Assembly (NCBI GenBank): GCA_019240835.1
Contig: JAFAXQ010000246.1
Coordinates: 1-61,070 of the forward strand
Length of the DNA: 61,070 bases
Origin: Ktedonobacteraceae bacterium
GTDB lineage: Bacteria; Chloroflexota; Ktedonobacteria; Ktedonobacterales; Ktedonobacteraceae
Direction of reading: 5' to 3'
The notes beneath the pieces were generated by a model. The model saw only the letters and a list, made by a program, of their open reading frames with translations. It was not told the DNA's origin and made no database searches. Made by a program: the position numbers and the translations under genes. This document shows, in pieces, positions 1 through 61,070 of the stretch; within the stretch, counting starts at the first letter, position 1; every line of letters begins with the position of its first letter.

Positions 1-121
1 TATGTGATACACTCATTACATCATCAGACATGTTAGGTTACGTATTAGTCTTTTGAGCCAAGTCGAGAGAGGAATTGCCTCTTTTAGATGAAAAAGCAAT
101 AGTTGGCCAGGAGGGAGTGCT

Positions 122-322
122 ATGCTAGAGGAAAAAAAAGAAGAGGAACTGCTAACGGTGCGTGAAGTGGCACATCGCCTACGCGTCGATGATACCACCG
201 TACGGCGCTGGATCAAGACAGGTGCTCTTGAGGCTATTACATTGCCTCATCGGGCCAAACGGCAAGCCTATCGCATTAAGAAATCCACGATGGATACGCT
301 GCTCAAGAACTCTCTTCCGTGA
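122..322 (+). CDS. Small excisionase/MerR-like helix-turn-helix DNA-binding protein
   Basis: 66-aa ORF with GGAGGGA Shine-Dalgarno 5 nt upstream. LLTVREVAHRLRVDDTTVRRWIKTGAL fits the excisionase-family HTH pattern. Confidence 0.6.
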   Translation: MLEEKKEEELLTVREVAHRLRVDDTTVRRWIKTGALEAITLPHRAKRQAYRIKKSTMDTLLKNSLP

Positions 323-434
323 CACTTTTCGTCCCGTTGTACGGGATGGGCTTCTGAACATCGGAGGCACAGTGAAAAAAGCGCCGTGTTGAAAGGTGCA
401 GAAGGCCTGCACCCTCTGCATCTTCCAATACGCT

Positions 435-2936
435 TTACTGCTGTAAGCCACTGACAACGCGGGCATACTTCTCGGCGAGAGCTTGCGCTTGCTCATTTGA
501 CACCGATTCGGCTACCACGTGGAAGAATGGACTATCAGCGTCGGGCAACACCAACACCCATTCCTTGCCCAGATCAATCTTAATACCGTCGATGGGCTTG
601 GCACGTCGCTCGTGGTATTGCTCACTTAGGACACGCATCACCTTGCCCTTGTGCTCCCAGGGACAAGCAACACGTGTGGCGCTCATGTAGTATGGCGGTA
701 AGTCGTCTACCACCTCGGAAAGGCGCATCTGGAAGGTTGCTAGCAGTTCCAGCAGCTTAGCAATGGCGAGCATGCCGTCGAAAGCTGGCTGCAGGGAAGG
801 GAAAACGAAACCACCACGGCCGTCGCCAACCAGTACGACTCCCTCTCGCGCCGCCGCCGTCATCAAGGCGTGGGGCAGTACCTTGGTATGTAAGATGTGG
901 CCGTCATGGCGTTTGGCAATGTGTTGTAGCGCACGGGGGGCAGTTACAGGAGCAGCAACAGTACCACCACGGTGCTGGCGCAAGAAGAGGCTTGTCATCA
1001 CAGCCAGCATCTTCACTCCATCAAGGATACGCCCACGGTCATCGACGACAGAGATACTCTCACCGCTCTGATCGATGCGAATACCCATATCGGTGTGTAA
1101 CGCAGAACTGATGGTGGCTAGGCGCTGTTTATCTTTGTCCAGCGCTTCTACTGAGCGTGATGAAAGCTCATCATCTGGGCTGGTATTGAGCACAATGACT
1201 TCACAGCCCAGGCGTTCAAAGATATCCGGCAGTAGTTGTGTCGTGGAGCCATGTGAGTAGTCAACAACGAGTTGGAACTTACGCTTGCGTACAATGTCAT
1301 AATCGACAACCTTGCTAAATCCTTCAAGGTAACGACCCAGCACATCTGAATTCTCCAGAACATCAATGGCACCGATTTCATCCAGATAGACGCGGCGGAA
1401 GTCTTCGCGGAAGAAGAGGCTCTCAATCTTGCGTTCCGTGGTTTTGTTGATGTCTAGCCCTTGCTGGTCAAAGAATTTGATGTCGATGATCCGCTGGTCA
1501 TAGGGCGATACACGCACATGCACGACTCCTGCTGCATCAGTGTTGCGTACGAAATAGCGTGCCACCGGTATAGGAACTTGGTTGATGTCCTGCACGTTGA
1601 TACCAGCCGAAGGCAGACCAGCGTTCACACCACGCTTAATCATGCGCGAGGTGCGATGCGAATCGCGGTTGATGCAGACAATTGAGCCTTTGGGCAAAGT
1701 GGCACCATAGGTCGCGCCAAGCTTGGCGGCAAATTCGGGCGTTAGGTCAATATTCACCAGCCCAGTTACACCGAAGCGGCTGAACAGGCCACGGCGGCCC
1801 TGCGACCCCCAAATGATGCTTGTATTGACTACAGCTCCTGCTTCAATCTCCTTGTCGGGCCAGATTTTGACATTAGGCTGTATGATAGCTCCCTCTTGCA
1901 CGATAGAGTTATCGCCAACCACTGACCCCTCAAACATCACAGCTTTGCTCTTGATGCTGCTTGAGGAACCAACAAGGGCACCCCGCAGCTCTGACCGTTC
2001 ACCAATGTAGGAATTGTTCCAGACAATGCTGCGGTCCACCTGCGCTCGCTCATCGATGACGCTGTAGTAGCCTATCGCACTTGGACCGTGAATGATGGCA
2101 CCAGCCTTGACCTTGCAATCGTGAGCAAGGTAGATGGGGCCGTACAGTTGTGCCTCCTCGGCAATCTCGACCCCTTCTTCGCACCAGATGTTGTCCCCGA
2201 TATTTTTCGCGGGAATCTCAACACGTACGTGCCCCTGCAAGATATCAGCATTGGCGCGCATATACTCGTTGAGGTTGCCCACGTCGCACCAGTAGCCACT
2301 GGGTGCAATGTATCCGTAGATAGGATCGCCCTTCCTGAGCATGTAAGGGAAGAGTTCCTGGCTGAAGTCGAACTGTTTATTGCGCTCGAAATAGCTAAAG
2401 ATTTGCGGGTCAAGCATGTAAATGCCGGTATTGATAGTATCGCTGAAGACCTCTCCCCAGCTCGGCTTCTCTAGAAATTGGGTGATGTGTCCATCTTCAT
2501 TGGTGATGATAACGCCGTACTCAAGTGGATTATGGACATGAGCGAGTAGCAGGGTAGACAGCGCTTTCTTTTCACAGTGGTATTGGATGAACTCAGTGAG
2601 ATTATAGTCGGTGAGGGCATCGCCGCTAATCACGAGAAAAGGCTCGGTGAGGTACTCTTCGGCGTTTTTTACACTGCCAGCAGTTCCCAGTGGCGTGTCT
2701 TCTCGCGCATAGGTAATGTGCATCCCCAACTGCGAGCCATTGCCAAAATAATCTTCAATGTTGCTTGCCAGGTATTGGACGGTCACGATAACCTCAGTGA
2801 TACCATGATATTTCAAGAGATTGAGGATGTGTTCCATTACTGGCTTGCCTGCGATAGGGACCATGGGTTTCGGTCGACGAATCGTGATTGGTCGTAGCCT
2901 TGACCCTTCCCCTCCGGCCATGACAACCGCTTTCAT
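435..2936 (-). CDS. Fusion protein: sugar-1-phosphate nucleotidyltransferase (ManC-like, with hexapeptide-repeat region) plus phosphohexomutase-like C-terminal half
   Basis: [18 protein letters not shown] nucleotidyltransferase loop at the N-terminus, beta-helix-like middle, PGM/PMM-like C-terminal half. The ORF track extends to 3011, but the family-typical start MKAVVMAGG is at 2936 with a GAAGGGG SD. Confidence 0.8.
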
Positions 2937-3092
2937 AACAGCACCCCTTCGTGGTGGCACGCGTGTATCAGTTGGAAGAGATAAATATAAGAACGGCGTA
3001 GCAAAGGCCACGCCGTCCTATCTGCTCTTCATGCACTTCATTGTACAACACGTCTAGCACGTGTCGCAAGAGAAAGTGATGAGCAAGTCAAG

Positions 3093-3284
3093 TTACCAAT
3101 CGCTCAAGCGAGCGTTCTCTACAAGCCAACGCACGAAACGATGAGAGTTTGTCTCTTGTTCTGTTTGTTGCTTCTCGTACTTTTCCTGCAGATCGATGAG
3201 CCGATTGGCTTCCTCTACAGTAAATCCCTTGTCCAGCAGGGCATCAATGAGCAGATCGATGTAGTGCTGATGTTGCATATGCAA
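3093..3284 (-). CDS. Small hypothetical helical protein
   Basis: 63-aa ORF only; no recognisable motif. Confidence 0.3.
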   Translation of the reverse strand: MHMQHQHYIDLLIDALLDKGFTVEEANRLIDLQEKYEKQQTEQETNSHRFVRWLVENARLSDW

Positions 3285-3430
3285 AATTCCTCTAATGCAT
3301 ACTCACGCAACCTTCGCGGGAAAGAGGTTTGGGTTGCGCAACGATACCATCTATTGTATCCTGATACCAGCCTGCTCATTTTCAAACAGGCATTGCGGCA
3401 GTTTCCTCTGGGCTGCCGAAGGTTGAAATA

Positions 3431-3445
3431 CTATACAAAGTATAG
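3431..3445. promoter_or_regulatory. Perfect 6-3-6 palindrome CTATACaaaGTATAG in a divergent intergenic region (candidate operator)
   Basis: Read directly from the sequence. It lies between the divergent genes at 3284(-) and 3703(+). Confidence 0.35.
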
Positions 3446-3702
3446 CAGCTTTTTAAATCTTTTTGCCAGTTCGCTGAAACTCCCTTCATCATTTCTCTTT
3501 ATGGCGGGCTTCCCTTGTACCCTACGATGAGCAAAACGCTGGCTTTGAATTGCTCTGTAGCAAAGAGGTTGCGAAAAATCCGCTAGAAATATAGCAACAA
3601 AAAGTGCAAAAGAATCGTATTACATTATTATTAAGAACGAAATATCAGCCATAGCCTCCTAAGCGCACAAAACATGGCGCTCTACAAAAATGAGGAAGAA
3701 GC

Positions 3703-5316
3703 ATGATTGATCTGGTCGCGCCCATCAAAGAAGTCACTGTTTATAGTGACCGCGCCCTTATTACACGCTGTGGCAGTATCCACTTGCCAGCAGGTGAACA
3801 TAAACTACGTGTCAATACACTTACAGATTTCTTGCGAGACTCGCTACGTGCGGCTGCATATGGGCCGCGGGGAACGCGTATTCTCGACGTCGATGTCACC
3901 ACGGCATTCCATAGTCACTCGCCTGAGCCTGAAACCTTGCAGTTACAGACTGAGCTTGCGGCGCTGCAACGCGACTATCATCTGCTTGAGGTACGCCAGG
4001 AGGCGCTCAATGACCGCCGTAAATGGTTGCGTGCGCTAGGGGATCGCTCCCGAGAGTTTGCCAGAGGTCTTGCCCAGGGGCAGATGAAGCCGCAGGATTG
4101 TGCCGACTTTTTTCGATTTATGACTCAACAGGCGTTACAGGATGCACAAGCAGCTCAGGACTTAGAAGTACAACTTCACCAAGTAAAACAAGACATTGAG
4201 ATGAAGCAGCGACAACTTGCCCACAAGGGAGGTGACTTCCCTTCCGACCGCCTAGCTGCTATCATTACTGTGGAGCTAGCTGAGGCAGGTGTATTTGCGC
4301 TTGACCTCTCCTACTTAGCACTAGATTCCTCTTGGTATCCACAATATGACGTGCGTGTGCAGATGAACGCTGGACAAAGCGAGGGACAGGTTGAATTGAG
4401 CTATGTCAGTATCGTGCGTCAGTATACAGGCGAACCCTGGCAGCAAGTTGCGCTCTCGCTCTCCACAGCACGCCCGAGCCTAGCTGCGGTGCTACCCGAA
4501 CTTGATCCCTGGTATATCAACGTTTACACTCCTCCTTCACCCACGGCTGCAGCCTCCTTTAATCAGGCAAGCACAATACGTACAGCATCGAGAGCTCGTA
4601 CAAGACAATTGAGTGAGGGCCAGGAAGAAAATTATGCTCCTGTAGCGGCTACGCTTGCCCCGGCAAGCGTAGCCACCACTACAAGCGAGCAGACGGGCAC
4701 AGCGCTTGTCTTCCGTGCGGGTCGCTCGGTGGATATTCCATCTGACAATTCTCCCCACAAGAACATCATTGCACTCGATAGTCTGCCCTGTACGTTCGAT
4801 TACGTGAGCGCTCCTGCGCTTGAGGAGCATACACACCTCAGAGCAACAATTACTAACATTACTGAGCGTGTCCTGCTGCATGGTGAGGCGAGCATTTTCC
4901 TAGGTGGTGAATACGTGGGCACGACGCAGATTGAGACTACGGCTCCTACCGAGAAATTCAAGGTCTTCCTAGGTCTGGACGACGGCGTTAAGGTCAAACG
5001 AGAGCTGATCGAGCGTGCCGTCGATAAGGGTGTGTTGTTGCAGAGCGATTTGCGCCGTATCACCTATGCCTATCGCATCACCGTCCACAACTACACAGCT
5101 TCTCTTAAACAGGTCATTATTCGTGACCATCTCCCTGTTTCGCAGCATGAACGTGCTCGCGTTAAAGTGCAAAGCATCCAGCCTCAGCCGACGGAGCGCA
5201 CGAAGCTGGAGTTGCTGACCTGGCAGTTTACTCTGGCTGCCGACGAAGAGCAGAGGATTGAGTATCGATTCCTCGTAGAGCACCCACAAGATCTGCGCCT
5301 CGTTGGGTTACCCTAG
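3703..5316 (+). CDS. DUF4139/DUF4140-family protein (MuiA-like)
   Basis: 537-aa ORF with GAGGAAGAAG SD. The N-terminal pattern V-x-V-Y-x-D-R-A-x-I-T-R and the overall length resemble the DUF4140/DUF4139 family, recalled from memory. Confidence 0.5.
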   Translation: MIDLVAPIKEVTVYSDRALITRCGSIHLPAGEHKLRVNTLTDFLRDSLRAAAYGPRGTRILDVDVTTAFHSHSPEPETLQLQTELAALQRDYHLLEVRQEALNDRRKWLRALGDRSREFARGLAQGQMKPQDCADFFRFMTQQALQDAQAAQDLEVQLHQVKQDIEMKQRQLAHKGGDFPSDRLAAIITVELAEAGVFALDLSYLALDSSWYPQYDVRVQMNAGQSEGQVELSYVSIVRQYTGEPWQQVALSLSTARPSLAAVLPELDPWYINVYTPPSPTAAASFNQASTIRTASRARTRQLSEGQEENYAPVAATLAPASVATTTSEQTGTALVFRAGRSVDIPSDNSPHKNIIALDSLPCTFDYVSAPALEEHTHLRATITNITERVLLHGEASIFLGGEYVGTTQIETTAPTEKFKVFLGLDDGVKVKRELIERAVDKGVLLQSDLRRITYAYRITVHNYTASLKQVIIRDHLPVSQHERARVKVQSIQPQPTERTKLELLTWQFTLAADEEQRIEYRFLVEHPQDLRLVGLP

Positions 5317-5358
5317 TACACATATAGTAGCCCAAAAAGGATATCTCAAACGTTTATT

Positions 5359-5400
5359 TCTGTATTATTCTGTATTATCGCCGTATTATCGCCATATTAG
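5359..5400. repeat. Short tandem direct repeats (TGTATTAT / GTATTATCGCC units) upstream of the vapBC-like pair
   Basis: ttcTGTATTATtcTGTATTATCGCCGTATTATCGCCATATTAg read directly, followed by TTGACA at 5414-5419. Confidence 0.6.
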
Positions 5401-5473
5401 TACGTTATACAAGTTGACAAAGAAGTAATTATAGTGTAAGGTGAAAAAGCCGGCAAAAGACACTGAAGGAAGG

Positions 5474-5836
5474 ATGAGACCCATGACAGCATGGAAAAGG
5501 GAATTTTATGACAAAGATGATCGTATGATGCAAACTCCTAGACGCTCCCGTATTACTTTTGACGTGAGTCCAGAGTTACGGCGTAGGATTAAGATGGCCG
5601 CTGACCAACAAGACCTTTCTATTGGCGAGTACCTTGGACGCATTTTGCAGTCTGTTGTCCCGCAGGAAGCAGAGATGACACGAACTGTACGCCCTGTGAC
5701 GCGCAAAACGCTGGATGCATTTCTGCGTATAAGCCAGGAAATAATGCAAGAACATAAAGAACGGCCTTTCAGTGACTCAACAGAGATCATTCATGAGATG
5801 CGTGAAGAACGTTCAAGGGAGTTAGACCAGTTATGA
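5474..5836 (+). CDS. vapB: Ribbon-helix-helix type II antitoxin (VapB-like)
   Basis: RITFDVSPELRRRIKMAADQQDLSIGEYL is RHH/CopG-like. The stop overlaps the PIN gene start in ATGA. The ATG at 5474 has a GAAGGAAGG SD; the ORF track starts at GTG 5441. Confidence 0.6.
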   Translation: MRPMTAWKREFYDKDDRMMQTPRRSRITFDVSPELRRRIKMAADQQDLSIGEYLGRILQSVVPQEAEMTRTVRPVTRKTLDAFLRISQEIMQEHKERPFSDSTEIIHEMREERSRELDQL

Positions 5837-6276
5837 GTAGTGAGGTAGTTGTTGATGCGAGTTTGGTAATCAAGTGGGTGATTCATGAGCAGGACTCAGG
5901 CAAAGCATTAAACCTGCTGGCGGACTGGACGGCTAAAAATGTTGTCATACACGTGCCTGCTCTACTTGCCTACGAGGTAACTAACCTTCTCTATCGGCGT
6001 ACACTTCGAGGTGAGATAGATTTGCCCAAAGCGAAGGAAATATTCGCCAAGTTGATGACTTCGGAGTTGTCACTCTATTTTTCCCAAGAGGCGTCACTTG
6101 GGTTACAGGCATTGGAATTAGCACATCGCTTTCGTCTACCATCTACCTATGATGCACACTACCTTGCACTTGCGCAGAGCAGAAACTGTGATCTGTGGAC
6201 TGCCGATGCGCGTCTGTGGGCTGCTATACAAGGCCAAGTGACATGGGTACGTTGGCTCGGCGATTACCCTCTTTAA
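5833..6276 (+). CDS. vapC: PIN-domain ribonuclease toxin (VapC-like)
   Basis: N-terminal VVDASLVIKW with acidic residues spaced as in PIN domains. 4-nt overlap with the upstream RHH gene. Confidence 0.7.
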   Translation: MSSEVVVDASLVIKWVIHEQDSGKALNLLADWTAKNVVIHVPALLAYEVTNLLYRRTLRGEIDLPKAKEIFAKLMTSELSLYFSQEASLGLQALELAHRFRLPSTYDAHYLALAQSRNCDLWTADARLWAAIQGQVTWVRWLGDYPL

Positions 6277-6626
6277 ACGCTCACCGTATTCACGATAGAA
6301 GGTAGGATTCACCCTGGTGGATTGCTTTTGGATGTGGGCAGGTTACGCGATCTATGAAGGGTACAAGTGAAAATAACTATGGTATACTAGTATTAGAAAA
6401 CACGACCCTGGCACTTTTGGAGCAAATTGTGAGCCGTCAGAACCACCAAAAGCACTACTGCACCTGTCTATGCGTTCACAGAGGAAGCATGAGTAGCTCA
6501 GCACTCTGTGAACGTTATGGTGTGCTTTGCAACTAGTATCGCTCTTCTCCGCACATCCCTACGCCTGAGCTATCACGACTTTTCCAGGCTTTGCACCTAT
6601 ACAACCTTACCAGGGGGAATCTATTC

Positions 6627-8081
6627 ATGACGACGATACCGATTTACCTACATAATACATTGACCCGTAGCAAAGAACAGTTCCAGCCGCTCAATCCACC
6701 TAGAGTGGGCATCTATTCCTGCGGCCCCACGGTCTATAAAGATATTCATATCGGCAACTTTCGCACCTTTGTCATGACCGACTGGCTGCGCCGCATGCTT
6801 GAGTACAACGGCTATGAGGTCTACCTCGTACGCAATATTACAGATGTCGGACACCTGGAGAATGATGTGGAGGAGAGCGGCGAGGATAAGCTTGAACACG
6901 CGGCACGTATGACAGGTCGCTCAGCCTACGAAGTAGCCGCCTACTACACTGAGCAGTACATGAGAGACTCAGCGGAACTCAACATTCTGCCGCCGCAGCT
7001 TACTCCCAAGGCAACCGATCATATCCCTGAGATGCTGGCGATGACCGAGCGCTTGATTGAGCGTGGCTTAGCCTACGCGGTCAATGGCAACGTCTACTAT
7101 GATGTGAACCGCTTTGCTGATTATGGTGTGCTCTCTGGCAATACGGTCGAGCACCTGCGCGCCGGTGGGCACGGACGCCAGCAGATGGAGGTCGCGGGGG
7201 ATAAGGATGCACCCGAGGATTTCGCGTTGTGGAGGCGGGGCGATGAGAGTCGCCAGATGAACTGGCAGAGTCCCTGGGGCCTGGGTTTCCCCGGCTGGCA
7301 CATTGAGTGCTCAGCGATGGCAACCAAGTACCTGGGCCAACAATTCGACATTCATACGGGTGCCATTGATCTCATCTTTCCCCATCACGAAGATGAGATC
7401 GCGCAGAGCCAGGGGGCCAATGATAAACCTCCCGTGCGCTTCTGGGTGCATGGCGAGTTCCTGGTGCTTGGCAACCGCAAGATGAGGGTTGGCGTGCAGG
7501 CAGACGAGGACGACTCAATAAAGATGTCACGCTCAAAGGGCAATGTTATCCTGGTGAGCACGCTCAAAGAGGAAGGTATCGATCCGATGGCCTACCGCTA
7601 CCTGCTGCTGACGGCTCATTATCGCTCGAAGCTCAACTTTACTGACGAGTCGATCACAGCGGCGCAGAACGCTTTGAACAATCTGCGCGCTGATCTCGCT
7701 GCGCTCCCTACGACTTCGTCACAGGCCGCGTGGTCAGCAGAAGCGCAACAGGTACAGCAAGCCTTTCACAAGGCGATCAACGATGACCTAGACTTGCCTA
7801 CGGCCCTTGTTATTACACGTGACACGGCGCGTAATAACAAGATTGCGCCGCAGGAGCGCCGCCACTTGCTGCTGGACTTCGACCGTATGCTTGGATTGCG
7901 CCTCAACACAGTTGAAGCCAAAGCGCCACGTGTGCTGGGCGACGAGGTGCGTGCCTTGGTGCGGCAGCGCGACGAGGCACGAGCGACACGCAACTGGAAG
8001 TTATCCGATCAGTTGCGTGATCAGATTCAGGCACTCGGCTTTGAGGTTCGCGATACCGCACAGGGCACACAAGTGCTATGA
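6627..8081 (+). CDS. cysS: Cysteine--tRNA ligase
   Basis: HIGN (HIGH) motif, WHIECS zinc/cysteine pocket, KMSRS (KMSKS) loop, C-terminal anticodon-binding region. GGGGGA SD 7 nt before the ATG at 6627. Confidence 0.9.
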   Translation: MTTIPIYLHNTLTRSKEQFQPLNPPRVGIYSCGPTVYKDIHIGNFRTFVMTDWLRRMLEYNGYEVYLVRNITDVGHLENDVEESGEDKLEHAARMTGRSAYEVAAYYTEQYMRDSAELNILPPQLTPKATDHIPEMLAMTERLIERGLAYAVNGNVYYDVNRFADYGVLSGNTVEHLRAGGHGRQQMEVAGDKDAPEDFALWRRGDESRQMNWQSPWGLGFPGWHIECSAMATKYLGQQFDIHTGAIDLIFPHHEDEIAQSQGANDKPPVRFWVHGEFLVLGNRKMRVGVQADEDDSIKMSRSKGNVILVSTLKEEGIDPMAYRYLLLTAHYRSKLNFTDESITAAQNALNNLRADLAALPTTSSQAAWSAEAQQVQQAFHKAINDDLDLPTALVITRDTARNNKIAPQERRHLLLDFDRMLGLRLNTVEAKAPRVLGDEVRALVRQRDEARATRNWKLSDQLRDQIQALGFEVRDTAQGTQVL

Positions 8082-8130
8082 TGGCATAACTCGTCTACGA
8101 TCTGCCTATCCCAGGCGAAACGAGCATTGT

Positions 8131-8496
8131 TTAAGCCGCAACCAGAGCTAGCACGTCCTTGATACTGAACGGTTTGAGTAGGACCATCGCCTGGGTCGCT
8201 TCCACCAAGCGTTGCACGGCAAACTGGCTACTGTCTTCTTGCCTGATCAGCAGCACCAGCCGGACTTGGCTGTACTGCTGCCTGAGCGCTGTCACCAAGT
8301 GAAAGCTTTCAGGTCGATCAGCGCGCAGAGCGACAAAGGCCAGATCAGGCGGTGCTTGCTGGAAGCCTGGGAGCGCCTGGGTCGCGGCTTCGTAGTCGTC
8401 CACCAGCACGACGTGGTGTCCCTCTCGCTCAAGATACATCATGAAGATGGCTTGCAGGGTGGGTGAGGTCTCAAGCACCAGAATGCGCTTGCCCAT
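8131..8496 (-). CDS. Stand-alone receiver-like domain protein (probable pseudo-receiver)
   Basis: CheY-like length and pattern (KRILVLE..., LLKPF), but the phospho-acceptor position reads DLAFVAL rather than D-x-x-x-x-D. Confidence 0.6.
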   Translation of the reverse strand: MGKRILVLETSPTLQAIFMMYLEREGHHVVLVDDYEAATQALPGFQQAPPDLAFVALRADRPESFHLVTALRQQYSQVRLVLLIRQEDSSQFAVQRLVEATQAMVLLKPFSIKDVLALVAA

Positions 8497-8827
8497 GGGG
8501 TCCCTCCTTCCTCTTGGCAGGATAGCCAGACCGCGTGACGCGGCGCACTTCTCTCCCCCAAGGGTCAGTCGTCATGAGTTTTTGCACATCTTGGTACTTG
8601 TCTTGGTCAAGTAGTCGCAGAATGCGCTCTGCCCCTTGCCTCATGCGCTTGAGAATCACCTCATGGCGTGCGGTACCCGAAGCAAGTCCATACAGCCCGA
8701 GCCAGGCGGCTTGTTCCTCTAACGCTTGTTGCTCTCTGAAGCGTGCTATCTCACTAACGATATGGTCAGACACTTTGCTATTCCCTTTCTTGTCGTTTTT
8801 ATGTTCATATGTAGAGTTGACAAACAA
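8471..8827 (-). CDS. Hypothetical protein
   Basis: 118-aa ORF overlapping the downstream receiver-like gene by 26 nt. No recognisable motif. Confidence 0.35.
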   Translation of the reverse strand: MFVNSTYEHKNDKKGNSKVSDHIVSEIARFREQQALEEQAAWLGLYGLASGTARHEVILKRMRQGAERILRLLDQDKYQDVQKLMTTDPWGREVRRVTRSGYPAKRKEGPHGQAHSGA

Positions 8828-8992
8828 CCCTTATCGTGACATACTCACAGCAAGCATGCTAAAGTGTTGTCTAAACTGTAGACGAGTATAGCATTTCCAA
8901 TGCACAACCAGATAAGCGTTTCAGACTCCTCTGCACTTGCGCTTATGTCCAGGCGCTCATCTAGCGGGTATATTTCTTCTTAGCACATATAT

Positions 8993-10378
8993 ATGTGTAT
9001 ACAGATAAGGAGAGGATGTATGCCCTACAAGCAACTAGACACACGAGCTATGTCGCAGTTCACGATGGATGAGCTATTGACACAGGTGGCGGAAGTGAAA
9101 AATGGCAGGCCCAACTGGGGAGCTATTCTGCACTATTTTCGTCAGCAGATGGGTTGGAAAGCCTGGGAGTTGGGTCTGCTCTATGGGGAGGCCTTGCAAG
9201 ATGAGGAGCTTGAGCAAGAGCCAAAGACGGCTAGTTGGATCTACATGATGGAAAGCCAGAACATGGTTCCTTGGGATGAGAAGCGGCGCTGGATTCTGGC
9301 CACCCTGCTGGATATCCCCCCAGTGCTCTTCGGCCTGCAAGCAGGGCATAATGCAGCCCCAGCGGGTGAGGAACCAGCCTCAGCTCTAAGCACTCTTCTG
9401 AGTTGGGAGCGGGTGGACATTGCAGAATATCGTGCGACATTAGCACGACTGTGTGCTACTTATCATAGTGAGACACTTTCTCTTGCTCTCATGGATATCA
9501 AGCGCAGGATGCAGAGTCTGCATACTGATCTTGCCTTCAGGACAGCACCGGACAAAGAAGCACTCCAGCGACTGCTCTGCGAGTATTACCTTCTGGCGGC
9601 ACGCATAGCCCACGATCAGGGAGCCTCAGAGATAGCCATTGGACTGCTGAGCAGGGTGATTATGCTAGCTGAGCATGAGAGTCTGTTTGATCTGCATGCC
9701 TATGCACTGCGTGAGCGAGCGATATGTCACTCGGGAATCGGGTTCATCAAGGCTCTTGAGGGCCGGACGAAGGCTGCGCAAGAGCAGTATGCTGCTGCTG
9801 CTCGCGATGCGCTTGCCTCACGCAGTCTTGCAGCAAAAATCCCGCCGCTGTGGCGAGGCATTGTCTTGCTTTCTGCTGGTGCCACTATTGCCGGTATAGC
9901 GCGGGATCACAATGAATTACTTGAGGCCTTGAGGGTGATCGACCAGGGGGCAAAAGAAATAGGCAAGCATACCCAAGACAAACGTATTCCAACAGTACTT
10001 GACGAAGAACTGTACCTTAGTATAAGGGCGCGAGCCTACATTCAGTCGCCGTTCAAAGGCGCGTACTTTCCCGCATCAGCACGCCAGGCATTAGAGGAAT
10101 CAGCAAAAGTAGCAAAAATCAGTTCTAAACCGCGTCGTGCTGAAATGGCTGTGATTATAGCATGGTCTTATTTTATGGAGGAGTTGTATCCAATGGCCAC
10201 CGAGGCTATGGAACAGGCTATTGTGGCCGTGCGGAATTGCCAGGGCACAGAGAAGTATTTTGCCCGTCTTGAGGCACTCTACAGAGGACTGAGAAGCAGT
10301 GAGTTCGGCAAGGATGCCGAAGTGGCACGCTTAGGGGTGACGTTGCTGCGAGCACGAAGGCCTGGTCTCTTCAACTAA
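8993..10378 (+). CDS. XRE-like HTH N-terminal domain protein with helical-repeat (TPR-like) C-terminal region
   Basis: N-terminal segment WIYMMESQNMVPWDEKRRWILATLLDIPPVLFGL resembles XRE-type HTH. The remainder is long and alpha-helical. Start uncertain (alternative Met codons at 9020 and 9050). Confidence 0.45.
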   Translation: MCIQIRRGCMPYKQLDTRAMSQFTMDELLTQVAEVKNGRPNWGAILHYFRQQMGWKAWELGLLYGEALQDEELEQEPKTASWIYMMESQNMVPWDEKRRWILATLLDIPPVLFGLQAGHNAAPAGEEPASALSTLLSWERVDIAEYRATLARLCATYHSETLSLALMDIKRRMQSLHTDLAFRTAPDKEALQRLLCEYYLLAARIAHDQGASEIAIGLLSRVIMLAEHESLFDLHAYALRERAICHSGIGFIKALEGRTKAAQEQYAAAARDALASRSLAAKIPPLWRGIVLLSAGATIAGIARDHNELLEALRVIDQGAKEIGKHTQDKRIPTVLDEELYLSIRARAYIQSPFKGAYFPASARQALEESAKVAKISSKPRRAEMAVIIAWSYFMEELYPMATEAMEQAIVAVRNCQGTEKYFARLEALYRGLRSSEFGKDAEVARLGVTLLRARRPGLFN

Positions 10379-10424
10379 GTGGGTAGTGCTCAAAGCCCAC
10401 AAAGTCTCGCTCCTACAATATACA

Positions 10425-10462
10425 CAGAAACGGCACAACGTGTATTTGTAGTGCCGTTTCTG
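10425..10462 (+). terminator. 12-bp stem hairpin after the HTH/TPR gene
   Basis: CAGAAACGGCAC-14 nt-GTGCCGTTTCTG read directly; no clear U-tract. Confidence 0.45.
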
Positions 10463-10665
10463 CGTATATTATGCTGTCAATCCCTTGGGGCACCTCGCTA
10501 TCCCCAGCACAATGGCGGTACAAACGTGGTAAACTGATGTTGTACTTTTATCCTTTTTCTGCGTTTACTACATAGTAGGGGCGGGCTTGAGCTCCGCCCT
10601 GGTAGAGGCTGGCCTCGCTCTGGTAGGTAGGGGCCGCCGCAGGTGACCAGAAAGGCAACATAGCC

Positions 10666-11466
10666 ATGGCAACTGATCCACTCTCCCTTATATTCATTGC
10701 CTGCTTCCTCTTTGGACTGCTCTTCTTGCTAGTCGCGGGTTTACTAGGGAACCTGGGTCATGGACACAGCATTGGACATGCAACAGCACTGCATGTCCAC
10801 GTAGGGCATACGGCGGTTCCAGCACAGGCGGTGACACATCTTGCGAAGGGGCCGCATATTGCGACCACTCCACACACCTTCTCGTTGCTTAGTTACATGA
10901 ATCTCACCTCTCTTGTGCTCTTTCTGCTAGGATTTGGCTTTTTCGGTTACGTCCTGCACACCACCACTTCACTCATACTGCCACTCATTCTGTTGCTGGC
11001 CATTGTAAGTGGATGTGTTCTTGCGCTCTTGCTGCTCATGTTCATTGGTCGTGTCTTCGGCACAAGTGAAGGAGCAACTGTGCAAGACGTGTCAGACCGC
11101 ACTGGCCTGTTGGGCCGAGTGAGCACGACGATACCGCAGAACGGTCTGGGTGAAATACTCTATGTCTCGCCTGGCGGCATGCGTAAGAGCATTCCAGCAC
11201 GTAGTAGCGATGGGCGGCGCATCGAGCCTGGCCAGGAAGTCGTAGTCGTCGCCTACCAGGGCGGCATCGCCGAGGTTGACAACTGGGAGTCCTATGTAGG
11301 CAAAGAAGATGTGCAAGCTATGCAAGCAGCCAATACACCTGCTCTTCCAAGTAGTGCCGACATCTCTCAGGCTGACCAACTGGCAAAACTACGTGCATTG
11401 CTTGAAGAAACAACGGGAACCAATTCACAACTTGTTATGCGAAAAGATATGCAAGAGGAGGAATAG
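10666..11466 (+). CDS. NfeD-family membrane protein
   Basis: N-terminal TM segments, a His-rich loop and a C-terminal OB-like segment (GLLGRVSTTIPQNGLGEILYVSPGG). It sits immediately upstream of a flotillin gene, the classic NfeD-SPFH pairing. Confidence 0.7.
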   Translation: MATDPLSLIFIACFLFGLLFLLVAGLLGNLGHGHSIGHATALHVHVGHTAVPAQAVTHLAKGPHIATTPHTFSLLSYMNLTSLVLFLLGFGFFGYVLHTTTSLILPLILLLAIVSGCVLALLLLMFIGRVFGTSEGATVQDVSDRTGLLGRVSTTIPQNGLGEILYVSPGGMRKSIPARSSDGRRIEPGQEVVVVAYQGGIAEVDNWESYVGKEDVQAMQAANTPALPSSADISQADQLAKLRALLEETTGTNSQLVMRKDMQEEE

Positions 11467-11469
11467 GTA

Positions 11470-12990
11470 ATGTCACTGATTCTTATCGGAGTCGTTACAT
11501 TAGTCGCTGTCGTTTTTATTCTGCTTAGAATTGTCGGTAGTCTGTTACGTAAAGTTGGACCCAATCAGGCCCTCATCGTCTACGGTGCGGGTGGCACAAA
11601 AGTGATTACTGGAGGCTCGCACTTTGTGCTTCCTCTCTACCAGCGCGCACAGGATTTCTCACTTGAGTTGATGTCCTTTGACGTGGCACCACCGCAGGAT
11701 CTCTATACCACTCAGGGGGTTGCGGTCAATGTCGAAGCTGTCACGCAGATCAAAGTGCGTTCGGATGAACAGAGCATCAGAACCGCTGCCGAACAATTTT
11801 TGAGCAAAACGCAGGACGACCGTGAGAACCTGATCCGCTTAGTCATGGAGGGTCATCTGCGCGGTATCGTTGGGCAGCTCACTGTCGAAGAGCTGGTCAA
11901 AGACCCTGAAAACGTCGGCTCGAAGATGTTGCGCACCGTCACAGCGGATATGGAGAAGATGGGGCTAGAAGTCATCTCCTTCACCATTAAAGATGTACGT
12001 GACAGAAACGACTACATCACGAACATGGGCCGTCCGCAGATTGCCTCTATCCGCAAGGAGGCCGATATCGCTGCAGCACTAGCCCAGCGCGATACGCAGA
12101 TTCAGCAAGCTAACGCCTCACGCGAGGCATCGGTATCCAAAGCGCGGGCCGATCAGGAGCGCGTCAAGGCTGAGACGGAATCGCTGGCCCTGCAGGCTGA
12201 GTCACAGCGTAACCTGTCGTTGAAGAGAGCAGAGTTTGATGCTGAAGTGAAGAAACAACAGGCCACAGCCGACAAAGCCTATGACATCCAGTCAAACTCT
12301 GTACAGCAGCAAGTCGTCGCCGAGCAGGTGAAAGTCACCGAAGTGGAGAAGCAGGCACAGATTAAGGTGCAGCAGGCTGAGATCCAGCGCCGTGAACTGG
12401 AACTGCAGGCCACTGTTCAAAAGGGGGCGGAAGCTGAGCGCCGCCGCATCGAGACAGTGGCAGAAGCTGAGCGCCAGCGCCTCATTCTCGAAGCTCAAGG
12501 TCAAGCCGATGCAGCTAAGGCACGTGGTCTTGGTGACGCTGAAGCGAACCGGGCACGTGGCCTAGCCGAAGCCGAGATCACCCGTGCCCGTGGTTTAGCC
12601 CAAGCCGAAGTTATTCTCGCTCAGGGCCGTGCAGAAGCCGAGGCCATGAAAATCAAGGCCGCTGCCTACCACGAGTACAATCAGGCGGCTGTACTGGATA
12701 AACTGCTTACTAACATGCCCGAGATCGTGCGTGCCCTTGCCCAGCCACTGAGCAAGGTTGATAAGGTAACGATTGTCTCTACTGGTGACAGTAGTAACAA
12801 TGGCATGGGGGCGAGTCGTATTACTAACGACATCATGAACATGGCAGCCCAGGTTCCCGCTCTCTTTGAATTACTCAGCGGTACGACTGTCGGTGACCTC
12901 ATCAACCGTATTCCCGCGTTGTCTGACAACCAGAATAGTGAGAACGGCACCAAGGCATCCGGCACGAATAATACTGTAGACAACAAGTAG
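11470..12990 (+). CDS. Flotillin-like SPFH/band-7 protein
   Basis: N-terminal TM, SPFH domain, then long Glu/Ala-rich repeats (AEAERRRIETVAEAERQRL..., ARGLAEAEITRARGLAQAE). AGGAGGAA SD. Confidence 0.85.
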   Translation: MSLILIGVVTLVAVVFILLRIVGSLLRKVGPNQALIVYGAGGTKVITGGSHFVLPLYQRAQDFSLELMSFDVAPPQDLYTTQGVAVNVEAVTQIKVRSDEQSIRTAAEQFLSKTQDDRENLIRLVMEGHLRGIVGQLTVEELVKDPENVGSKMLRTVTADMEKMGLEVISFTIKDVRDRNDYITNMGRPQIASIRKEADIAAALAQRDTQIQQANASREASVSKARADQERVKAETESLALQAESQRNLSLKRAEFDAEVKKQQATADKAYDIQSNSVQQQVVAEQVKVTEVEKQAQIKVQQAEIQRRELELQATVQKGAEAERRRIETVAEAERQRLILEAQGQADAAKARGLGDAEANRARGLAEAEITRARGLAQAEVILAQGRAEAEAMKIKAAAYHEYNQAAVLDKLLTNMPEIVRALAQPLSKVDKVTIVSTGDSSNNGMGASRITNDIMNMAAQVPALFELLSGTTVGDLINRIPALSDNQNSENGTKASGTNNTVDNK

Positions 12991-12997
12991 TAGTTAT

Positions 12998-13068
12998 TCT
13001 TCAGATGCCCTCACCCAATGCGCCACCAAAGTCGCGCATTGGGTGAGGGCATCTGAAGAGTTATTTTT
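12998..13068 (+). terminator. Rho-independent terminator after the flotillin gene
   Basis: 26-bp perfect stem (TCTTCAGATGCCCTCACCCAATGCGC / complement), 10-nt loop, followed by GTTATTTTT. Confidence 0.8.
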
Positions 13069-13107
13069 CGCTTGTAGCAGAACAATTATTTGTGATGGAG
13101 AGGGTAT

Positions 13108-13638
13108 ATGAGCTTGTTGGAACGCGTGCTCACCTTGCTGTGCCCTAATCTCAAGAGTGTCGTTGAGAAGTCAAATGAGCCGGAGAAGATGCTACGGCAA
13201 TTGCTGCTTGACATGCGTAACCAATTGGTACAGGTCAAGACACAACTTGCTATAGCTATTGCTGAGAGTCACAAACACCAAAAGCGTAGCAAGGAGCGTA
13301 TGCTGGAGGCAGAGACTTGGTCGAAAAAGGCAGAACAGGCGATCCAGCAGGGTAACGACCATGCAGCCAGAACAGCGCTTGGTCACTACAACGAAGCAGT
13401 GAAACAAGCAGAGTACTACAAACAACAACAACAACAACAACAACAGCTCATAGCAACGATGCGTAGTATATTACGCCAGCTCGAAGCAAAGATTTCTGAG
13501 ATCGAAACAACTATCGATACACTCACCACACAGAAACGTAACGTTCTTATCCAAGAGCGTGTCTTGGGCGCGCTGAGCAGTGCAGAAAAGCAGCGGGAAA
13601 GGGAAAACAGAGAACATGGCAACAACTACAGGCAGTAG
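13108..13638 (+). CDS. PspA/IM30-family membrane-stress protein
   Basis: N-terminus MSLLERV...KSNEPEKMLRQLLLDMRNQL matches the PspA/Vipp1 pattern. Coiled-coil throughout, with an internal run of 8 Gln. Confidence 0.75.
   Translation: MSLLERVLTLLCPNLKSVVEKSNEPEKMLRQLLLDMRNQLVQVKTQLAIAIAESHKHQKRSKERMLEAETWSKKAEQAIQQGNDHAARTALGHYNEAVKQAEYYKQQQQQQQQLIATMRSILRQLEAKISEIETTIDTLTTQKRNVLIQERVLGALSSAEKQRERENREHGNNYRQ
13423..13446 (+). repeat. (CAA)7-CAG trinucleotide microsatellite inside the PspA-like gene
   Basis: Counted directly from the sequence; encodes 8 Gln. Confidence 0.95.
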
Positions 13639-15121
13639 CGGTAGCGTATTACGCTCTGAGCGTATCGCCGCTGGTATTCTCCCGAAAGTCTTACATTCAT
13701 TTGATATGGTCGCTATCTTTGTAGGGATTGTCCTGTTCATCACCAATGCAGCCGTTGTAGCTGGTGCAGGAGCAGCAGCCTATATCTACTGGCTTCTGGG
13801 TTTCATCGCCTTCCTCATCCCTGGCGCTGTCGTTACCGGACAGCTTGGCTTGATGTTCCCAGGAGAAGGCTCTATTTATGTGTGGACGCACAAAGCTTTT
13901 GGCACCTTCATAGGCTTCTTTGCGGGTTTCTGCGCTTGGTGGCCTGGTATCCTTGTCATGATCGCCAGTGGTGATGCCGTGGTTTCGTTCATCCAGCAGC
14001 TCAATAGTAACTGGTTGCAAGCACCGTGGCAACAGGGTGTGGTAATTATCGCAGTCATCGCCATCTCCCTTGTCCTCTCAGTTTTACGCTTCCGTGTCAC
14101 GCAGAACTTTGTCAACATGGTCTTTTTGGCCTATGGTGGTGCAATTGTGCTGATTGGTTTGGCGGGAGTGCTCTGGTTGCTGAACGGACATCCCGCCCAG
14201 ACCAGCTATGCAGCCAGTAGTTGGGCCTTGACCCCGAAGAATTGGACCTTCTTTGGTCTCGTAATCCTTGCCTTATTAGGTATTGAGGTGCCGTTGAACA
14301 TGGGCGTCGAGATTGCCGATGTACGTGCCATCACACGCTATCTGCTCTGGGGGTCAGTTGTGGTCATGGTGGCCTATCTCATTGCAACGTTCGGTGTGAT
14401 GACGGCTGCACCTTCATCCACTTACGGTAGTCCTGCCGCTGTAGCTACAGCCGTGCAGCAAGGATTTGGCGTTGCTGGCCGTGTGATAGGAGCGATTGTC
14501 GACGTCATCTTCATCGGCTTTTTCATCTTTACTACGGCTGTTTACAACTACTCATTCGGGCGACTGCTCTTCGTCTCCGGTTTGGACCGTCGCCTGCCAG
14601 CAGCGATGAGTAGGGTCAACGCGAACAAGGTGCCTTGGGTCGCTGTGCTTGTGCAGAGCATGATCTCGGCGTTCTTCACGGCGTTGGCATTTATCATTAT
14701 GCCCTATACCCTCAAGACAGGATTTTCGCCCACCGATCTTTCGACGGTTGTCTACAATATTCTTTCTGCTGCTGTGACCGTAATATGGTGCCTCTCTATG
14801 GTGATCCTTTTTGTAGACGTGATCATCATTCGCTACAAGTACCATGAGGCATTTGCCCGCATTCGCCTCGCTCCCGACTGGGTCTTTTACCTTTGTTCGG
14901 CGTTGGGACTCATTGCTAGTGCTATCGGTGTGGTTGTGACATTTGTCAGCCCGTGGGTGAGGCAGCTCGATACGGCACAATGGGACCGCTGGATTGGGGG
15001 CATTAGCATTCTTTCGCTGATCGTGGCCGTTGCCATATTCTTCGTCGGCCAATCGACAATCAAGCGTGACTTGAGCGACGAGGAAGTCGTTGCCCAAGTC
15101 ACCAACCAACTGCCAACATAG
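13616..15121 (+). CDS. APC-superfamily amino-acid/polyamine permease
   Basis: About 12 hydrophobic segments, with GEGSIYVWTHKAFG resembling the APC signature region. Start taken at MATTTGS (13616), overlapping the pspA-like stop. Confidence 0.7.
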   Translation: MATTTGSSGSVLRSERIAAGILPKVLHSFDMVAIFVGIVLFITNAAVVAGAGAAAYIYWLLGFIAFLIPGAVVTGQLGLMFPGEGSIYVWTHKAFGTFIGFFAGFCAWWPGILVMIASGDAVVSFIQQLNSNWLQAPWQQGVVIIAVIAISLVLSVLRFRVTQNFVNMVFLAYGGAIVLIGLAGVLWLLNGHPAQTSYAASSWALTPKNWTFFGLVILALLGIEVPLNMGVEIADVRAITRYLLWGSVVVMVAYLIATFGVMTAAPSSTYGSPAAVATAVQQGFGVAGRVIGAIVDVIFIGFFIFTTAVYNYSFGRLLFVSGLDRRLPAAMSRVNANKVPWVAVLVQSMISAFFTALAFIIMPYTLKTGFSPTDLSTVVYNILSAAVTVIWCLSMVILFVDVIIIRYKYHEAFARIRLAPDWVFYLCSALGLIASAIGVVVTFVSPWVRQLDTAQWDRWIGGISILSLIVAVAIFFVGQSTIKRDLSDEEVVAQVTNQLPT

Positions 15122-15136
15122 CACGAGCATGCAGTG

Positions 15137-15169
15137 CTGCCTGGTTCTGACAACGTTGGAACCGGGCAG
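15137..15169 (+). terminator. Hairpin after the permease gene
   Basis: CTGCCTGGTTC-loop-GAACCGGGCAG (one G-U pair), followed by a weak T-rich tail. Confidence 0.45.
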
Positions 15170-15314
15170 CCTTTGGGGCTTTGCCAGTGGAAGAAAAGGC
15201 TATTGCTCACCGAAACGGTTAATGTTAGCTATTGACAATGCCATAATAAGTAGTATGCTTGTGTAAAGTTGTGTATACGAAAACTTCGATGCATTCCTCG
15301 TGGATGGAGAAAAC

Positions 15315-16772
15315 ATGCCGACTAATCCTGAAGGGCTCATTGGGCAAGTGATCGCTGGGTACCGGTTGAAAACGCTGCTCGGCACTGGTGGGATGGGGGC
15401 TGTTTTTTTGGCTACAGACGAGGCTGGATGCGAGGTGGCGATCAAGATTCTTATCCCGCCTCCCGTGCTCACAAACGCTACCTCCATTCGCGTCATCAGT
15501 AAGCGTTTCCTGCGCGAGGCTCAGACCTTGAGTCGCTTGAAGCACCCCAACATCCTATCGCTCTATTCTTCTGGAGTGGATGAAGACCACGACCGCATCT
15601 ATATGGTCATGCCCTATATCAGGGGAGGCACGCTGGCAAATAGTTTACGTCGAGGACCTATGGCCCTGGACAAGGTACTCTACTATGTCAAACAGATAGC
15701 TGCTGCTCTCGATTATGCCCATGAGCACAATGTTATTCACCGTGACCTCAAACCAGCTAATGTGCTGATCGACGAGAATGACCATGTCTATCTGGCCGAT
15801 TTTGGCATCGCCAAGGTTTTCGACGTGGGAACGACCATATTGACCAAGACGGACCAGATGATGGGTACCCCTGGCTATATGGCTCCAGAGCAGATCACCA
15901 ATGGGCCTGTAAGCCCAGCGACTGATGTGTATGGGCTTGCTGCAATGACCTACCGATTGATTACCGGGTGGCTGCCGTTCGCCACTTCTTCGCTGGCCGC
16001 CGCCTTGGAGTTGATACTGCACGGTACTCCACAATCCCCACGTCTGCTGCGTCACGAGCTGCCAGCTCCGGCGGCAGATGTAATCTTACAAGGGCTGGCT
16101 AAAAGACCCGATGAGCGCTTTGCCAGTGCTGGAGCCTTTCTCTATGCTCTAGAAAGAGGACTACAAGGCAAGTATACTACACCGCCTACAATGCTAGTAC
16201 CTACTATCCAAACATCCTCTTCCGTCGAACAAGTAAATTCTTACTTGCTGCCTCAAACTCCCTGGCATACAGAATTGATGGACTCTGCCACTCCTGACTC
16301 CAGTGTGCTCTCCGGCTCTTTTCCAGCGCCACAACCACGTGCAGTTTCAACCTCCCAGTCAGCGGCTATAGCGCCCTCTCCTGCTAAGGCGAAGAGGCAT
16401 CTTTCTGGCTTGTTGTTTGTCGCAGCGGTCTCTGCTAGCCTATTGATTGCACTGTCATTCCTCTTGCTGTTTCACTCACAAGTAGGAAGAGACGGCCCGC
16501 CAGCAGTAGCATTCGAAACTACCCCTACAGTGCTTATGGTAACACAGACGGCGCAGCCTTCGCCGATGGGCGTGCCTACTTCAGGCGAGAGCTACCCCGC
16601 TACCCCTATGCCCACGGACACTCCTGCACCTGTACCCACGAACGCTCCTACCCCTCTACCCACAAATACTCCTACGCCGGTGCCCACACCTACACCGACG
16701 CCCACGCCTACACCTAAGCCAACGCCGACGCCCACACCGACGCCCGCACCTACACCCACGCCAACTCCATAG
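15315..16772 (+). CDS. Membrane-anchored Ser/Thr protein kinase with Pro/Thr-rich extracellular tail
   Basis: GTGGMGAVF...AIK, HRDLKPANVL, DFGIAK and GTPGYMAPE Hanks motifs. One TM (LLFVAAVSASLLIALSFLLLF), then a PT-repeat tail. Confidence 0.9.
   Translation: MPTNPEGLIGQVIAGYRLKTLLGTGGMGAVFLATDEAGCEVAIKILIPPPVLTNATSIRVISKRFLREAQTLSRLKHPNILSLYSSGVDEDHDRIYMVMPYIRGGTLANSLRRGPMALDKVLYYVKQIAAALDYAHEHNVIHRDLKPANVLIDENDHVYLADFGIAKVFDVGTTILTKTDQMMGTPGYMAPEQITNGPVSPATDVYGLAAMTYRLITGWLPFATSSLAAALELILHGTPQSPRLLRHELPAPAADVILQGLAKRPDERFASAGAFLYALERGLQGKYTTPPTMLVPTIQTSSSVEQVNSYLLPQTPWHTELMDSATPDSSVLSGSFPAPQPRAVSTSQSAAIAPSPAKAKRHLSGLLFVAAVSASLLIALSFLLLFHSQVGRDGPPAVAFETTPTVLMVTQTAQPSPMGVPTSGESYPATPMPTDTPAPVPTNAPTPLPTNTPTPVPTPTPTPTPTPKPTPTPTPTPAPTPTPTP
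16610..16769 (+). repeat. Pro/Thr-codon low-complexity repeat (PTPTPTP...) at the kinase 3' end
   Basis: Read directly. The antisense GVGVGV ORF (16592..17008) is its shadow. Confidence 0.9.
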
Positions 16773-16897
16773 CAGACTGTAGTGTGGTTTGTGGTGCTCT
16801 TCGCCTGCAAACCACAGCACATTTTCAGCGTGCCAGTACTACAGGCACGAGGGAATATGATATCATGTTTCTCATTAACAATAGTTAGGAGGATTCT

Positions 16898-18259
16898 GTG
16901 CTGATGAATGCTTACGATGTAGTCCAGCGAGTACATAACGCAAATATACGGCTTGTGCGCTTCCTGTACTGCGACAACGGTGGCCTCATTCGTGCCAAGA
17001 CAACTCATGCCACTAAGCTAGCTACTCGCATGCAGGAGGGAATTGGGCAGACGCTTGCTATGCAGGCTTTTACTGCAGTTGAGACACTTGCCCAGGTTGA
17101 GGGTATGGGACCCGTCGGCGAATTTCGTCTCGTTCCTGATCCCGAAACATTTGTAATGCTGCCATACGTCCCCAATTCGGCTAGTATGATGTGCGATATG
17201 ATGCGCACAGAGACAACGGCGTGGGAGGCATGTCCGCGTACTTTCTTGAAACATATGGTTGGCAGGCTGGCTGAACGGGGTATGCGTGCTGAGGCTGCTG
17301 TCGAGCATGAGTTTTATCTCGCACGCGAAGAAATGGGCCAGTACGTGCCAGCAGATCGCAGCCTCTGCTACAGCACTATCGGACTGGACGAGCAGGCCGA
17401 GGTGATTGATGCCATTCTTGCAGCTCTGGAGGCTCAGGGTATCTCCATCGAGCTATGTCACACTGAGCTAGGTCCAGGCCAGCAAGAACTATCTATTCAT
17501 CACTCTCCCGTCTTGAGGGCAGCCGATCATGTGTGCCTTGTGCGCGAGACAACACGCGGTGTAGCCCGTGCCTTTGATCTGTTTGCATCATTTGCTCCCA
17601 AGCCTTTCCTGGATCAAGCAGGTAGCGGCGCTCATATTCACATAAGCCTGTGGGGAACTGCAGAGAATACACGCAAAAATCTCTTCTATGATGCCAGTGA
17701 GCGTGGTGTACTTAGTCAGTTGGGGAAATACTTTATCGGCGGTGTATTGCGCCACATTCGTGGTCTGGTTGCCATTACTTGTGGAAGCCCCAACTCCTAT
17801 CGTCGCCTGCTGCCTCACTTCTGGAGTTCTGCGTATGCTGCCTATGGCTATGATAACCGCGAAGGAGCCATTCGTGTGCCATCTGTCTTCTGGGGTCGAG
17901 AAGCCGACTCAATCAACCTTGAACTGAAGAGTGCCGATCATAGTGGAAACCCCTATCTGGCACTGGGTACTCTTATTGCTGCAGGGCTTGATGGCATTGA
18001 GAATCATATCGATGCGGGAGAAGCGCAGGACATTGATCCAGGAAACTACAGTGATCAGGAGCGTGAGCGGCGTGGTATTCATCGTCTACCTACAACGCTA
18101 GATGAGGCCCTTGACGAACTGGAGCGCGACGCTGTCCTCAAAGAGGCGTTGGGACCGCTGCTAGCAACCTCTTATATCGCGGTAAAACGCGACGAGTGCG
18201 CATTCTTCAAAGAGAAATCTCCCGAAGAGGAAGCGCGCCAGCACTTTTATAAATATTAA
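16898..18259 (+). CDS. Glutamine synthetase-family (type I-like) ligase, possibly a gamma-glutamyl-amine synthetase
   Basis: HTELGPGQQELS, GSGAHIHISLW, NSYRRL and NPYLA motifs of the GS catalytic domain. AGGAGG SD at 16887. Confidence 0.8.
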   Translation: MLMNAYDVVQRVHNANIRLVRFLYCDNGGLIRAKTTHATKLATRMQEGIGQTLAMQAFTAVETLAQVEGMGPVGEFRLVPDPETFVMLPYVPNSASMMCDMMRTETTAWEACPRTFLKHMVGRLAERGMRAEAAVEHEFYLAREEMGQYVPADRSLCYSTIGLDEQAEVIDAILAALEAQGISIELCHTELGPGQQELSIHHSPVLRAADHVCLVRETTRGVARAFDLFASFAPKPFLDQAGSGAHIHISLWGTAENTRKNLFYDASERGVLSQLGKYFIGGVLRHIRGLVAITCGSPNSYRRLLPHFWSSAYAAYGYDNREGAIRVPSVFWGREADSINLELKSADHSGNPYLALGTLIAAGLDGIENHIDAGEAQDIDPGNYSDQERERRGIHRLPTTLDEALDELERDAVLKEALGPLLATSYIAVKRDECAFFKEKSPEEEARQHFYKY

Positions 18260-18299
18260 GTCGCTCCGCCAAGGCGACCACAAGAGTCGCCCTGGCTTC

Positions 18300-19799
18300 T
18301 CAACAGGATTTGATATCGTCAGTCAAGCACGTCTGCATCTCTTTCCATAACTCTCGCACATGCTGTTCGGTGGTGCGTAGGTTGCCGATAGCTACACGGA
18401 TAGTGAACTGATTGTGTATCTTCGTGTGCGAGAGAAAGAAGTGGCCGGCTACGTTGATGCGATTCATAATGCGTTCATTCAGTATATTGAGTTGTGTTTC
18501 ATCATCTATGCCGCGAGGGTGGGCGCGGAGACAGACGAGGCTAAACGGGGTAGGGGCCATCAGTTCGAAATCAGGAGCCTCTTTGACCCACTTGGCTAGT
18601 TCTTGCGCGAGCCGGATGTGCTCGCGGATGCGTGCGGCGATGCCTTCTTGTCCGAAGTAGCGCAGTACCATCCAGAGCTTGAGCGAGCGGAAGCGGCGTC
18701 CGAGTGCGTTACCGTAGTCCATCAGGTTGGGTACCTCATCGCCGCTGCTCTCGGCATTGCGCAGGAATTCGGGGGTGAGGCTAAATGCCGCTTTAACGAC
18801 ATCGGGCTTGCGAGTGTAGAAGACGCTGCAATCGACCGGGGTGAAGAGCCATTTGTGCGGGTTGACGATCAGCGAATCGGCGCGGTCGCAGCCGCTCAGA
18901 ATCCAATGCATGTCGGGATCGACGGCTGCTATACCTGCATAAGAGGCATCGACATGCAGCCAAAGCTTGTAGTGCTCACAGATGTCGGCGATGTGGGGAA
19001 TCGGATCGATACTGCTGGTTGAGGTAGTGCCGATGGTGCCGACAACGGCGAATGGGAGCCAGCCAGCGGCCCTATCTTCCTCAATGGCGCGTTCGAGTTC
19101 GGCAACGTCCATACGGAATTGGTTATCCGTTCCAATCTTATGTAGGCCCTGCTGTCCAACACCTAACACGATGGCCGCTTTGTCCACGGAGGAGTGGGCT
19201 TCTTGAGAGGTGTAGAGACGGAGGCGTGGTAGCTCACTGCGACCGGCCATCCCTTGTTGACGGATGTGAAGATCAGCAATAGTCTCGCGAGCAGCAGCTA
19301 AGGCGTAGAGGACACCCGAGGAGGCTGTATCGTTGATGATGCCAAAGAGCGGACGGGGCAACCCCAACATCTGGCGCAGCCAGTCGAGGGTCACCTGCTC
19401 TAGCTCGGTAGCAGCCGGAGAGGTGCGCCAGAGCATTGCGTTGACGTTCAGTGCGCTGCATAGCATTTCACCGAGGATGCCAGGACCAGACCCTGTAATG
19501 CCGAAGTACGCCATGAAACCAGGGCTGTTCCAATGCGTGATCCCGGGCATCAAAATCCTGTCGAAATCAGTTAGGATGGCCTCCATCGCTTCGGGATGCT
19601 TGGGAGGCTGCTCGGGTAACGCACGGCGGATGTCTCCGGGCGTATTGGGTGAGAGTACGGGATACGTGCCGACCTCCCTCAAATACTCGGCTATCCAGTC
19701 TACAATTTGATATCCATAGTGGCGGAATGCTTCCGTCTCCATGTCACCAGTGGCCGCTAGTTGCTGTGCTGCGTCTAGAGCCGTGTGTTCTTCTTTCAT
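18300..19799 (-). CDS. PLP-dependent group II decarboxylase (aromatic L-amino-acid decarboxylase-like)
   Basis: NPHKWLFTPVDCS PLP-lysine motif and DDC-family N-terminus (FRHYGYQIVDWIAEYL). Start moved to MKEEHTA (19799) with a GGAG SD, 13 nt after the upstream gene stop. Confidence 0.85.
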   Translation of the reverse strand: MKEEHTALDAAQQLAATGDMETEAFRHYGYQIVDWIAEYLREVGTYPVLSPNTPGDIRRALPEQPPKHPEAMEAILTDFDRILMPGITHWNSPGFMAYFGITGSGPGILGEMLCSALNVNAMLWRTSPAATELEQVTLDWLRQMLGLPRPLFGIINDTASSGVLYALAAARETIADLHIRQQGMAGRSELPRLRLYTSQEAHSSVDKAAIVLGVGQQGLHKIGTDNQFRMDVAELERAIEEDRAAGWLPFAVVGTIGTTSTSSIDPIPHIADICEHYKLWLHVDASYAGIAAVDPDMHWILSGCDRADSLIVNPHKWLFTPVDCSVFYTRKPDVVKAAFSLTPEFLRNAESSGDEVPNLMDYGNALGRRFRSLKLWMVLRYFGQEGIAARIREHIRLAQELAKWVKEAPDFELMAPTPFSLVCLRAHPRGIDDETQLNILNERIMNRINVAGHFFLSHTKIHNQFTIRVAIGNLRTTEQHVRELWKEMQTCLTDDIKSC

Positions 19800-19812
19800 C
19801 TGTTTCTCCTTT

Positions 19813-20664
19813 TCATGTGTTACTCTGTGGAGCGCGCCAGTAGCGACGGCTGGTGAGATTATCGCCGGGCTGGTTGGCTGTGCTAGAGACCAAACCTGCA
19901 TGTTGCAGGTGATTGAGCGCATCAAGCAAGGCTTTGGGACGCACATGTTGTGGATCAGCAAGCTGGCGTTGCAATATGCGCTGTAAGTCGGCAAGTGTCA
20001 GCCCATCTTCAGTGGGCAGTACCATAAGCACGAGATGAGCCAATCGCTGCTGCGCTTTCCAGTGGACGCTCTGTTCAAACGCCTGTTGCTGCTGCCTTGG
20101 GTTAGCTGGTGGGGGGGAGAAGCGTACCTCGAAACGGCATACAGGTGCTCCTTGCCTCATACACGTCACCTCGCGAATATGCACCGTCTCACCATAGCGC
20201 TGTGCGGCTCCCTCGATAGCCCCTAGCAGCACAGGGCACAATTTACGTGGACTGTCATAGATCAGTACCAGTTCACGTGGGTTATTGGGGGAAAGCACAT
20301 ATTTAAAAAGGGGAGGGGTCAGTGCATCGGATGCGAGATGCATCTGGGCGTGAGCATCGCTCATCACTAGCAAAAGATCACATCCACTATGCACTTGGGC
20401 GAGAAGGTACATACAGAGATGCCTTGTCAAGCCATTTATCATGAAATAGCGGCCATATTCTTGTAGTAAAGTATCCACAGGCGTACGGGTGAGTTTGCTG
20501 GCCATGCTCACTCCGGCTAGCAGAGTCCTATCATCATAGATGCGGCTCACGAGAGGAGCAGTTGCCGCCGTCTCCCCAAGAGCGGCACGATAGGCGTAGA
20601 GCAGTTTCTCGCCGAAGTGCTCGGCTAAATATTTCTCCCATGTTACAAAGATTAAGCCCTGCAT
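19813..20664 (-). CDS. H-NOX (heme NO/O2-binding) domain protein with winged-helix-like C-terminal extension
   Basis: MQGLIFVTWEKYLAEHFGEKLL aligns with the H-NOX N-terminus. A candidate proximal His lies in SDAHAQMH. Y-x-S-x-R motif (YDSPR) followed by GAIEG. The C-terminal roughly 100 aa (LTLADLQRIL...LLDALNHLQHAGLV) look wHTH-like. Confidence 0.7.
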   Translation of the reverse strand: MQGLIFVTWEKYLAEHFGEKLLYAYRAALGETAATAPLVSRIYDDRTLLAGVSMASKLTRTPVDTLLQEYGRYFMINGLTRHLCMYLLAQVHSGCDLLLVMSDAHAQMHLASDALTPPLFKYVLSPNNPRELVLIYDSPRKLCPVLLGAIEGAAQRYGETVHIREVTCMRQGAPVCRFEVRFSPPPANPRQQQQAFEQSVHWKAQQRLAHLVLMVLPTEDGLTLADLQRILQRQLADPQHVRPKALLDALNHLQHAGLVSSTANQPGDNLTSRRYWRAPQSNT

Positions 20665-20779
20665 CTAACGTTTGTTGCCTTTCAAAAAGTCTTATCATCA
20701 ACGGTTAGGGTGAAAGCATTTCCCTTTAGAAGGTCAGGAAACTGTTTCATAAAAACTTGACACTGTATTGATGAACTTA

Positions 20780-20808
20780 ACAATAGCAGAGATGAAATGA
20801 TTATGCAA
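20780..20808 (-). promoter_or_regulatory. Candidate sigma70-type promoter for the H-NOX/decarboxylase pair
   Basis: On the minus strand: TTGCAT, 17 nt, TATTGT, about 110 nt upstream of the ATG at 20664. Confidence 0.4.
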
Positions 20809-20872
20809 TCCTACCGCTGTGTCTGTGGTACTTTCATCACGTCTTGGCAGAGTATCGATCACTCTTTACCTA

Positions 20873-21880
20873 CTAGGTGCCAAATCGTCTATACTGACCT
20901 ACACCCACGCAGTCACGAACCATCTCTAGTGTTTCGTTCGCCTCTTCTCTAGCGCGACGGGCACCCTCGCGAAGAATGTCTTCTACGGTGTCCAAGTCTT
21001 GTTCAAGTTCGTGTCGCTTCGTTTTGAGCTGATCAAAGAACTCCTTTAGCTTCATCTGCAGCTCAGCCTGGGCTTGCCGACGGGTGATGCCACCTCGTTG
21101 GTAACGGCTGAGTATGTCGTTTTGTTGCTCTGGTGTCGCCATAAGTCGATACAGCGCAAAGATCGTATCCATCTTGGGGGCACGTGCGTGGCTGCTCGCT
21201 CTCGCGAGCCTCTTGATCTCGGCAAGTCTGCTGCCTAGTTCGTCGACAGCCGCAAAGATAGCAAAGGCGTTGTTGTAGCTCTTGCTCATCTTCCGGCCAT
21301 CGGTACCTGTGGCCGCATCATTGACCCTCATAGTAGGTATCGGGAAAATGGGAGTGTCAAAAGCGGTGTTAAAGGCCATTGCGATATTGCGCGTAATGAT
21401 CAACCGCTGATCCTGATCCTCTCCCACTGGCACGATTGTTGCACGTAAAGCTAGGATGTCAGCAACCGCGAGCTGGGAGGAGAGAAACGATTCTATAGAT
21501 GAGTTTATTCTTTTCGCTGCTAGGCGCATGTAGTCCATTTGTGCCTTCCTCGTAACGCAGGTCAGGATCCACATCAACTCACAGACCTGTGGTACATCGG
21601 ACTGACGGTAGAATATAGCTTTATTCGGATCCAAGCCCAGAGCCAGATAATCAAGCGCCAATGCCTGCGACTGACGTCGTAGTTGCTCTGGAGCGCGGAT
21701 TGAGATCAGTGCCTGATAGTCCGCAATGAAATAGAAAGACTCGCCGGGGTATTCATGCTGCAGTTCGATGTGTTGCTTGATAGCTGCAAAGTAATTGCCC
21801 AGGTGCAGCATATCGGTCGGCTGGAGGCCTGAGACAACGCGTGCTGGGAAGTTACCGTCGTTGACATGGCTATCTACCAT
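20873..21880 (-). CDS. trpS: Tryptophan--tRNA ligase-like class I aaRS (divergent paralogue-like)
   Basis: HLGN (HIGH), VGEDQDQ and KMSKS motifs at TrpRS spacing. Several otherwise conserved TrpRS segments are diverged. Confidence 0.75.
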   Translation of the reverse strand: MVDSHVNDGNFPARVVSGLQPTDMLHLGNYFAAIKQHIELQHEYPGESFYFIADYQALISIRAPEQLRRQSQALALDYLALGLDPNKAIFYRQSDVPQVCELMWILTCVTRKAQMDYMRLAAKRINSSIESFLSSQLAVADILALRATIVPVGEDQDQRLIITRNIAMAFNTAFDTPIFPIPTMRVNDAATGTDGRKMSKSYNNAFAIFAAVDELGSRLAEIKRLARASSHARAPKMDTIFALYRLMATPEQQNDILSRYQRGGITRRQAQAELQMKLKEFFDQLKTKRHELEQDLDTVEDILREGARRAREEANETLEMVRDCVGVGQYRRFGT

Positions 21881-21924
21881 TTTTGATACCCCTTTCCACG
21901 GCTTACGGCGAGTTCAGAACCTTG

Positions 21925-23208
21925 TCAGTTCATAGGCGAGAGCACTGGCCGTGCATGTACATGCACAGGTGGTCGTATGTCGGGCCAGAAGGTTCTGCGG
22001 TAGTTAGTAGGTAAAATCTTACGTCGATAAATCATTTCCAAGTAGGGTGTGCCACGCGTTCCGCCCGTTCCCGTCGTCGCTTCCGCAGGAAGATAGTGCC
22101 GTGCTATTCCCAAGTGCAGGCACCGCCAGGCATACAGCGCCTGATCTAGTGCCGCCGCCTGGGCAGCGAATGCCGTTGCGCCGGGGGGAGTATTCCCTTC
22201 CACTGTGCATAAGACCGTGCGGAGGTCGACAAAGCGAGGGTGGCCATAGAACACGAGATCAGCAATCTCCGGTGTGGCCGCAAAGTTCTCGGCGTTACGC
22301 TCATCTAGACCCGCGGTGAATATTTGCATGAGTTGGTAGGTGCGAGACTGTATGGCACTTGCATTTCCTGTGGCATCACGGAATTTGGCGAAGTGCTCTG
22401 GAGGCATCGTCTTGAACATCTGAAACAAGGGGACGAGTACTTTTGCGAAAGTGACCGCATCCGATAGGTGGGCAGCGGCTGAATCGAGTTGTCCGCACTT
22501 CGCACTCTCGATGGCAGCAACAACGCCTGCCAAAACCGCCCAGAAGATGCACTCAGAGATGTGGATGGTGCGCAAGAAGAGGAATTCATCGTGTTCCTGT
22601 GTCTGAGGCAGAGCAGTGAGGTAGAGAAGGGCCAAGGTTCGACTTTCATCGAGAGTATAGCTGAACCAGTCATCGGGAGGCGCATCCATCTGAATGCGTG
22701 CAAGCAGTTGGAACTGTACGTTTGTGAGTTGCGCATGTAGTTTCTGGAGAAGGTGAACCCGTCTATCGACAACGTGCAAGTCACAGCTTTGCTGTTGCCA
22801 AGGCTCTACTTGCGCCAGGGAACACACTTCAAATGATAGGAGATCTTGCAACAGCACCTGAATTGCCATCCAGCAGCGAGCACGCACAGTGGACCAAGTA
22901 GCGCGTCGGGTTGTACCCAGCACCCAGTTCAAGACGTGAATATTGGTATAGGCTGGATAGCGTGGTTCTGGGTGGTTCAGGAAGAACCATTCGGAGAACA
23001 GTACTCGTTCGGCCAAGTCAAGTGTGGTGGCAAGTTGTTTTGAAGTGAACGGTTCTTTTTGGCGGAACCAATGAATCTGTTCGTAGAGAGTTGCTGCCCG
23101 GTGTCGGAGTTCTTGGTCAAGGCTGGCACGGCCCTGACTACGCGAGAATCCAATGTACTCACGCACAGAGAGCTGCCGCAAGGCATTTCTAATCTGGTCT
23201 TCTTTCAT
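21925..23208 (-). CDS. Tryptophan 2,3-dioxygenase-superfamily heme protein with roughly 200-aa N-terminal extension
   Basis: HDEFLFLRTIHISE, FAKFRDATGNASAIQSRTYQLM and WRCLHLGIARHYL...GTGGTRGTPYL match TDO signature blocks, including the proximal-His context. Confidence 0.65.
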   Translation of the reverse strand: MKEDQIRNALRQLSVREYIGFSRSQGRASLDQELRHRAATLYEQIHWFRQKEPFTSKQLATTLDLAERVLFSEWFFLNHPEPRYPAYTNIHVLNWVLGTTRRATWSTVRARCWMAIQVLLQDLLSFEVCSLAQVEPWQQQSCDLHVVDRRVHLLQKLHAQLTNVQFQLLARIQMDAPPDDWFSYTLDESRTLALLYLTALPQTQEHDEFLFLRTIHISECIFWAVLAGVVAAIESAKCGQLDSAAAHLSDAVTFAKVLVPLFQMFKTMPPEHFAKFRDATGNASAIQSRTYQLMQIFTAGLDERNAENFAATPEIADLVFYGHPRFVDLRTVLCTVEGNTPPGATAFAAQAAALDQALYAWRCLHLGIARHYLPAEATTGTGGTRGTPYLEMIYRRKILPTNYRRTFWPDIRPPVHVHARPVLSPMN

Positions 23209-23227
23209 TAATCTGATCTTCTTTCAT
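23190..23227. repeat. 19-bp tandem duplication spanning the TDO-like start codon
   Basis: TAATCTGGTCTTCTTTCAT (23190-23208) and TAATCTGATCTTCTTTCAT (23209-23227), one mismatch, read directly. Confidence 0.9.
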
Positions 23228-23513
23228 ATAGCTCTTTCCAAGGGTTGGACTCATTACCACGAGCATAATTGAAGAAAGTTTCTTTCTTTCGGAAAGACGT
23301 GCAGGGATTTCATTTTTAGGGATGAATATACCGACAAGCGGATTTTATGGGTGGGGGGATCAAGCTCTTGGTAAGAACTGTGTATGCCCCATGAATGCGA
23401 CGAATGCGTCGGTTTTTTGCGCCACACGTTGGAAAGCATGTCACTTCTGTACATAAGCGGCTATGTGCTCGTGTATGCTTTCTCCAAATTTAGCCAAAAG
23501 GGGTGATGAGTAG

Positions 23514-23542
23514 TTGACAAATTGCTGGAACAAAGCTATAGT
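23514..23542 (+). promoter_or_regulatory. Near-consensus sigma70-type promoter of the ilv operon leader
   Basis: TTGACA (23514-23519), 17-nt spacer, TATAGT (23537-23542). Confidence 0.6.
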
Positions 23543-23680
23543 AGCAATATATTCTTCAGGGTGCTTGAAGCATTGAAACGGGTGATACAAAGTGCTCCGA
23601 CGAAGGCGACATAGTAGTCTTTGTGTCAACCAGATGAAACTGCTTCAAAAAAACCCCCTTGCAGTTGGTGGAGTACAGTC

Positions 23681-23995
23681 ATGTTGGCAACGTTTAGTAC
23701 AACAGAGATAGCAATGGCCGCTTATCAAGGTGGTATTGAACGTATGCCCTCCTCTCTGCCTGCAATGTGTATGTGCATATCAGCCATGGCTACCACCGCT
23801 GCTAGCATCACTCTTGTAAGAACCGACGTATCTGCGTCGGTTTCTTTATTTGTCGTGCCGCTTCTTGTGTGCTTCCTTCTTCTTGTATGTGTATTAATTA
23901 GCCTCCTCCTTACGCGCCTTACCAGACTTGTTGGGCTTGAGAGTCTGGTAGGGCTAACGAGGGAACTAGCCACAAACACGCTACGGGGAGATTAA
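23681..23995 (+). promoter_or_regulatory. Leader ORF with Leu/Val-rich 3' half (candidate attenuation peptide or small membrane protein)
   Basis: ATG at 23681 with a GGTGGAG SD 7 nt upstream. The last 46 codons (from 23855) contain 16 Leu, 6 Val and 1 Ile. The ORF ends 41 nt before a perfect terminator. Confidence 0.35.
23821..23852 (+). terminator. Terminator-like hairpin inside the ilv leader
   Basis: AACCGACG-tatctg-CGTCGGTT followed by TCTTTATTTG. Confidence 0.4.
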
Positions 23996-24036
23996 GGAAG
24001 CAACGAGGCAACCCAATCCAAAGAAGGTAATTTGAT

Positions 24037-24068
24037 GAGAACCTCCCTTGTGGGAGGTTCTCTTTTTT
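24037..24068 (+). terminator. Intrinsic terminator (attenuator) 27 nt upstream of ilvB
   Basis: GAGAACCTCCC-ttgt-GGGAGGTTCTC followed by TTTTTT. No room for a separate promoter before the ilvB start at 24095. Confidence 0.75.
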
Positions 24069-24094
24069 ATCATCATTTATTCTCAGGAGGAATT

Positions 24095-25870
24095 ATGGCA
24101 GTAGCTGCGAAGGCTCTGCAACAGCAGAGCGCAATACATCAAACAAGCCGACAGGAAGAAGATATTCGTGAACTGGCAGGTAGCCATATTCTCTGTGAGG
24201 CACTTGTGCGCGAAGGGGTGGAGCTGCTCTATGGCTATCCCGGTGGAGCAATTATGCCCTTCTATGATGCACTCACCTCCTATCCGACGCTCCATCACGT
24301 GCTGGTACGACATGAGCAGGCCGCAGCCCATGCCGCTGATGGCTATGCGCGGGCAACAGGCAAAGTCGGCGTTTGCGTTGCAACCAGCGGTCCTGGTGCA
24401 ACCAATCTTGTGACGGGCCTTGCTACAGCGTACATGGACTCAACATCGGTTGTTGCCATCACTGGCCAAGTCGGTCGGCCTCTTATCGGGCGCGATGCCT
24501 TCCAGGAGACAGATATGCTCGGCGTCACTCAGCCGATCACCAAGCACAACTTCTTGGTGCGCAACACTGAAGAGATTGCTGATGTCGTGCATGAGGCATT
24601 TCGTGTTGCGCGTAGTGGTCGTCCTGGCCCTGTGCTCATTGATGTCCCCAAGGATGTGCAGCAAACTAAAGCCTACTATCATCCCTGGGCAGCGGTGACT
24701 TCTGACGAGTATTTACGCCTTCATACCTCACCGCGTCCTGCAGCATATCTGTTGTCCCAGGCAGCCCAATTAATCGCGCAGTCACAGCGTCCACTCATTA
24801 TGGCTGGCCACGGGGTCATTCTCTCAAACGCCTATGCCGAACTGTATGCGTTCGCCGAGAAGACTTCCATTCCGGTGATTACAACGTTGCTCGGCTTAAG
24901 TGCTTTTCCCGATACCCACCCGCTGCACATCGGCATGCCTGGCATGCATGGTCCCGCCCACGTCAATGAAGCCATCGGAGTGGCGGACCTGATTATCGGT
25001 GTGGGTCTACGTTTCGATGACCGTGTGACTGGCAAGGTGAGCGAATTTGCGCCTCACGCACGTATCATTCACATCGATATCGATCCCTCGGAGATGCATA
25101 AGGTAAAGGTAGCAACCGTGCCAATCGTCGCCGATGCGAAAGTAGCATTGTCAGCTCTCACCGAAGTTGTAGCCGCCGACGACAAAAGCGCGTGGCTCAA
25201 GGAAATCCGTTCATGGGAAGCAGAGGACAATGAGCGTCTGCAAGGTGTACAGCGCAATGACAAGCTTCCTGATCCTATTGGTATCGTGCAAGCTATCTGT
25301 ACGGCTACCAATGGGGAAGCGATCATCGTCACCGATGTGGGGCAGCACCAGATGTGGACGGCACGCCACTATTGCTGGACACGTCCCAATAGTCATATCA
25401 CCTCGGGAGGGCTGGGCACGATGGGCTTCGCACTGCCCGCTGCTATGGGCGTCAAGATGGGTTGGCCGGATAGCACGGTGTGGGTCGTAGCTGGTGACGG
25501 TGGTATTCAGATGAACATTCAGGAGTTGGCCACACTGCAACAGGAAGGACTTAGTGTGAAGGTGGCTATTATGAACAACGGCTACTTGGGCATGGTGCGC
25601 CAGTGGCAGCATTTCTTCCACGCGGGCAATTACTCTGAGACGCCCATCAGTGGGCCGAACTATGTAAAGCTTGCCGATGCCTATGGGCTGACTGGCATAC
25701 AAGTCAACCGGCGCGAAGAGGTCGGGGCGGCTGTGCAGCGTGCGATGCAGACCGAAGGCTCCGTCATTATTGATTTCGTGATTGAGTCGGAAGCGAATGT
25801 CTATCCCATGGTAGCCCCCGGTTCAGCCATCACCAGCATGATCGAAGAGGTTCCGGAGGAGAAATCGTAA
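24095..25870 (+). CDS. ilvB: Acetolactate synthase large subunit
   Basis: ThDP-enzyme motifs (GYPGGAI, GPGATN, GGLGTMGFALPAA...GDGG...NN). AGGAGG SD at 24085. The ORF-track start at 24032 would run through the terminator. Confidence 0.9.
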   Translation: MAVAAKALQQQSAIHQTSRQEEDIRELAGSHILCEALVREGVELLYGYPGGAIMPFYDALTSYPTLHHVLVRHEQAAAHAADGYARATGKVGVCVATSGPGATNLVTGLATAYMDSTSVVAITGQVGRPLIGRDAFQETDMLGVTQPITKHNFLVRNTEEIADVVHEAFRVARSGRPGPVLIDVPKDVQQTKAYYHPWAAVTSDEYLRLHTSPRPAAYLLSQAAQLIAQSQRPLIMAGHGVILSNAYAELYAFAEKTSIPVITTLLGLSAFPDTHPLHIGMPGMHGPAHVNEAIGVADLIIGVGLRFDDRVTGKVSEFAPHARIIHIDIDPSEMHKVKVATVPIVADAKVALSALTEVVAADDKSAWLKEIRSWEAEDNERLQGVQRNDKLPDPIGIVQAICTATNGEAIIVTDVGQHQMWTARHYCWTRPNSHITSGGLGTMGFALPAAMGVKMGWPDSTVWVVAGDGGIQMNIQELATLQQEGLSVKVAIMNNGYLGMVRQWQHFFHAGNYSETPISGPNYVKLADAYGLTGIQVNRREEVGAAVQRAMQTEGSVIIDFVIESEANVYPMVAPGSAITSMIEEVPEEKS

Positions 25871-25871
25871 C

Positions 25872-26441
25872 ATGTCGTATTCTATTGCCCCTATTGGGCG
25901 TGCAGCGCAGAGTAGTGTGCCCCGAGGTAGCGAGCGCACCTATACCTTGGTCATTCTCGTTAATGACCGTCCGGGGGCCGTTGACCGTGTCATTGGGCTG
26001 TTGCGCCGTCGTCGTGCCAGCACCCAGGCTCTTGTCCTAGTAAGCAGTGAACTGCCAGGGGTGATACGTGTGACCGCCCAAGTAACCGACTTAGATGTAG
26101 CAGTCGATCATCTCCTGGCACAATTGCGCAAAGTCATCGATGTACGGCGGGCAGAAAATTTAACTCAGCAACAAATTGTAACGCGTGAACTGGCCCTCAT
26201 TAAGGTTAGCAGTAGTAGCACAACATGTAACGAAATTATCGAGTGTGGTCGTCTTTTCGGCGCTCACATTGTTGACAACACGCCAGAGACAGTTCTATTA
26301 GAAGTGACCGCAAATAAAGAGAAGGTAGACGAACTGATCACACTACTGGAGCAGTATGGCATTTGTGAGCTTGCCCGCTCTGGTAGTATAGCAATAGCAC
26401 GTCAGAGTTCTGCAAATATGGAGGAAGAAATTTCACTATGA
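25872..26441 (+). CDS. ilvN: Acetolactate synthase small (regulatory, ACT-domain) subunit
   Basis: [27 protein letters not shown] pattern. Positioned between ilvB and ilvC. Confidence 0.85.
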
Positions 26442-27487
26442 CCACTATCTACTATGATGCAGATGCAGATCTGGGACTCATACAACAGAAGCAAATCGCA
26501 GTCATTGGCTATGGCAGCCAGGGCCATGCTCATGCCCTCAATATGCGTGACAATGGCTGTGATGTCGTCGTGGGTCTACCAGCGAGCAGCAAGAGTCGAC
26601 AGCGAGCAGAAGCTGCCGGCGTACCCGTCATGACCCCGGCCAAAGCGGCTGAACAGGCCGACGTTATCATGATGCTTATTCCCGACCAGCATCATCGTGA
26701 AGTATTTGAGCACGACATCAAACCCGGACTGGCACCCGGCAAGATGCTGATAACGGCCCACGGCTTTAGCCTACATTATGCACAGATCGTGCCACCAGCA
26801 GGGATTGATGTTGCTATGGTGGCACCGAAGGCTCCTGGCCATATGATGCGCCGCCTGTTCACAGACGGGGTAGGTGTACCGGCCCTCTTCGCTATTCACC
26901 AGGACGCAACGGGCAACGCCGAAGCTTTGACCCTCGCATATGCTCGTGCTGTTGGCTGCACTCGTGCGGGCGTGTTGCGTACTACTATTGCTGAAGAAAC
27001 CGAGACCGACCTCTTCGGTGAGCAGTCAGTACTTTGTGGTGGCCTCACCTCGCTAATCAAGGCTGGCTTTGAAACGCTCGTGGAGGCTGGTTACCAGCCA
27101 GAACTCGCCTACTTCGAGTGTATGCACGAAGTGAAGTTGATCGTTGATTTGATGTACCAAGGCGGTATGAGCTACATGCGCTATTCAGTGAGCGATACTG
27201 CCGAGTTCGGTGACTATGTCTCAGGTCCGCGCTTGATTGATGAACGTGTGCGTGCAGAGATGCGCAAGATATTACACGAGATTCAAGATGGCAGTTTTGC
27301 TAGTCGCTGGATTCTCGAAAATCAGGCTGGTCGTCCTAGTTTCTACGCCATGCGACGGGCCAACGAACAGCACCAGATAGAGCATGTTGGTCGAGAGCTG
27401 CGTTCTATGATGCCTTGGTTGAATCCGGATCAGAAGAAAACTGAGAAGACGGAAGTTGCCGAGAAGAAGGCTAATACAATGAAGTAG
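26438..27487 (+). CDS. ilvC: Ketol-acid reductoisomerase
   Basis: [16 protein letters not shown] Rossmann motif and class I KARI length. Confidence 0.92.
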
Positions 27488-27548
27488 TCAAGCGAGGCGA
27501 CCAAGGTGGTCGTCTGGTTGTATGGATACCAAAGGAGGAAATACAAGC

Positions 27549-28727
27549 ATGGGAGACCCTGCGGTAGTAAAGATTTTTGATACGACACTGCGTGATGGTG
27601 AACAATCACCAGGGGCTACGATGACTACGGAAGAGAAACTGCTCGTTGCTGAGCAGCTTGTGCGTCTCAACGTAGACATCATTGAAGCTGGTTTCCCGGC
27701 GGCCTCGCCTGGAGACCTTGCGGCAGTCAAAGCAATTGCCCAGCGTGTGCATGGTGTTGCCGTTGCTGGCCTTGCACGCGCTAATATCAGTGATATCGAT
27801 GCTGCTTGGGAGGCTGTACGTGGGGCCGAACAACCAGTAATCCATGTGTTTCTTGCCACCTCTGACATCCATCTTAAGCATAAACTAGGCCTCGGCCAGC
27901 AGGACGCGCTGAAGCGCATCGAAGCCATGGTCGCTTATGCATACAGCCTCTGCCCTACCATAGAGTTTTCCGCAGAAGATGCTACCAGAAGCGATTGGGG
28001 CTATCTCTGTCGTGTCTTTGAAACAGCCATCCAGGCTGGGGCCACCACCGTGAATGTTCCCGATACCGTCGGCTATACCCTACCGCATGAGTACGAGGGC
28101 CTCTTCCGCTATCTACGTGAACGGGTACCCGGCATAGAGCATGTGACCATGAGCGCCCACTGTCACAATGACCTCGGTATGGCAACCGCCAACACTCTGG
28201 CAGCTATTAAGGGTGGAGCAAGACAGGTTGAGGTAACGGTCAATGGGCTTGGCGAGCGTGCAGGTAACACAGCAATGGAAGAAGTTGTCATGGCTCTGCG
28301 CACACGCCGCGATTGCTTTAACAACGTTGATACGCGCATCCGCTCCAACGAGGTTCTAGCCTCGAGCCAATTGGTAAGCCGCTTGACCGGTATTCCAGTG
28401 CAGCCCAACAAAGCTGTTGTAGGTGCCAATGCCTTCGCTCACGAAGCCGGTATTCACCAAGATGGTATGCTCAAGAACCCCCTGACCTATGAGATCATGA
28501 CGCCTCAGTCGGTGGGGTGGGCCGATACACGGCTTGTGCTGGGCAAACATTCAGGCCGTCATGGTCTCGATGCACGTCTGCGTCAGTTGGGACACAAATT
28601 GAATGCGGAACAGCTTAGAGTCGCTTATCGTCGTTTTGTCGAACTCGCTGATCGCAAAAAGCACATCACCGATGCCGACCTGATCTATATCGCAGAGAAT
28701 GGCTGGGAGACTCCCGCCGCCATTTAG
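27549..28727 (+). CDS. 2-isopropylmalate/citramalate/homocitrate synthase-family enzyme lacking the C-terminal LeuA regulatory domain
   Basis: [26 protein letters not shown] and LGKHSGRH motifs. The protein ends just after ...[12 protein letters not shown], where LeuA normally continues into the allosteric domain. Confidence 0.8.
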
Positions 28728-28761
28728 CTGACAATAGGGGACTACTATCCCCTGCTGTCAG
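28728..28761 (+). terminator. Strong hairpin immediately after the leuA-like stop
   Basis: CTGACAATAGGGGA-ctacta-TCCCCTGCTGTCAG (13 of 14 positions paired, including one G-U). No U-tract. Confidence 0.35.
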
Positions 28762-28862
28762 TTGAATGGTGGCAGGGTTGTTCCCGCGCTTTCTTACTTT
28801 CAGTTGTTTCTTATAGAGAGGATGAGTTATGCACTCTTCATCAGGAAGGCAGGTAGCCGCAG

Positions 28863-29915
28863 ATGGCACTGGCATTACCTGTCTCAGTCACCGTTCTCAC
28901 ACCCGCCACCTCGGCTAATCTCGGTCCCGGCTTTGATAGCCTGGGACTGGCATTACAATTGTATAATCGCTTTGAAGTGGAAGAAGGCGGCTCTGACCCG
29001 CTCCATCCTACCATCGCAATACATGGTACACTGGGTGAGTACTTGTCGAGCGGACCAGATAATCTGTTCTTTCGCTCTTTTGCTCTGCTCTTTGAGCACT
29101 GTCAGGTGAAACTGCCTGCTGTACGTATCCGCATGTCGATTGCTATTCCTCCCGGCTGTGGGCTGGGCAGCAGTGCAACCGCTGTAGTAGGGGGATTAAT
29201 GGCTGCCAGTGAGCTGTTACGTCTACGTGGCAGGTACATGCCCAAAGAAGAGTTACTAGCTCTAGCCGTCGAGGCCGAGGCTGGCAACCATCCAGATAAT
29301 GTTGCTCCGGCCTTGCTTGGCGGCTTGGTTGCCACAACCCATGTAGACGGGCAGATTCACGCGATTAAAACGCCGTTCCCAGACGTTCTCAAAGCCGTCA
29401 TTTTCACTCCTTCGTTCCCGATGGACACAGTGGCGGGACGAAAACTGCTGCCCGCCAGCTATTCCAAAACCGATGTGACCTTCAATACGGGACGTGTGGC
29501 ATTGCTGCTGACCGCATTGCAAACGGGACGTTATGAGCTAATTGGCGAAGCGATGAGGGACCGCCTGCATCAACCATACCGTCAAGCGCTCTTCCCTGCA
29601 ATGCCTGATATCATCGCTGCTGCGATTGCTGCTGGTGCCCACGGTGCCTGTCTTTCTGGAGGTGGCTCATCCTTGATTGCACTGGCCAGTTCTCGTTTTC
29701 ACGAGGTACTGCATGCCATGCAAGAGACTGCTCGTGCGGCAGGTATTTCTGGCTCTGGCAAAATTTTACGGGCTGATCAAAACGGTGCAAGGGTTATCCA
29801 TGCACGCCGTCGTATGAGAAAAGGAGTAAGCGCGAGATATGGCGATCAATTCTGCTGGTCTCCAGCCAGATGGGAGGGAGAGTTGCGTGGAGAGAAACGA
29901 GTTACAGCCCGATGA
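28863..29915 (+). CDS. thrB: Homoserine kinase
   Basis: GHMP-kinase motif PPGCGLGSSATAVVGG and N-terminal PATSANLGPGFD. It has an unusually long C-terminal tail overlapping thrC. Confidence 0.85.
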   Translation: MALALPVSVTVLTPATSANLGPGFDSLGLALQLYNRFEVEEGGSDPLHPTIAIHGTLGEYLSSGPDNLFFRSFALLFEHCQVKLPAVRIRMSIAIPPGCGLGSSATAVVGGLMAASELLRLRGRYMPKEELLALAVEAEAGNHPDNVAPALLGGLVATTHVDGQIHAIKTPFPDVLKAVIFTPSFPMDTVAGRKLLPASYSKTDVTFNTGRVALLLTALQTGRYELIGEAMRDRLHQPYRQALFPAMPDIIAAAIAAGAHGACLSGGGSSLIALASSRFHEVLHAMQETARAAGISGSGKILRADQNGARVIHARRRMRKGVSARYGDQFCWSPARWEGELRGEKRVTAR

Positions 29916-31278
29916 AGTAAGTAGATTATCGTCAATCTCTTTGCGCTGTGTTGAGTGCTTAGCCCTCTATCCCATGATAGGGGCTGGGCAAGTCACACCC
30001 CTGCCACGTTACCGCTGTACCTGTGGCGGCGTACTTGATGTTGAGATGTTGTTATCGAGCGAGCAGCTAGATGGTGCCCCCAACGCTGCCAGCAATGATA
30101 TCTGCTGGCAGCGACTCTTTGACGAACGGGCTTCGTGCCTTGCTAGTTGGCCAAGCCGTGCAAGAAATGCACTGCTCGATGCCAGTGGTGTCTGGCGCTA
30201 TCGTGAACTTGTTCTGCCGCTTCCTGAGCGCTTCATCGTGAGTAGGCCGGAGGGAAACACTGGACTCTATCCCGTCGGCGTAGCTAATTGTGGATTAGAT
30301 CGTCTTGGTCACAGGCAGATCGGCCTCTATGCTGGTTTAGAGCACTTCTTCTTAAAGCACGAGGGAGAAAATCCTACGGGCAGCTTCAAAGACCGAGGCA
30401 TGACTGTTGGCATGACGATGGCCAACCTGCTGGGAGCTCAGGCGGTTGCTTGTGCCTCAACCGGCAATACCTCTGCCTCTCTGGCCTCGTACGCAGCGCA
30501 GGCCGGAATGCGCAGTGTTGTCTTTCTGCCCGCTGGTAGCGTCGCCACTGGTAAGCTGGCGCAATCTTTGGCCTATGGCGCTACAATTATTCAGGTTCGA
30601 GGCGACTTTGACGGCGCTATGCGTCTAGTCGAGCAGGTATGCAACGAGTTAAGCATCTACCTACTCAATTCTCTCAATCCTTTCCGTATTGAGGGCCAGA
30701 AGGCCATAGCTTTTGAATTGTTGCAGCAGTTCGGCTGGGATGCTCCCGACTGGTTAGTGCTGCCAGCAGGGAATCTCGGCAATACCTCAGCCATAGGGAA
30801 AGCTTTTCAGCAGGCGTATCAGCTCTCACTCATCAAGCGCATACCACGTATCGCCTCGATTCAAGCGGCAGGAGCCAATCCCTTCTACCGCAGTTTTATG
30901 CGCGGTTTCGCGAACCGAGAAGTGGTAGAGGCACACACTGTCGCCTCTGCCATAAAAATCGGCAATCCCGTGAGCTATACACGAGCACGGCGTGTCATCG
31001 AAATGAGTGATGGCGTCGTGGAAGAAGTGAGCGATGAAGAGATTCTGGCGGCCAAGGTAATAATTGATCGCGCTGGCATCGGCTGCGAACCCGCTTCAGC
31101 CGCCACACTGGCCGGTGTGCATAAGCTTGTTGCGCGTGGTATTATCAAGGGTAACGAGCGTGTAGTCGGCGTGCTCACTGGCAATCTGCTCAAGGATAGC
31201 ACCACTGGCATGGCACAGCAGATCACTAGCGTTGTCGTTGAACCACACATCGATGCAGTCAGAGAAGTATTAAGCTAA
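29839..31278 (+). CDS. thrC: Threonine synthase (with N-terminal Cys-rich zinc-ribbon-like segment)
   Basis: NPTGSFKDRG PLP-lysine motif, plus CVEC...CTCG at the N-terminus. Start uncertain (alternative GTG at 29887). Confidence 0.88.
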   Translation: MAINSAGLQPDGRESCVERNELQPDEVSRLSSISLRCVECLALYPMIGAGQVTPLPRYRCTCGGVLDVEMLLSSEQLDGAPNAASNDICWQRLFDERASCLASWPSRARNALLDASGVWRYRELVLPLPERFIVSRPEGNTGLYPVGVANCGLDRLGHRQIGLYAGLEHFFLKHEGENPTGSFKDRGMTVGMTMANLLGAQAVACASTGNTSASLASYAAQAGMRSVVFLPAGSVATGKLAQSLAYGATIIQVRGDFDGAMRLVEQVCNELSIYLLNSLNPFRIEGQKAIAFELLQQFGWDAPDWLVLPAGNLGNTSAIGKAFQQAYQLSLIKRIPRIASIQAAGANPFYRSFMRGFANREVVEAHTVASAIKIGNPVSYTRARRVIEMSDGVVEEVSDEEILAAKVIIDRAGIGCEPASAATLAGVHKLVARGIIKGNERVVGVLTGNLLKDSTTGMAQQITSVVVEPHIDAVREVLS

Positions 31279-31310
31279 GCACGAGAAAGGCTCGTGCAAA
31301 GAACGGTGAT

Positions 31311-31742
31311 GTGAGTAGAAATAGACGAAAGTTGTTACCCGACTGGAACATGCCCTCTGATCCAGTGAGGGCCGTGTTCTACTTTGTGTACTGGCTGCTA
31401 CAAGTGCTAGTGCGCTACTTCTGGTTGCCCATTGGAGCTATGGTTGTCTATGAGGCGTTTAGCAATGGCAGTCGTTATGGTATAGTTAATGGGCTTGTAG
31501 CCGCTGTAATTACGCTGCTAGTTGGCCTCGCGCTATGGGGCATCCTCTACGTAGCTCTCTTGCTCTGCACGTTGGCCACCTCTGTCTCGCGAACGATAGC
31601 GGAAGTACATCGTATGCAGCAGAGCTTCGGTCCATATCGTCGCTCCTCTTCGTCTGTCGGGTCCGAGGCCGAGGGGCCAATCGTCGAAGGCTCCATCGTC
31701 ACCGATTTAGAGCAAGAGCGCAAAAGGCGTCGTCGCGAGTAA
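31311..31742 (+). CDS. Hypothetical membrane protein
   Basis: Three hydrophobic segments. GTG start with a weak SD. Confidence 0.4.
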   Translation: MSRNRRKLLPDWNMPSDPVRAVFYFVYWLLQVLVRYFWLPIGAMVVYEAFSNGSRYGIVNGLVAAVITLLVGLALWGILYVALLLCTLATSVSRTIAEVHRMQQSFGPYRRSSSSVGSEAEGPIVEGSIVTDLEQERKRRRRE

Positions 31743-31756
31743 GGATATAAAGGAAT

Positions 31757-32155
31757 ATGGCAATTGATGTAGCGCGCATGAAAGAACGCTTGCAGGCCAA
31801 GCGGAGAGAATTACAAGAACAGATAGCAAGTTTGACTCAAGCGGCTCCTACGCCGACTGATCCTGTTGAGATCAGTGAAGGCCCCCAGGATTTTGAGGAC
31901 ACAGCCGTCGATTTTCTGGAAATGCAGAAAGAACAATCAATAAAGGTGAACGAGCAAGCATTGCTGGTCGAGGTGGAGCAGGCGCTCAAACGCATAGAAC
32001 AGGGAACGTATGGGAAATGTGTCGTCGATGGGAAGCCGATACCCGAGAAGCGACTGGAGGCGATGCCTTGGGTAGCCCGATGTGTGAAACATGAGGAGCA
32101 ACTCGAACGCAGGAACCTCAGTCGCGAGGAGTTGTACGATGCTGACACGGACTAA
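31757..32155 (+). CDS. DksA/TraR-family protein with non-canonical zinc-finger ligands
   Basis: ALKRIEQGTYGKCVVDGKPIPEKRLEAMPWVARCVKHEE follows the TraR/DksA C4 pattern, but reads C-x2-D ... C-x2-H. Confidence 0.65.
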   Translation: MAIDVARMKERLQAKRRELQEQIASLTQAAPTPTDPVEISEGPQDFEDTAVDFLEMQKEQSIKVNEQALLVEVEQALKRIEQGTYGKCVVDGKPIPEKRLEAMPWVARCVKHEEQLERRNLSREELYDADTD

Positions 32156-33210
32156 AGATCAAATAGCTCGTTTCTCGTCTTCCAGCGCATCCATGCTTCG
32201 TCTTTAGACTCCGGTACATAGGAGAAGAGAAAATTGCCGCTGCCCTCGGCGCGGTACTTGCCTAATGCTGCTGGCAGCACCATTGTTTGTCCCCGCGACA
32301 AGGCTTCGCTGTGTTGCAATGACTCACCATACTGTACCTGTAGTTCTGCTCCTAGCGAGGAAAGAATGATACAACTGCTGGCGGTTTTTCCTGCTAGAGA
32401 CCCCTGAGTACTGTCCGAGGTTCTCAGCACTACTTCGCATGTCACGAAGTACTTACATGCAACCAAGCAACGCTTCATGTAAAGCGGGGTATCCTCCACT
32501 AGTACTGGTTTCGTCTTTACCTGACGCGATACTTCATAGTGTGAGACATCCAGCGAGCGATCAATATGCAGCTCGCGTGGCTTACCAGATGCAGTGAGGC
32601 GGCCATAGTCGTACATACGATAGGTAATATCAGAATACTCTTGCAGTTCGTAAAGCAACACACCACTACCAATAGCATGAACAGTTCCAGCAGGCACAAA
32701 GATGACGTCGTCAGCATAGACGATTTCCTCGTGCAGGAGCTTATCGAGAGTCACATGTTCAATTGCGCTCTGCACCTCGGCACGCGACGTGGCAGTGTTG
32801 AAACCATGCACAATATGAGCAGCGGGGTCTGCTGCGAGAATGTACCAGAACTCAGTTTTCCCCAGCTTGCCACCCTCGTGCTGTGCCGCGTATGCGTCAT
32901 CTGGATGAACTTGTACCGAAAGTTGTGAGTTAGCGTCGATAAACTTAGCTAGTAGGGGAAAACGATTGCCAAAGATGCTCATCGCTTGCTCACCGAGCAG
33001 GTCTCGGCCCAAAAGGTCAACGAGGCTTCCTAGTGCCTTGCCCGCGTAAGCACCATTTTGAACTAGAGTGCTTACCTCCGTCTCCCACGACTCGCCAATA
33101 GCAACATCGCCTGGCGGAAGCTGTTTCCATTTGTCGCGCTCTAGCCTGCGCCCACCCCAGATTGTCTTATGCAGTGATGGCTTTAACCGTAGAGGATAGA
33201 GAATGTGCAT
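32152..33210 (-). CDS. manA: Class I mannose-6-phosphate isomerase
   Basis: MHILYPLRLKP...IWGGRRL and LSVQVHPDDAYA cupin motifs. Start moved to 33210 (AAGGTGAAG SD), which removes the overlap with the upstream gene. Confidence 0.85.
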   Translation of the reverse strand: MHILYPLRLKPSLHKTIWGGRRLERDKWKQLPPGDVAIGESWETEVSTLVQNGAYAGKALGSLVDLLGRDLLGEQAMSIFGNRFPLLAKFIDANSQLSVQVHPDDAYAAQHEGGKLGKTEFWYILAADPAAHIVHGFNTATSRAEVQSAIEHVTLDKLLHEEIVYADDVIFVPAGTVHAIGSGVLLYELQEYSDITYRMYDYGRLTASGKPRELHIDRSLDVSHYEVSRQVKTKPVLVEDTPLYMKRCLVACKYFVTCEVVLRTSDSTQGSLAGKTASSCIILSSLGAELQVQYGESLQHSEALSRGQTMVLPAALGKYRAEGSGNFLFSYVPESKDEAWMRWKTRNELFDL

Positions 33211-33232
33211 ATGTTGTGTCTTCACCTTAAGG

Positions 33233-33562
33233 CTATAGCAAGATGCCCTCAATCTGGCGACGGAACTTGTCACGCATCACAATACCCCTGATACGATACA
33301 GTTCTTTGCCGCCTTTGAAGAAAATAAGTGTTGGAATACCATCAATATTCCACTGTTGACCAAGTGTCTCCTGCCCCTCCAAGTTTACTTTCGCAAACGT
33401 GATACGTCCTTGGTATTCTTTGCTAATCGCCACAAACTCCGGTTCCAATATCTGGCATGCACTACTGTTCTCCATCGAGAAGTTAACGATGACCATCTCT
33501 GCCGCGCTGAGGACTTTCTCGGCAAAGTCCTCGCTTGTTACATCAATGTAAGTATCTGCCAT
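33233..33562 (-). CDS. Thioredoxin-fold protein with single-Cys (S-x-x-C) active-site region
   Basis: Trx-like length and pattern (IVNFSMENSSACQILEPEF...GIPTLIFFKGG). The position of WCGPC reads NSSAC. Confidence 0.7.
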   Translation of the reverse strand: MADTYIDVTSEDFAEKVLSAAEMVIVNFSMENSSACQILEPEFVAISKEYQGRITFAKVNLEGQETLGQQWNIDGIPTLIFFKGGKELYRIRGIVMRDKFRRQIEGILL

Positions 33563-33641
33563 TATATCCTCTTCTAATTGAAGAATAAATCCTTTATTGA
33601 AAAGGTATCACCCGATTCAGTCGAATGTCAAGCAGTATGCT

Positions 33642-35339
33642 CTACGGCACCAACAACGCTTCGGCATCTTCGATGATATAGCGATAGCCTTGCTCCGTGA
33701 GGAATAACTGGCGATTAGCAGAGAATTCCTGGTCTCGTGTATCGCGTGTGACGATGGAGTAGAAGTAGGCGAGACCTCCGTCACTCTTAGGACGCAAAAT
33801 ACGGCCCAGCCGTTGCGCCTCCTCTTGACGCGAACCAAATGTGCCAGATAGCTGGATAGCCACGTTGGCATCGGGCAGGTCTATAGCGAAGTTAGCAACC
33901 TTGCTCACCACCAGGCGTTTCAATTCGCCGCGTCGGAACTGTTCGTAGAGCTTCTCACGCTGCCCATTCGAGGTACGCCCTGTCAAAAGGGGTGCGTGTA
34001 GCTCCTCTGCTAGGGCTTTGAGCTGGTCGATGTATTGCCCGATAATAAGGATCTGGTCGTTGTGATGGCGCTCCACTAGGTAGCGGGTTATGGTTAACTT
34101 GGCCGGGCATTCTGCTGCGATGCGGTACTTCTCGCGGGGGTCGGCCAGAGCATAATTGAGCTGTTCGTCTTCGCTAAGCCCTACGCGTATCTCGTGGCAC
34201 TGCGCTGTTGCAATCCACCCCTGGTGTTCGAGGTCGCGCCAGGGAACGTCATACTTTTTCGGCCCGATCAGGCTAAAGACGTCCGCCTCGCGTCCATCCT
34301 CGCGAACGAGTGTAGCGGTCAACCCCAGGCGACGACGTGCTTGGATCTCCGCTGTCACGCGAAAGACGGGAGCGGGCAACAAGTGCACCTCGTCATAGAT
34401 GATCAGTCCCCAGTCGTAACTGGTGAAGAGGGAAAAGTGAGGAAAGTATTCCTGCTCTTCTTCACCATCACCAATGGTGCGGCAGTAGGTGAGAATTTGA
34501 TAGGTGCTCACCGTAATCGGCGCAATATCCTTGCGGTCGCCAGTGTATTCTCCCACCACCTCGGCAGGAACGTCAGTCTTGTCGCGAATCTCGTTGATCC
34601 ACTGCCGCACAGCGATAGTATTGGGAGTAAGAATCAAAGTGGCACGCTGAAGTTGTGTCATGGTTACCAAGCCCACAATGGTCTTGCCCGCGCCGCAAGG
34701 CAAGACAACAACTCCACTGCCACCGCTGGGCGCACCGCCGGCATAAAAAGCCGCTGCGGCTGCGTACTGGTAGCCACGTGGCTCAAAAGGCTTTCCCTGT
34801 CGCGTGTGTGCCAGCAACCTGAGCGGCAATGGTGAACCTTCAGTATAGCCTGCAAGGTCTTCAGCGGGAAAGCCAATATGAATAAGAGCTTGTTTGATAT
34901 GGCCTCGTCGTGCCGCGTCAACTAGCAGGGTATGTCTGTCCAGTTGACGCAATAAATACGGTTGGATACGCTTATGATGAAGAATTTCAACGATCAGAGA
35001 AGGTTCTTCTGAAGTGAGCAGTAATGCCTCTCCCTCGCGAACAAGCTTGAGACGCCCATAGCGATGGATGTAGTCACGAATCTCAATCACAATATTGGTC
35101 GGGATGGCATATTTGCTATAGCGCGTCAGCAGAGCTATGATCTGCTCAGCGCTCATAGCCCCTGCTGCTGCGTTCCAAAGAGAGAGCGGAGAGAGCCGAT
35201 AGGTGTGAATGTGCTCCGGTGATTTCTCTAACTCAGCAAACTGAGCTAGGGCATCCCTAGCCTCAGCATGTTGGGGGTGTTCTACTTCAAGTAAGATGGT
35301 ACGGTCACTTTGCACAATAAGGGGATTACTAGGATTCAT
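33642..35339 (-). CDS. XPB/Ssl2(ERCC3)-like SF2 DNA helicase
   Basis: N-terminal damage-recognition-like domain, Walker A VLPCGAGKT, DEVH box (IYDEVHLL), and a helicase C-terminal domain. Confidence 0.8.
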   Translation of the reverse strand: MNPSNPLIVQSDRTILLEVEHPQHAEARDALAQFAELEKSPEHIHTYRLSPLSLWNAAAGAMSAEQIIALLTRYSKYAIPTNIVIEIRDYIHRYGRLKLVREGEALLLTSEEPSLIVEILHHKRIQPYLLRQLDRHTLLVDAARRGHIKQALIHIGFPAEDLAGYTEGSPLPLRLLAHTRQGKPFEPRGYQYAAAAAFYAGGAPSGGSGVVVLPCGAGKTIVGLVTMTQLQRATLILTPNTIAVRQWINEIRDKTDVPAEVVGEYTGDRKDIAPITVSTYQILTYCRTIGDGEEEQEYFPHFSLFTSYDWGLIIYDEVHLLPAPVFRVTAEIQARRRLGLTATLVREDGREADVFSLIGPKKYDVPWRDLEHQGWIATAQCHEIRVGLSEDEQLNYALADPREKYRIAAECPAKLTITRYLVERHHNDQILIIGQYIDQLKALAEELHAPLLTGRTSNGQREKLYEQFRRGELKRLVVSKVANFAIDLPDANVAIQLSGTFGSRQEEAQRLGRILRPKSDGGLAYFYSIVTRDTRDQEFSANRQLFLTEQGYRYIIEDAEALLVP

Positions 35340-35343
35340 TCTG

Positions 35344-36030
35344 CTATACTCCGGGCATGGTGGCCCACGTCTTCATATACTTTGTGATAGCGGCTACTGT
35401 GGCCTCTTCATATCCTCGCATAAGATAGCGCGCTCCTGTAATCACTTTAATCCCCTTAGGGCCCCGCTGCTGTTCAACGAACGGTTCGAGTTTGTGGCGT
35501 GGACAAATCTCATCAAATTCGCCTGTCACAAAAAGTTTAGGGCGCTCAAACGGCCTAGGAAAGCCACTACTCGCACGAAAGAGAGGCAGGCTAATAGCAA
35601 CAAGAGTGCGCACACGAGGATCAAAAGGCGCGTACAACAATGCGATGTAGGCACCAAAGCCATGACCGATCACACACACCTTGGTGGAGTTCGCCCTTGG
35701 GTAGCTTAAGGCTGCACCAATAGCCCCTGCAAGATCAAGCGGTTCTAAGCGACCGTCTGTCTGTGGTCCCTGGCTCTTACCGACGCCCCGAAAGTTGAAC
35801 CGCAGTGCCACCATGTTCATTTTACCTAGACTTCTGGCCAGTGCCACTGTCAACGCATCGTTCATATCAGCGCTAGCTGGTTGTGGATGACAGAGCACAA
35901 CTACAGGTGCAGGACCGGTTCCATGTGGTTCATGAAGCATACCTTCTAGGAGGCAAGCCGGTTGTCCTTTACTGTTGAAAGTGATTGGCCTTTCAATCCA
36001 TGTCAATGAAGTCATCTCTTGCCCTTCCAT
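35344..36030 (-). CDS. Alpha/beta-hydrolase-fold protein lacking the nucleophile serine
   Basis: Fold-typical VVLCHP...VIGHGFGAYIA. The nucleophile-elbow G-x-S-x-G reads G-H-G-F-G (GGC codon checked on the DNA at about 35650-35667). Confidence 0.6.
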   Translation of the reverse strand: MEGQEMTSLTWIERPITFNSKGQPACLLEGMLHEPHGTGPAPVVVLCHPQPASADMNDALTVALARSLGKMNMVALRFNFRGVGKSQGPQTDGRLEPLDLAGAIGAALSYPRANSTKVCVIGHGFGAYIALLYAPFDPRVRTLVAISLPLFRASSGFPRPFERPKLFVTGEFDEICPRHKLEPFVEQQRGPKGIKVITGARYLMRGYEEATVAAITKYMKTWATMPGV

Positions 36031-36153
36031 TGCCTACTGTTCGTCTCATAATCGAGTACGGCTTCATCTTATCGCAGGAAGTGGTAGGCGTCAACTTCTT
36101 TGACGAGGGGTAAGAGATTTTGACAAACTCGTGACAGTTGATGAGTAAAGTGG

Positions 36154-36181
36154 TTGCATTTGAACAGAAGAATGTTATACT
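36154..36181 (+). promoter_or_regulatory. Candidate promoter for the REC-GGDEF-like gene
   Basis: TTGCAT, 16 nt, TATACT. Confidence 0.4.
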
Positions 36182-36322
36182 GAATGTAACACGTTAACGC
36201 AGGTGGGTCTCCCCAATGAAGGTGTGATGCCGACGGCATATGTGTGTTGTTGCTTTTGCTACAATACATGCGGTTTCGTGTAATACGTTCGGGGAGTATA
36301 AAACGTGGAGGAAGGAGCGCCC

Positions 36323-37384
36323 ATGACTGATATTCTAGTAGTTGGTGGTGAGCTTATTGATGCTCTATCAATTCAGGAAACTCTGGAGGGAGAAGGATAC
36401 CACACTACTGCAATCCTCAATGGCGAAGATGCTGTACATTTTGCATTTCGAGAAACGCCCCATCTCATTATTTTAGACACACCGCTTCCAGGGATGGATG
36501 GCTACGAGGTGACACGCCAGTTGCGTGATCATCCGAAATCTATGCATATTCCTATCATTATGATCAGCGCCTACGATGCTCTCGCTGATAGAGTGCATGC
36601 TCTCGAACTAGGCGTTGATTGCTACATCCCTAAACCATTCCATCGTGATGAACTGATCGCACTCGTGGCAAGGCAACTGCATCGCGTGCAACAGAATTCT
36701 CTCTCTCCGCTGACCAAGCTGCCAGGAGGTCTGCAGTTGGAGAAAGCCATCCATGCCAAGCTGAATAGCCTGCAACCGTGGAGTTTGCTCTATCTCGACT
36801 TTGATCACTTCAAAGCCTATAACGATAGTTATGGTTTTCTAGCTGGCAATCGTATGATCGTCTTATTAGGCCACGTTTGTAAGCGAATCGTGTTTGAGTA
36901 TGGCAATGAGGACGACTTTGTGGGACATGTTGGAGGCGACGACTTTGTGATTATGACAACGCCGGACCGCGTGGAAATACTCCACGAACACATCCTGGCC
37001 TGTTACAAAGAAGAAAGTGTAGCTCTCTATCGTCCAGAGGACTTGGCGTGTGGTTTCATATGCGGCCTAGATCGCAAGAGACGCCCCTATCAAGCTCCTC
37101 TTTTGTCCCTCTCTGTCGCTGTCATTACTAACAAATCCTGCTCACGCTCTCGTTATAGTGCCGATACCATCGGCACACTAGCCGCTGAAGCAAAACTCAA
37201 GGCTAAATTGTCCAACCACAATTTCTTTCAAGTTTTCCTTCCACAAAGCAAAGGTTACACGGAGTATGCTCATGCTCGCTGTTCGTTAGCGATGGGCAAC
37301 CCTCCTCGGTTGTTGGCAGTAGATCATGCGCATGGCAACAATTTATCTCTCAGGGTGGGGGGGGCACTCGCCAAGTTACTGTAA
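36323..37384 (+). CDS. Response-regulator receiver fused to a degenerate GGDEF-like domain (GGDDF)
   Basis: The REC domain has LIILDTPLPGMDG and KPF. The GGDEF-like domain has DFDHFKAYNDSYGFLAGN and GGDDF (36932-36946). Confidence 0.75.
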   Translation: MTDILVVGGELIDALSIQETLEGEGYHTTAILNGEDAVHFAFRETPHLIILDTPLPGMDGYEVTRQLRDHPKSMHIPIIMISAYDALADRVHALELGVDCYIPKPFHRDELIALVARQLHRVQQNSLSPLTKLPGGLQLEKAIHAKLNSLQPWSLLYLDFDHFKAYNDSYGFLAGNRMIVLLGHVCKRIVFEYGNEDDFVGHVGGDDFVIMTTPDRVEILHEHILACYKEESVALYRPEDLACGFICGLDRKRRPYQAPLLSLSVAVITNKSCSRSRYSADTIGTLAAEAKLKAKLSNHNFFQVFLPQSKGYTEYAHARCSLAMGNPPRLLAVDHAHGNNLSLRVGGALAKLL

Positions 37385-37421
37385 TGATAGAATAGGAGCA
37401 TGAAAGGATGTAATTTTTTCC

Positions 37422-37820
37422 ATGAGCGCGGAGGAAGACTTGGATGAGCGAGCAACCGTAGTGCAACGCAACGCAAGGCGAGAGAATGCAAAGCGTGTGC
37501 TGCGCGAGAGTGGATTGGCAGAGATGCTCCAGGGCATCAACAAAAACCTGTTAAAAGGACGGGGATACTTCGAGGAGTACGATTCTATGGTTCTGCTTAA
37601 ATGGGGCACAGGATACACACGTCGCCACATGTGGGTAGAAATAGTTGGCAATTCGATTCGTTTCAGATTGACTCCTCATCGTAAGTGTGTCAACTCTATC
37701 CCTTTGTGCGATGGTGAGTATCATACGTTTCCTGGCCCCCTCTGGGCGAATAGAAACCTTTTACAGGCTGAACTGAAGAAGTATTATGAGCGTCCTGTAG
37801 CGGAAAGCTCGTCTGATTAG
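37422..37820 (+). CDS. Hypothetical protein
   Basis: 132-aa ORF with no recognised motif. Confidence 0.35.
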   Translation: MSAEEDLDERATVVQRNARRENAKRVLRESGLAEMLQGINKNLLKGRGYFEEYDSMVLLKWGTGYTRRHMWVEIVGNSIRFRLTPHRKCVNSIPLCDGEYHTFPGPLWANRNLLQAELKKYYERPVAESSSD

Positions 37821-37860
37821 TAGCGTACGGGGCAATGCAGCTCTGCTGCTTGGGCCTGCC

Positions 37861-38514
37861 CTACATTGGCTCAAGGTGTACTATCTGCATAGTCCCTACT
37901 GTGGCCGTAAAGCGATGAAGCGCCTGGTAATGAGCGTCTGCATAAAACTCTTCGCGCTCGCTCTCGTTGGGCCAACTCAGTAGATTCAGAAATGTGGGAC
38001 CGCGATGGTAGAAACCCTCCTCGCACGGTTCGCGGGGATTTTGAGAAGCAAGGGCGCTTTCATGTGTTCCACGGGCCAGAAATGCAAACGCAAGAGTTGG
38101 TTGTACAGATTGGCGGCTCAGTGCTTCGATCCATGCACGTTGTGCAACCTCCAACTGCTCTGTGCGAATAGTAGCTAGCTGCGCCGCTGCCAGTACTGGG
38201 CTTGCAGCGGGACGACTATATCCCCACAGATAGCGCATACACCATTGCTCAGGTGGCGCTGTAAGCAGTTCTGTGCTTGAGTTGAGCAAGATCTGCTTCG
38301 GATTATAGCGCGCCTGTGAACGCCACCAACTTTCTTCACTCTCCCAGGTGGTAAGCATTAAATAGCATGAACTGGTATTACGACTACGGTAAAAGTGCGA
38401 GGTCACAAGCCCCTGTGCATTGTGAACAGTATCATGAATGAGGCGTATTCTCGCTAATATATCGGCATCTCGGCCTGCAGTCGTATAGGTGAGCGTAACT
38501 ACTAGCAATTCCAT
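37861..38514 (-). CDS. Tandem ABM (antibiotic-biosynthesis-monooxygenase-fold)-like protein
   Basis: Two halves, each ending in an ABM-like W-x-S/N-E-x-x pattern (YLMLTTWESEESW and LNLLSWPNESEREEF). Confidence 0.45.
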   Translation of the reverse strand: MELLVVTLTYTTAGRDADILARIRLIHDTVHNAQGLVTSHFYRSRNTSSCYLMLTTWESEESWWRSQARYNPKQILLNSSTELLTAPPEQWCMRYLWGYSRPAASPVLAAAQLATIRTEQLEVAQRAWIEALSRQSVQPTLAFAFLARGTHESALASQNPREPCEEGFYHRGPTFLNLLSWPNESEREEFYADAHYQALHRFTATVGTMQIVHLEPM

Positions 38515-38522
38515 TGCATGTT

Positions 38523-39368
38523 TTATTCCTGACCATCCTGAATCAGCTTTGTTAGCTTTGCTAGCCCTTTGGGGTCATTGACAGAGAGCCAGCATTCTGC
38601 GGGGATAGTGAAGGAATAAAGTTGTTTCCTCTTTGCCAGAAGCGGAAAAAGGACACTCTCAAAATCAGTTTTTTTGCTGAGGTCAAACAGTTCAATGAAA
38701 CTGCTATAGACTTCAGGAGAAAAAACGGTCACGCCGACGTGTGTCGGAATGGGAATATGGGGATACATCTCAATATGCTCAACAATGCCGTGCTGAATTT
38801 GCATACCAGTGTACGTGTAGGGAGTACCGTCTACCACAATAGCCGTAGCGAGCATACCCTGACGAGTACCAGCAAAATGACCGGCCACTATGTCGTGTGG
38901 GAAACTGCCCTGATAGCCAATGATCTGGTCATCTGGATTATGCACGATGAGATACTTTGTGCGTGGAATTGACCCATTTTCAATGGCGTTGCGTATAGCT
39001 CCGCCCCGTCCAACTGGACGCTCGGGATCATGGCTATAGGTGACATGAACACCCAGATGGCTGCCATCACCCAGTACATCAATGACAGATTGTGCGTAAT
39101 GAAAAACGAGTGCGACAAATTGGCGGAAGCCAGCTTCTTTATACATGCGAATTGTACGCTCGGTCATTGTGTCACCATCTGGCAGGCGTAATGCTGTTTT
39201 ATGTGTCTGCTGTGCCTCTGTTGCAGCTTTGAGGCGGGAACCTTCGCCGCCGACGGCAAGGGCTACAACGCACTGCTCGGCAAAGGAGCGTAGGTCATCT
39301 TGACTGATGGCTGCCTTATCACCGGGGCTATAGATTGCTTGCTTGAAATGCTCTAATTCAGCCCTCAT
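38523..39368 (-). CDS. Sugar-phosphate nucleotidyltransferase-family protein
   Basis: ALAVGGEGSRL G-x-G-x-R loop and GT-A-like length. 8-nt gap to the downstream ABM-like gene. Confidence 0.55.
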   Translation of the reverse strand: MRAELEHFKQAIYSPGDKAAISQDDLRSFAEQCVVALAVGGEGSRLKAATEAQQTHKTALRLPDGDTMTERTIRMYKEAGFRQFVALVFHYAQSVIDVLGDGSHLGVHVTYSHDPERPVGRGGAIRNAIENGSIPRTKYLIVHNPDDQIIGYQGSFPHDIVAGHFAGTRQGMLATAIVVDGTPYTYTGMQIQHGIVEHIEMYPHIPIPTHVGVTVFSPEVYSSFIELFDLSKKTDFESVLFPLLAKRKQLYSFTIPAECWLSVNDPKGLAKLTKLIQDGQE

Positions 39369-39878
39369 AGAAGATCCCCTTCAAGTATATATACCTTTGG
39401 TGCGAGTATATCATAACTTTGCAAGAGGGCGTATATTCCTGCTCAAAACTTACCAAATTGGGCTAAACGCAGTAACTCAAAGAAAACGTTCCCTGAGGTA
39501 GATCTTAAGATAGCTTATAATCGTCTACCAAAACAATTGGTCAGTAAAGGTACTTTATGGACTTTGATTACCAACGACACGTATTTAAATACCCGAATCT
39601 TCTGGCTATTTTAGAAGAGGCAATTGAATTTTTCTCCAAAACGCCTAATTGGTGTGAATCTGCTGCTTTAGCGACTCGGACACTGGATTGGGTAATACTA
39701 TTGTACACGCGACTCAAGTGCGTGTACCGGCGTGACTTCTTCTTGCACTTGTCTCGCTTAGAACGGATCTTGTCGAGTTGCTTGTTGTGCCAACGGCTCC
39801 TTAGGAATCTTTGACGCTCATGACCGGGGGACTATGTATGCATACATCAGCCTGCTTCCTCTTAAGGAAGAGACCATC

Positions 39879-40286
39879 ATGGACATTCTTCTCGGCAGCC
39901 GAGAGGAGAATGACATACACTCGCAGGATATCTTGACCTACGATGAACCAGGTGAGTACACGCTGCTTGCCAGCGGTGCTGTGCATCATCCTGACTATCC
40001 AGAGTTAATTACAAGGCTTATCAGGGCATTTATGAATTACTGGGTAGGTCAATATCCAGAAAGAAGGATCAAGTGTATCTATGCGCAGACCGTCGCTGAA
40101 CCAGGAAAGTTGATGGCAAATAAATTACACATGTCCACGATGTACATCCAGAAAGATGGGCGTATGGAGCGAATCAAAGATGCCTACATGCTTGACTTGA
40201 ACGAACCGGCAGGATCAAAGATTATTAGGGAGTTCCAAAAGAGACTAGAAGCTAAAGACTACGCATTAGACCATTCAAGAACATAA
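39879..40286 (+). CDS. Hypothetical protein
   Basis: ORF track 39834..40286. The Met at 39879 has an AAGGAAGAG SD. No recognised motif. Confidence 0.3.
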   Translation: MDILLGSREENDIHSQDILTYDEPGEYTLLASGAVHHPDYPELITRLIRAFMNYWVGQYPERRIKCIYAQTVAEPGKLMANKLHMSTMYIQKDGRMERIKDAYMLDLNEPAGSKIIREFQKRLEAKDYALDHSRT

Positions 40287-40298
40287 GGCACTAGACAT

Positions 40299-40339
40299 AG
40301 AGTTCTCTTGGCAGCCCTCACTACTACCAAGAGAACTCT
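40299..40339 (+). terminator. 13-bp stem hairpin after the hypothetical gene
   Basis: AGAGTTCTCTTGG-15 nt-CCAAGAGAACTCT read directly. Confidence 0.45.
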
Positions 40340-40490
40340 TCACGCTCAAAACCCTGCCATAAAGCGCTAGAAAAGTCTACAAAACGCTATATTTTCAAAC
40401 ACTAGTTGTGTTATACTGTTGACAGTAGATTTACCCCAACAAAAAAACACCAACAGACTGTATTTACAGCCTGCCTAGGGGGAATAGGTT

Positions 40491-41900
40491 GTGAACGAAA
40501 TAAGTGAATCAGCCAGGAGTGAGATGCGATACTGCGATAGCATACTCGACGCTATTGGAAACACCCCTCTTGTTCGTCTGCGTCGAGTGGCTGGTGATGT
40601 CGCACCACTTGTGCTAGCGAAAATGGAGATGCTCAATCCTGGCGGCAGTGTCAAGGATCGTATTGGACCAGCCATGATTGAGTATTGCGAAAAATTGGGA
40701 CTGTTGCGTCCAGGAGGTACAATTGTTGAGCCTACAAGCGGCAACACAGGGCATGGACTGGCAATTGCTGCAGCCATTAAGGGCTATCACTGCATCTTTG
40801 TCATGACCGACAAAGTAAGCGAGGAGAAGCGCAGCCTGTTGCGTGCTTACGGTGCTGAGGTAATTATCTGTCCCAGTAGCGTTGGTCACGATTCGCCAGA
40901 CTTCTATCAGAACGTTGCGCGTCGGCTCGCCAAAGAGATACCTGGTGCCTGTTGTCCTGATCAATACTCTAACCCGGCAAACCCTGAAGCTCACTACGCC
41001 AAGACTGGACCCGAAATTTGGCGTGATACGGCAGGGGGGGTTACAGCATTTGTGGCGGGAGTCGGTACTGCTGGGACTATTTCTGGAACTGGTCGTTTCC
41101 TCAAAGGGAAAAACCCGAACATAAAGGTTATAGGTGCTGATCCTCTTGGCTCTATCTACTCCGGCGATACACCCGGTCCCTACAAGGTTGAGGGTATTGG
41201 TACGGAAGCCTTCCCGGTTAATTACGATGCAACTATTGTGGATGAGTTTGTGCGTGTTGATGACCGTACTTCCTTCTACTGGGCACGGCGATTAGCGCGA
41301 GAGGAGGGCATTCTCGTCGGTGGCTCAGCGGGTACTGCTCTGGCCGCGGCACTCATGTATGCACGTCGGCTCTCGGCTAGTGATGTTGTGGTTGTCTTAC
41401 TACCCGACACAGGACGTGGCTACCTGAGCAAGCAATTTAATGATACGTGGATGCACGAAAACAATATGCTGGTGAAGGCCGAGGCAGAGCAACCAACGCT
41501 GCGAGATGTGCTCACCTATCGCCGCAGTCATACACGCGGCATGCCTCTGGTGGTCAGCGTCAATACGAGCGATTCTATAGCTGATGTAGTTGAGCTATTG
41601 CGTCGCTATGGTATTAGTCAGACGCCTGTAATGGAGCACGGTCGCATAGTAGGAAGCTTGACCGAGGACTTATTGCTGCGCCGTCTTGCTAGCGGTGGGT
41701 CGTTAACAGAAAATTCCGTAGGACAGTTGCATGGGCCACCATTCCCAGCGTTAGAATGCGACGCTCCGACGAGGGAAGCCTACACCCTCTTTAGTAGTGG
41801 TCAGTCAGCGGTAGCCGTTATGAATAAGGACGCGCTGGAGGGCATTATAACGAAGAGCGATTTACTGGAGTTTTGGGCGCACACGCGCAGCGAGTACTAG
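40491..41900 (+). CDS. Cystathionine beta-synthase (PLP cysteine-synthase fold plus tandem CBS domains)
   Basis: GGSVKDR PLP-lysine, TSGNTG, and a C-terminal pair of CBS-type repeats. GTG start with a GGGGGA SD. Confidence 0.85.
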   Translation: MNEISESARSEMRYCDSILDAIGNTPLVRLRRVAGDVAPLVLAKMEMLNPGGSVKDRIGPAMIEYCEKLGLLRPGGTIVEPTSGNTGHGLAIAAAIKGYHCIFVMTDKVSEEKRSLLRAYGAEVIICPSSVGHDSPDFYQNVARRLAKEIPGACCPDQYSNPANPEAHYAKTGPEIWRDTAGGVTAFVAGVGTAGTISGTGRFLKGKNPNIKVIGADPLGSIYSGDTPGPYKVEGIGTEAFPVNYDATIVDEFVRVDDRTSFYWARRLAREEGILVGGSAGTALAAALMYARRLSASDVVVVLLPDTGRGYLSKQFNDTWMHENNMLVKAEAEQPTLRDVLTYRRSHTRGMPLVVSVNTSDSIADVVELLRRYGISQTPVMEHGRIVGSLTEDLLLRRLASGGSLTENSVGQLHGPPFPALECDAPTREAYTLFSSGQSAVAVMNKDALEGIITKSDLLEFWAHTRSEY

Positions 41901-41911
41901 CGAGGAACTGC

Positions 41912-42715
41912 ATGGCAACACAGCACCCTACCTATGTGATTGGTGACATTCATGGTCAGTTTAAGCGGCTAGTAGGGTTGCTGCAAAGTGTCGGACTGAT
42001 AGGGGATGCTCTGCAATGGACCGGGGGGGCATCGACTCTGTGGTTCATGGGGGATCTTGTTGATCGAGGACCAGATGGTATTCCCGTTATCGACCTGGTA
42101 ATGCGATTGCAGGCTGAGGCAGCGGCTGTCAATGGTTGTGTTGCATCCTTGCTTGGTAACCATGAAATGTTGCTGCTGGCTGCGTATCGCTTCGGCAGGC
42201 GCTCAACCGGACTAGGTAGCAGTTTTCTCTCTAAATGGAAACGCAATGGTGGCAATCGTAAGGATCTGGCTAGCCTCAAGCTTGAGCATCTCGGTTGGTT
42301 AGCAAACCTGCCAGCAATGGCCCATGTTGATGATCATCTCTTCATTCACGCCGATGCGCCGCTGTACCTCAAATATGGCCGTTCTGTGCAGGAGGTGAAT
42401 GCTGCTATCAAAGATTTGCTCCGCAGGAGCGATAGTCTCGCCTGGGAGGAATTGCTAGAAGATTTTGTTAGACGAGGAATTTTCTACAGTGATAGGCATG
42501 GAGAGGTGTTAGCACAACGCTTCCTCGACCTCTACGGAGGTCAGTGCTTAGTCCACGGCCACACTCCTATTAGTTATATGCTCGGCTGCCAGCCAAAAAA
42601 GGTAACGAGGCCCTTACTATACGCAGGAGGACGCTGCGTGAACGTCGATAGCGGTCTGTACCTTGGTGGGCATGGCTTCGTCTCCCGTCTCCCCTTCTCC
42701 TCCGAAGAGCATTAG
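41912..42715 (+). CDS. PPP-family metallophosphoesterase (ApaH/PrpE-like phosphatase)
   Basis: GDIHG, GDLVDRG and GNHE motifs. Confidence 0.8.
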   Translation: MATQHPTYVIGDIHGQFKRLVGLLQSVGLIGDALQWTGGASTLWFMGDLVDRGPDGIPVIDLVMRLQAEAAAVNGCVASLLGNHEMLLLAAYRFGRRSTGLGSSFLSKWKRNGGNRKDLASLKLEHLGWLANLPAMAHVDDHLFIHADAPLYLKYGRSVQEVNAAIKDLLRRSDSLAWEELLEDFVRRGIFYSDRHGEVLAQRFLDLYGGQCLVHGHTPISYMLGCQPKKVTRPLLYAGGRCVNVDSGLYLGGHGFVSRLPFSSEEH

Positions 42716-43147
42716 ACACACTTCACTGCGGCTTCGCAACTCCCCGTCACTTTTGATACGCTGGCAAACCTCTCGCTCGAATGCTTGCTGGCCTTGCCTG
42801 AGGCATTGAGAAAAGGGGATTGGTCAGTAGTATCTTAAATAGAGCTCTACCAGACCAAAAATCCGTGGGTGAAAAGTTCGTGTGCTTGTCGTCTGTATAG
42901 CGATTGATGTTGAGCCTAAAGTGATCCAGCCGAACCTCTGCGTTGATGGCAAACAGGTTCAGAAACGATGAACAACTGGAGTAGAACCTGAGTAATACAA
43001 CTCAGTGGGGAATGAGCCTTTTCACCATCGATACAGCTAAGGTGAGAAAGCTCAGGCGACACTGCTAGGTAGTTCACATCTATTGTCTATGCTTGATATG
43101 CCGCATTGGAAGTTGCTTGAGACCCTGATAAGGAGAAGTTTGTTACG

Positions 43148-44734
43148 ATGACAGTCATACTTGATGGAGTCAATCTGAAACTGCTAGACATTCTGAGAAT
43201 CGCCCAAGACCGTGTTCCTTGTGAGATTCCCAGCAGTGTTATGATGAAGGTTACACATTCACGCCGCTTGTTCGAAGATATCGCCTCACAAAATATCCCG
43301 ATTTATGGTGTCACCACGGGTTATGGAGAAATGGTGTATATGCTCGTGGAAGCAGACAAAGAAAGCGAACTGCAATCCAACTTGGTACGCAGCCATTGCG
43401 CCGGTGTTGGACCACATTTCAGTGTAGAAGAAGCAAGAGCCATGCTAGCCGCACGTGTCAACGCGTTAGCTCGTGGATATTCCGCTGTCAGACCGGAGTT
43501 GATCAAACGGATGCTGCTGTATCTTAATGCAGACATTATACCGATTATCCCTGAAATCGGATCTTTAGGCGCAAGTGGAGACTTGGCTCCACTTTCCCAT
43601 ATAGCCATTACGCTGATGGGGGAGGGGTACGTCTTCCACCACGGACGGAAAACACCGACCAAGGAAGTGTTACAAGAACGTGGGATCACTCCACTGCAAC
43701 TCAAGTTTAAAGAGGGGCTAGCTCTCATCAACGGTACTTCCGCCATGACGGGGTTGGGCGCATTGGTTGTCTATAAAGGGCTAGAGCAGGTCAGACAAGC
43801 TGAAATCGTGTCTGCTTTAGTTCTACAGACACAAAGAGCATCGAGTAGCCCATTTCTTGCGGAAGGACATGAGCTTGCACGTCCGCACGAAGGGCAAATG
43901 AATTGTGCATACAATTTACGTCTATTAACTCAAGACAGTCAACTGATGAAGCCACACGAAGACCTACGCGCTGAGGCGTTGCATCAGAAATCTGAAACCA
44001 CTCAGGTGCATCGAACCAATGTCTACCTTCAGAAAGCATACACTCTGCGCTGTATTCCCCAGATACTTGGGGCTGTGCGCGATACATTGTCCCACGCAGA
44101 AAATACTCTAGAGATAGAATTGAATTCCTCCAATGACAATCCATTATTCTTTGAAGGGCAGGAGATCTTCCATGGAGGGAATTTCCATGGACAACCTGTT
44201 GCTTTTGTTCTCGATTTTGCTACGGTTGCCTTGACTCAACTTGGTGTCGTTTCTGAACGACGAACCAATCGTCTATTAAATCGTCATCTGAGTAATGGAC
44301 TGCCTGAATTTTTGGTGAAAAGCACCCCTGGCTTAAACAGTGGTTTTGCTGGCACACAATATACTGCGACAGCTTTGGTCGCTGAGAACCGTACGATTGG
44401 ACCTGCAAGTATTCAAAGTATTCCATCTAATGGAGATAACCAGGATGTGGTGAGTATGGGACTGATCGCCGCACGCAATGCTAGACGCGTGCTGACCAAC
44501 AACAACTATATTCTGGCAGTGGAATATCTGTCCGCTGCACAGGCAGTAGATATTGCTCAGTGCTACGATCGCCTGAGTAAGGCTGGAAAAATTACCTACA
44601 AAACAGTCCGCTCTCTTGCTGCAACATTGGACCAAGACCGAGATATGAGCGAGGACATTGAAGCTGTCGCCAGAGCTCTGTCGAGAGGCGAATTTTTAAA
44701 GGTTGTTGAGGAGGCAGAGATCCGGCTGATGTAA
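43148..44734 (+). CDS. MIO-dependent aromatic/histidine ammonia-lyase or aminomutase
   Basis: [14 protein letters not shown] (Ala-Ser-Gly MIO triad). [11 protein letters not shown] carries S-H at the specificity-switch position. Confidence 0.85.
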
Positions 44735-44822
44735 AATTAGAAACTGCTCTAGCATCGTTTATCGGAGTGCGAACTTACCTACAGACACAGCAAGACTTGA
44801 CTCTAAGGAGGCAAATACACAC

Positions 44823-46394
44823 ATGGCTACGACCCAGGATGGCTCTCCAGCAAGAGAGCAGACTGCAATCCGTCCTTTCACAGGAGCAGAGTATTTGGAG
44901 AGCTTACGCGATGGCCGTGAGGTCTGGATCTATGGAGAGCGGGTGAAAGATATCACCAGCCACCCGGCTTTTCGCAACAGCGCACGCATGCTTGCTCGGC
45001 TTTACGATGCTCTGCACGATCCTGCCAAGCGCGACGTACTCACGACCGCGACTGATACTGGCAGTGGTGGCTACACCCACAAGTTCTTTCGAACTTCCAG
45101 AAGCGCAGAGGAGCTCGTCGGTGCTCGTGATGCCATTGCTGAGTGGACACGGATGACCTATGGCTGGATGGGGCGTACTCCCGATTACAAGGCTAGCTTT
45201 CTTGCGACCCTCGATGCCAATGCCGAGTTTTATACTCCCTACCAGGCGAACGCCCACCGCTGCTACAAAGAAGCTCAGGAGAAAGTGCTCTACTTCAACC
45301 ATACTATTGTCAATCCCCCGGTCGACCGTAGCCTCCCACCAGAGCAGGTGGGCGATGTGTACCTCCATGCCGAGAAAGAAACAGACGCGGGCATTGTGGT
45401 AAGTGGGGCCAAGGTCGTGGCGACTGGCTCAGCTCTGACCCACTACAATTTCGTTGCCCATCATGGGCTACCCATCAAAAAGAAGGAGTTTGCCATCATC
45501 TGTACCGTTCCCATGGACGCTCGTGGGGTGAAGCTGATCTCGCGTGCGTCCTATGAGATGACCGCAGCAGTCATGGGTAGCCCCTTCGATTACCCGCTCT
45601 CCAGTCGTCTAGACGAGAATGACGCCATATTCGTTTTTGACAAGGTGCTCATTCCATGGGAAAACGTCTTCGTGTACGGGGACTTGGACAAGGTCAATAC
45701 CTTCTTTCCAATGTCCGGCTTCATTCCCCGCTTCACCTTGCAAGGCTGTGTGCGTCTCGCGGTAAAGTTGGACTTTATCGCTGGGCTTTTCCTGAAAGCT
45801 GTAGAGGCGACTGGAGCCAAGGACTTCCGTGGCGTGCAGGTGCGCATCGGTGAAGTGTTGGCATGGCGAAACCTATTCTGGGCACTTACCGATGCCATGG
45901 CTCGCACACCTACTCCCTGGAATAATGGAGCAGTGCTTCCTAATCTCGACTATGGCATGGTCTATCGCGTGTTCGCCACGGTCGCCTACCCGCGTATCAA
46001 GGAGATCATCGAAAACGATGTTGCCAGTGGGTTGATCTACTTAAACTCCAACGCCGTGGATTTCAAGTCGCCGGAGATTCGCCCCTACTTGGAGAGGTAC
46101 GTGCGGGGATCCAATGGGTACACAGCGGTGGATCGGGTCAAGCTCATGAAGCTACTCTGGGAGGCGATTGGGACTGAATTTGGGAGCAGGCATGAACTGT
46201 ATGAGCGCAACTACGCGGGCAACCATGAGGACATCCGGCTCGAAGTCCTCCAAGCAGCCATGGCACTCGGTCAGGTCAATCAGTACAAGGGTTTCGCCGA
46301 GCAGTGCTTGGCCGAGTACGACCTAGATGGCTGGACGGTGCCGGATCTCATCAACCCGGATGATGTTAATGTACATATGAGGAAGTTCAAGTAG
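44823..46394 (+). CDS. HpaB-family two-component flavin-dependent aromatic hydroxylase (oxygenase component)
   Basis: N-terminus [34 protein letters not shown] and the length typical of 4-hydroxyphenylacetate 3-monooxygenase. AAGGAGG SD. Confidence 0.8.
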
Positions 46395-46469
46395 GCGCTA
46401 CGCGCACGTCGGTAGACCAGTAGCAACGACGGGAGGGGAGGAGCGCGCACGGCCTCTAAGGAGCAACGT

Positions 46470-46958
46470 GTGGAGCCACAAGTTTTTCGTCAGGTCATTG
46501 GCCACTTCGCCAGTGGCGTCACGGTGATCACAGCACGTGAGCACGGCACCAACTACGGCCTGACAGCCAGCGCTGTGAGCTCACTCACGCTTGAACCGCC
46601 GATGCTGCTGGTCTGTATCAACAAGAATACTGGCACACAAGCCGCCATCAGCCGCACCCGCGTCTTTGCCGTCAACATTTTGAATGAAGGTCAGGCCGAC
46701 CTTGCCTACAAATTTGCGAAACCGCAGTCTGACAAGTTTCAAGGCGTCGAATTCTGCTACGGTCAATTCGGTGAACCGCTGCTAGCTGGCGCATTAGCTC
46801 ACATTGAATGCCGCGTTGTCACCGACGTTGAGGCTGGAACACACCGAGTCTTTCTGGCAGAGGTTGACCAAGCCAAATCCTATGTTGGCTCACCGCTGAT
46901 CTACTTCCGTGGCAAGTTTGGGTACTTTGATCAGGCTGAGAGGCTGTATGAAAGTTAA
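46470..46958 (+). CDS. NAD(P)H-flavin reductase (HpaC-like small component)
   Basis: FRQVIGHFASGVTVITA flavin-reductase-domain pattern. GTG start with an AAGGAG SD 7 nt upstream. Confidence 0.8.
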   Translation: MEPQVFRQVIGHFASGVTVITAREHGTNYGLTASAVSSLTLEPPMLLVCINKNTGTQAAISRTRVFAVNILNEGQADLAYKFAKPQSDKFQGVEFCYGQFGEPLLAGALAHIECRVVTDVEAGTHRVFLAEVDQAKSYVGSPLIYFRGKFGYFDQAERLYES

Positions 46959-46972
46959 CAGGAAAATACCCT

Positions 46973-47374
46973 ATGTTCGAGCAGACTATACAAAGGTACT
47001 TTCAAGCTCTGGAAACTTCTGATTATGATGGATTAATGGAGCTGTTTGCTCCCGAGGCAGTGGTTTTTTCTCCCTTGTATGGAGAAAGAAAAGCAGTGGA
47101 GTTCTATCAGGAACTCTTCAAAGACACCGCCTCCTCGAAGATCACCTTGTTGCGTGTCTTTGAGAGTGGAACGACTGGAGCCGTCCTTTTTCGCTATGAT
47201 TGGGTTCTCAAAAATGGAACTTCTACGTTTTTTGAATGCGTTGATATTCTCGAGTTCTCGCAGGGAAAAATACAGAGCCTAAAAATCATTTATGATACCT
47301 CTCCCGTTCATATTCTCCTCAGCACCTCGAAGCCCAGTACAGTGGAGGGGACTGCTGGCGAGGTGGCTGCCTAA
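46973..47374 (+). CDS. NTF2/SnoaL-like small protein
   Basis: YFQALETSDYDGLMELFAPEAVVFSP is the typical SnoaL-like opening; 133 aa. Confidence 0.6.
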   Translation: MFEQTIQRYFQALETSDYDGLMELFAPEAVVFSPLYGERKAVEFYQELFKDTASSKITLLRVFESGTTGAVLFRYDWVLKNGTSTFFECVDILEFSQGKIQSLKIIYDTSPVHILLSTSKPSTVEGTAGEVAA

Positions 47375-47469
47375 TGCTACATCCGCTGTCGGGAGCTTGA
47401 GCATGTTGTTCCTTGAGGAAGCTCGTTTTTAGCTGACCGCGCCGATCCCGTCCATCGGCTGCTACTGGC

Positions 47470-49062
47470 TCAGGCTCCGTTCGCGGGCGGAATGCTTTGT
47501 GCGAAATGGAAAAAATTGTTGGGGTCATAGACAGCCTTGACATGCTGCAGCCGTGGCAGATTAGTGCCATAATACGCGTGCTGCCAGTCGGCCAGATCTG
47601 GATCAATGTAGTTCTGGTATGCCTGCCCGCTGGCGTACGGGCGCATTGACTGCCACGTCTCGGTCAGCCAGGAGCGATTCGCTGCGGCGATGGAAGCAGG
47701 GTCGCTCGCGTTCCAGCCTGCCGTGTACTGGGTGGAGAACAGCGCGTTGCGGTGTACAAAAGCTGTCGCGTCGGCGGCCACGCGGTTGATCGCGCCGCCA
47801 TTCGCATCGAGCAAGATGCCGCCCGCACCTAGCGTGGAGGCTTGGCGGCGAGTGATCGCGCTCACCAAGGCGTCGATACCCTGGCGCGGCAGAGCGTGGG
47901 TGAAGTAGTCGGACTTGGCAGCGGAGGTATCTCGCTGCAACTGGCCTTGTGGATTCTGGCTGGGCAAGTGGCATTGAGCCACGGTCTTACCAGAACAGCC
48001 TGCCTCGGTCAGCATAGTATCAAGCAGGTTGTTAGCCCCTACGAAGCGGCTTGTGGGTGCTGTGCTGATGCGGCTGGTCAGCCGTTGCAGTAGCGGGTTC
48101 AGGGCTGCAACAGTGCCTACATAGACGCCGTTCAGGCGCACGATTGGAGCGGAGCGCTTGTCGTTGGTGGCCAAGAGTAGGCAGTTGGACCACAGCTCAT
48201 CAGGCATCACAGGTGCCCAGCCCTGCCAGGCATCGACCACAGCAGCAGCGCTACTCCACGGCCAGTCCAGCGTGAACAGTGACAACGTGGAGACCGGGTG
48301 TGCTCGGAATGTGAACGAAGTGACCACGCCGAAGTTGCCACCGCCACCGCCACGCAGTGCCCAGAATAGGTCAGAATGGTGGCTCGCGTCGCAAGTGAGC
48401 ACGCGGCCATCGGCTAGGACAACCTGTGCCGCGAGCAGATTGTCACAGGTCAGGCCGAACTTGCGACCCAGCACACCAACTCCACCCCCAAGGGTTAGGC
48501 CAGCGATGCCCACTGTCGGGCAGGAGCCAGCGGGCAGTGTCAGCCCCTGCTGCGCAAGCGTCGCGTAAACGTCGATCAGTCGTGCCCCCGCTCCCACCGT
48601 AGCGGTGACAGTGCTCCTATTCACTGTCACCGCACTCATACGGGTCACATCTAGCACCAAGCCAGTAGTCGTCGAATAGCCAGCGTAGGAGTGGCCACCG
48701 CCGCGAGGTGCCAGGGGCAAAGTGAAGCGTTGCGCGAAGGCGAGGCACTTCTGGACATCCGCAGGCGAGGCGCAGTAGGCAATTGCGGCTGGCAGAATAC
48801 CGTCAAAGCGCGTGCTAAAGAGTTGGTGTGCAGTCGGGTACTGTGGACTATTCGGTCGGACTAGCGTCCCCCGCAGGCTTCTGGCGAGCGCCGCCCAGTC
48901 GGCGTCGCTGGGTGATGGTCCCTTGGAAGGGCTTGACGTCGCACTGGCGGAACTTGACTGCCCATTCTGGCAGGCGGACAGCAGCCCTGGCAACGCTGTT
49001 AGGGCGCAGAGTGCTAGAAACTCACGGCGTTTTATCTGTTGTGGTGGAATAGTGTCTGTCAT
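47470..49062 (-). CDS. Secreted (Tat signal plus lipobox) FAD-linked oxidase with BBE domain
   Basis: KRREFLAL twin-arginine motif and LLSAC lipobox. GGGHSYAG and GSCPTVGIAGLTLGGG are bicovalent-FAD-type His/Cys contexts. C-terminal YQNYID...YDPNNFF BBE motif. Confidence 0.8.
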   Translation of the reverse strand: MTDTIPPQQIKRREFLALCALTALPGLLSACQNGQSSSASATSSPSKGPSPSDADWAALARSLRGTLVRPNSPQYPTAHQLFSTRFDGILPAAIAYCASPADVQKCLAFAQRFTLPLAPRGGGHSYAGYSTTTGLVLDVTRMSAVTVNRSTVTATVGAGARLIDVYATLAQQGLTLPAGSCPTVGIAGLTLGGGVGVLGRKFGLTCDNLLAAQVVLADGRVLTCDASHHSDLFWALRGGGGGNFGVVTSFTFRAHPVSTLSLFTLDWPWSSAAAVVDAWQGWAPVMPDELWSNCLLLATNDKRSAPIVRLNGVYVGTVAALNPLLQRLTSRISTAPTSRFVGANNLLDTMLTEAGCSGKTVAQCHLPSQNPQGQLQRDTSAAKSDYFTHALPRQGIDALVSAITRRQASTLGAGGILLDANGGAINRVAADATAFVHRNALFSTQYTAGWNASDPASIAAANRSWLTETWQSMRPYASGQAYQNYIDPDLADWQHAYYGTNLPRLQHVKAVYDPNNFFHFAQSIPPANGA

Positions 49063-49211
49063 AGGTTGTACGAATTGTATTCTACAACTTTTCTTGTGTT
49101 TGGAGACATCATAGCATGTCGTACTAGTGATAGCAACTCACCATTTACTTTGTCAGAAATAGCTTTTGCTTCAAGTCACCTCACCTAGCATTTGTTGTAT
49201 GATCTCAATCG

Positions 49212-49613
49212 TCATCGCCCAGGTGCTGATCCTGGCTCTCTCAGTGTTCTATGATCGATCCCTGCTAGCTCTACCAAGCTGATGTTATCTGCGGCTTGCC
49301 TAGGGGCGGCTGCGTATGTCTGACTGAGCGTAAGAGGCACATGGGGATCCTCGGTTCCATGAAGAAGCACTTGCCAGACTCCTAGTGGCAGCAGTGCAGC
49401 CGGAGAGGCAAGAGCAGAGCGTGCGGGAACCTCATCGAAACTGCCACCCAGGAATGCGGAGACAACGCCATTGCCCACGTTCGGCCGCCATGCTAGCTCC
49501 AGATCAGGTAGCCCTGCAAGGCTGCATTGCTCTGGCGCTGTTCCATAGGCATGTCGTACGGGAGGAGTTTTTGCTGGGTGAGTCGGCACCCTTTCATTTT
49601 GTCCCGAACCCAT
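49212..49613 (-). pseudogene. Probable remnant (C-terminal part only) of an alpha/beta hydrolase/peptidase
   Basis: Only the LLHGTEDPHVP...GIDH C-terminal catalytic Asp/His region is present. There is no nucleophile region or credible N-terminus. Confidence 0.4.
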
Positions 49614-49663
49614 AGTGTTTCCTCATCTCTATGTGGGGAAACGATTCCTGTACGAAAGCGCCG

Positions 49664-51877
49664 TCACATGTCAACAAACACATCTGCCAGCCTCATGATC
49701 CGCTGCTCGTCAGGCCAAGTTTCACGAGCTTTTCTCCAGACAGTGACCGCTTCCTGCCGCCGCTTCTCGCTTCCCAACGCCTTGGCTCCTGCGACTCCTG
49801 CTAGCAGATAGTGTTCAAATTCCTCCATATTGCCTGCTCCAACCGCCGCTGCCGCCTGGTGGTTGATGATCTCAATACGAAGACGCTCAGGGACGACGAT
49901 GGGTCTAGGAAGCTGGTCAACTTGTGCGAGCTTGCTTGCAGCTTCTTGGTAGCGATCATAGGCACGCGACGGGTTATCGTACCTCTCTTCATGATTCGCT
50001 AGAGCAAGGTTGCTCAGTCCTTCAAACAAAATCACCTGAAAGAGACCATAATCCGTCGAGAGGAATACAGGAATTTCTCTGACTACCTCTGGGAAAATGG
50101 CCCGTGCCTCGCTGATCGAACAAAGTGCTTGCTGGACTTTCCCATTTTGTGCATAGCCGTGAGCCAACTCAGCATATGCCTTGCTCCGCACGAGGAGCGG
50201 TAGAGTATCGTCTCTCTCCTTCACATCACTGTAGAGGAGTGCTTGTTGGCAAGTCTGTAACATTTCCGCTCGTTGTCCATTAGTGTAGAACGCATCTCCG
50301 AGATGAGTAAGAGCTGTGACGAGCAGGGTTTGATCTCCTGCTACATGAGCATACTCCACTGCTTGTTTACAGCAAGCCACTCGTTCAAAGAAACGAAGTC
50401 GATGCAGAGCCACTAAACCCAATAGCAAGTACCCTTGAGCGGCAAGGTAGGCGCTTTTTTGTTTATAGGTAGGAAGTTGTTGGATCAACGCGGTCAGCAC
50501 GGGTAAATACTTAGGCAGTACATACTCGACAGTAGATAATCCATCTCCCCGGAGTAGGTGCCAGCACGCCGTGATGCTGGCGCTACATTGGGCCAGAAAC
50601 TCTTCCAGGAGCAGGGCGGTGAGAGGTCCCGCTTGCACTTTGGTCAGCAGGGCAGCAGAGACCGTCGCCAGCGTCGTAAGAGCCAGGCGTCGCCCTAGCA
50701 GCACGTCACTGCTCGTCTTGCCAGCCTGATCGCTCATGGTGTTCCATCTCTCTATCTGCTCGTGCAGCAGGGCTTGCACGTGGGAACAAGCGAGCTGCTG
50801 TTCTTGCCAGCCAGCCAGCACTCCCTTCAGCACGTCGACCTGCTCACTGAACCAGCTTGGCCAATCGCACACCTCCACACGTCGTGGCGAGGGGTCGAGC
50901 ACCAGATGGGCAGGCACCAGCACTCCGCTTTCTGCTGGCAACAACGGTTCTTGTCCTATTATACTAGCATGCTCAAGCGCACTATGCTCTCCCCGAACAC
51001 GTCGCCGCGTGATCTGTTTGGCGCGCAAATACTCCGCGATCTCCTGCGTGCGTGCATCAGGATCGCGCCCCTCTTCTTGCAATGCTTCAAGGGCCTGTTG
51101 ATAGCACGCTTCCGCCTCCTGGTAGCGCTCCTGCTCTCCCAGCAGTTCCAGCAACGGGCGCAACGCATCCTCATCAGTGGGATGGGCCTGCCAGTAGGTG
51201 TGCAATCGCAGTTCTGCCAGGGCATGATGCCCGTGCTGGCGGTAGAGAGTAGCCAGCCGATGCACACACTGCCGATGCTGCCCCTCTAGACGCGCACGCC
51301 GTGGCATGGCCCACGGGCTATAGCGTTCCTCGACCAGATACGTGCCCCGTGCGGCTAGCTGAGAGGCGACTTCCCACAGCGACAGCGCCTCCTCGCCAAA
51401 GCGCTCCAGGCGTGCAGCCTGCTCGACATTCCACGTAAATGCATCGGCATCCACCCAGATGTGCGGATAGGCCGCCAATTGGTAGCCGTTGCCATTGGCG
51501 GGGGTGCCTTGCCTGAGCAGCAGGACGTGTGTGCTGCCGGGTGGGCGCAACAGTTTGCGTAGGGCGTAGACCACATTATCCAGGCGTTTGGCAGCCGCTG
51601 TGCTACTGACTTCAGGCCAGAAGTGCTCCATGATCTCATCGCGCAGAGCGAAGCGATGGGGTTGGCTCAGCAGCAGTTTGAGCAGCCAGAGGGCAGCGGT
51701 GGCATCCTTGATAGCCAGGTGCTCTTCGCAGAGAGCGTTAGCGCAGCCGCGTTGCTGGTCAATCCACTCGATGTGCAGTGGCCCAAAGGTGTAGATGCGG
51801 ATGTGCGTGGGGCTGGCACGGTCAGGCTGGGCATGGGGAACTGGGGGGTGTGGCGTGGCGGTGTAGTCTGACTGCAT
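49664..51877 (-). CDS. SARP-family regulator (OmpR-type wHTH plus BTAD plus TPR-like C-terminal region)
   Basis: IRIYTFGPLHIEW..., BTAD helices (ALSLWEVA...RLATLYRQHGHHALAE...YQQALEAL), and a long helical-repeat tail. Start moved to MQSDY (51877) with a GGAAGGAA SD. Confidence 0.75.
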   Translation of the reverse strand: MQSDYTATPHPPVPHAQPDRASPTHIRIYTFGPLHIEWIDQQRGCANALCEEHLAIKDATAALWLLKLLLSQPHRFALRDEIMEHFWPEVSSTAAAKRLDNVVYALRKLLRPPGSTHVLLLRQGTPANGNGYQLAAYPHIWVDADAFTWNVEQAARLERFGEEALSLWEVASQLAARGTYLVEERYSPWAMPRRARLEGQHRQCVHRLATLYRQHGHHALAELRLHTYWQAHPTDEDALRPLLELLGEQERYQEAEACYQQALEALQEEGRDPDARTQEIAEYLRAKQITRRRVRGEHSALEHASIIGQEPLLPAESGVLVPAHLVLDPSPRRVEVCDWPSWFSEQVDVLKGVLAGWQEQQLACSHVQALLHEQIERWNTMSDQAGKTSSDVLLGRRLALTTLATVSAALLTKVQAGPLTALLLEEFLAQCSASITACWHLLRGDGLSTVEYVLPKYLPVLTALIQQLPTYKQKSAYLAAQGYLLLGLVALHRLRFFERVACCKQAVEYAHVAGDQTLLVTALTHLGDAFYTNGQRAEMLQTCQQALLYSDVKERDDTLPLLVRSKAYAELAHGYAQNGKVQQALCSISEARAIFPEVVREIPVFLSTDYGLFQVILFEGLSNLALANHEERYDNPSRAYDRYQEAASKLAQVDQLPRPIVVPERLRIEIINHQAAAAVGAGNMEEFEHYLLAGVAGAKALGSEKRRQEAVTVWRKARETWPDEQRIMRLADVFVDM

Positions 51878-51970
51878 AGCTAGTTCCTTCCGAGCAAGCA
51901 AGGTTACTGACTCTTGCTGACGTGCAGTATAGCACATCTTTGCTGCTTATGCTAGTGGCTCATGAATTTC

Positions 51971-52122
51971 GGGTGCGCGTCACTTTTTTGCATGGCTGGG
52001 GCAGAGCCGCTGCCACTACTAGACAGGTGACGAGGCGGGCGGAGCGTGTATCGTAGTGGCGATCCCTTGCGGTCGCCATGCTCACCCATTCACGCTCACT
52101 GCAAAAATGTGACGCGCATCCC
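51971..52122. repeat. Long-range inverted repeat (about 22 nt arms) enclosing about 107 nt in the SARP/SDR divergent intergenic region
   Basis: GGGTGCGCGTCACTTTTTTGCA (51971-51992) versus TGCAAAAATGTGACGCGCATCCC (52100-52122), complementary with one indel and one mismatch. An inner hairpin TGGCGATC...GGTCGCCA is also present. Confidence 0.8.
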
Positions 52123-52145
52123 TTCTCTCCTTCTCTCCTATTGTA

Positions 52146-52174
52146 TTGTCAACACGTTACACAATTGCTATACT
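52146..52174 (+). promoter_or_regulatory. Candidate promoter of the SDR gene
   Basis: TTGTCA, 17 nt, TATACT. Confidence 0.5.
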
Positions 52175-52228
52175 CTCCTCGGATATGAGATGGAATCAGA
52201 GGAGCAACTATTCAAAAGGAGTATATAC

Positions 52229-53275
52229 GTGAAAGTATTAGTCACAGGGGCGGCAGGCTTTTTGGGCGGTCACCTCGCTGATATGCTAGTAGAACGTGGG
52301 TATGAAGTACGCGCACTGGTGCGGCCCGTGGAGGATGCAAGCTATTTGCGCACATTACGGGGTGTTGAGGTGGTGGTTGGTGATATGACTGACTCTGCAT
52401 CGCTAAAGCAGGCTGTGCAGGGAGTGCAGCATGTATATAATGTCGCTGCCAAAACGGGACCTTGGGGCGTAGAGGATGTGTACCGTGCTGTGAATGTACA
52501 GGGCTTATCTGATCTCATTCATGCGGCGCTGGATGCTGGGGTACAACGCATCGTTCATGCCAGCTCAATCACTGTCTATGGGCATCATCTGCAAGGTATT
52601 GTAACAGAGGCTCATCCCTATCACGCTGAAGACAATCCGTACAGTCGCAGCAAGATTGCCGGTGAGAAGTTAATTGCAGACCTTGTCAGAGATGTTGCTG
52701 CTCCCGTCGTCATCGTGCGACCTGCCTGGATTTATGGGCCACGTGACAATGCCAGCTTTGCTCGCTTTGTAAGCCTAGTCGAAGCCCGTAAGGGCTTCTT
52801 GATAGGCTCGGGCAATAATATCGTACCGCTTGTCTACGTACGCGACGTAGCGCAAGGACTCATCAAGGCAGGTGAGACCGGAGATGAGGTACACGGGCGA
52901 GCATATACCATTGCCAACGACCAGCGTGTGACGCAGGCCGAGTATCTCAATGCGATAGCCGATGCACTGCATGTACCACATATAGCGCTAAAAGTGCCCT
53001 TCTCTGCCCTCTATATGGCTGGTCGGAGCGCTGAACTGCTCTGGCAAGCTTTGGGACGGCGTAAGGCCGCTCCGCCTCCTGTGACCACTTACGGGGTGAC
53101 GCTGCTTGGTAGGGACCAGCAGTTTTCAATTGACCGTGCCCGCCGTGAGCTAGGTTATGCTCCCGAGTTTGACGTGAAGCGTGGTGTGGCGGAGGGAGTA
53201 CGCTGGTATCTTGACATGAAACAAGCTAGCAGCGTGGGAGCGCCTGAGCGTCAGGTGGCTCAGGTCAAACAGTAA
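52229..53275 (+). CDS. NAD-dependent epimerase/dehydratase-family (extended SDR) protein
   Basis: VKVLVTGAAGFLGGHL Rossmann motif and Y-x-x-x-K (YSRSK). GTG at 52229 with an AAGGAG SD 8 nt upstream; the ORF track extends to 52046. Confidence 0.8.
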   Translation: MKVLVTGAAGFLGGHLADMLVERGYEVRALVRPVEDASYLRTLRGVEVVVGDMTDSASLKQAVQGVQHVYNVAAKTGPWGVEDVYRAVNVQGLSDLIHAALDAGVQRIVHASSITVYGHHLQGIVTEAHPYHAEDNPYSRSKIAGEKLIADLVRDVAAPVVIVRPAWIYGPRDNASFARFVSLVEARKGFLIGSGNNIVPLVYVRDVAQGLIKAGETGDEVHGRAYTIANDQRVTQAEYLNAIADALHVPHIALKVPFSALYMAGRSAELLWQALGRRKAAPPPVTTYGVTLLGRDQQFSIDRARRELGYAPEFDVKRGVAEGVRWYLDMKQASSVGAPERQVAQVKQ

Positions 53276-53318
53276 TCGCTCTATTGCATCCTATAGAGCA
53301 GCTTTGCCTCTTCCCCCG

Positions 53319-54659
53319 TCATAGCGAGGGAAGAGGCTTGCGTCTTCGCGCTTCAAACCAGTTGAAGAGGTAGGCAAGCGTTACGAGTACGAAAAAAGCA
53401 TTGCGCACACTTACTGCTTGAATAAAGCCCGGCACGAGTGGAATAAGCAGCAAATCAACCGGACGGGTGTAGAGATACAAAATAAAGGTGGTGAGGAGCG
53501 AGATGCTACCCCATGCGAATAGCCAGAAAGCGTCAAAAGCACCGACATAGGCGAGCAGTGGAATAATCCAGATCAGATATTGTAGGCTAAAGACTTTTCC
53601 TGTAGCTATGAAGACGAGCAAAAGCGCAATGCTGACTTGTGCGATATCAAGGCGGCCTCGCCATTGCATCCACAGCGTATAAGCATACCCTATGATGAAG
53701 AGAAGCCCGCTTAGAAGTGAAACAAAACCAGCTAATTTACTACTAATGTTGAGCGAACCATACGTATAGGTAATCTGCAGCGGAACACCGAAGTGCATTG
53801 CCAGCCAGAGAAAAGTACTGCCAGTGGCTTCAACTTGTATGGGTCGCTGCACAAAATAGTTCAATTGATCGAGAACTGCTCCTTGAAAATTGAGCAGGGC
53901 GAATGCTCCTGTAACTGCTAATAGCATACCTAAAAAGAGCAACAGATTTTTCCAGTACCAGTCAAAGGCACCACGGAAAGTGAGCCAGAGATCGTGCGGA
54001 ATTGATGTTAGGGAAATGCTTGTAGGAGGTGTATAGAAACGTCCTCGCTCCTGCTGCTCTGCGATAAAAAGTGAGGGAAGAAGTAGGATAGGGTACAGCT
54101 TAAAGAGCACTGCGAAGGCGAGGGCTATGTAGGCCCAAGCCCAGCGCCTTTGTTCTGCTGCGATGATAAAGAGCAGTGTCAGCAAGGCTGGAATTAAATC
54201 GAAACGTATCTGTACTGTTGCTAGCGCCCCGATGAAGATGTACAGCACGAATATCAGCGCGGCCCCACGTGGCCCGTAACGTAACAATAGCCAGTAGATC
54301 AGGGCTGATGTAAGCGCCATGAGCAAGACAAATGCCATCTGATAATTGAGTAGGGGTGCCAGCAGTGCTAGCGAGAACAGTAATAGCGTAAGTGGTGGGT
54401 ATTCTAGTGGCAGCATATGGAATGCTGGCTGTGGTTGCGCAATGTGCAAGAATGCACATTGCGCTGGAGGAAGTAGGTGTGTTGCATCGCTGCCGAGCCA
54501 GAAGGTCAATGCGTAACATTGGTAGCGTGCTGGATCGGTTCTTGGTAAAAAGATTTGCCACGCGGAACTGCAGAAGGCAGCGATTGTCAGGAGAGTAATG
54601 GGAATATATGTTACGGTACCACTTCGTGCTAGCAAGGCATTCCACTTATCTCTCAACAA
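53319..54659 (-). CDS. Polytopic membrane protein, GT-C/DUF2029-like (possible glycosyltransferase)
   Basis: At least 10 hydrophobic segments and the length typical of DUF2029/GT87-like proteins, judged by pattern only. The start overlaps the NACHT gene stop by 14 nt. Confidence 0.45.
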   Translation of the reverse strand: MLRDKWNALLARSGTVTYIPITLLTIAAFCSSAWQIFLPRTDPARYQCYALTFWLGSDATHLLPPAQCAFLHIAQPQPAFHMLPLEYPPLTLLLFSLALLAPLLNYQMAFVLLMALTSALIYWLLLRYGPRGAALIFVLYIFIGALATVQIRFDLIPALLTLLFIIAAEQRRWAWAYIALAFAVLFKLYPILLLPSLFIAEQQERGRFYTPPTSISLTSIPHDLWLTFRGAFDWYWKNLLLFLGMLLAVTGAFALLNFQGAVLDQLNYFVQRPIQVEATGSTFLWLAMHFGVPLQITYTYGSLNISSKLAGFVSLLSGLLFIIGYAYTLWMQWRGRLDIAQVSIALLLVFIATGKVFSLQYLIWIIPLLAYVGAFDAFWLFAWGSISLLTTFILYLYTRPVDLLLIPLVPGFIQAVSVRNAFFVLVTLAYLFNWFEARRRKPLPSL

Positions 54660-57336
54660 CTGAGTCCTCCATCACACTTTGGACTGTGCTGAGGGAGGCG
54701 AGGTACTCAAGCAGCAAGTGGTGGATAAAGACGTAGCCTCCTCCTACCTTACGCAGCAGCAGTCGCTCACTGGCTTCATCCAGAAAGTGCGCATAGTTCC
54801 AGGGAGTATATCCCTTACCTGTGAGAATTACGCGCAAGACCATGTGTTGTAGGCATGCGTACCCCCCGTTGAGTAGGAAGAGGATCAAGGTGGCAATCAG
54901 ACCCAGGGGGACCGACCACAACAGTCCAGATGCAAGATCGGTAGGGATCAGCCAAAAAGAGAGCGCGAGGCTCAAACCAGTGAAGGCTAGGCCAATAGGA
55001 AATCCGATGAGAACGCCATTGCGTGCAGAAAGTCGGATGCCTTCATTCGGCCTGATATGGGTACGGTCTTCCAACAAGCGCCGCGACAATCCACCGAGCC
55101 ACCATCCTATGGCTGCACCAGCCAGTCCGCCGATGAAACCGCTAGTGAGCAGATGCATCTGCCACAAAGCAAAATTGAGGTAGACTTCATAGCCCAGCCC
55201 CACCGTTCCTCCCACCAGCATCCCAAGGAATCCTCCAAGCAACGAGATCGTCACCCGCCGTCGGATAGGTACTGCCGACCAGACGAGCGCCTCGACGGGT
55301 TGGATCTGTGTTTCTCGACCACCAACTAGGGTACCAGCCAGCCCTCCGATGAGTACTGCGGTCAATCCATAACTCAGTTCTTCTACGACCTGATTGTAGA
55401 CGCTAGAAGAGAGTGGACAAGGCACCCAGAGCAGATTGATCAGTACAAAGATTAACCCAAAGCTCAAGCCAAGCAGTGAGGTGATCACTCGTCGTTGGAT
55501 AGGTATTGCCGACCAGAAGCCAGTCTCGATAGACTTCATCCGTGTGTCTCTGTGGCCAAATAAACCACCAATCGATCCTCCCAGTAGCCCAAACCCCAGT
55601 CCGTAGGTGAGTCCGACAATTGAGAAGGGCAGGAAAAAGGCCAGCAGTTGTGCTCTTGTGCCAAATACTGGCAAGCCGTATGCGCATTGCGATGCTGTCA
55701 CGGCCGTGTGGGTCAAGAGCGCAAAAAGTTGGGCGTGGACAACCTCATACAGGGGGACATCGGCAAGCATAGCTGTTAGGCCTGCCAGCACCCCCACGAG
55801 CAGGCCTATGAACAGTCGACAGTACCATCGAAAAGCTCGAGGCTCCAAGAGCCAATTGGGTTGCATGCTCTCGATGTAGAACTCGGTCTGCTGCTGCCGC
55901 ACTAACTGCCGTGCCAGCCAGGCTAGGTAGCGCAGGGTTTGCGCTGCTGTATAGCAACTCTGGTTGCTCCGACGGGTGAGCAGCATATGCCTAACGTAGA
56001 CCGCAAAGACCTGGTGGCGTCGGGCCTGCAAGGAAAGCGGCTGTGGGAACGCATCGACCGTTTTGCCCTGGTAGGTCAGTGCCAGCATGCTCAACATCAG
56101 CGGGTTGCTCGCCAAATCGCGCAAGGCTGGATCCGCATGCAATGCCTGCTCTAATGCTGCTAGTTGCTCCCCGGCACTAGCCAGATACGCCTCAACCTGC
56201 TCGGAGGTGAGCGGTTGCACCACGACAGCGCGAGAGAGCAAAAGCCGTGCTGGCTGTGCGAAATACTCGTCCTGCCGACAGCACACCACTAGGGGTAGGA
56301 ACCCATGCTCCTGTCGATAGGCGTTGATGGTCTCGATACAGGCACTGCGACAGGTAGGTCTCACCTCGTCCAGACCGTCAAGCAGGGGTAAGATCTGCTC
56401 GGTCTGTATCCAGAACTGCGCCAGCTTGCGAGGAACCTGGTACTTGCTGTGCAGTTCCTCCTCTAACCAATCGCTCAGTGAGCATTGCTTCTGAGCCCAG
56501 GAGGACAGATTGAAGACGACAGGGATGGGATGGGTTTCATCCCGGTCCGCTCGGTCGAGTAGATTGCGAGCTAGCTCCAATAAGAGCGTCGTCTTGCCCA
56601 AACCAGGCTCCCCAAGAATGAGCAATTCGCCATTGATAGCATCGTAGACTTGACTGAGATCGGTACCCGGGGGCAAGGGCTGAGCGATCTGCTTGGGCTG
56701 ATACACGTGCCAGGGATTGGCTACTGCGTCGGCTCGCTCCTGCAATCCCAGGGCTATAAGAGGTGCCCCGTGTAAGGACTGCTCTAACACCCCGCTGATC
56801 CAGAAGGTACGCACTTTCCTGACCATCCGCTGACGATTCTGTTGGCTCATCGGAGCAGGTCCTAGCTGGGCTACCGATGTGGGTAGGTCCGCAACCAAGG
56901 AAGGCGACAGCTTGGCCAGGGAGTTCAAGGAGCCGATGGCTTGGCCGTTCGCGGAGCAGTCTATGCTGCTGAACAGGGCAGGACGCTGATCCGCTTCTCC
57001 CACTTGAGCGCTCCTAGTCTGCCCAGCAGTCTCTTGCTGTTGTCCAGGGATGGGGGGCGGCATGCTCTCCTGCTCAATAGAGCAGGGGAGCAACCCAAGC
57101 TCCTGGGCATCAAGGTCAAAAACGTCACACAGTGCGTGGCGATAGCGGGGACTAGGAAAGGAAATGCCACGTTCCCAGCGAGCGACAGTGCGGGGATCAG
57201 GCTCACCGGGACCGAAATCCGGCAGGCGGCTTATGCGTGTTGCAACCTCTTCAAGTGTCCAGAAACGCAGCTCCCGTTCCTGTTTCAACTTCTGATTTGG
57301 CTTCCCTTTTTTCTTTGGATAAGTCTGCTCTTTCAT
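54646..57336 (-). CDS. STAND NTPase: XRE-like HTH plus NACHT plus repeated multi-TM C-terminal region
   Basis: HTH (WTLEEVATRISRL...RTVARWERG), Walker A GEPGLGKTTLL, Walker B LLDGLDEV. Repeated TM modules (IETGFWSAIPIQRRVITSLLG and VEALVWSAVPIRRRVTISLLG) and a C-terminal FLDEASERLLLRKVGGGYVFIHHLLLEYLA. The ORF track extends to 57453, but that extension is made of an intergenic-looking repeat. Confidence 0.8.
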   Translation of the reverse strand: MKEQTYPKKKGKPNQKLKQERELRFWTLEEVATRISRLPDFGPGEPDPRTVARWERGISFPSPRYRHALCDVFDLDAQELGLLPCSIEQESMPPPIPGQQQETAGQTRSAQVGEADQRPALFSSIDCSANGQAIGSLNSLAKLSPSLVADLPTSVAQLGPAPMSQQNRQRMVRKVRTFWISGVLEQSLHGAPLIALGLQERADAVANPWHVYQPKQIAQPLPPGTDLSQVYDAINGELLILGEPGLGKTTLLLELARNLLDRADRDETHPIPVVFNLSSWAQKQCSLSDWLEEELHSKYQVPRKLAQFWIQTEQILPLLDGLDEVRPTCRSACIETINAYRQEHGFLPLVVCCRQDEYFAQPARLLLSRAVVVQPLTSEQVEAYLASAGEQLAALEQALHADPALRDLASNPLMLSMLALTYQGKTVDAFPQPLSLQARRHQVFAVYVRHMLLTRRSNQSCYTAAQTLRYLAWLARQLVRQQQTEFYIESMQPNWLLEPRAFRWYCRLFIGLLVGVLAGLTAMLADVPLYEVVHAQLFALLTHTAVTASQCAYGLPVFGTRAQLLAFFLPFSIVGLTYGLGFGLLGGSIGGLFGHRDTRMKSIETGFWSAIPIQRRVITSLLGLSFGLIFVLINLLWVPCPLSSSVYNQVVEELSYGLTAVLIGGLAGTLVGGRETQIQPVEALVWSAVPIRRRVTISLLGGFLGMLVGGTVGLGYEVYLNFALWQMHLLTSGFIGGLAGAAIGWWLGGLSRRLLEDRTHIRPNEGIRLSARNGVLIGFPIGLAFTGLSLALSFWLIPTDLASGLLWSVPLGLIATLILFLLNGGYACLQHMVLRVILTGKGYTPWNYAHFLDEASERLLLRKVGGGYVFIHHLLLEYLASLSTVQSVMEDSVVER

Positions 57337-57392
57337 CTCTTCAATTGCCTTCTTTTTAGCTTTAAGCTGCCACTTGCACTCTCTTCCCTGAA

Positions 57393-57506
57393 GGGGAATG
57401 AGAGTTGAGTAGGGCGGTTCGCACATATATAAACAATCTTTGCCATCCCTCATTATACGTATTCGGGGAATGAGAGTTAGGTAGGGCGTTCACACATGGA
57501 TAAACG
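57393..57506. repeat. Two copies of a 42-43-bp direct repeat, 72 bp apart
   Basis: GGGGAATGAGAGTTGAGTAGGGCGGTTCGCACATATATAAACA (57393-57435) versus GGGGAATGAGAGTTAGGTAGGGCGTTCACACATGGATAAACG (57465-57506). Confidence 0.85.
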
Positions 57507-57554
57507 GGCCTTTAGAGGAAATTTGCATACAAGTGACTACTCGTTGTTCCCTAG

Positions 57555-57592
57555 TTGCACCTTGTTGTCTCCTGATTGCACGTTGTTGCTCC
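57555..57592. repeat. Tandem 17-18-bp direct repeat TTGCAC(C/G)TTGTTG(T)CTCC upstream of lanA
   Basis: TTGCACCTTGTTGTCTCC (57555-57572) and TTGCACGTTGTTGCTCC (57576-57592). Related CACCTTGTTAC at 57744-57756 and CGTTGTTCC at about 57541. Confidence 0.7.
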
Positions 57593-57805
57593 ACAAATGT
57601 CATTCAACTGCCAGGGATGGTCCATGTATGCTTCCAGTGTCGAGACGATCCATGGTAGCCTTTGGAAAAACCAAGGCGTTTCAGGCCAAATTGGTCTAAC
57701 CACCAATGGACAGTTTACCTACCTAAATTTTGTACAACTTAGTGACACCTTGTTACTAATTTTGCAGGACTGTTTAGGTAGAAGTGATTGATTTAAGGAG
57801 AAAAG

Positions 57806-58003
57806 ATGAACACCGATTCTGGAGCTAACATTAACGACAGCAACAATCCTTTCAAGCTTGATGTACGCATTTTCCCCTCACACGACATTAGTCATGCTCA
57901 TGCAGCGGTGAAGCCTGCATCACCCGCGACGTGCCAGACGTGTCGAGAAAGCCAGTGTAGCTGGAGCGTCATCACTACTTGTTGGTCTTGTTCTGCCTGT
58001 TAG
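57806..58003 (+). CDS. lanA: Class I lanthipeptide precursor peptide
   Basis: AAGGAG SD. The leader has an F-K-L-D (FNLD-type) box. The C-terminal 24 aa TCQTCRESQCSWSVITTCWSCSAC carry 6 Cys and 9 Ser/Thr. lanC and lanB follow directly. Confidence 0.85.
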   Translation: MNTDSGANINDSNNPFKLDVRIFPSHDISHAHAAVKPASPATCQTCRESQCSWSVITTCWSCSAC

Positions 58004-58036
58004 CGTAGATAGACTTAGTAGTATCCCTGAGGTGAA

Positions 58037-58070
58037 TATGAAGCATGCTTAGAACTGAGTATGCTTCATA
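58037..58070 (+). terminator. Stem-loop between lanA and lanC (possible partial terminator or processing site)
   Basis: TATGAAGCAT-14 nt-ATGCTTCATA; no U-tract. Confidence 0.4.
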
Positions 58071-58098
58071 CCTCCTACCGTAGAGGACGGTTGTTTCT

Positions 58099-59484
58099 AT
58101 GTCTGAGAGAGTTCACCCAAAATATGCAGATTCTTTCATTGTTTGTCCTGCAGATACTAGAGAACCTATTTGGCATGCTATGGTCCCCTCCGTACTGCGG
58201 CAACGAGCCTTGGCGAACATACAAGTTATCGCTGAACGTTTGCAAAATCCTGAGTATATCCTGACCGTAGTAGAAAAGGCAAAAAAGCAGTCTCGGCTTT
58301 TTCATTGGGGGGGTGCTCTCTTCTCTAATAGCTTTGCAAGCGTTGCGCAATTCTATCTCTACCTGACACGTTGCCTTTCAGAACAGGCTTGGGAAGAACA
58401 TGCGCACAAATACCTACGTCTAGCGGCTCAGAGTACCCATCATTATCCGTTAGAAAAGCTTGGGCTATTTGATGGTAGTAGTGGCTTTGCATTGATTCTC
58501 TCTGCTTTCAGTGAACACGAGCCGCGCTATCATGAGACATACAATGAAGTCCAGGAGGAAATAGCAAGGCAAGTGCTGGCACGAAGGTGGAAGCGTCGTT
58601 ATTCAAGCGTAGAGGCGAGCGACTATGATGTCATGTCAGGTGTTTCCGGTATTGTTGGCTACCTTACCTCACTTCGATCTCCCAGTATCCATGTTGAAGA
58701 AGCGATCTTGAAACTCCTGGGCTATCTGATCTGGCTCAGCGACGAAGATCAGCCTGGCCGCAAAAATTGGTTTATTGCACCTGAGCATTTGCCTCTGGAG
58801 AGGTATCGTGAAGAGTACCCTGATGGATATTTGAACGTTGGCCTTTCTCATGGCATTGCTGGTCCCTTGGCTGCTCTTGCGCTGGCTTGGAAGGCCGGTT
58901 ATCGTATTCCTGGTCAGCGCGAAGCTATCGAACGGTTAAGTCAGTGGATCGTCGAACGTCAAGTGCAAGATGAATGGGGTATTAACTGGCCCACTGCGAT
59001 ACCTCTCCAGATGTCGCATAGTCCTGAACAATGGCGGATGCTTCCCTCGGCACGGGCAGCGTGGTGTTACGGCGCACCTGGTATTGCCTCTACCCTGTGG
59101 TTAGCAGGAGCTGCCTTACAGGATACGTCGTTGCATCAGATAGCGTTGCAGGCCCTTGAGACAGTTCTTCAACGTCCCATTGAGCAACGTAATATTAATT
59201 CACCTACAATCTGTCATGGGGTGGCAGGATTACTTGCTATCTGCCTGCGTTTTGCTCATGTATCACAAAGTCAGATCGTGCAAAAGCATATTTCGTTGCT
59301 CACTGAACAGATTTTGGGGGCTTGTCACTCCGATTTGCCACTTACTGTACAGGATCAGGAGAGCAATGGAATCTTTGTCGATGATCCTGGCTTTCTCACT
59401 GGTGCAATCGGTGTGGCATTAGTATTGCTGGCCGTGTGTACATCCGTTGAACCACAATGGAATCGTGCCCTTCTGATTGCGTAA
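58099..59484 (+). CDS. lanC: LanC-type lanthipeptide cyclase
   Basis: GLSHGIAGPL, WCYGAPGIA and ICHGVAGLL, the three LanC signature blocks that include the Zn ligands. Confidence 0.9.
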   Translation: MSERVHPKYADSFIVCPADTREPIWHAMVPSVLRQRALANIQVIAERLQNPEYILTVVEKAKKQSRLFHWGGALFSNSFASVAQFYLYLTRCLSEQAWEEHAHKYLRLAAQSTHHYPLEKLGLFDGSSGFALILSAFSEHEPRYHETYNEVQEEIARQVLARRWKRRYSSVEASDYDVMSGVSGIVGYLTSLRSPSIHVEEAILKLLGYLIWLSDEDQPGRKNWFIAPEHLPLERYREEYPDGYLNVGLSHGIAGPLAALALAWKAGYRIPGQREAIERLSQWIVERQVQDEWGINWPTAIPLQMSHSPEQWRMLPSARAAWCYGAPGIASTLWLAGAALQDTSLHQIALQALETVLQRPIEQRNINSPTICHGVAGLLAICLRFAHVSQSQIVQKHISLLTEQILGACHSDLPLTVQDQESNGIFVDDPGFLTGAIGVALVLLAVCTSVEPQWNRALLIA

Positions 59485-59527
59485 TTGGAAAGAACTGGGC
59501 ATAGAGGCAAAGACTGAGGAAATAGCT

Positions 59528-61070
59528 ATGGCGCAAGAGAAATATATAAATAATAGAGATCGTACGAGAATATATACTGCTGCAGGTTTTTGCCTTGTGC
59601 GTGCTCCTATCTTACCGGTCACTGTCTTTCAACTGATAGCTTCAGGGTCAGCTAAAGATACCACTATGGGGAAAAATCTTCTCACTAATCTTCCAGAAAT
59701 ACAACAGCGGAGTTATGATGTTTTAAGGTCTCTGGCTCCTGATCCATTTGTCACGCAGGCATTACTGGTGGCAAGCACTGACATATTCGAAGGATTGGCC
59801 ACAATTGAGCATGCTACTAGTTCAAATCGTCGTGTTGAGCGTGCATATTCTAGCCTTCTGCGTTATCTGACTAGAATGAGTACCCGTCCAACTCCGTTTG
59901 GCCTGTTTTCGGGCGTTGCGATAGCTACGCTGGGAGAATGTACAACGCTGCAGCTAGGTACACCTGTTGTACAAAGTTTGCGCACGAGACCCGGCATGGA
60001 GTGGCTTTTGTCTCTTATTCAGCAAATAGAGGAAGACAAAGCCTTGGTACCTCATTTGAATGTGGTAGCCAATCAGGCTGTGTATCTGGCTGGAGCACGA
60101 GCTATCCTTCCGTATGCAGACATCTACGGTACAGGTGATTATCGTGAGATTACGCTACGTGCTACACCGGCAGTATATTTTGTCATGGAGAACGCTCGTG
60201 CTCCAATTGCCTATAGTGAGCTAAAGAACGACCTTCTAGACACTTTTCCTCAGGCGGCCGAGCAGCAGGTTGAAGGCTTGTTGCAGCAGTTATGGGAGCA
60301 TCACTTCTTGATGAGCAATTTGCGTCCACCATTGACTAGTGCAGAACCCGAAGTTTGTGTTCTGGAGCAGTTGCGTAACAATCCTGCCTTAGCATCTTTT
60401 GCTTCCAGACTTGAGGAAGTGATTGAGCTAGAGAGGACGATTGATCATACTCCTATCGGCCAGGCCACGGCAAGTATATATCAAATGGTGGAGCGACAGA
60501 AACAGCTTGTGCCTGCGTCAGGAAGATCGCCCTTTCAAATTGACATGGGACTACATCTGGCACAAGCACAACTTAATAGAGAGGTAGGTGAGGCAGTCAT
60601 AGACGCGATTGAGGCACTGCTACGTATCTCACCACCACTCCAAGGTAGGCATCACTTGCAAGAGTACCTTACGGCCTTTCAAGAGAGGTATAGTCTAGAT
60701 GCAGAGGTACCCTTACTGGATTTGCTTAGCCCTGAAACTGGCCTAGATGCTCCACCAACCTATACTGAACCGCCTCGTGCTCATCCATTACCTGGTCTGC
60801 CTTTGCCTGATATGCGGGCCAGAGATAGTCTGTTATGTTCACTTCTCTCTGAAGCCTTATATCAACATGTGCAAGAGATTGAGTTAACAGATGAGCTACT
60901 CGAGCGGCTCTCCCAATGGAGGTCGCAAGAAATACCTCCTCCGCCGACGCTGGAAATGTTCCTGCAAATTCATGCGAAATCAAAAGAAGCTATTGATCGG
61001 GGAGAATGGAGAGGAGTCGTCGCTCCTGCCGGTATTGCCTATGGCGGACGTTCTTTTGGGCGTTTTTTCG
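59528..61070 (+). CDS. lanB: LanB-type lanthipeptide dehydratase, N-terminal (glutamylation) part; truncated by the window edge
   Basis: Not in the ORF track because it has no stop in the window. My translation from the ATG at 59528 (GAGGA SD) stays open to 61070. It contains FCLVRAPILP, RMSTRPTPFGLFSGV and GGRSFGRFF, typical LanB N-terminal motifs. Confidence 0.85.
   Translation, partial: MAQEKYINNRDRTRIYTAAGFCLVRAPILPVTVFQLIASGSAKDTTMGKNLLTNLPEIQQRSYDVLRSLAPDPFVTQALLVASTDIFEGLATIEHATSSNRRVERAYSSLLRYLTRMSTRPTPFGLFSGVAIATLGECTTLQLGTPVVQSLRTRPGMEWLLSLIQQIEEDKALVPHLNVVANQAVYLAGARAILPYADIYGTGDYREITLRATPAVYFVMENARAPIAYSELKNDLLDTFPQAAEQQVEGLLQQLWEHHFLMSNLRPPLTSAEPEVCVLEQLRNNPALASFASRLEEVIELERTIDHTPIGQATASIYQMVERQKQLVPASGRSPFQIDMGLHLAQAQLNREVGEAVIDAIEALLRISPPLQGRHHLQEYLTAFQERYSLDAEVPLLDLLSPETGLDAPPTYTEPPRAHPLPGLPLPDMRARDSLLCSLLSEALYQHVQEIELTDELLERLSQWRSQEIPPPPTLEMFLQIHAKSKEAIDRGEWRGVVAPAGIAYGGRSFGRFF

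Follow-up and report, generated by a model that had tools for sequence, protein, structure and literature searches.

A probable class I lanthipeptide gene cluster, cut by a contig end, from an uncultured Ktedonobacteria-like Chloroflexota bacterium

The DNA analyzed here, referred to as the window, comprises 61,070 nucleotides of contig JAFAXQ010000246.1 (assembly GCA_019240835.1, Ktedonobacteraceae bacterium). Its last part carries three consecutive open reading frames on the forward strand, lanA, lanC and lanB, accompanied by two hairpins and a divergently transcribed gene (Table 1). A sequence-only reading of the window had proposed these three genes in this order, with a 65-aa precursor carrying a leader box, a LanC cyclase less than 100 nt further on and the N-terminal domain of a LanB dehydratase next to it; all of these points were borne out. 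No RNA genes were detected when the window was scanned with Rfam and for tRNAs.

Table 1. Features at the lanthipeptide locus (positions refer to the window)
Feature	Position	Strand	Basis or context
935-aa protein: XRE-type HTH, NACHT NTPase, multi-pass membrane C-terminus	54646..57453	-	divergent
lanA, precursor, 65 aa	57806..58003	+	ORF and ribosome-binding site
Stem-loop, 15 bp (13 Watson-Crick and 2 G-U), 4-nt loop	58037..58070	+	lanA-lanC intergenic
Small terminator-like hairpin and T-run	58077-58091		after main stem-loop
lanC, lanthionine cyclase, 461 aa	58099..59484	+	Pfam LANC_like, NisC/8byk alignment
lanB, first 514 codons, glutamylation domain, cut by contig end	59528..61070	+	Pfam Lant_dehydr_N

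A ribosome-binding site (AAGGAG) lies 5 nt before lanA, whose product contains the leader box F16-K-L-D-V-R-I, in which F16-K-L-D19 corresponds to FxLD, a recognized class I leader motif (PMC7268733; PMC6497799). The leader appears to comprise approximately residues 1–41, which leaves a predicted 24-aa core from T42 to C65, TCQTCRESQCSWSVITTCWSCSAC. With six cysteines and nine serines or threonines in its last 24 residues, LanA combines the two features by which class I precursors are judged, an FxLD leader motif and a core rich in Cys and Ser/Thr. A six-frame motif scan of the window revealed this single lanA-like ORF only. Gene callers also placed a 55-aa ORF upstream of lanA; its region is not conserved at the closest orthologous locus (L005, see below), and the ORF is probably spurious.

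The lanC gene begins 95 nt past the lanA stop codon; its ATG start at 58099 is favored over the TTG proposed by one gene caller because W25 is conserved. LanC matches the Pfam family LANC_like (PF05147) with an E-value of 2e-55 (188 bits; cut-off 23.2), and matches 8byk (4e-42) as well as NisC (2g02; 4e-28). Alignment to the NisC motifs identifies His251 as the acid/base residue and Cys323, Cys372 and His373 as zinc ligands, with Y324 adjoining C323, so that H251, C323/Y324 and C372/H373 are all retained. At 47 columns conserved among 109 homologs, LanC does not exhibit a single deviation.

For LanB, the match to Lant_dehydr_N (PF04738; 5.9e-108) covers profile positions 2–440 of 649, and MibB (5ehk) is matched with 2e-46; like those of LanC, these matches are much too strong to be fortuitous. 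The reading frame is open over all 514 codons up to the window's final base, without any stop codon or frameshift. Among the glutamylation-site residues of NisB (Y80, R83, R87, T89, D121 and D299), five of six are kept, as Y113, R116, R120, T122 and D339 of LanB align with Y80, R83, R87, T89 and D299, respectively. The sixth, D121, is replaced by Gly156, the main caveat at this locus and a point that the sequence-only reading had overlooked, whereas all 70 of 70 distinct relatives as well as NisB, MibB and 9g04 have Asp at this position. The same Gly recurs in three further assemblies.

Between lanA and lanC, the 100-nt intergenic region folds with -32.2 kcal/mol (z = -3.6), and none of 200 shuffled sequences was equally stable. 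Strong hairpins at the equivalent position were found at three related loci (L005, L004 and L008; four loci including the window), although their sequence is not conserved. The stem-loop may act as an attenuator or as an mRNA stabilizer. It probably raises the abundance of lanA transcripts over that of lanCB transcripts.

Taken together, the locus very probably represents the 5′ portion of a biosynthetic operon for a class I lanthipeptide from a Ktedonobacteria-like member of the Chloroflexota. The RODEO rule for class I (Walker 2020) asks for a LanC-like protein plus the LanB domains PF04738 and PF14028 within seven genes; in the window, a stand-alone LanC-like protein (PF05147) and an adjacent PF04738 domain are present. 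The cluster is real but incomplete, as the window ends with the contig inside lanB (61,070 nt is the longest contig listed for the window proteins), and the elimination domain, transporter and tailoring genes would lie past this end. Its host is an uncultured Ktedonobacteria-like soil bacterium. The suspected affiliation with Ktedonobacteria proved right: among named organisms, the closest LanC and LanB sequences come from Dictyobacter sp., Ktedonosporobacter rubrisoli, Ktedonobacteraceae MAGs and Thermosporothrix hazakensis.

Beyond the genes, domains and key residues observed here, a pathway can be modeled on the biochemistry of NisB and NisC. The ribosomally made 65-aa LanA would dock onto LanB via its FxLD(V/I)R leader box, and LanB would esterify Ser and Thr residues of the 24-aa core using glutamyl-tRNA(Glu). 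The C-terminal domain of LanB, located past the window, would subsequently eliminate glutamate to give dehydroalanine and dehydrobutyrine. The six Cys thiols, activated on the LanC zinc (Cys323, Cys372, His373) with His251 as acid/base, could then add to the dehydro residues, forming up to six thioether rings. By analogy with the closest relatives, approximately 580 more lanB codons are expected past the contig end, together with genes for an ABC exporter and a luciferase-like oxidoreductase. LanJC enzymes reduce dehydro residues, and the oxidoreductase might act in a similar manner.

The order lanC-lanB together with a full-length LanB was found at ten loci, mostly from Ktedonobacteria (L004, L006-L011, L025, L086 and L087). 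Their LanB proteins have about 1060–1140 aa (1062–1139 aa) and include a Lant_dehydr_C domain; this elimination domain (PF14028) is present in L004, L086 and L087. A word-based search for LanB homologs returned mostly partial sequences and missed the 66%-identical LanB of L086, which was found via LanC. T. hazakensis NZ_QKUF01000004.1 (L004), an example of the predicted class I clusters of Ktedonobacteria, and the metagenomic loci L086 and L087 share with the window the order lanA-lanC-lanB and the box F-x-L-D-[VI]-R, and the cores of L004 and L087 carry the motif TTCWSC, as does the window core. Compared to this group, whose LanC and LanB are 48–64% and 52–66% identical to the window proteins, the window core possesses an additional N-terminal TCQTCRESQC and stops directly after TTCWSC. 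Downstream of lanB, an ABC exporter and an LLM gene are located in L086 and L087, and an LLM gene and an ABC transporter in L004; in the closest relatives, the LLM is an MsnO8-family luciferase-like oxidoreductase.

The closest lanA orthologue lies in a MAG of Dictyobacter sp. (L005; LanA P0002, LanC HTI14682.1). There, 23 of 24 core residues are identical, LanC is 64% identical and a hairpin follows lanA, whereas the flanking genes differ and the GC content is 42% instead of 52%. The leaders of both precursors are only about 45% identical, while their core codons differ by ten synonymous and one non-synonymous change, so that the core is under purifying selection. Although lanA and lanC are present in L005, no lanB was found within 10 kb on either side. 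A locus split between L005 and L086, which co-occur in two samples, was considered; a common genome is unproven, as their GC contents differ (42% versus 49%).

An unlikely alternative to a working cluster is that the locus is decaying or partly disabled, with an impaired LanB and a LanA that stays undehydrated or relies on another LanB encoded at a different place in the genome. The replacement by Gly156, shared with the three further assemblies, would fit with this idea, as the NisB variant D121A was reported to abolish activity in vitro and in E. coli (Garg 2013, cited in PMC4341554); in the native host L. lactis, however, the same variant was close to wild type (PMC4341554). The missing lanB in L005 and an orphan LanC in K. 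rubrisoli could also be read in this direction, as could the fact that two assemblies end at the identical base within lanB, so that the gene may be disrupted further downstream. The locus is present in the samples ERZ27313884, JGI 3300021377 and SRR8113281. Attempts to get past this point did not yield a longer contig: searching for exact copies of LanA and LanC led to three contigs, none of which reaches beyond the window end, the terminal 28-mer of the window was absent from the metagenome contig collection, and a profile scan of this collection gave, among the matches listed, only relatives of at most 53% identity. Against decay, the open frame of lanB, the intact LanC, the selection on the core and the five retained NisB-type residues can be put forward. 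Moreover, LanB keeps 34 of 36 highly conserved columns, and its two deviations are within the range seen among relatives. The reading as a class I biosynthetic operon is clearly preferred. The natural Asp-to-Gly change in LanB offers a small, testable point on the dehydratase mechanism.

Of the characterized systems, those of nisin (NisA/NisB/NisC) and microbisporicin (MibB) resemble the window in having a separate LanB and LanC, an FxLD box, a LanC with a catalytic His and a Cys-Cys-His zinc site, the five retained NisB-type LanB residues (Y80, R83, R87, T89 and D299) and a hairpin after the precursor gene. LanC and LanB show, however, only a remote relationship to their nisin counterparts (E-values of 4e-28 and 5e-16). 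Further differences to nisin are the order lanA-lanC-lanB, the Gly at the Asp121 position, the lack of a recognizable dedicated leader protease (LanP) in the related loci and the absence of SxxxCTP(G/S)C (CTPGC/CTPSC) from the LanA core, which is the lipid II motif of nisin/gallidermin-type lantibiotics (PMC7268733). Tikitericin from Thermogemmatispora T81 stems from the same bacterial class and is likewise a thioether-ring peptide, yet it has been linked to a gene cluster with a lanthionine synthetase of class II, and its leader is described as cleaved at a site of the double-Gly type (PMC6167946), which is a different biosynthetic machinery.

That class I lanthipeptides of this group are poorly explored, as had been assumed, holds for their chemistry: in the literature searched, no isolated class I product from the phylum was found, tikitericin being the lanthipeptide isolated from Ktedonobacteria. 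It does not hold for their genomics, as such loci were cataloged in 2019 and 2020, with 11 class I clusters listed for nine genomes of Ktedonobacteria (Zheng et al. 2019, PMC6497799) and Ktedonobacterales LanAs included in the RODEO set (PMC7268733). The core had been noted to resemble no named lantibiotic; no characterized member of the TTCWSC-type precursors was found, and a full-text literature search for TTCWSC returned no paper. The core is nevertheless not an orphan, since TTCWSC also occurs in predicted precursors of T. hazakensis and Salinispora tropica; across five precursors, this motif and the leader residues F, L, D and R are all invariant.

It is tempting to speculate that the TTCWSC module, present in predicted precursors of Chloroflexota and Actinomycetota, is an uncharacterized scaffold with a target-binding pharmacophore of its own, that the window encodes a variant of it with up to six rings and that LanB works without the otherwise invariant Asp, but this combined proposal is tentative and rather doubtful as a whole. 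If true, these rings would all be packed into 24 residues, and the equivalent of NisB D121 would be dispensable in nature.

The 935-aa protein encoded next to lanA matches Pfam NACHT (3.6e-10) and, below the curated cut-off, HTH_31 (2.8e-4). HTH domains of this type are also found in proteins beside L004 and L087, and next to L086 lies a protein related to that of L004, so that an HTH-family protein is situated near the window cluster and the predicted Ktedonobacteria clusters alike; the latter combine it with NB-ARC, the window protein with NACHT and a membrane domain. It is possibly a cluster-situated regulator, with adjacency as the sole basis for its uncertain membership. As a NACHT NTPase gene adjoins lanA and class I clusters with anti-phage function, the lanthiphages, are known in Actinobacteria, the locus could alternatively be an intracellular defense system rather than one for a secreted antimicrobial, with the NACHT protein as part of a defense island, but this is highly improbable: the family is so far reported only from Actinobacteria, is defined by LphD, LphE and LphF (PF14028, PF01135), mostly lacks transporters and has TxDxCxxxCxxxC in 57% of its cores (bioRxiv 10.1101/2024.06.26.600839), whereas the LanA core has neither this motif nor any Asp, the relatives encode ABC exporters and an LLM, with neither a PIMT gene nor a PF01135 match among their called genes, and PADLOC gave no meaningful defense match in the window.

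The locus adds one uncharacterized class I lanthipeptide and leaves the knowledge of lanthipeptide biosynthesis unchanged. Its core is almost the same in two Ktedonobacteria that are rather distant from each other, which makes it a reasonable candidate for heterologous expression.

Precursor, cyclase and dehydratase genes of a class I lanthipeptide cluster (lanA, lanC and lanB) lie in this order at the right edge of the window, all on the forward strand, and the ORF positions confirmed the coordinates assigned to them in the sequence-only reading. An AAGGAG ribosome-binding site is located 5 nt upstream of lanA. The protein database contained a single homologue of the precursor LanA, P0002 (63% identical), whose gene adjoins that of the LanC P0004 (HTI14682.1) in a metagenome-assembled genome annotated as Dictyobacter sp. 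The predicted cores of both peptides (last 24 residues, T42-C65 in the window) differ at one of 24 positions (Ala23 to Gln), with ten synonymous changes versus one non-synonymous change at the codon level, while the leaders share only about 45% identity outside of NPF-x-LD-[VI]-RIFP. Taken together, a near-identical core, a 10:1 synonymous excess and a divergent leader fit the pattern expected if purifying selection acts on a bioactive product. A 55-aa ORF annotated by gene callers next to lanA is probably spurious, as the Dictyobacter locus shows no conservation of this stretch.

Features of the window and of related loci
Locus	Feature	Position	Strand	Details
Window	Five-gene group	43148-51937	+, then -	Aromatic amino acid ammonia-lyase, HpaB-type hydroxylase, flavin reductase (+); BBE-like FAD oxidase, SARP/BTAD regulator (-)
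Window	935-aa protein	54646-57453	-	Upstream, divergent; XRE-type HTH, NACHT NTPase, long multi-pass membrane C-terminus
Window	55-aa ORF	57624-57791		Directly 5' of lanA
Window	lanA	57806-58003	+	65 aa: MNTDSGANINDSNNPFKLDVRIFPSHDISHAHAAVKPASPATCQTCRESQCSWSVITTCWSCSAC
Window	Stem-loop, 15 bp	58037-58070		Between lanA and lanC; 100-nt intergenic stretch -32.2 kcal/mol, z = -3.6
Window	lanC	58099-59484	+	461 aa; start 95 nt past lanA stop; Pfam LANC_like 2e-55
Window	lanB	59528-61070 (window end)	+	43 nt past lanC; open to last base
Window	LanB Ser389	60692-60694		Gly in 68 of 70 relatives
L004 (Thermosporothrix hazakensis)	Gene order			HTH/NB-ARC (divergent), lanA, lanC, lanB (1062 aa, N and C domains), LLM, ABC ATPase, ABC-2 permease; LanB 52% identical to window
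L087 (metagenome)	Gene order			lanA, lanC, lanB (1098 aa), ABC exporter, LLM; LanC 57%, LanB 56% identical to window
L086 (metagenome)	Gene order	1-9621		lanC, lanB (1098 aa), ABC exporter, LLM, HTH/NB-ARC; LanC 64%, LanB 66% identical to window, closest found
L086	Split lanC	2-1313		384-aa and 63-aa ORFs
L005 (Dictyobacter sp.)	lanA, lanC	10001-11697		Near-identical core
L006	~400-aa ORF	7226-8401		Expected lanA place 5' of lanC
L007	~400-aa ORF	5529-6743		Expected lanA place 5' of lanC
L008	lanA	8102-8296		Predicted core nearly all Cys, Ser and Thr: SWSCSCTCGCTHSCTCTCSCTCFTCCCTCGC
L088 (Ktedonosporobacter rubrisoli CP035758.1)	Orphan lanC	10001-11392		56% identical; adjoins Rce1-like membrane protease

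Every precursor adjoining a related lanC-lanB pair carries F-x-L-D-[VI]-R-[VI], which matches both the FxLD motif of class I leaders (PMC7268733) and the F(E/D)LD leader logo reported for Ktedonobacteria (PMC6497799). In the core, TTCWSC is invariant in five precursors, namely those of the window, the Dictyobacter locus, T. hazakensis, the metagenomic locus L087 and Salinispora tropica CNB536, the latter being a predicted precursor from the RODEO supplement. TTCWSC is located near the predicted core start in the last three, while in the window and Dictyobacter cores TCQTCRESQCSW stands before it and only S-x-C comes after it. The window core contains neither the nisin-type SxxxCTP(G/S)C nor the lanthiphage motif TxDxCxxxCxxxC. 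Any ring pattern is inferred, as is the leader/core boundary, which would lie after ASPA with Pro at -2. The nisin leader likewise has Pro at -2.

No named lantibiotic had been recognised in the core in the sequence-only reading. A full-text literature search found TTCWSC in no paper text, but the core shares this motif with predicted precursors. The view that class I lanthipeptides of this group are poorly explored needs to be narrowed, as 11 such clusters in nine Ktedonobacteria genomes were catalogued in 2019 (PMC6497799) and clusters of this kind are also included in the 2020 RODEO data set (PMC7268733). The authors of the paper on tikitericin, the Ktedonobacteria lanthipeptide whose isolation was found in the literature, link it to a class II cluster (PMC6167946). 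What is new here is the core sequence, though related to others, and not the presence of class I clusters in Ktedonobacteria.

The cyclase LanC matches a clostridial LanC-like structure (8byk, 4e-42) and NisC of the nisin pathway (2g02, 4e-28). It retains His251 (GLSHGIAG), Cys323-Tyr324 (AWCYGAPG) and Cys372-His373 (TICHGVAG), with His251, Cys323 and Cys372-His373 aligning with the acid/base His and the Cys-Cys-His zinc site of NisC. Aligned with 109 homologues, LanC agrees with the consensus at all 47 columns with a conservation of at least 95%. As Trp25 is conserved, the ATG at 58099 was preferred over the later TTG start of one gene caller. The stem-loop preceding lanC is followed by a small terminator-like hairpin directly 5' of the start codon, and hairpins of similar strength, without sequence similarity, are present 3' of lanA in L004, L005 and L008. 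Such hairpins are usual in lantibiotic operons, where they presumably determine how abundant the precursor transcript is relative to the enzyme transcripts.

The LanB fragment matches Lant_dehydr_N (5.9e-108, profile positions 2-440 of 649) and the structures of the microbisporicin dehydratase MibB (5ehk, 2e-46), 9g04 (2.9e-45) and NisB (4wd9, 5e-16). In a phmmer alignment, whose count along LanB reproduced the published NisB numbering, Y113, R116, R120, T122 and D339 correspond to NisB Y80, R83, R87, T89 and D299. The position of NisB Asp121 is, however, occupied by Gly156 (RTRPGMEWLL); Asp (RPDMxWLL) is found there in MibB, in 9g04 and in each of the 70 non-identical relatives collected. The same Gly in three further assemblies of the organism (L001-L003) excludes a sequencing error. 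According to Garg et al. (2013), cited in PMC4341554, NisB D121A produced in E. coli had lost its dehydration activity, but the mutant was near wild type in Lactococcus lactis (PMC4341554). Gly156 is therefore a caveat and does not prove that LanB is inactive. Among 36 highly conserved columns, LanB departs from the consensus at two, a number also covered by the spread of its relatives; the second deviation is Ser389.

The window comprises the entire contig (61,070 nt being the longest contig listed for its proteins), and neither exact look-ups nor the metagenome contig collection, among the matches listed, yielded a contig reaching past its end. An independent 10-kb ENA contig (L001, end 10058; 2 nt different) stops at the identical base inside lanB, and the metagenome contig collection does not contain the terminal 28-mer. 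This shared stop may be due to a branch in the assembly graph, to a repeat or to an insertion. Together with Gly156 and the Dictyobacter sister locus, which has lanA and lanC and no lanB within 10 kb, it could indicate that lanB is decaying or complemented in trans. This appears rather unlikely, as the frame is open over 514 codons, LanC is intact and the core seems to be under selection. A lanthiphage-type defence role is highly improbable, as the locus, as far as the contig covers it, lacks the defining features of lanthiphages.

Besides the three loci with tabulated gene order, lanC also precedes a full-length lanB in L006-L011 and L025. A dedicated leader protease was recognised in none of these loci, and the 18 kb upstream of the window lan genes contain no transporter, protease or immunity gene. 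The relatives' LLMs are MsnO8-family luciferase-like oxidoreductases. The name LanJC has been given to LLM-family enzymes that form D-amino acids by reducing dehydro residues (PMC7268733), and a similar reaction is therefore possible for them. L086 occurs in the same two samples as L005, but their GC contents differ (49% versus 42%), so that a common genome is no more than possible. The lanC of L086, split in this assembly but intact (475 aa) in another sample, has either undergone a frameshift or been misassembled. The ORFs upstream of lanC in L006 and L007, where no lanA-like ORF was found, are possibly transposases. L088 has neither a lanA-like ORF nor a LanB within 10 kb of its LanC.

The HTH of the divergent 935-aa protein resembles that of proteins adjoining L004 and L087, but could be no more than a domain that is common in Ktedonobacteria; its combination with NACHT and membrane parts was not seen among neighbours of related clusters, and PADLOC gave no meaningful defence-system match. 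The suspected Ktedonobacteria-like host is supported by the nearest named LanC and LanB relatives (Dictyobacter, K. rubrisoli, Ktedonobacteraceae MAGs and Thermosporothrix). Housekeeping genes such as those for CysRS and glutamine synthetase indicate that the window is chromosomal. The lan genes have a GC3 of 0.39-0.43, compared to 0.44-0.66 in most other window genes sampled, which is a weak hint at a horizontal origin. Further upstream, the five-gene group looks like a separate small phenylpropanoid-type pathway.

Follow-up and report, generated by a model that had tools for sequence, protein, structure and literature searches.

A probable class I lanthipeptide precursor gene with a strongly constrained Cys-rich core in a lanA-lanC-lanB locus of Ktedonobacteria type

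The lanA locus and its neighbourhood

The window analyzed here is a stretch of 61,070 nucleotides of contig JAFAXQ010000246.1, from a Ktedonobacteraceae bacterium. It closes within a group of three plus-strand genes, in the order lanA-lanC-lanB, the last of which is cut by the end of the window. The features of this region are as follows.

54646..57453, minus strand: divergently oriented gene for a 935-aa protein with HTH and NACHT (STAND NTPase) domains (PF05729, 3.6e-10; HTH_31, 2.8e-4)
57795..57800, plus strand: Shine-Dalgarno sequence AAGGAG, 5 nt 5' of the lanA ATG, read from the sequence
57806..58003, plus strand: lanA, probable 65-aa class I lanthipeptide precursor, stop codon within the coordinates (translation and homologue)
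57806..57928, plus strand: predicted leader, residues 1-41, ending ...K-P-A-S-P-A (boundary placed by the conservation break at S39-P40 against the Dictyobacter homologue)
57851..57862, plus strand: FxLD box F16-K-L-D19, followed by V-R-I (motif conserved among seven precursors)
57929..58000, plus strand: predicted 24-aa core TCQTCRESQCSWSVITTCWSCSAC (23/24 identity with the homologue in a Dictyobacter MAG)
58037..58070, plus strand: 15-bp stem-loop in the lanA-lanC spacer (RNA fold of 58000-58100: -32.2 kcal/mol, z -3.5)
58099..59484, plus strand: lanC, 461-aa lanthionine cyclase (PF05147, E 2e-55)
59528..61070, plus strand: 5' part of lanB, 514 aa, glutamylation domain (PF04738, E 6e-108), cut by the window end

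Translation of 57806..58003 gives the 65-aa product MNTDSGANINDSNNPFKLDVRIFPSHDISHAHAAVKPASPATCQTCRESQCSWSVITTCWSCSAC, followed by the stop codon. Its 24 C-terminal residues, TCQTCRESQCSWSVITTCWSCSAC, contain six Cys (positions 2, 5, 10, 18, 21 and 24) and nine Ser/Thr, which confirms the count given in an earlier note on this DNA. A six-frame scan of the 61-kb window for stop-free 24-aa stretches with at least six Cys and at least nine Ser/Thr returned the lanA core and one other, and no equally dense stretch occurred in 20 shuffles of the window. The other dense stretch, at about 12359-12451 on the minus strand (e.g. SACCTLICACFSTSVTFTCSATTC), runs antisense to a Pfam-supported flotillin/Band 7 gene (11470-12990), most probably as a frame open by chance. 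No curated family model matched the lanA peptide, either in Pfam (E<=0.01) or in NCBIfam (E<=1), and the product has no signal peptide. A sigma-70 promoter scan 5' of lanA gave no site, and tblastn found no second lanA copy in the window or in the homologous Dictyobacter locus (L001/L002, see below). Directly 5' of lanA, a 55-aa ORF (57624..57791, plus strand) has been called in three assemblies (L008-L010); it sits in the lanA promoter region and, having no similarity in related loci, was rejected as probably spurious.

The earlier note had assumed that LanB and LanC adjoin the precursor, and this was borne out by profile matches to both and by the co-oriented gene order. LanC finds its structural matches in a LanC-like protein (PDB 8byk, 4e-42) and in NisC (2g02, 4e-28). 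LanC retains its catalytic His, H251 in SHG, as well as C323 in WCYG and C372-H373 in CHG as zinc ligands, all of them invariant with respect to the Dictyobacter LanC. After a gap of 43 bp follows lanB, in which the PF04738 match covers profile positions 2-440 of 649; the fragment matches MibB (5ehk, 2e-46) and NisB (5e-16), and also a thiopeptide-type dehydratase.

Attenuation or stabilization of the transcript is often seen 3' of lantibiotic structural genes. At the homologous locus (L001) a hairpin as strong as that of the window, unrelated to it in sequence, occupies the same lanA-lanC spacer, and by analogy the spacer stem-loop is possibly an attenuator or a transcript-stabilizing hairpin.

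Upstream of lanA, on the opposite strand, lie the HTH-NACHT protein and a membrane protein, and farther away an epimerase, a SARP regulator and an aromatic-acid pathway. HTH signalling proteins also flank related clusters, namely an HTH-NB-ARC-TPR protein in L013 (7821-9620) and an HTH-WD40 protein in L012 (7705-9264). By this association the HTH-NACHT protein of the window could be tentatively considered a candidate regulator, or such proteins may simply be abundant in these genomes. No LanD, LanP, LanT, LanI or LanFEG gene was seen in the window, the DNA downstream of 61070 lying outside it, and no Peptidase_S8 gene was found in the window or in the related loci.

Other gene groups in the window

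Two further groups of genes deserve mention. The region 43148-51937 encodes an aromatic amino-acid lyase (43148-44734), an HpaB-type hydroxylase (44823-46394), a flavin reductase (46470-46958), a SnoaL-like protein (46973-47374), a BBE/FAD oxidase (47470-49062, minus strand) and a SARP/BTAD regulator (49664-51937, minus strand). This is probably a separate small pathway, which resembles a module for hydroxycinnamate (caffeate-type) or related aromatic secondary metabolites. On the minus strand at 18300-23208 are found a PLP-dependent decarboxylase, an H-NOX/V4R protein, a class I Trp/Tyr-tRNA synthetase and a tryptophan 2,3-dioxygenase-like protein, which may constitute a tryptophan-derived pathway that includes a tRNA synthetase copy of its own.

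Leader peptide and cleavage site

LanC-guided context look-ups, together with a motif scan of the loci so identified (Ktedonobacteria-type contigs), yielded a set of seven precursors. An FxLD box is common to all their leaders: the motif F-x-L-D-[VI]-R-[IV] is found in 7/7 precursors adjoining related Ktedonobacterial LanC genes, and its F, L, D and R are invariant. The cores of the seven are unrelated in sequence, but Cys and [S/T]-C dipeptides abound in all of them. The FxLD box has long been recognized as a class I leader motif (PMC7268733), and F(E/D)LD leaders have already been noted for class I clusters predicted in silico in Ktedonobacteria (PMC6497799).

In the comparison with the single homologue, near-perfect identity starts at S-P-[A/P]-TCQ, and the leader that precedes it has diverged. 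This step in conservation provides independent support for the leader/core boundary of the earlier note, which would thus fall at about S39-P40/T42, and it makes the proposed cleavage before TCQ plausible, the more so with Pro at position -2. Pro at -2 is the usual pattern at class I cleavage sites, as in the nisin, epidermin, Pep5 and microbisporicin leaders. The analogy that had been drawn between A-S-P-A and the A-S-P-R of nisin holds for this Pro, but residue -1 is Ala (Pro in the homologue) and not Arg, and the site is therefore not of the NisP type. A His-rich stretch in the leader (SHDISHAHAA) had also attracted attention; it is not conserved in the Dictyobacter homologue, with H32 alone common to both, and was for this reason rejected as a functional element.

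A single homologue and selection on the core

The protein libraries searched derive from about 15 billion predicted proteins. One homologue only, P0002, came out of a word-indexed search of 5.8 billion protein clusters, and an exhaustive HMMER search over 1.84 billion representatives added no further true relatives; its three extra matches were rejected as long repetitive proteins with the alignment confined to the leader. A metagenome pattern scan returned the window's own locus and the same homologue, nothing else, and the core sequence is absent from the searchable literature. The contig carrying P0002 (L001) is identical to a sequence of a Dictyobacter sp. MAG (Ktedonobacteria; L002, DATJIE010000031.1).

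The core of the homologue, TCQTCRESQCSWSVITTCWSCSQC, is identical to that of the window at 23/24 positions. The leaders are alike at 19/41 positions (about 46%), and the adjoining LanC proteins are 64% identical. Over the 24 core codons we counted 10 synonymous differences and one non-synonymous difference. The Nei-Gojobori estimates for the window against the Dictyobacter homologue are given below.

Core: pN 0.043, pS 0.77
Leader: pN 0.345, pS 0.478
LanC: pN 0.208, pS 0.741

The low pN of the core relative to its pS argues that the peptide is translated and under very strong purifying selection, which at non-synonymous sites is about five-fold stronger than in its own cyclase. Judged from these two sequences, a core so close to invariant suggests that the product acts on a specific molecular target.

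The Dictyobacter locus (L001 10001-11697, identical in L002) comprises lanA and an intact lanC. No LanB was found within 10 kb on either side of this pair, nor any LanB remnant by tblastn, although lanA and lanC are both clearly under selection there; dehydration must be provided by a LanB elsewhere in the genome or by something else; the simplest reading is a LanB acting in trans. Just 5' of this lanA lies a 41-aa fragment of an FMN-dehydrogenase, probably a pseudogene (L001 9731-9856), and a convergent DUF2690 gene is located downstream of lanA-lanC.

Related Ktedonobacterial clusters and the continuation of lanB

The closest relatives of LanC and LanB come from Dictyobacter, Ktedonosporobacter, Ktedonobacteraceae MAGs and Thermosporothrix. 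A lanA gene lies just 5' of lanC, in the same orientation, in the window, in the Dictyobacter locus and in L012, and an FxLD precursor is located near lanC in L005, L014, L017 and L018. The highest identities to the window proteins were observed in L013 (LanB 66%, LanC 64%), where LanB is full-length (1098 aa, PF04738 and PF14028), followed by L012 (LanB 56%, LanC 57%), also with a full-length LanB. In both of these clusters lanB is followed by genes for a 605-616-aa ABC exporter and an MsnO8-family luciferase-like (LLM) oxidoreductase, and in L014 and L016-L018 lanC is followed by a full-length lanB. Neither LanD nor a subtilisin-type LanP was found in the related clusters with visible downstream genes.

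Since the closest clusters, L013 and L012, have a full-length LanB, the exporter and the oxidoreductase, the DNA beyond 61070 probably holds, by analogy, the rest of a full-length LanB (~1,100 aa), a NisT-like ABC exporter and an MsnO8-family oxidoreductase. An exact look-up of the LanC protein identified three other assemblies of the locus (L008-L010), none of which reaches past the window end. L008 (ENA ERZ27313884 k141_1392299) differs by 2 mismatches in 10,058 nt and ends at the same base in lanB. That an independent assembly should stop at the identical position suggests a repeat or a strain-variable segment just beyond 61070.

Several of the related loci have features of their own. L005 encodes a 98-aa precursor (8034-8330) with an FELDIRV leader and a core of ~48 residues with 13 Cys (GSVCHSACQGTCWNCTNGTCNQATCAASCAYTCVTCSCTCNTFLFICC); its neighbours are a frameshifted LanC and a split LanB, consisting of a 669-aa glutamylation protein and a 390-aa PF14028 protein. 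L014 (2208-12676) combines three LanC paralogues with a single full-length LanB; it also encodes a Trp-halogenase-like flavoenzyme and a divergent precursor with an FDLDVRI leader and a Cys-rich core of ~60 residues. In Ktedonosporobacter rubrisoli (CP035758.1; L011 9109-13262) a LanC of this clade (56% identity) stands alone; it adjoins an Rce1-like CPBP protease and an ABC ATPase, with no LanB or FxLD precursor nearby.

Proposed identity of the cluster

Taken together, the ORF at 57806..58003 is in all likelihood the lanA gene of a class I lanthipeptide and the first gene of a lanA-lanC-lanB operon on a Ktedonobacteria-type chromosome. It is co-oriented with genes for LanB and LanC, its leader contains the FxLD motif, and its core has Ser/Thr residues N-terminal to Cys at ring-forming distances.

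It is unlikely, in our estimation, that the cluster instead contains a split LanB of the pinensin or SapT kind, possibly with non-canonical stereochemistry, or that it specifies a thiopeptide-like or hybrid RiPP in which Cys residues are converted to azoles. Pinensin and SapT provide known cases of a split LanB (PMC9011353; PMC7268733), and the best matches of the word-indexed LanB search are split as well: P0004 (580 aa, 49%) and P0005 (669 aa, 44%), the latter encoded in L005 and followed there by a separate PF14028 protein. The abundance of [S/T]-C dipeptides in the core is moreover reminiscent of thiopeptide cores. A split-LanB system was for these matches our provisional assignment, but it was abandoned once the LanC-guided look-ups had uncovered the closer, full-length LanBs at 66% (L013, with both PF04738 and PF14028) and 56% identity (L012). 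An intact LanC lies directly beside lanA, whereas thiopeptide clusters, to our knowledge, lack LanC; furthermore, no YcaO or [4+2] enzyme was seen in any relative. Even in L005 the separate elimination protein keeps the NisB-like H-x-H-x-N-R-L motif, and it is thus of the canonical and not of the SptBb type.

Proposed maturation and ring pattern

For the lanA-encoded precursor as a class I lanthipeptide, we infer how it is modified, how many rings form and in what topology, where it is cleaved and how it is exported as follows. By analogy with class I biochemistry, the 41-residue leader would dock the precursor on LanB through its F-K-L-D-V-R-I box. LanB would then glutamylate Ser and Thr residues in a glutamyl-tRNA(Glu)-dependent manner and eliminate glutamate to give Dha and Dhb, to which the zinc enzyme LanC would add the Cys thiols, forming (methyl)lanthionine rings. 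The product would be exported by an ABC transporter, and a protease encoded outside the cluster would cut off the leader after S-P-A; such unclustered lanthipeptide proteases have been described (PMC8960859).

The possible rings were enumerated by listing Ser/Thr residues located 2-7 residues upstream of each Cys (core numbering).

C2: none
C5: T1
C10: T4 or S8
C18: S11, S13 or T16
C21: T16 or T17
C24: T17, S20 or S22

Such a partner is available to 5/6 core Cys, Cys2 having none. Because Cys2 lacks a Ser/Thr two or more residues upstream, at most five canonical rings (from Dhx to a downstream Cys) can form, and the six rings allowed for earlier are a matter of arithmetic, five being the realistic canonical maximum; a sixth would need a link in the reverse direction. 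Cys2 may thus be free, disulfide-bonded or part of an unusual reverse ring, and the surplus Ser/Thr residues would either stay in the dehydro form or undergo further modification. Should Thr42 be dehydrated without entering a ring, the N-terminus would be expected to carry a 2-oxobutyryl group, for which Pep5 provides a precedent.

A more far-reaching possibility, which we consider doubtful, is that the core represents an unprecedented class I cross-link pattern, with overlapping rings made from the [S/T]-C dipeptides and Cys2 in a reverse ring or other linkage, and that the lanA-lanC pair of the Dictyobacter locus is served in trans or by another dehydration route. Were this true, a core kept nearly invariant in hosts that have diverged deeply would suggest a conserved physiological role, e.g. 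that of a morphogen or signal in these mycelial bacteria, rather than that of a conventional antibiotic.

The C-terminal Cys had also raised the question of AviCys chemistry. Under that explanation the product would be an AviCys lantibiotic like epidermin or microbisporicin, with a LanD encoded past the window end decarboxylating Cys24 to build an aminovinyl-cysteine ring at the C-terminus. A C-terminal Cys is indeed present, is conserved in the Dictyobacter homologue and recurs in 4/7 of the related precursors, and the DNA downstream of 61070 lies beyond the window. Nevertheless, the flavoprotein/LanD family is absent from the window, including the 57 kb upstream of lanA, and there is no LanD in the clusters with visible downstream genes (L012, L013, L014, L016, L017, L018, L005 and L001). 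The spacing also departs from the usual one. The ring partner of the C-terminal Cys, a Ser/Thr or a Cys converted to Dha, usually stands at -3, and epidermin, gallidermin and microbisporicin have a Ser there, whereas position -3 is here occupied by Cys21, with Ser at -2 and -4. We therefore regard an AviCys product as very improbable.

Least credible of all is that the ORF is a chance or otherwise non-functional frame, or that it encodes a Cys-rich disulfide or metal-binding peptide unrelated to the neighbouring enzymes; such an origin would agree with the lack of Pfam and NCBIfam matches, with the existence of one homologue only and with the Dictyobacter locus having no LanB nearby, but it is opposed by the 10:1 ratio of synonymous to non-synonymous core substitutions, the Shine-Dalgarno site, the FxLD box that is invariant in the family, the recurrence of a precursor close to lanC (Dictyobacter locus, L012, L005, L014, L017 and L018), a Cys/Ser/Thr density matched in 0 of 20 shuffles and the lack of a signal peptide.

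Comparison with known systems and significance

The lanA gene and its neighbours resemble class I systems of the nisin, subtilin, epidermin and microbisporicin type in the FxLD leader, in Pro at -2 of the predicted cleavage site, in a core rich in Cys, Ser and Thr, and in a co-oriented PF04738 dehydratase and PF05147 cyclase with its zinc ligands. The core length of 24 aa and the possible ring number of five match those of microbisporicin and planosporicin. Unlike nisin-type systems, the genes stand in the order lanA-lanC-lanB, residue -1 is Ala or Pro instead of Arg or Gln, no LanP, LanD, LanI or LanFEG was seen in the window, and the core opens with adjacent Thr and Cys, leaving Cys2 without a canonical ring partner. 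[quoted passage not shown]

Zheng et al. (2019; PMC6497799) have predicted, in silico, class I clusters of Ktedonobacteria whose leaders have an F(E/D)LD motif, and the cluster described here is like these in bacterial class, as judged from the taxonomy of the homologue, in its F(E/D)LD-type leader and in its LanB and LanC; it differs in a core that is new to the searchable literature and has one relative in the libraries searched. With respect to the split-LanB systems pinensin and SapT, the more distant LanB relatives of the window (44-49%) are split, and among them L005 has a similar lanA-lanC-lanB order and an FxLD-type leader, whereas the nearest relatives (56-66%) are full-length.

As far as can be judged from sequence comparison, the precursor is very probably real, and its core new, orphan and unusually constrained. 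The finding poses no challenge to the current understanding of lanthipeptide biosynthesis and would not surprise a specialist. Ktedonobacteria are, however, an under-explored, actinomycete-like lineage from which no class I lanthipeptide has been characterized, and a core whose conservation exceeds that of its own cyclase is a reasonable target for heterologous expression and structural work. The value of the locus lies in providing a natural-product lead, as well as a further case of a conserved FxLD[VI]R[IV] leader joined to hypervariable Cys-rich cores.
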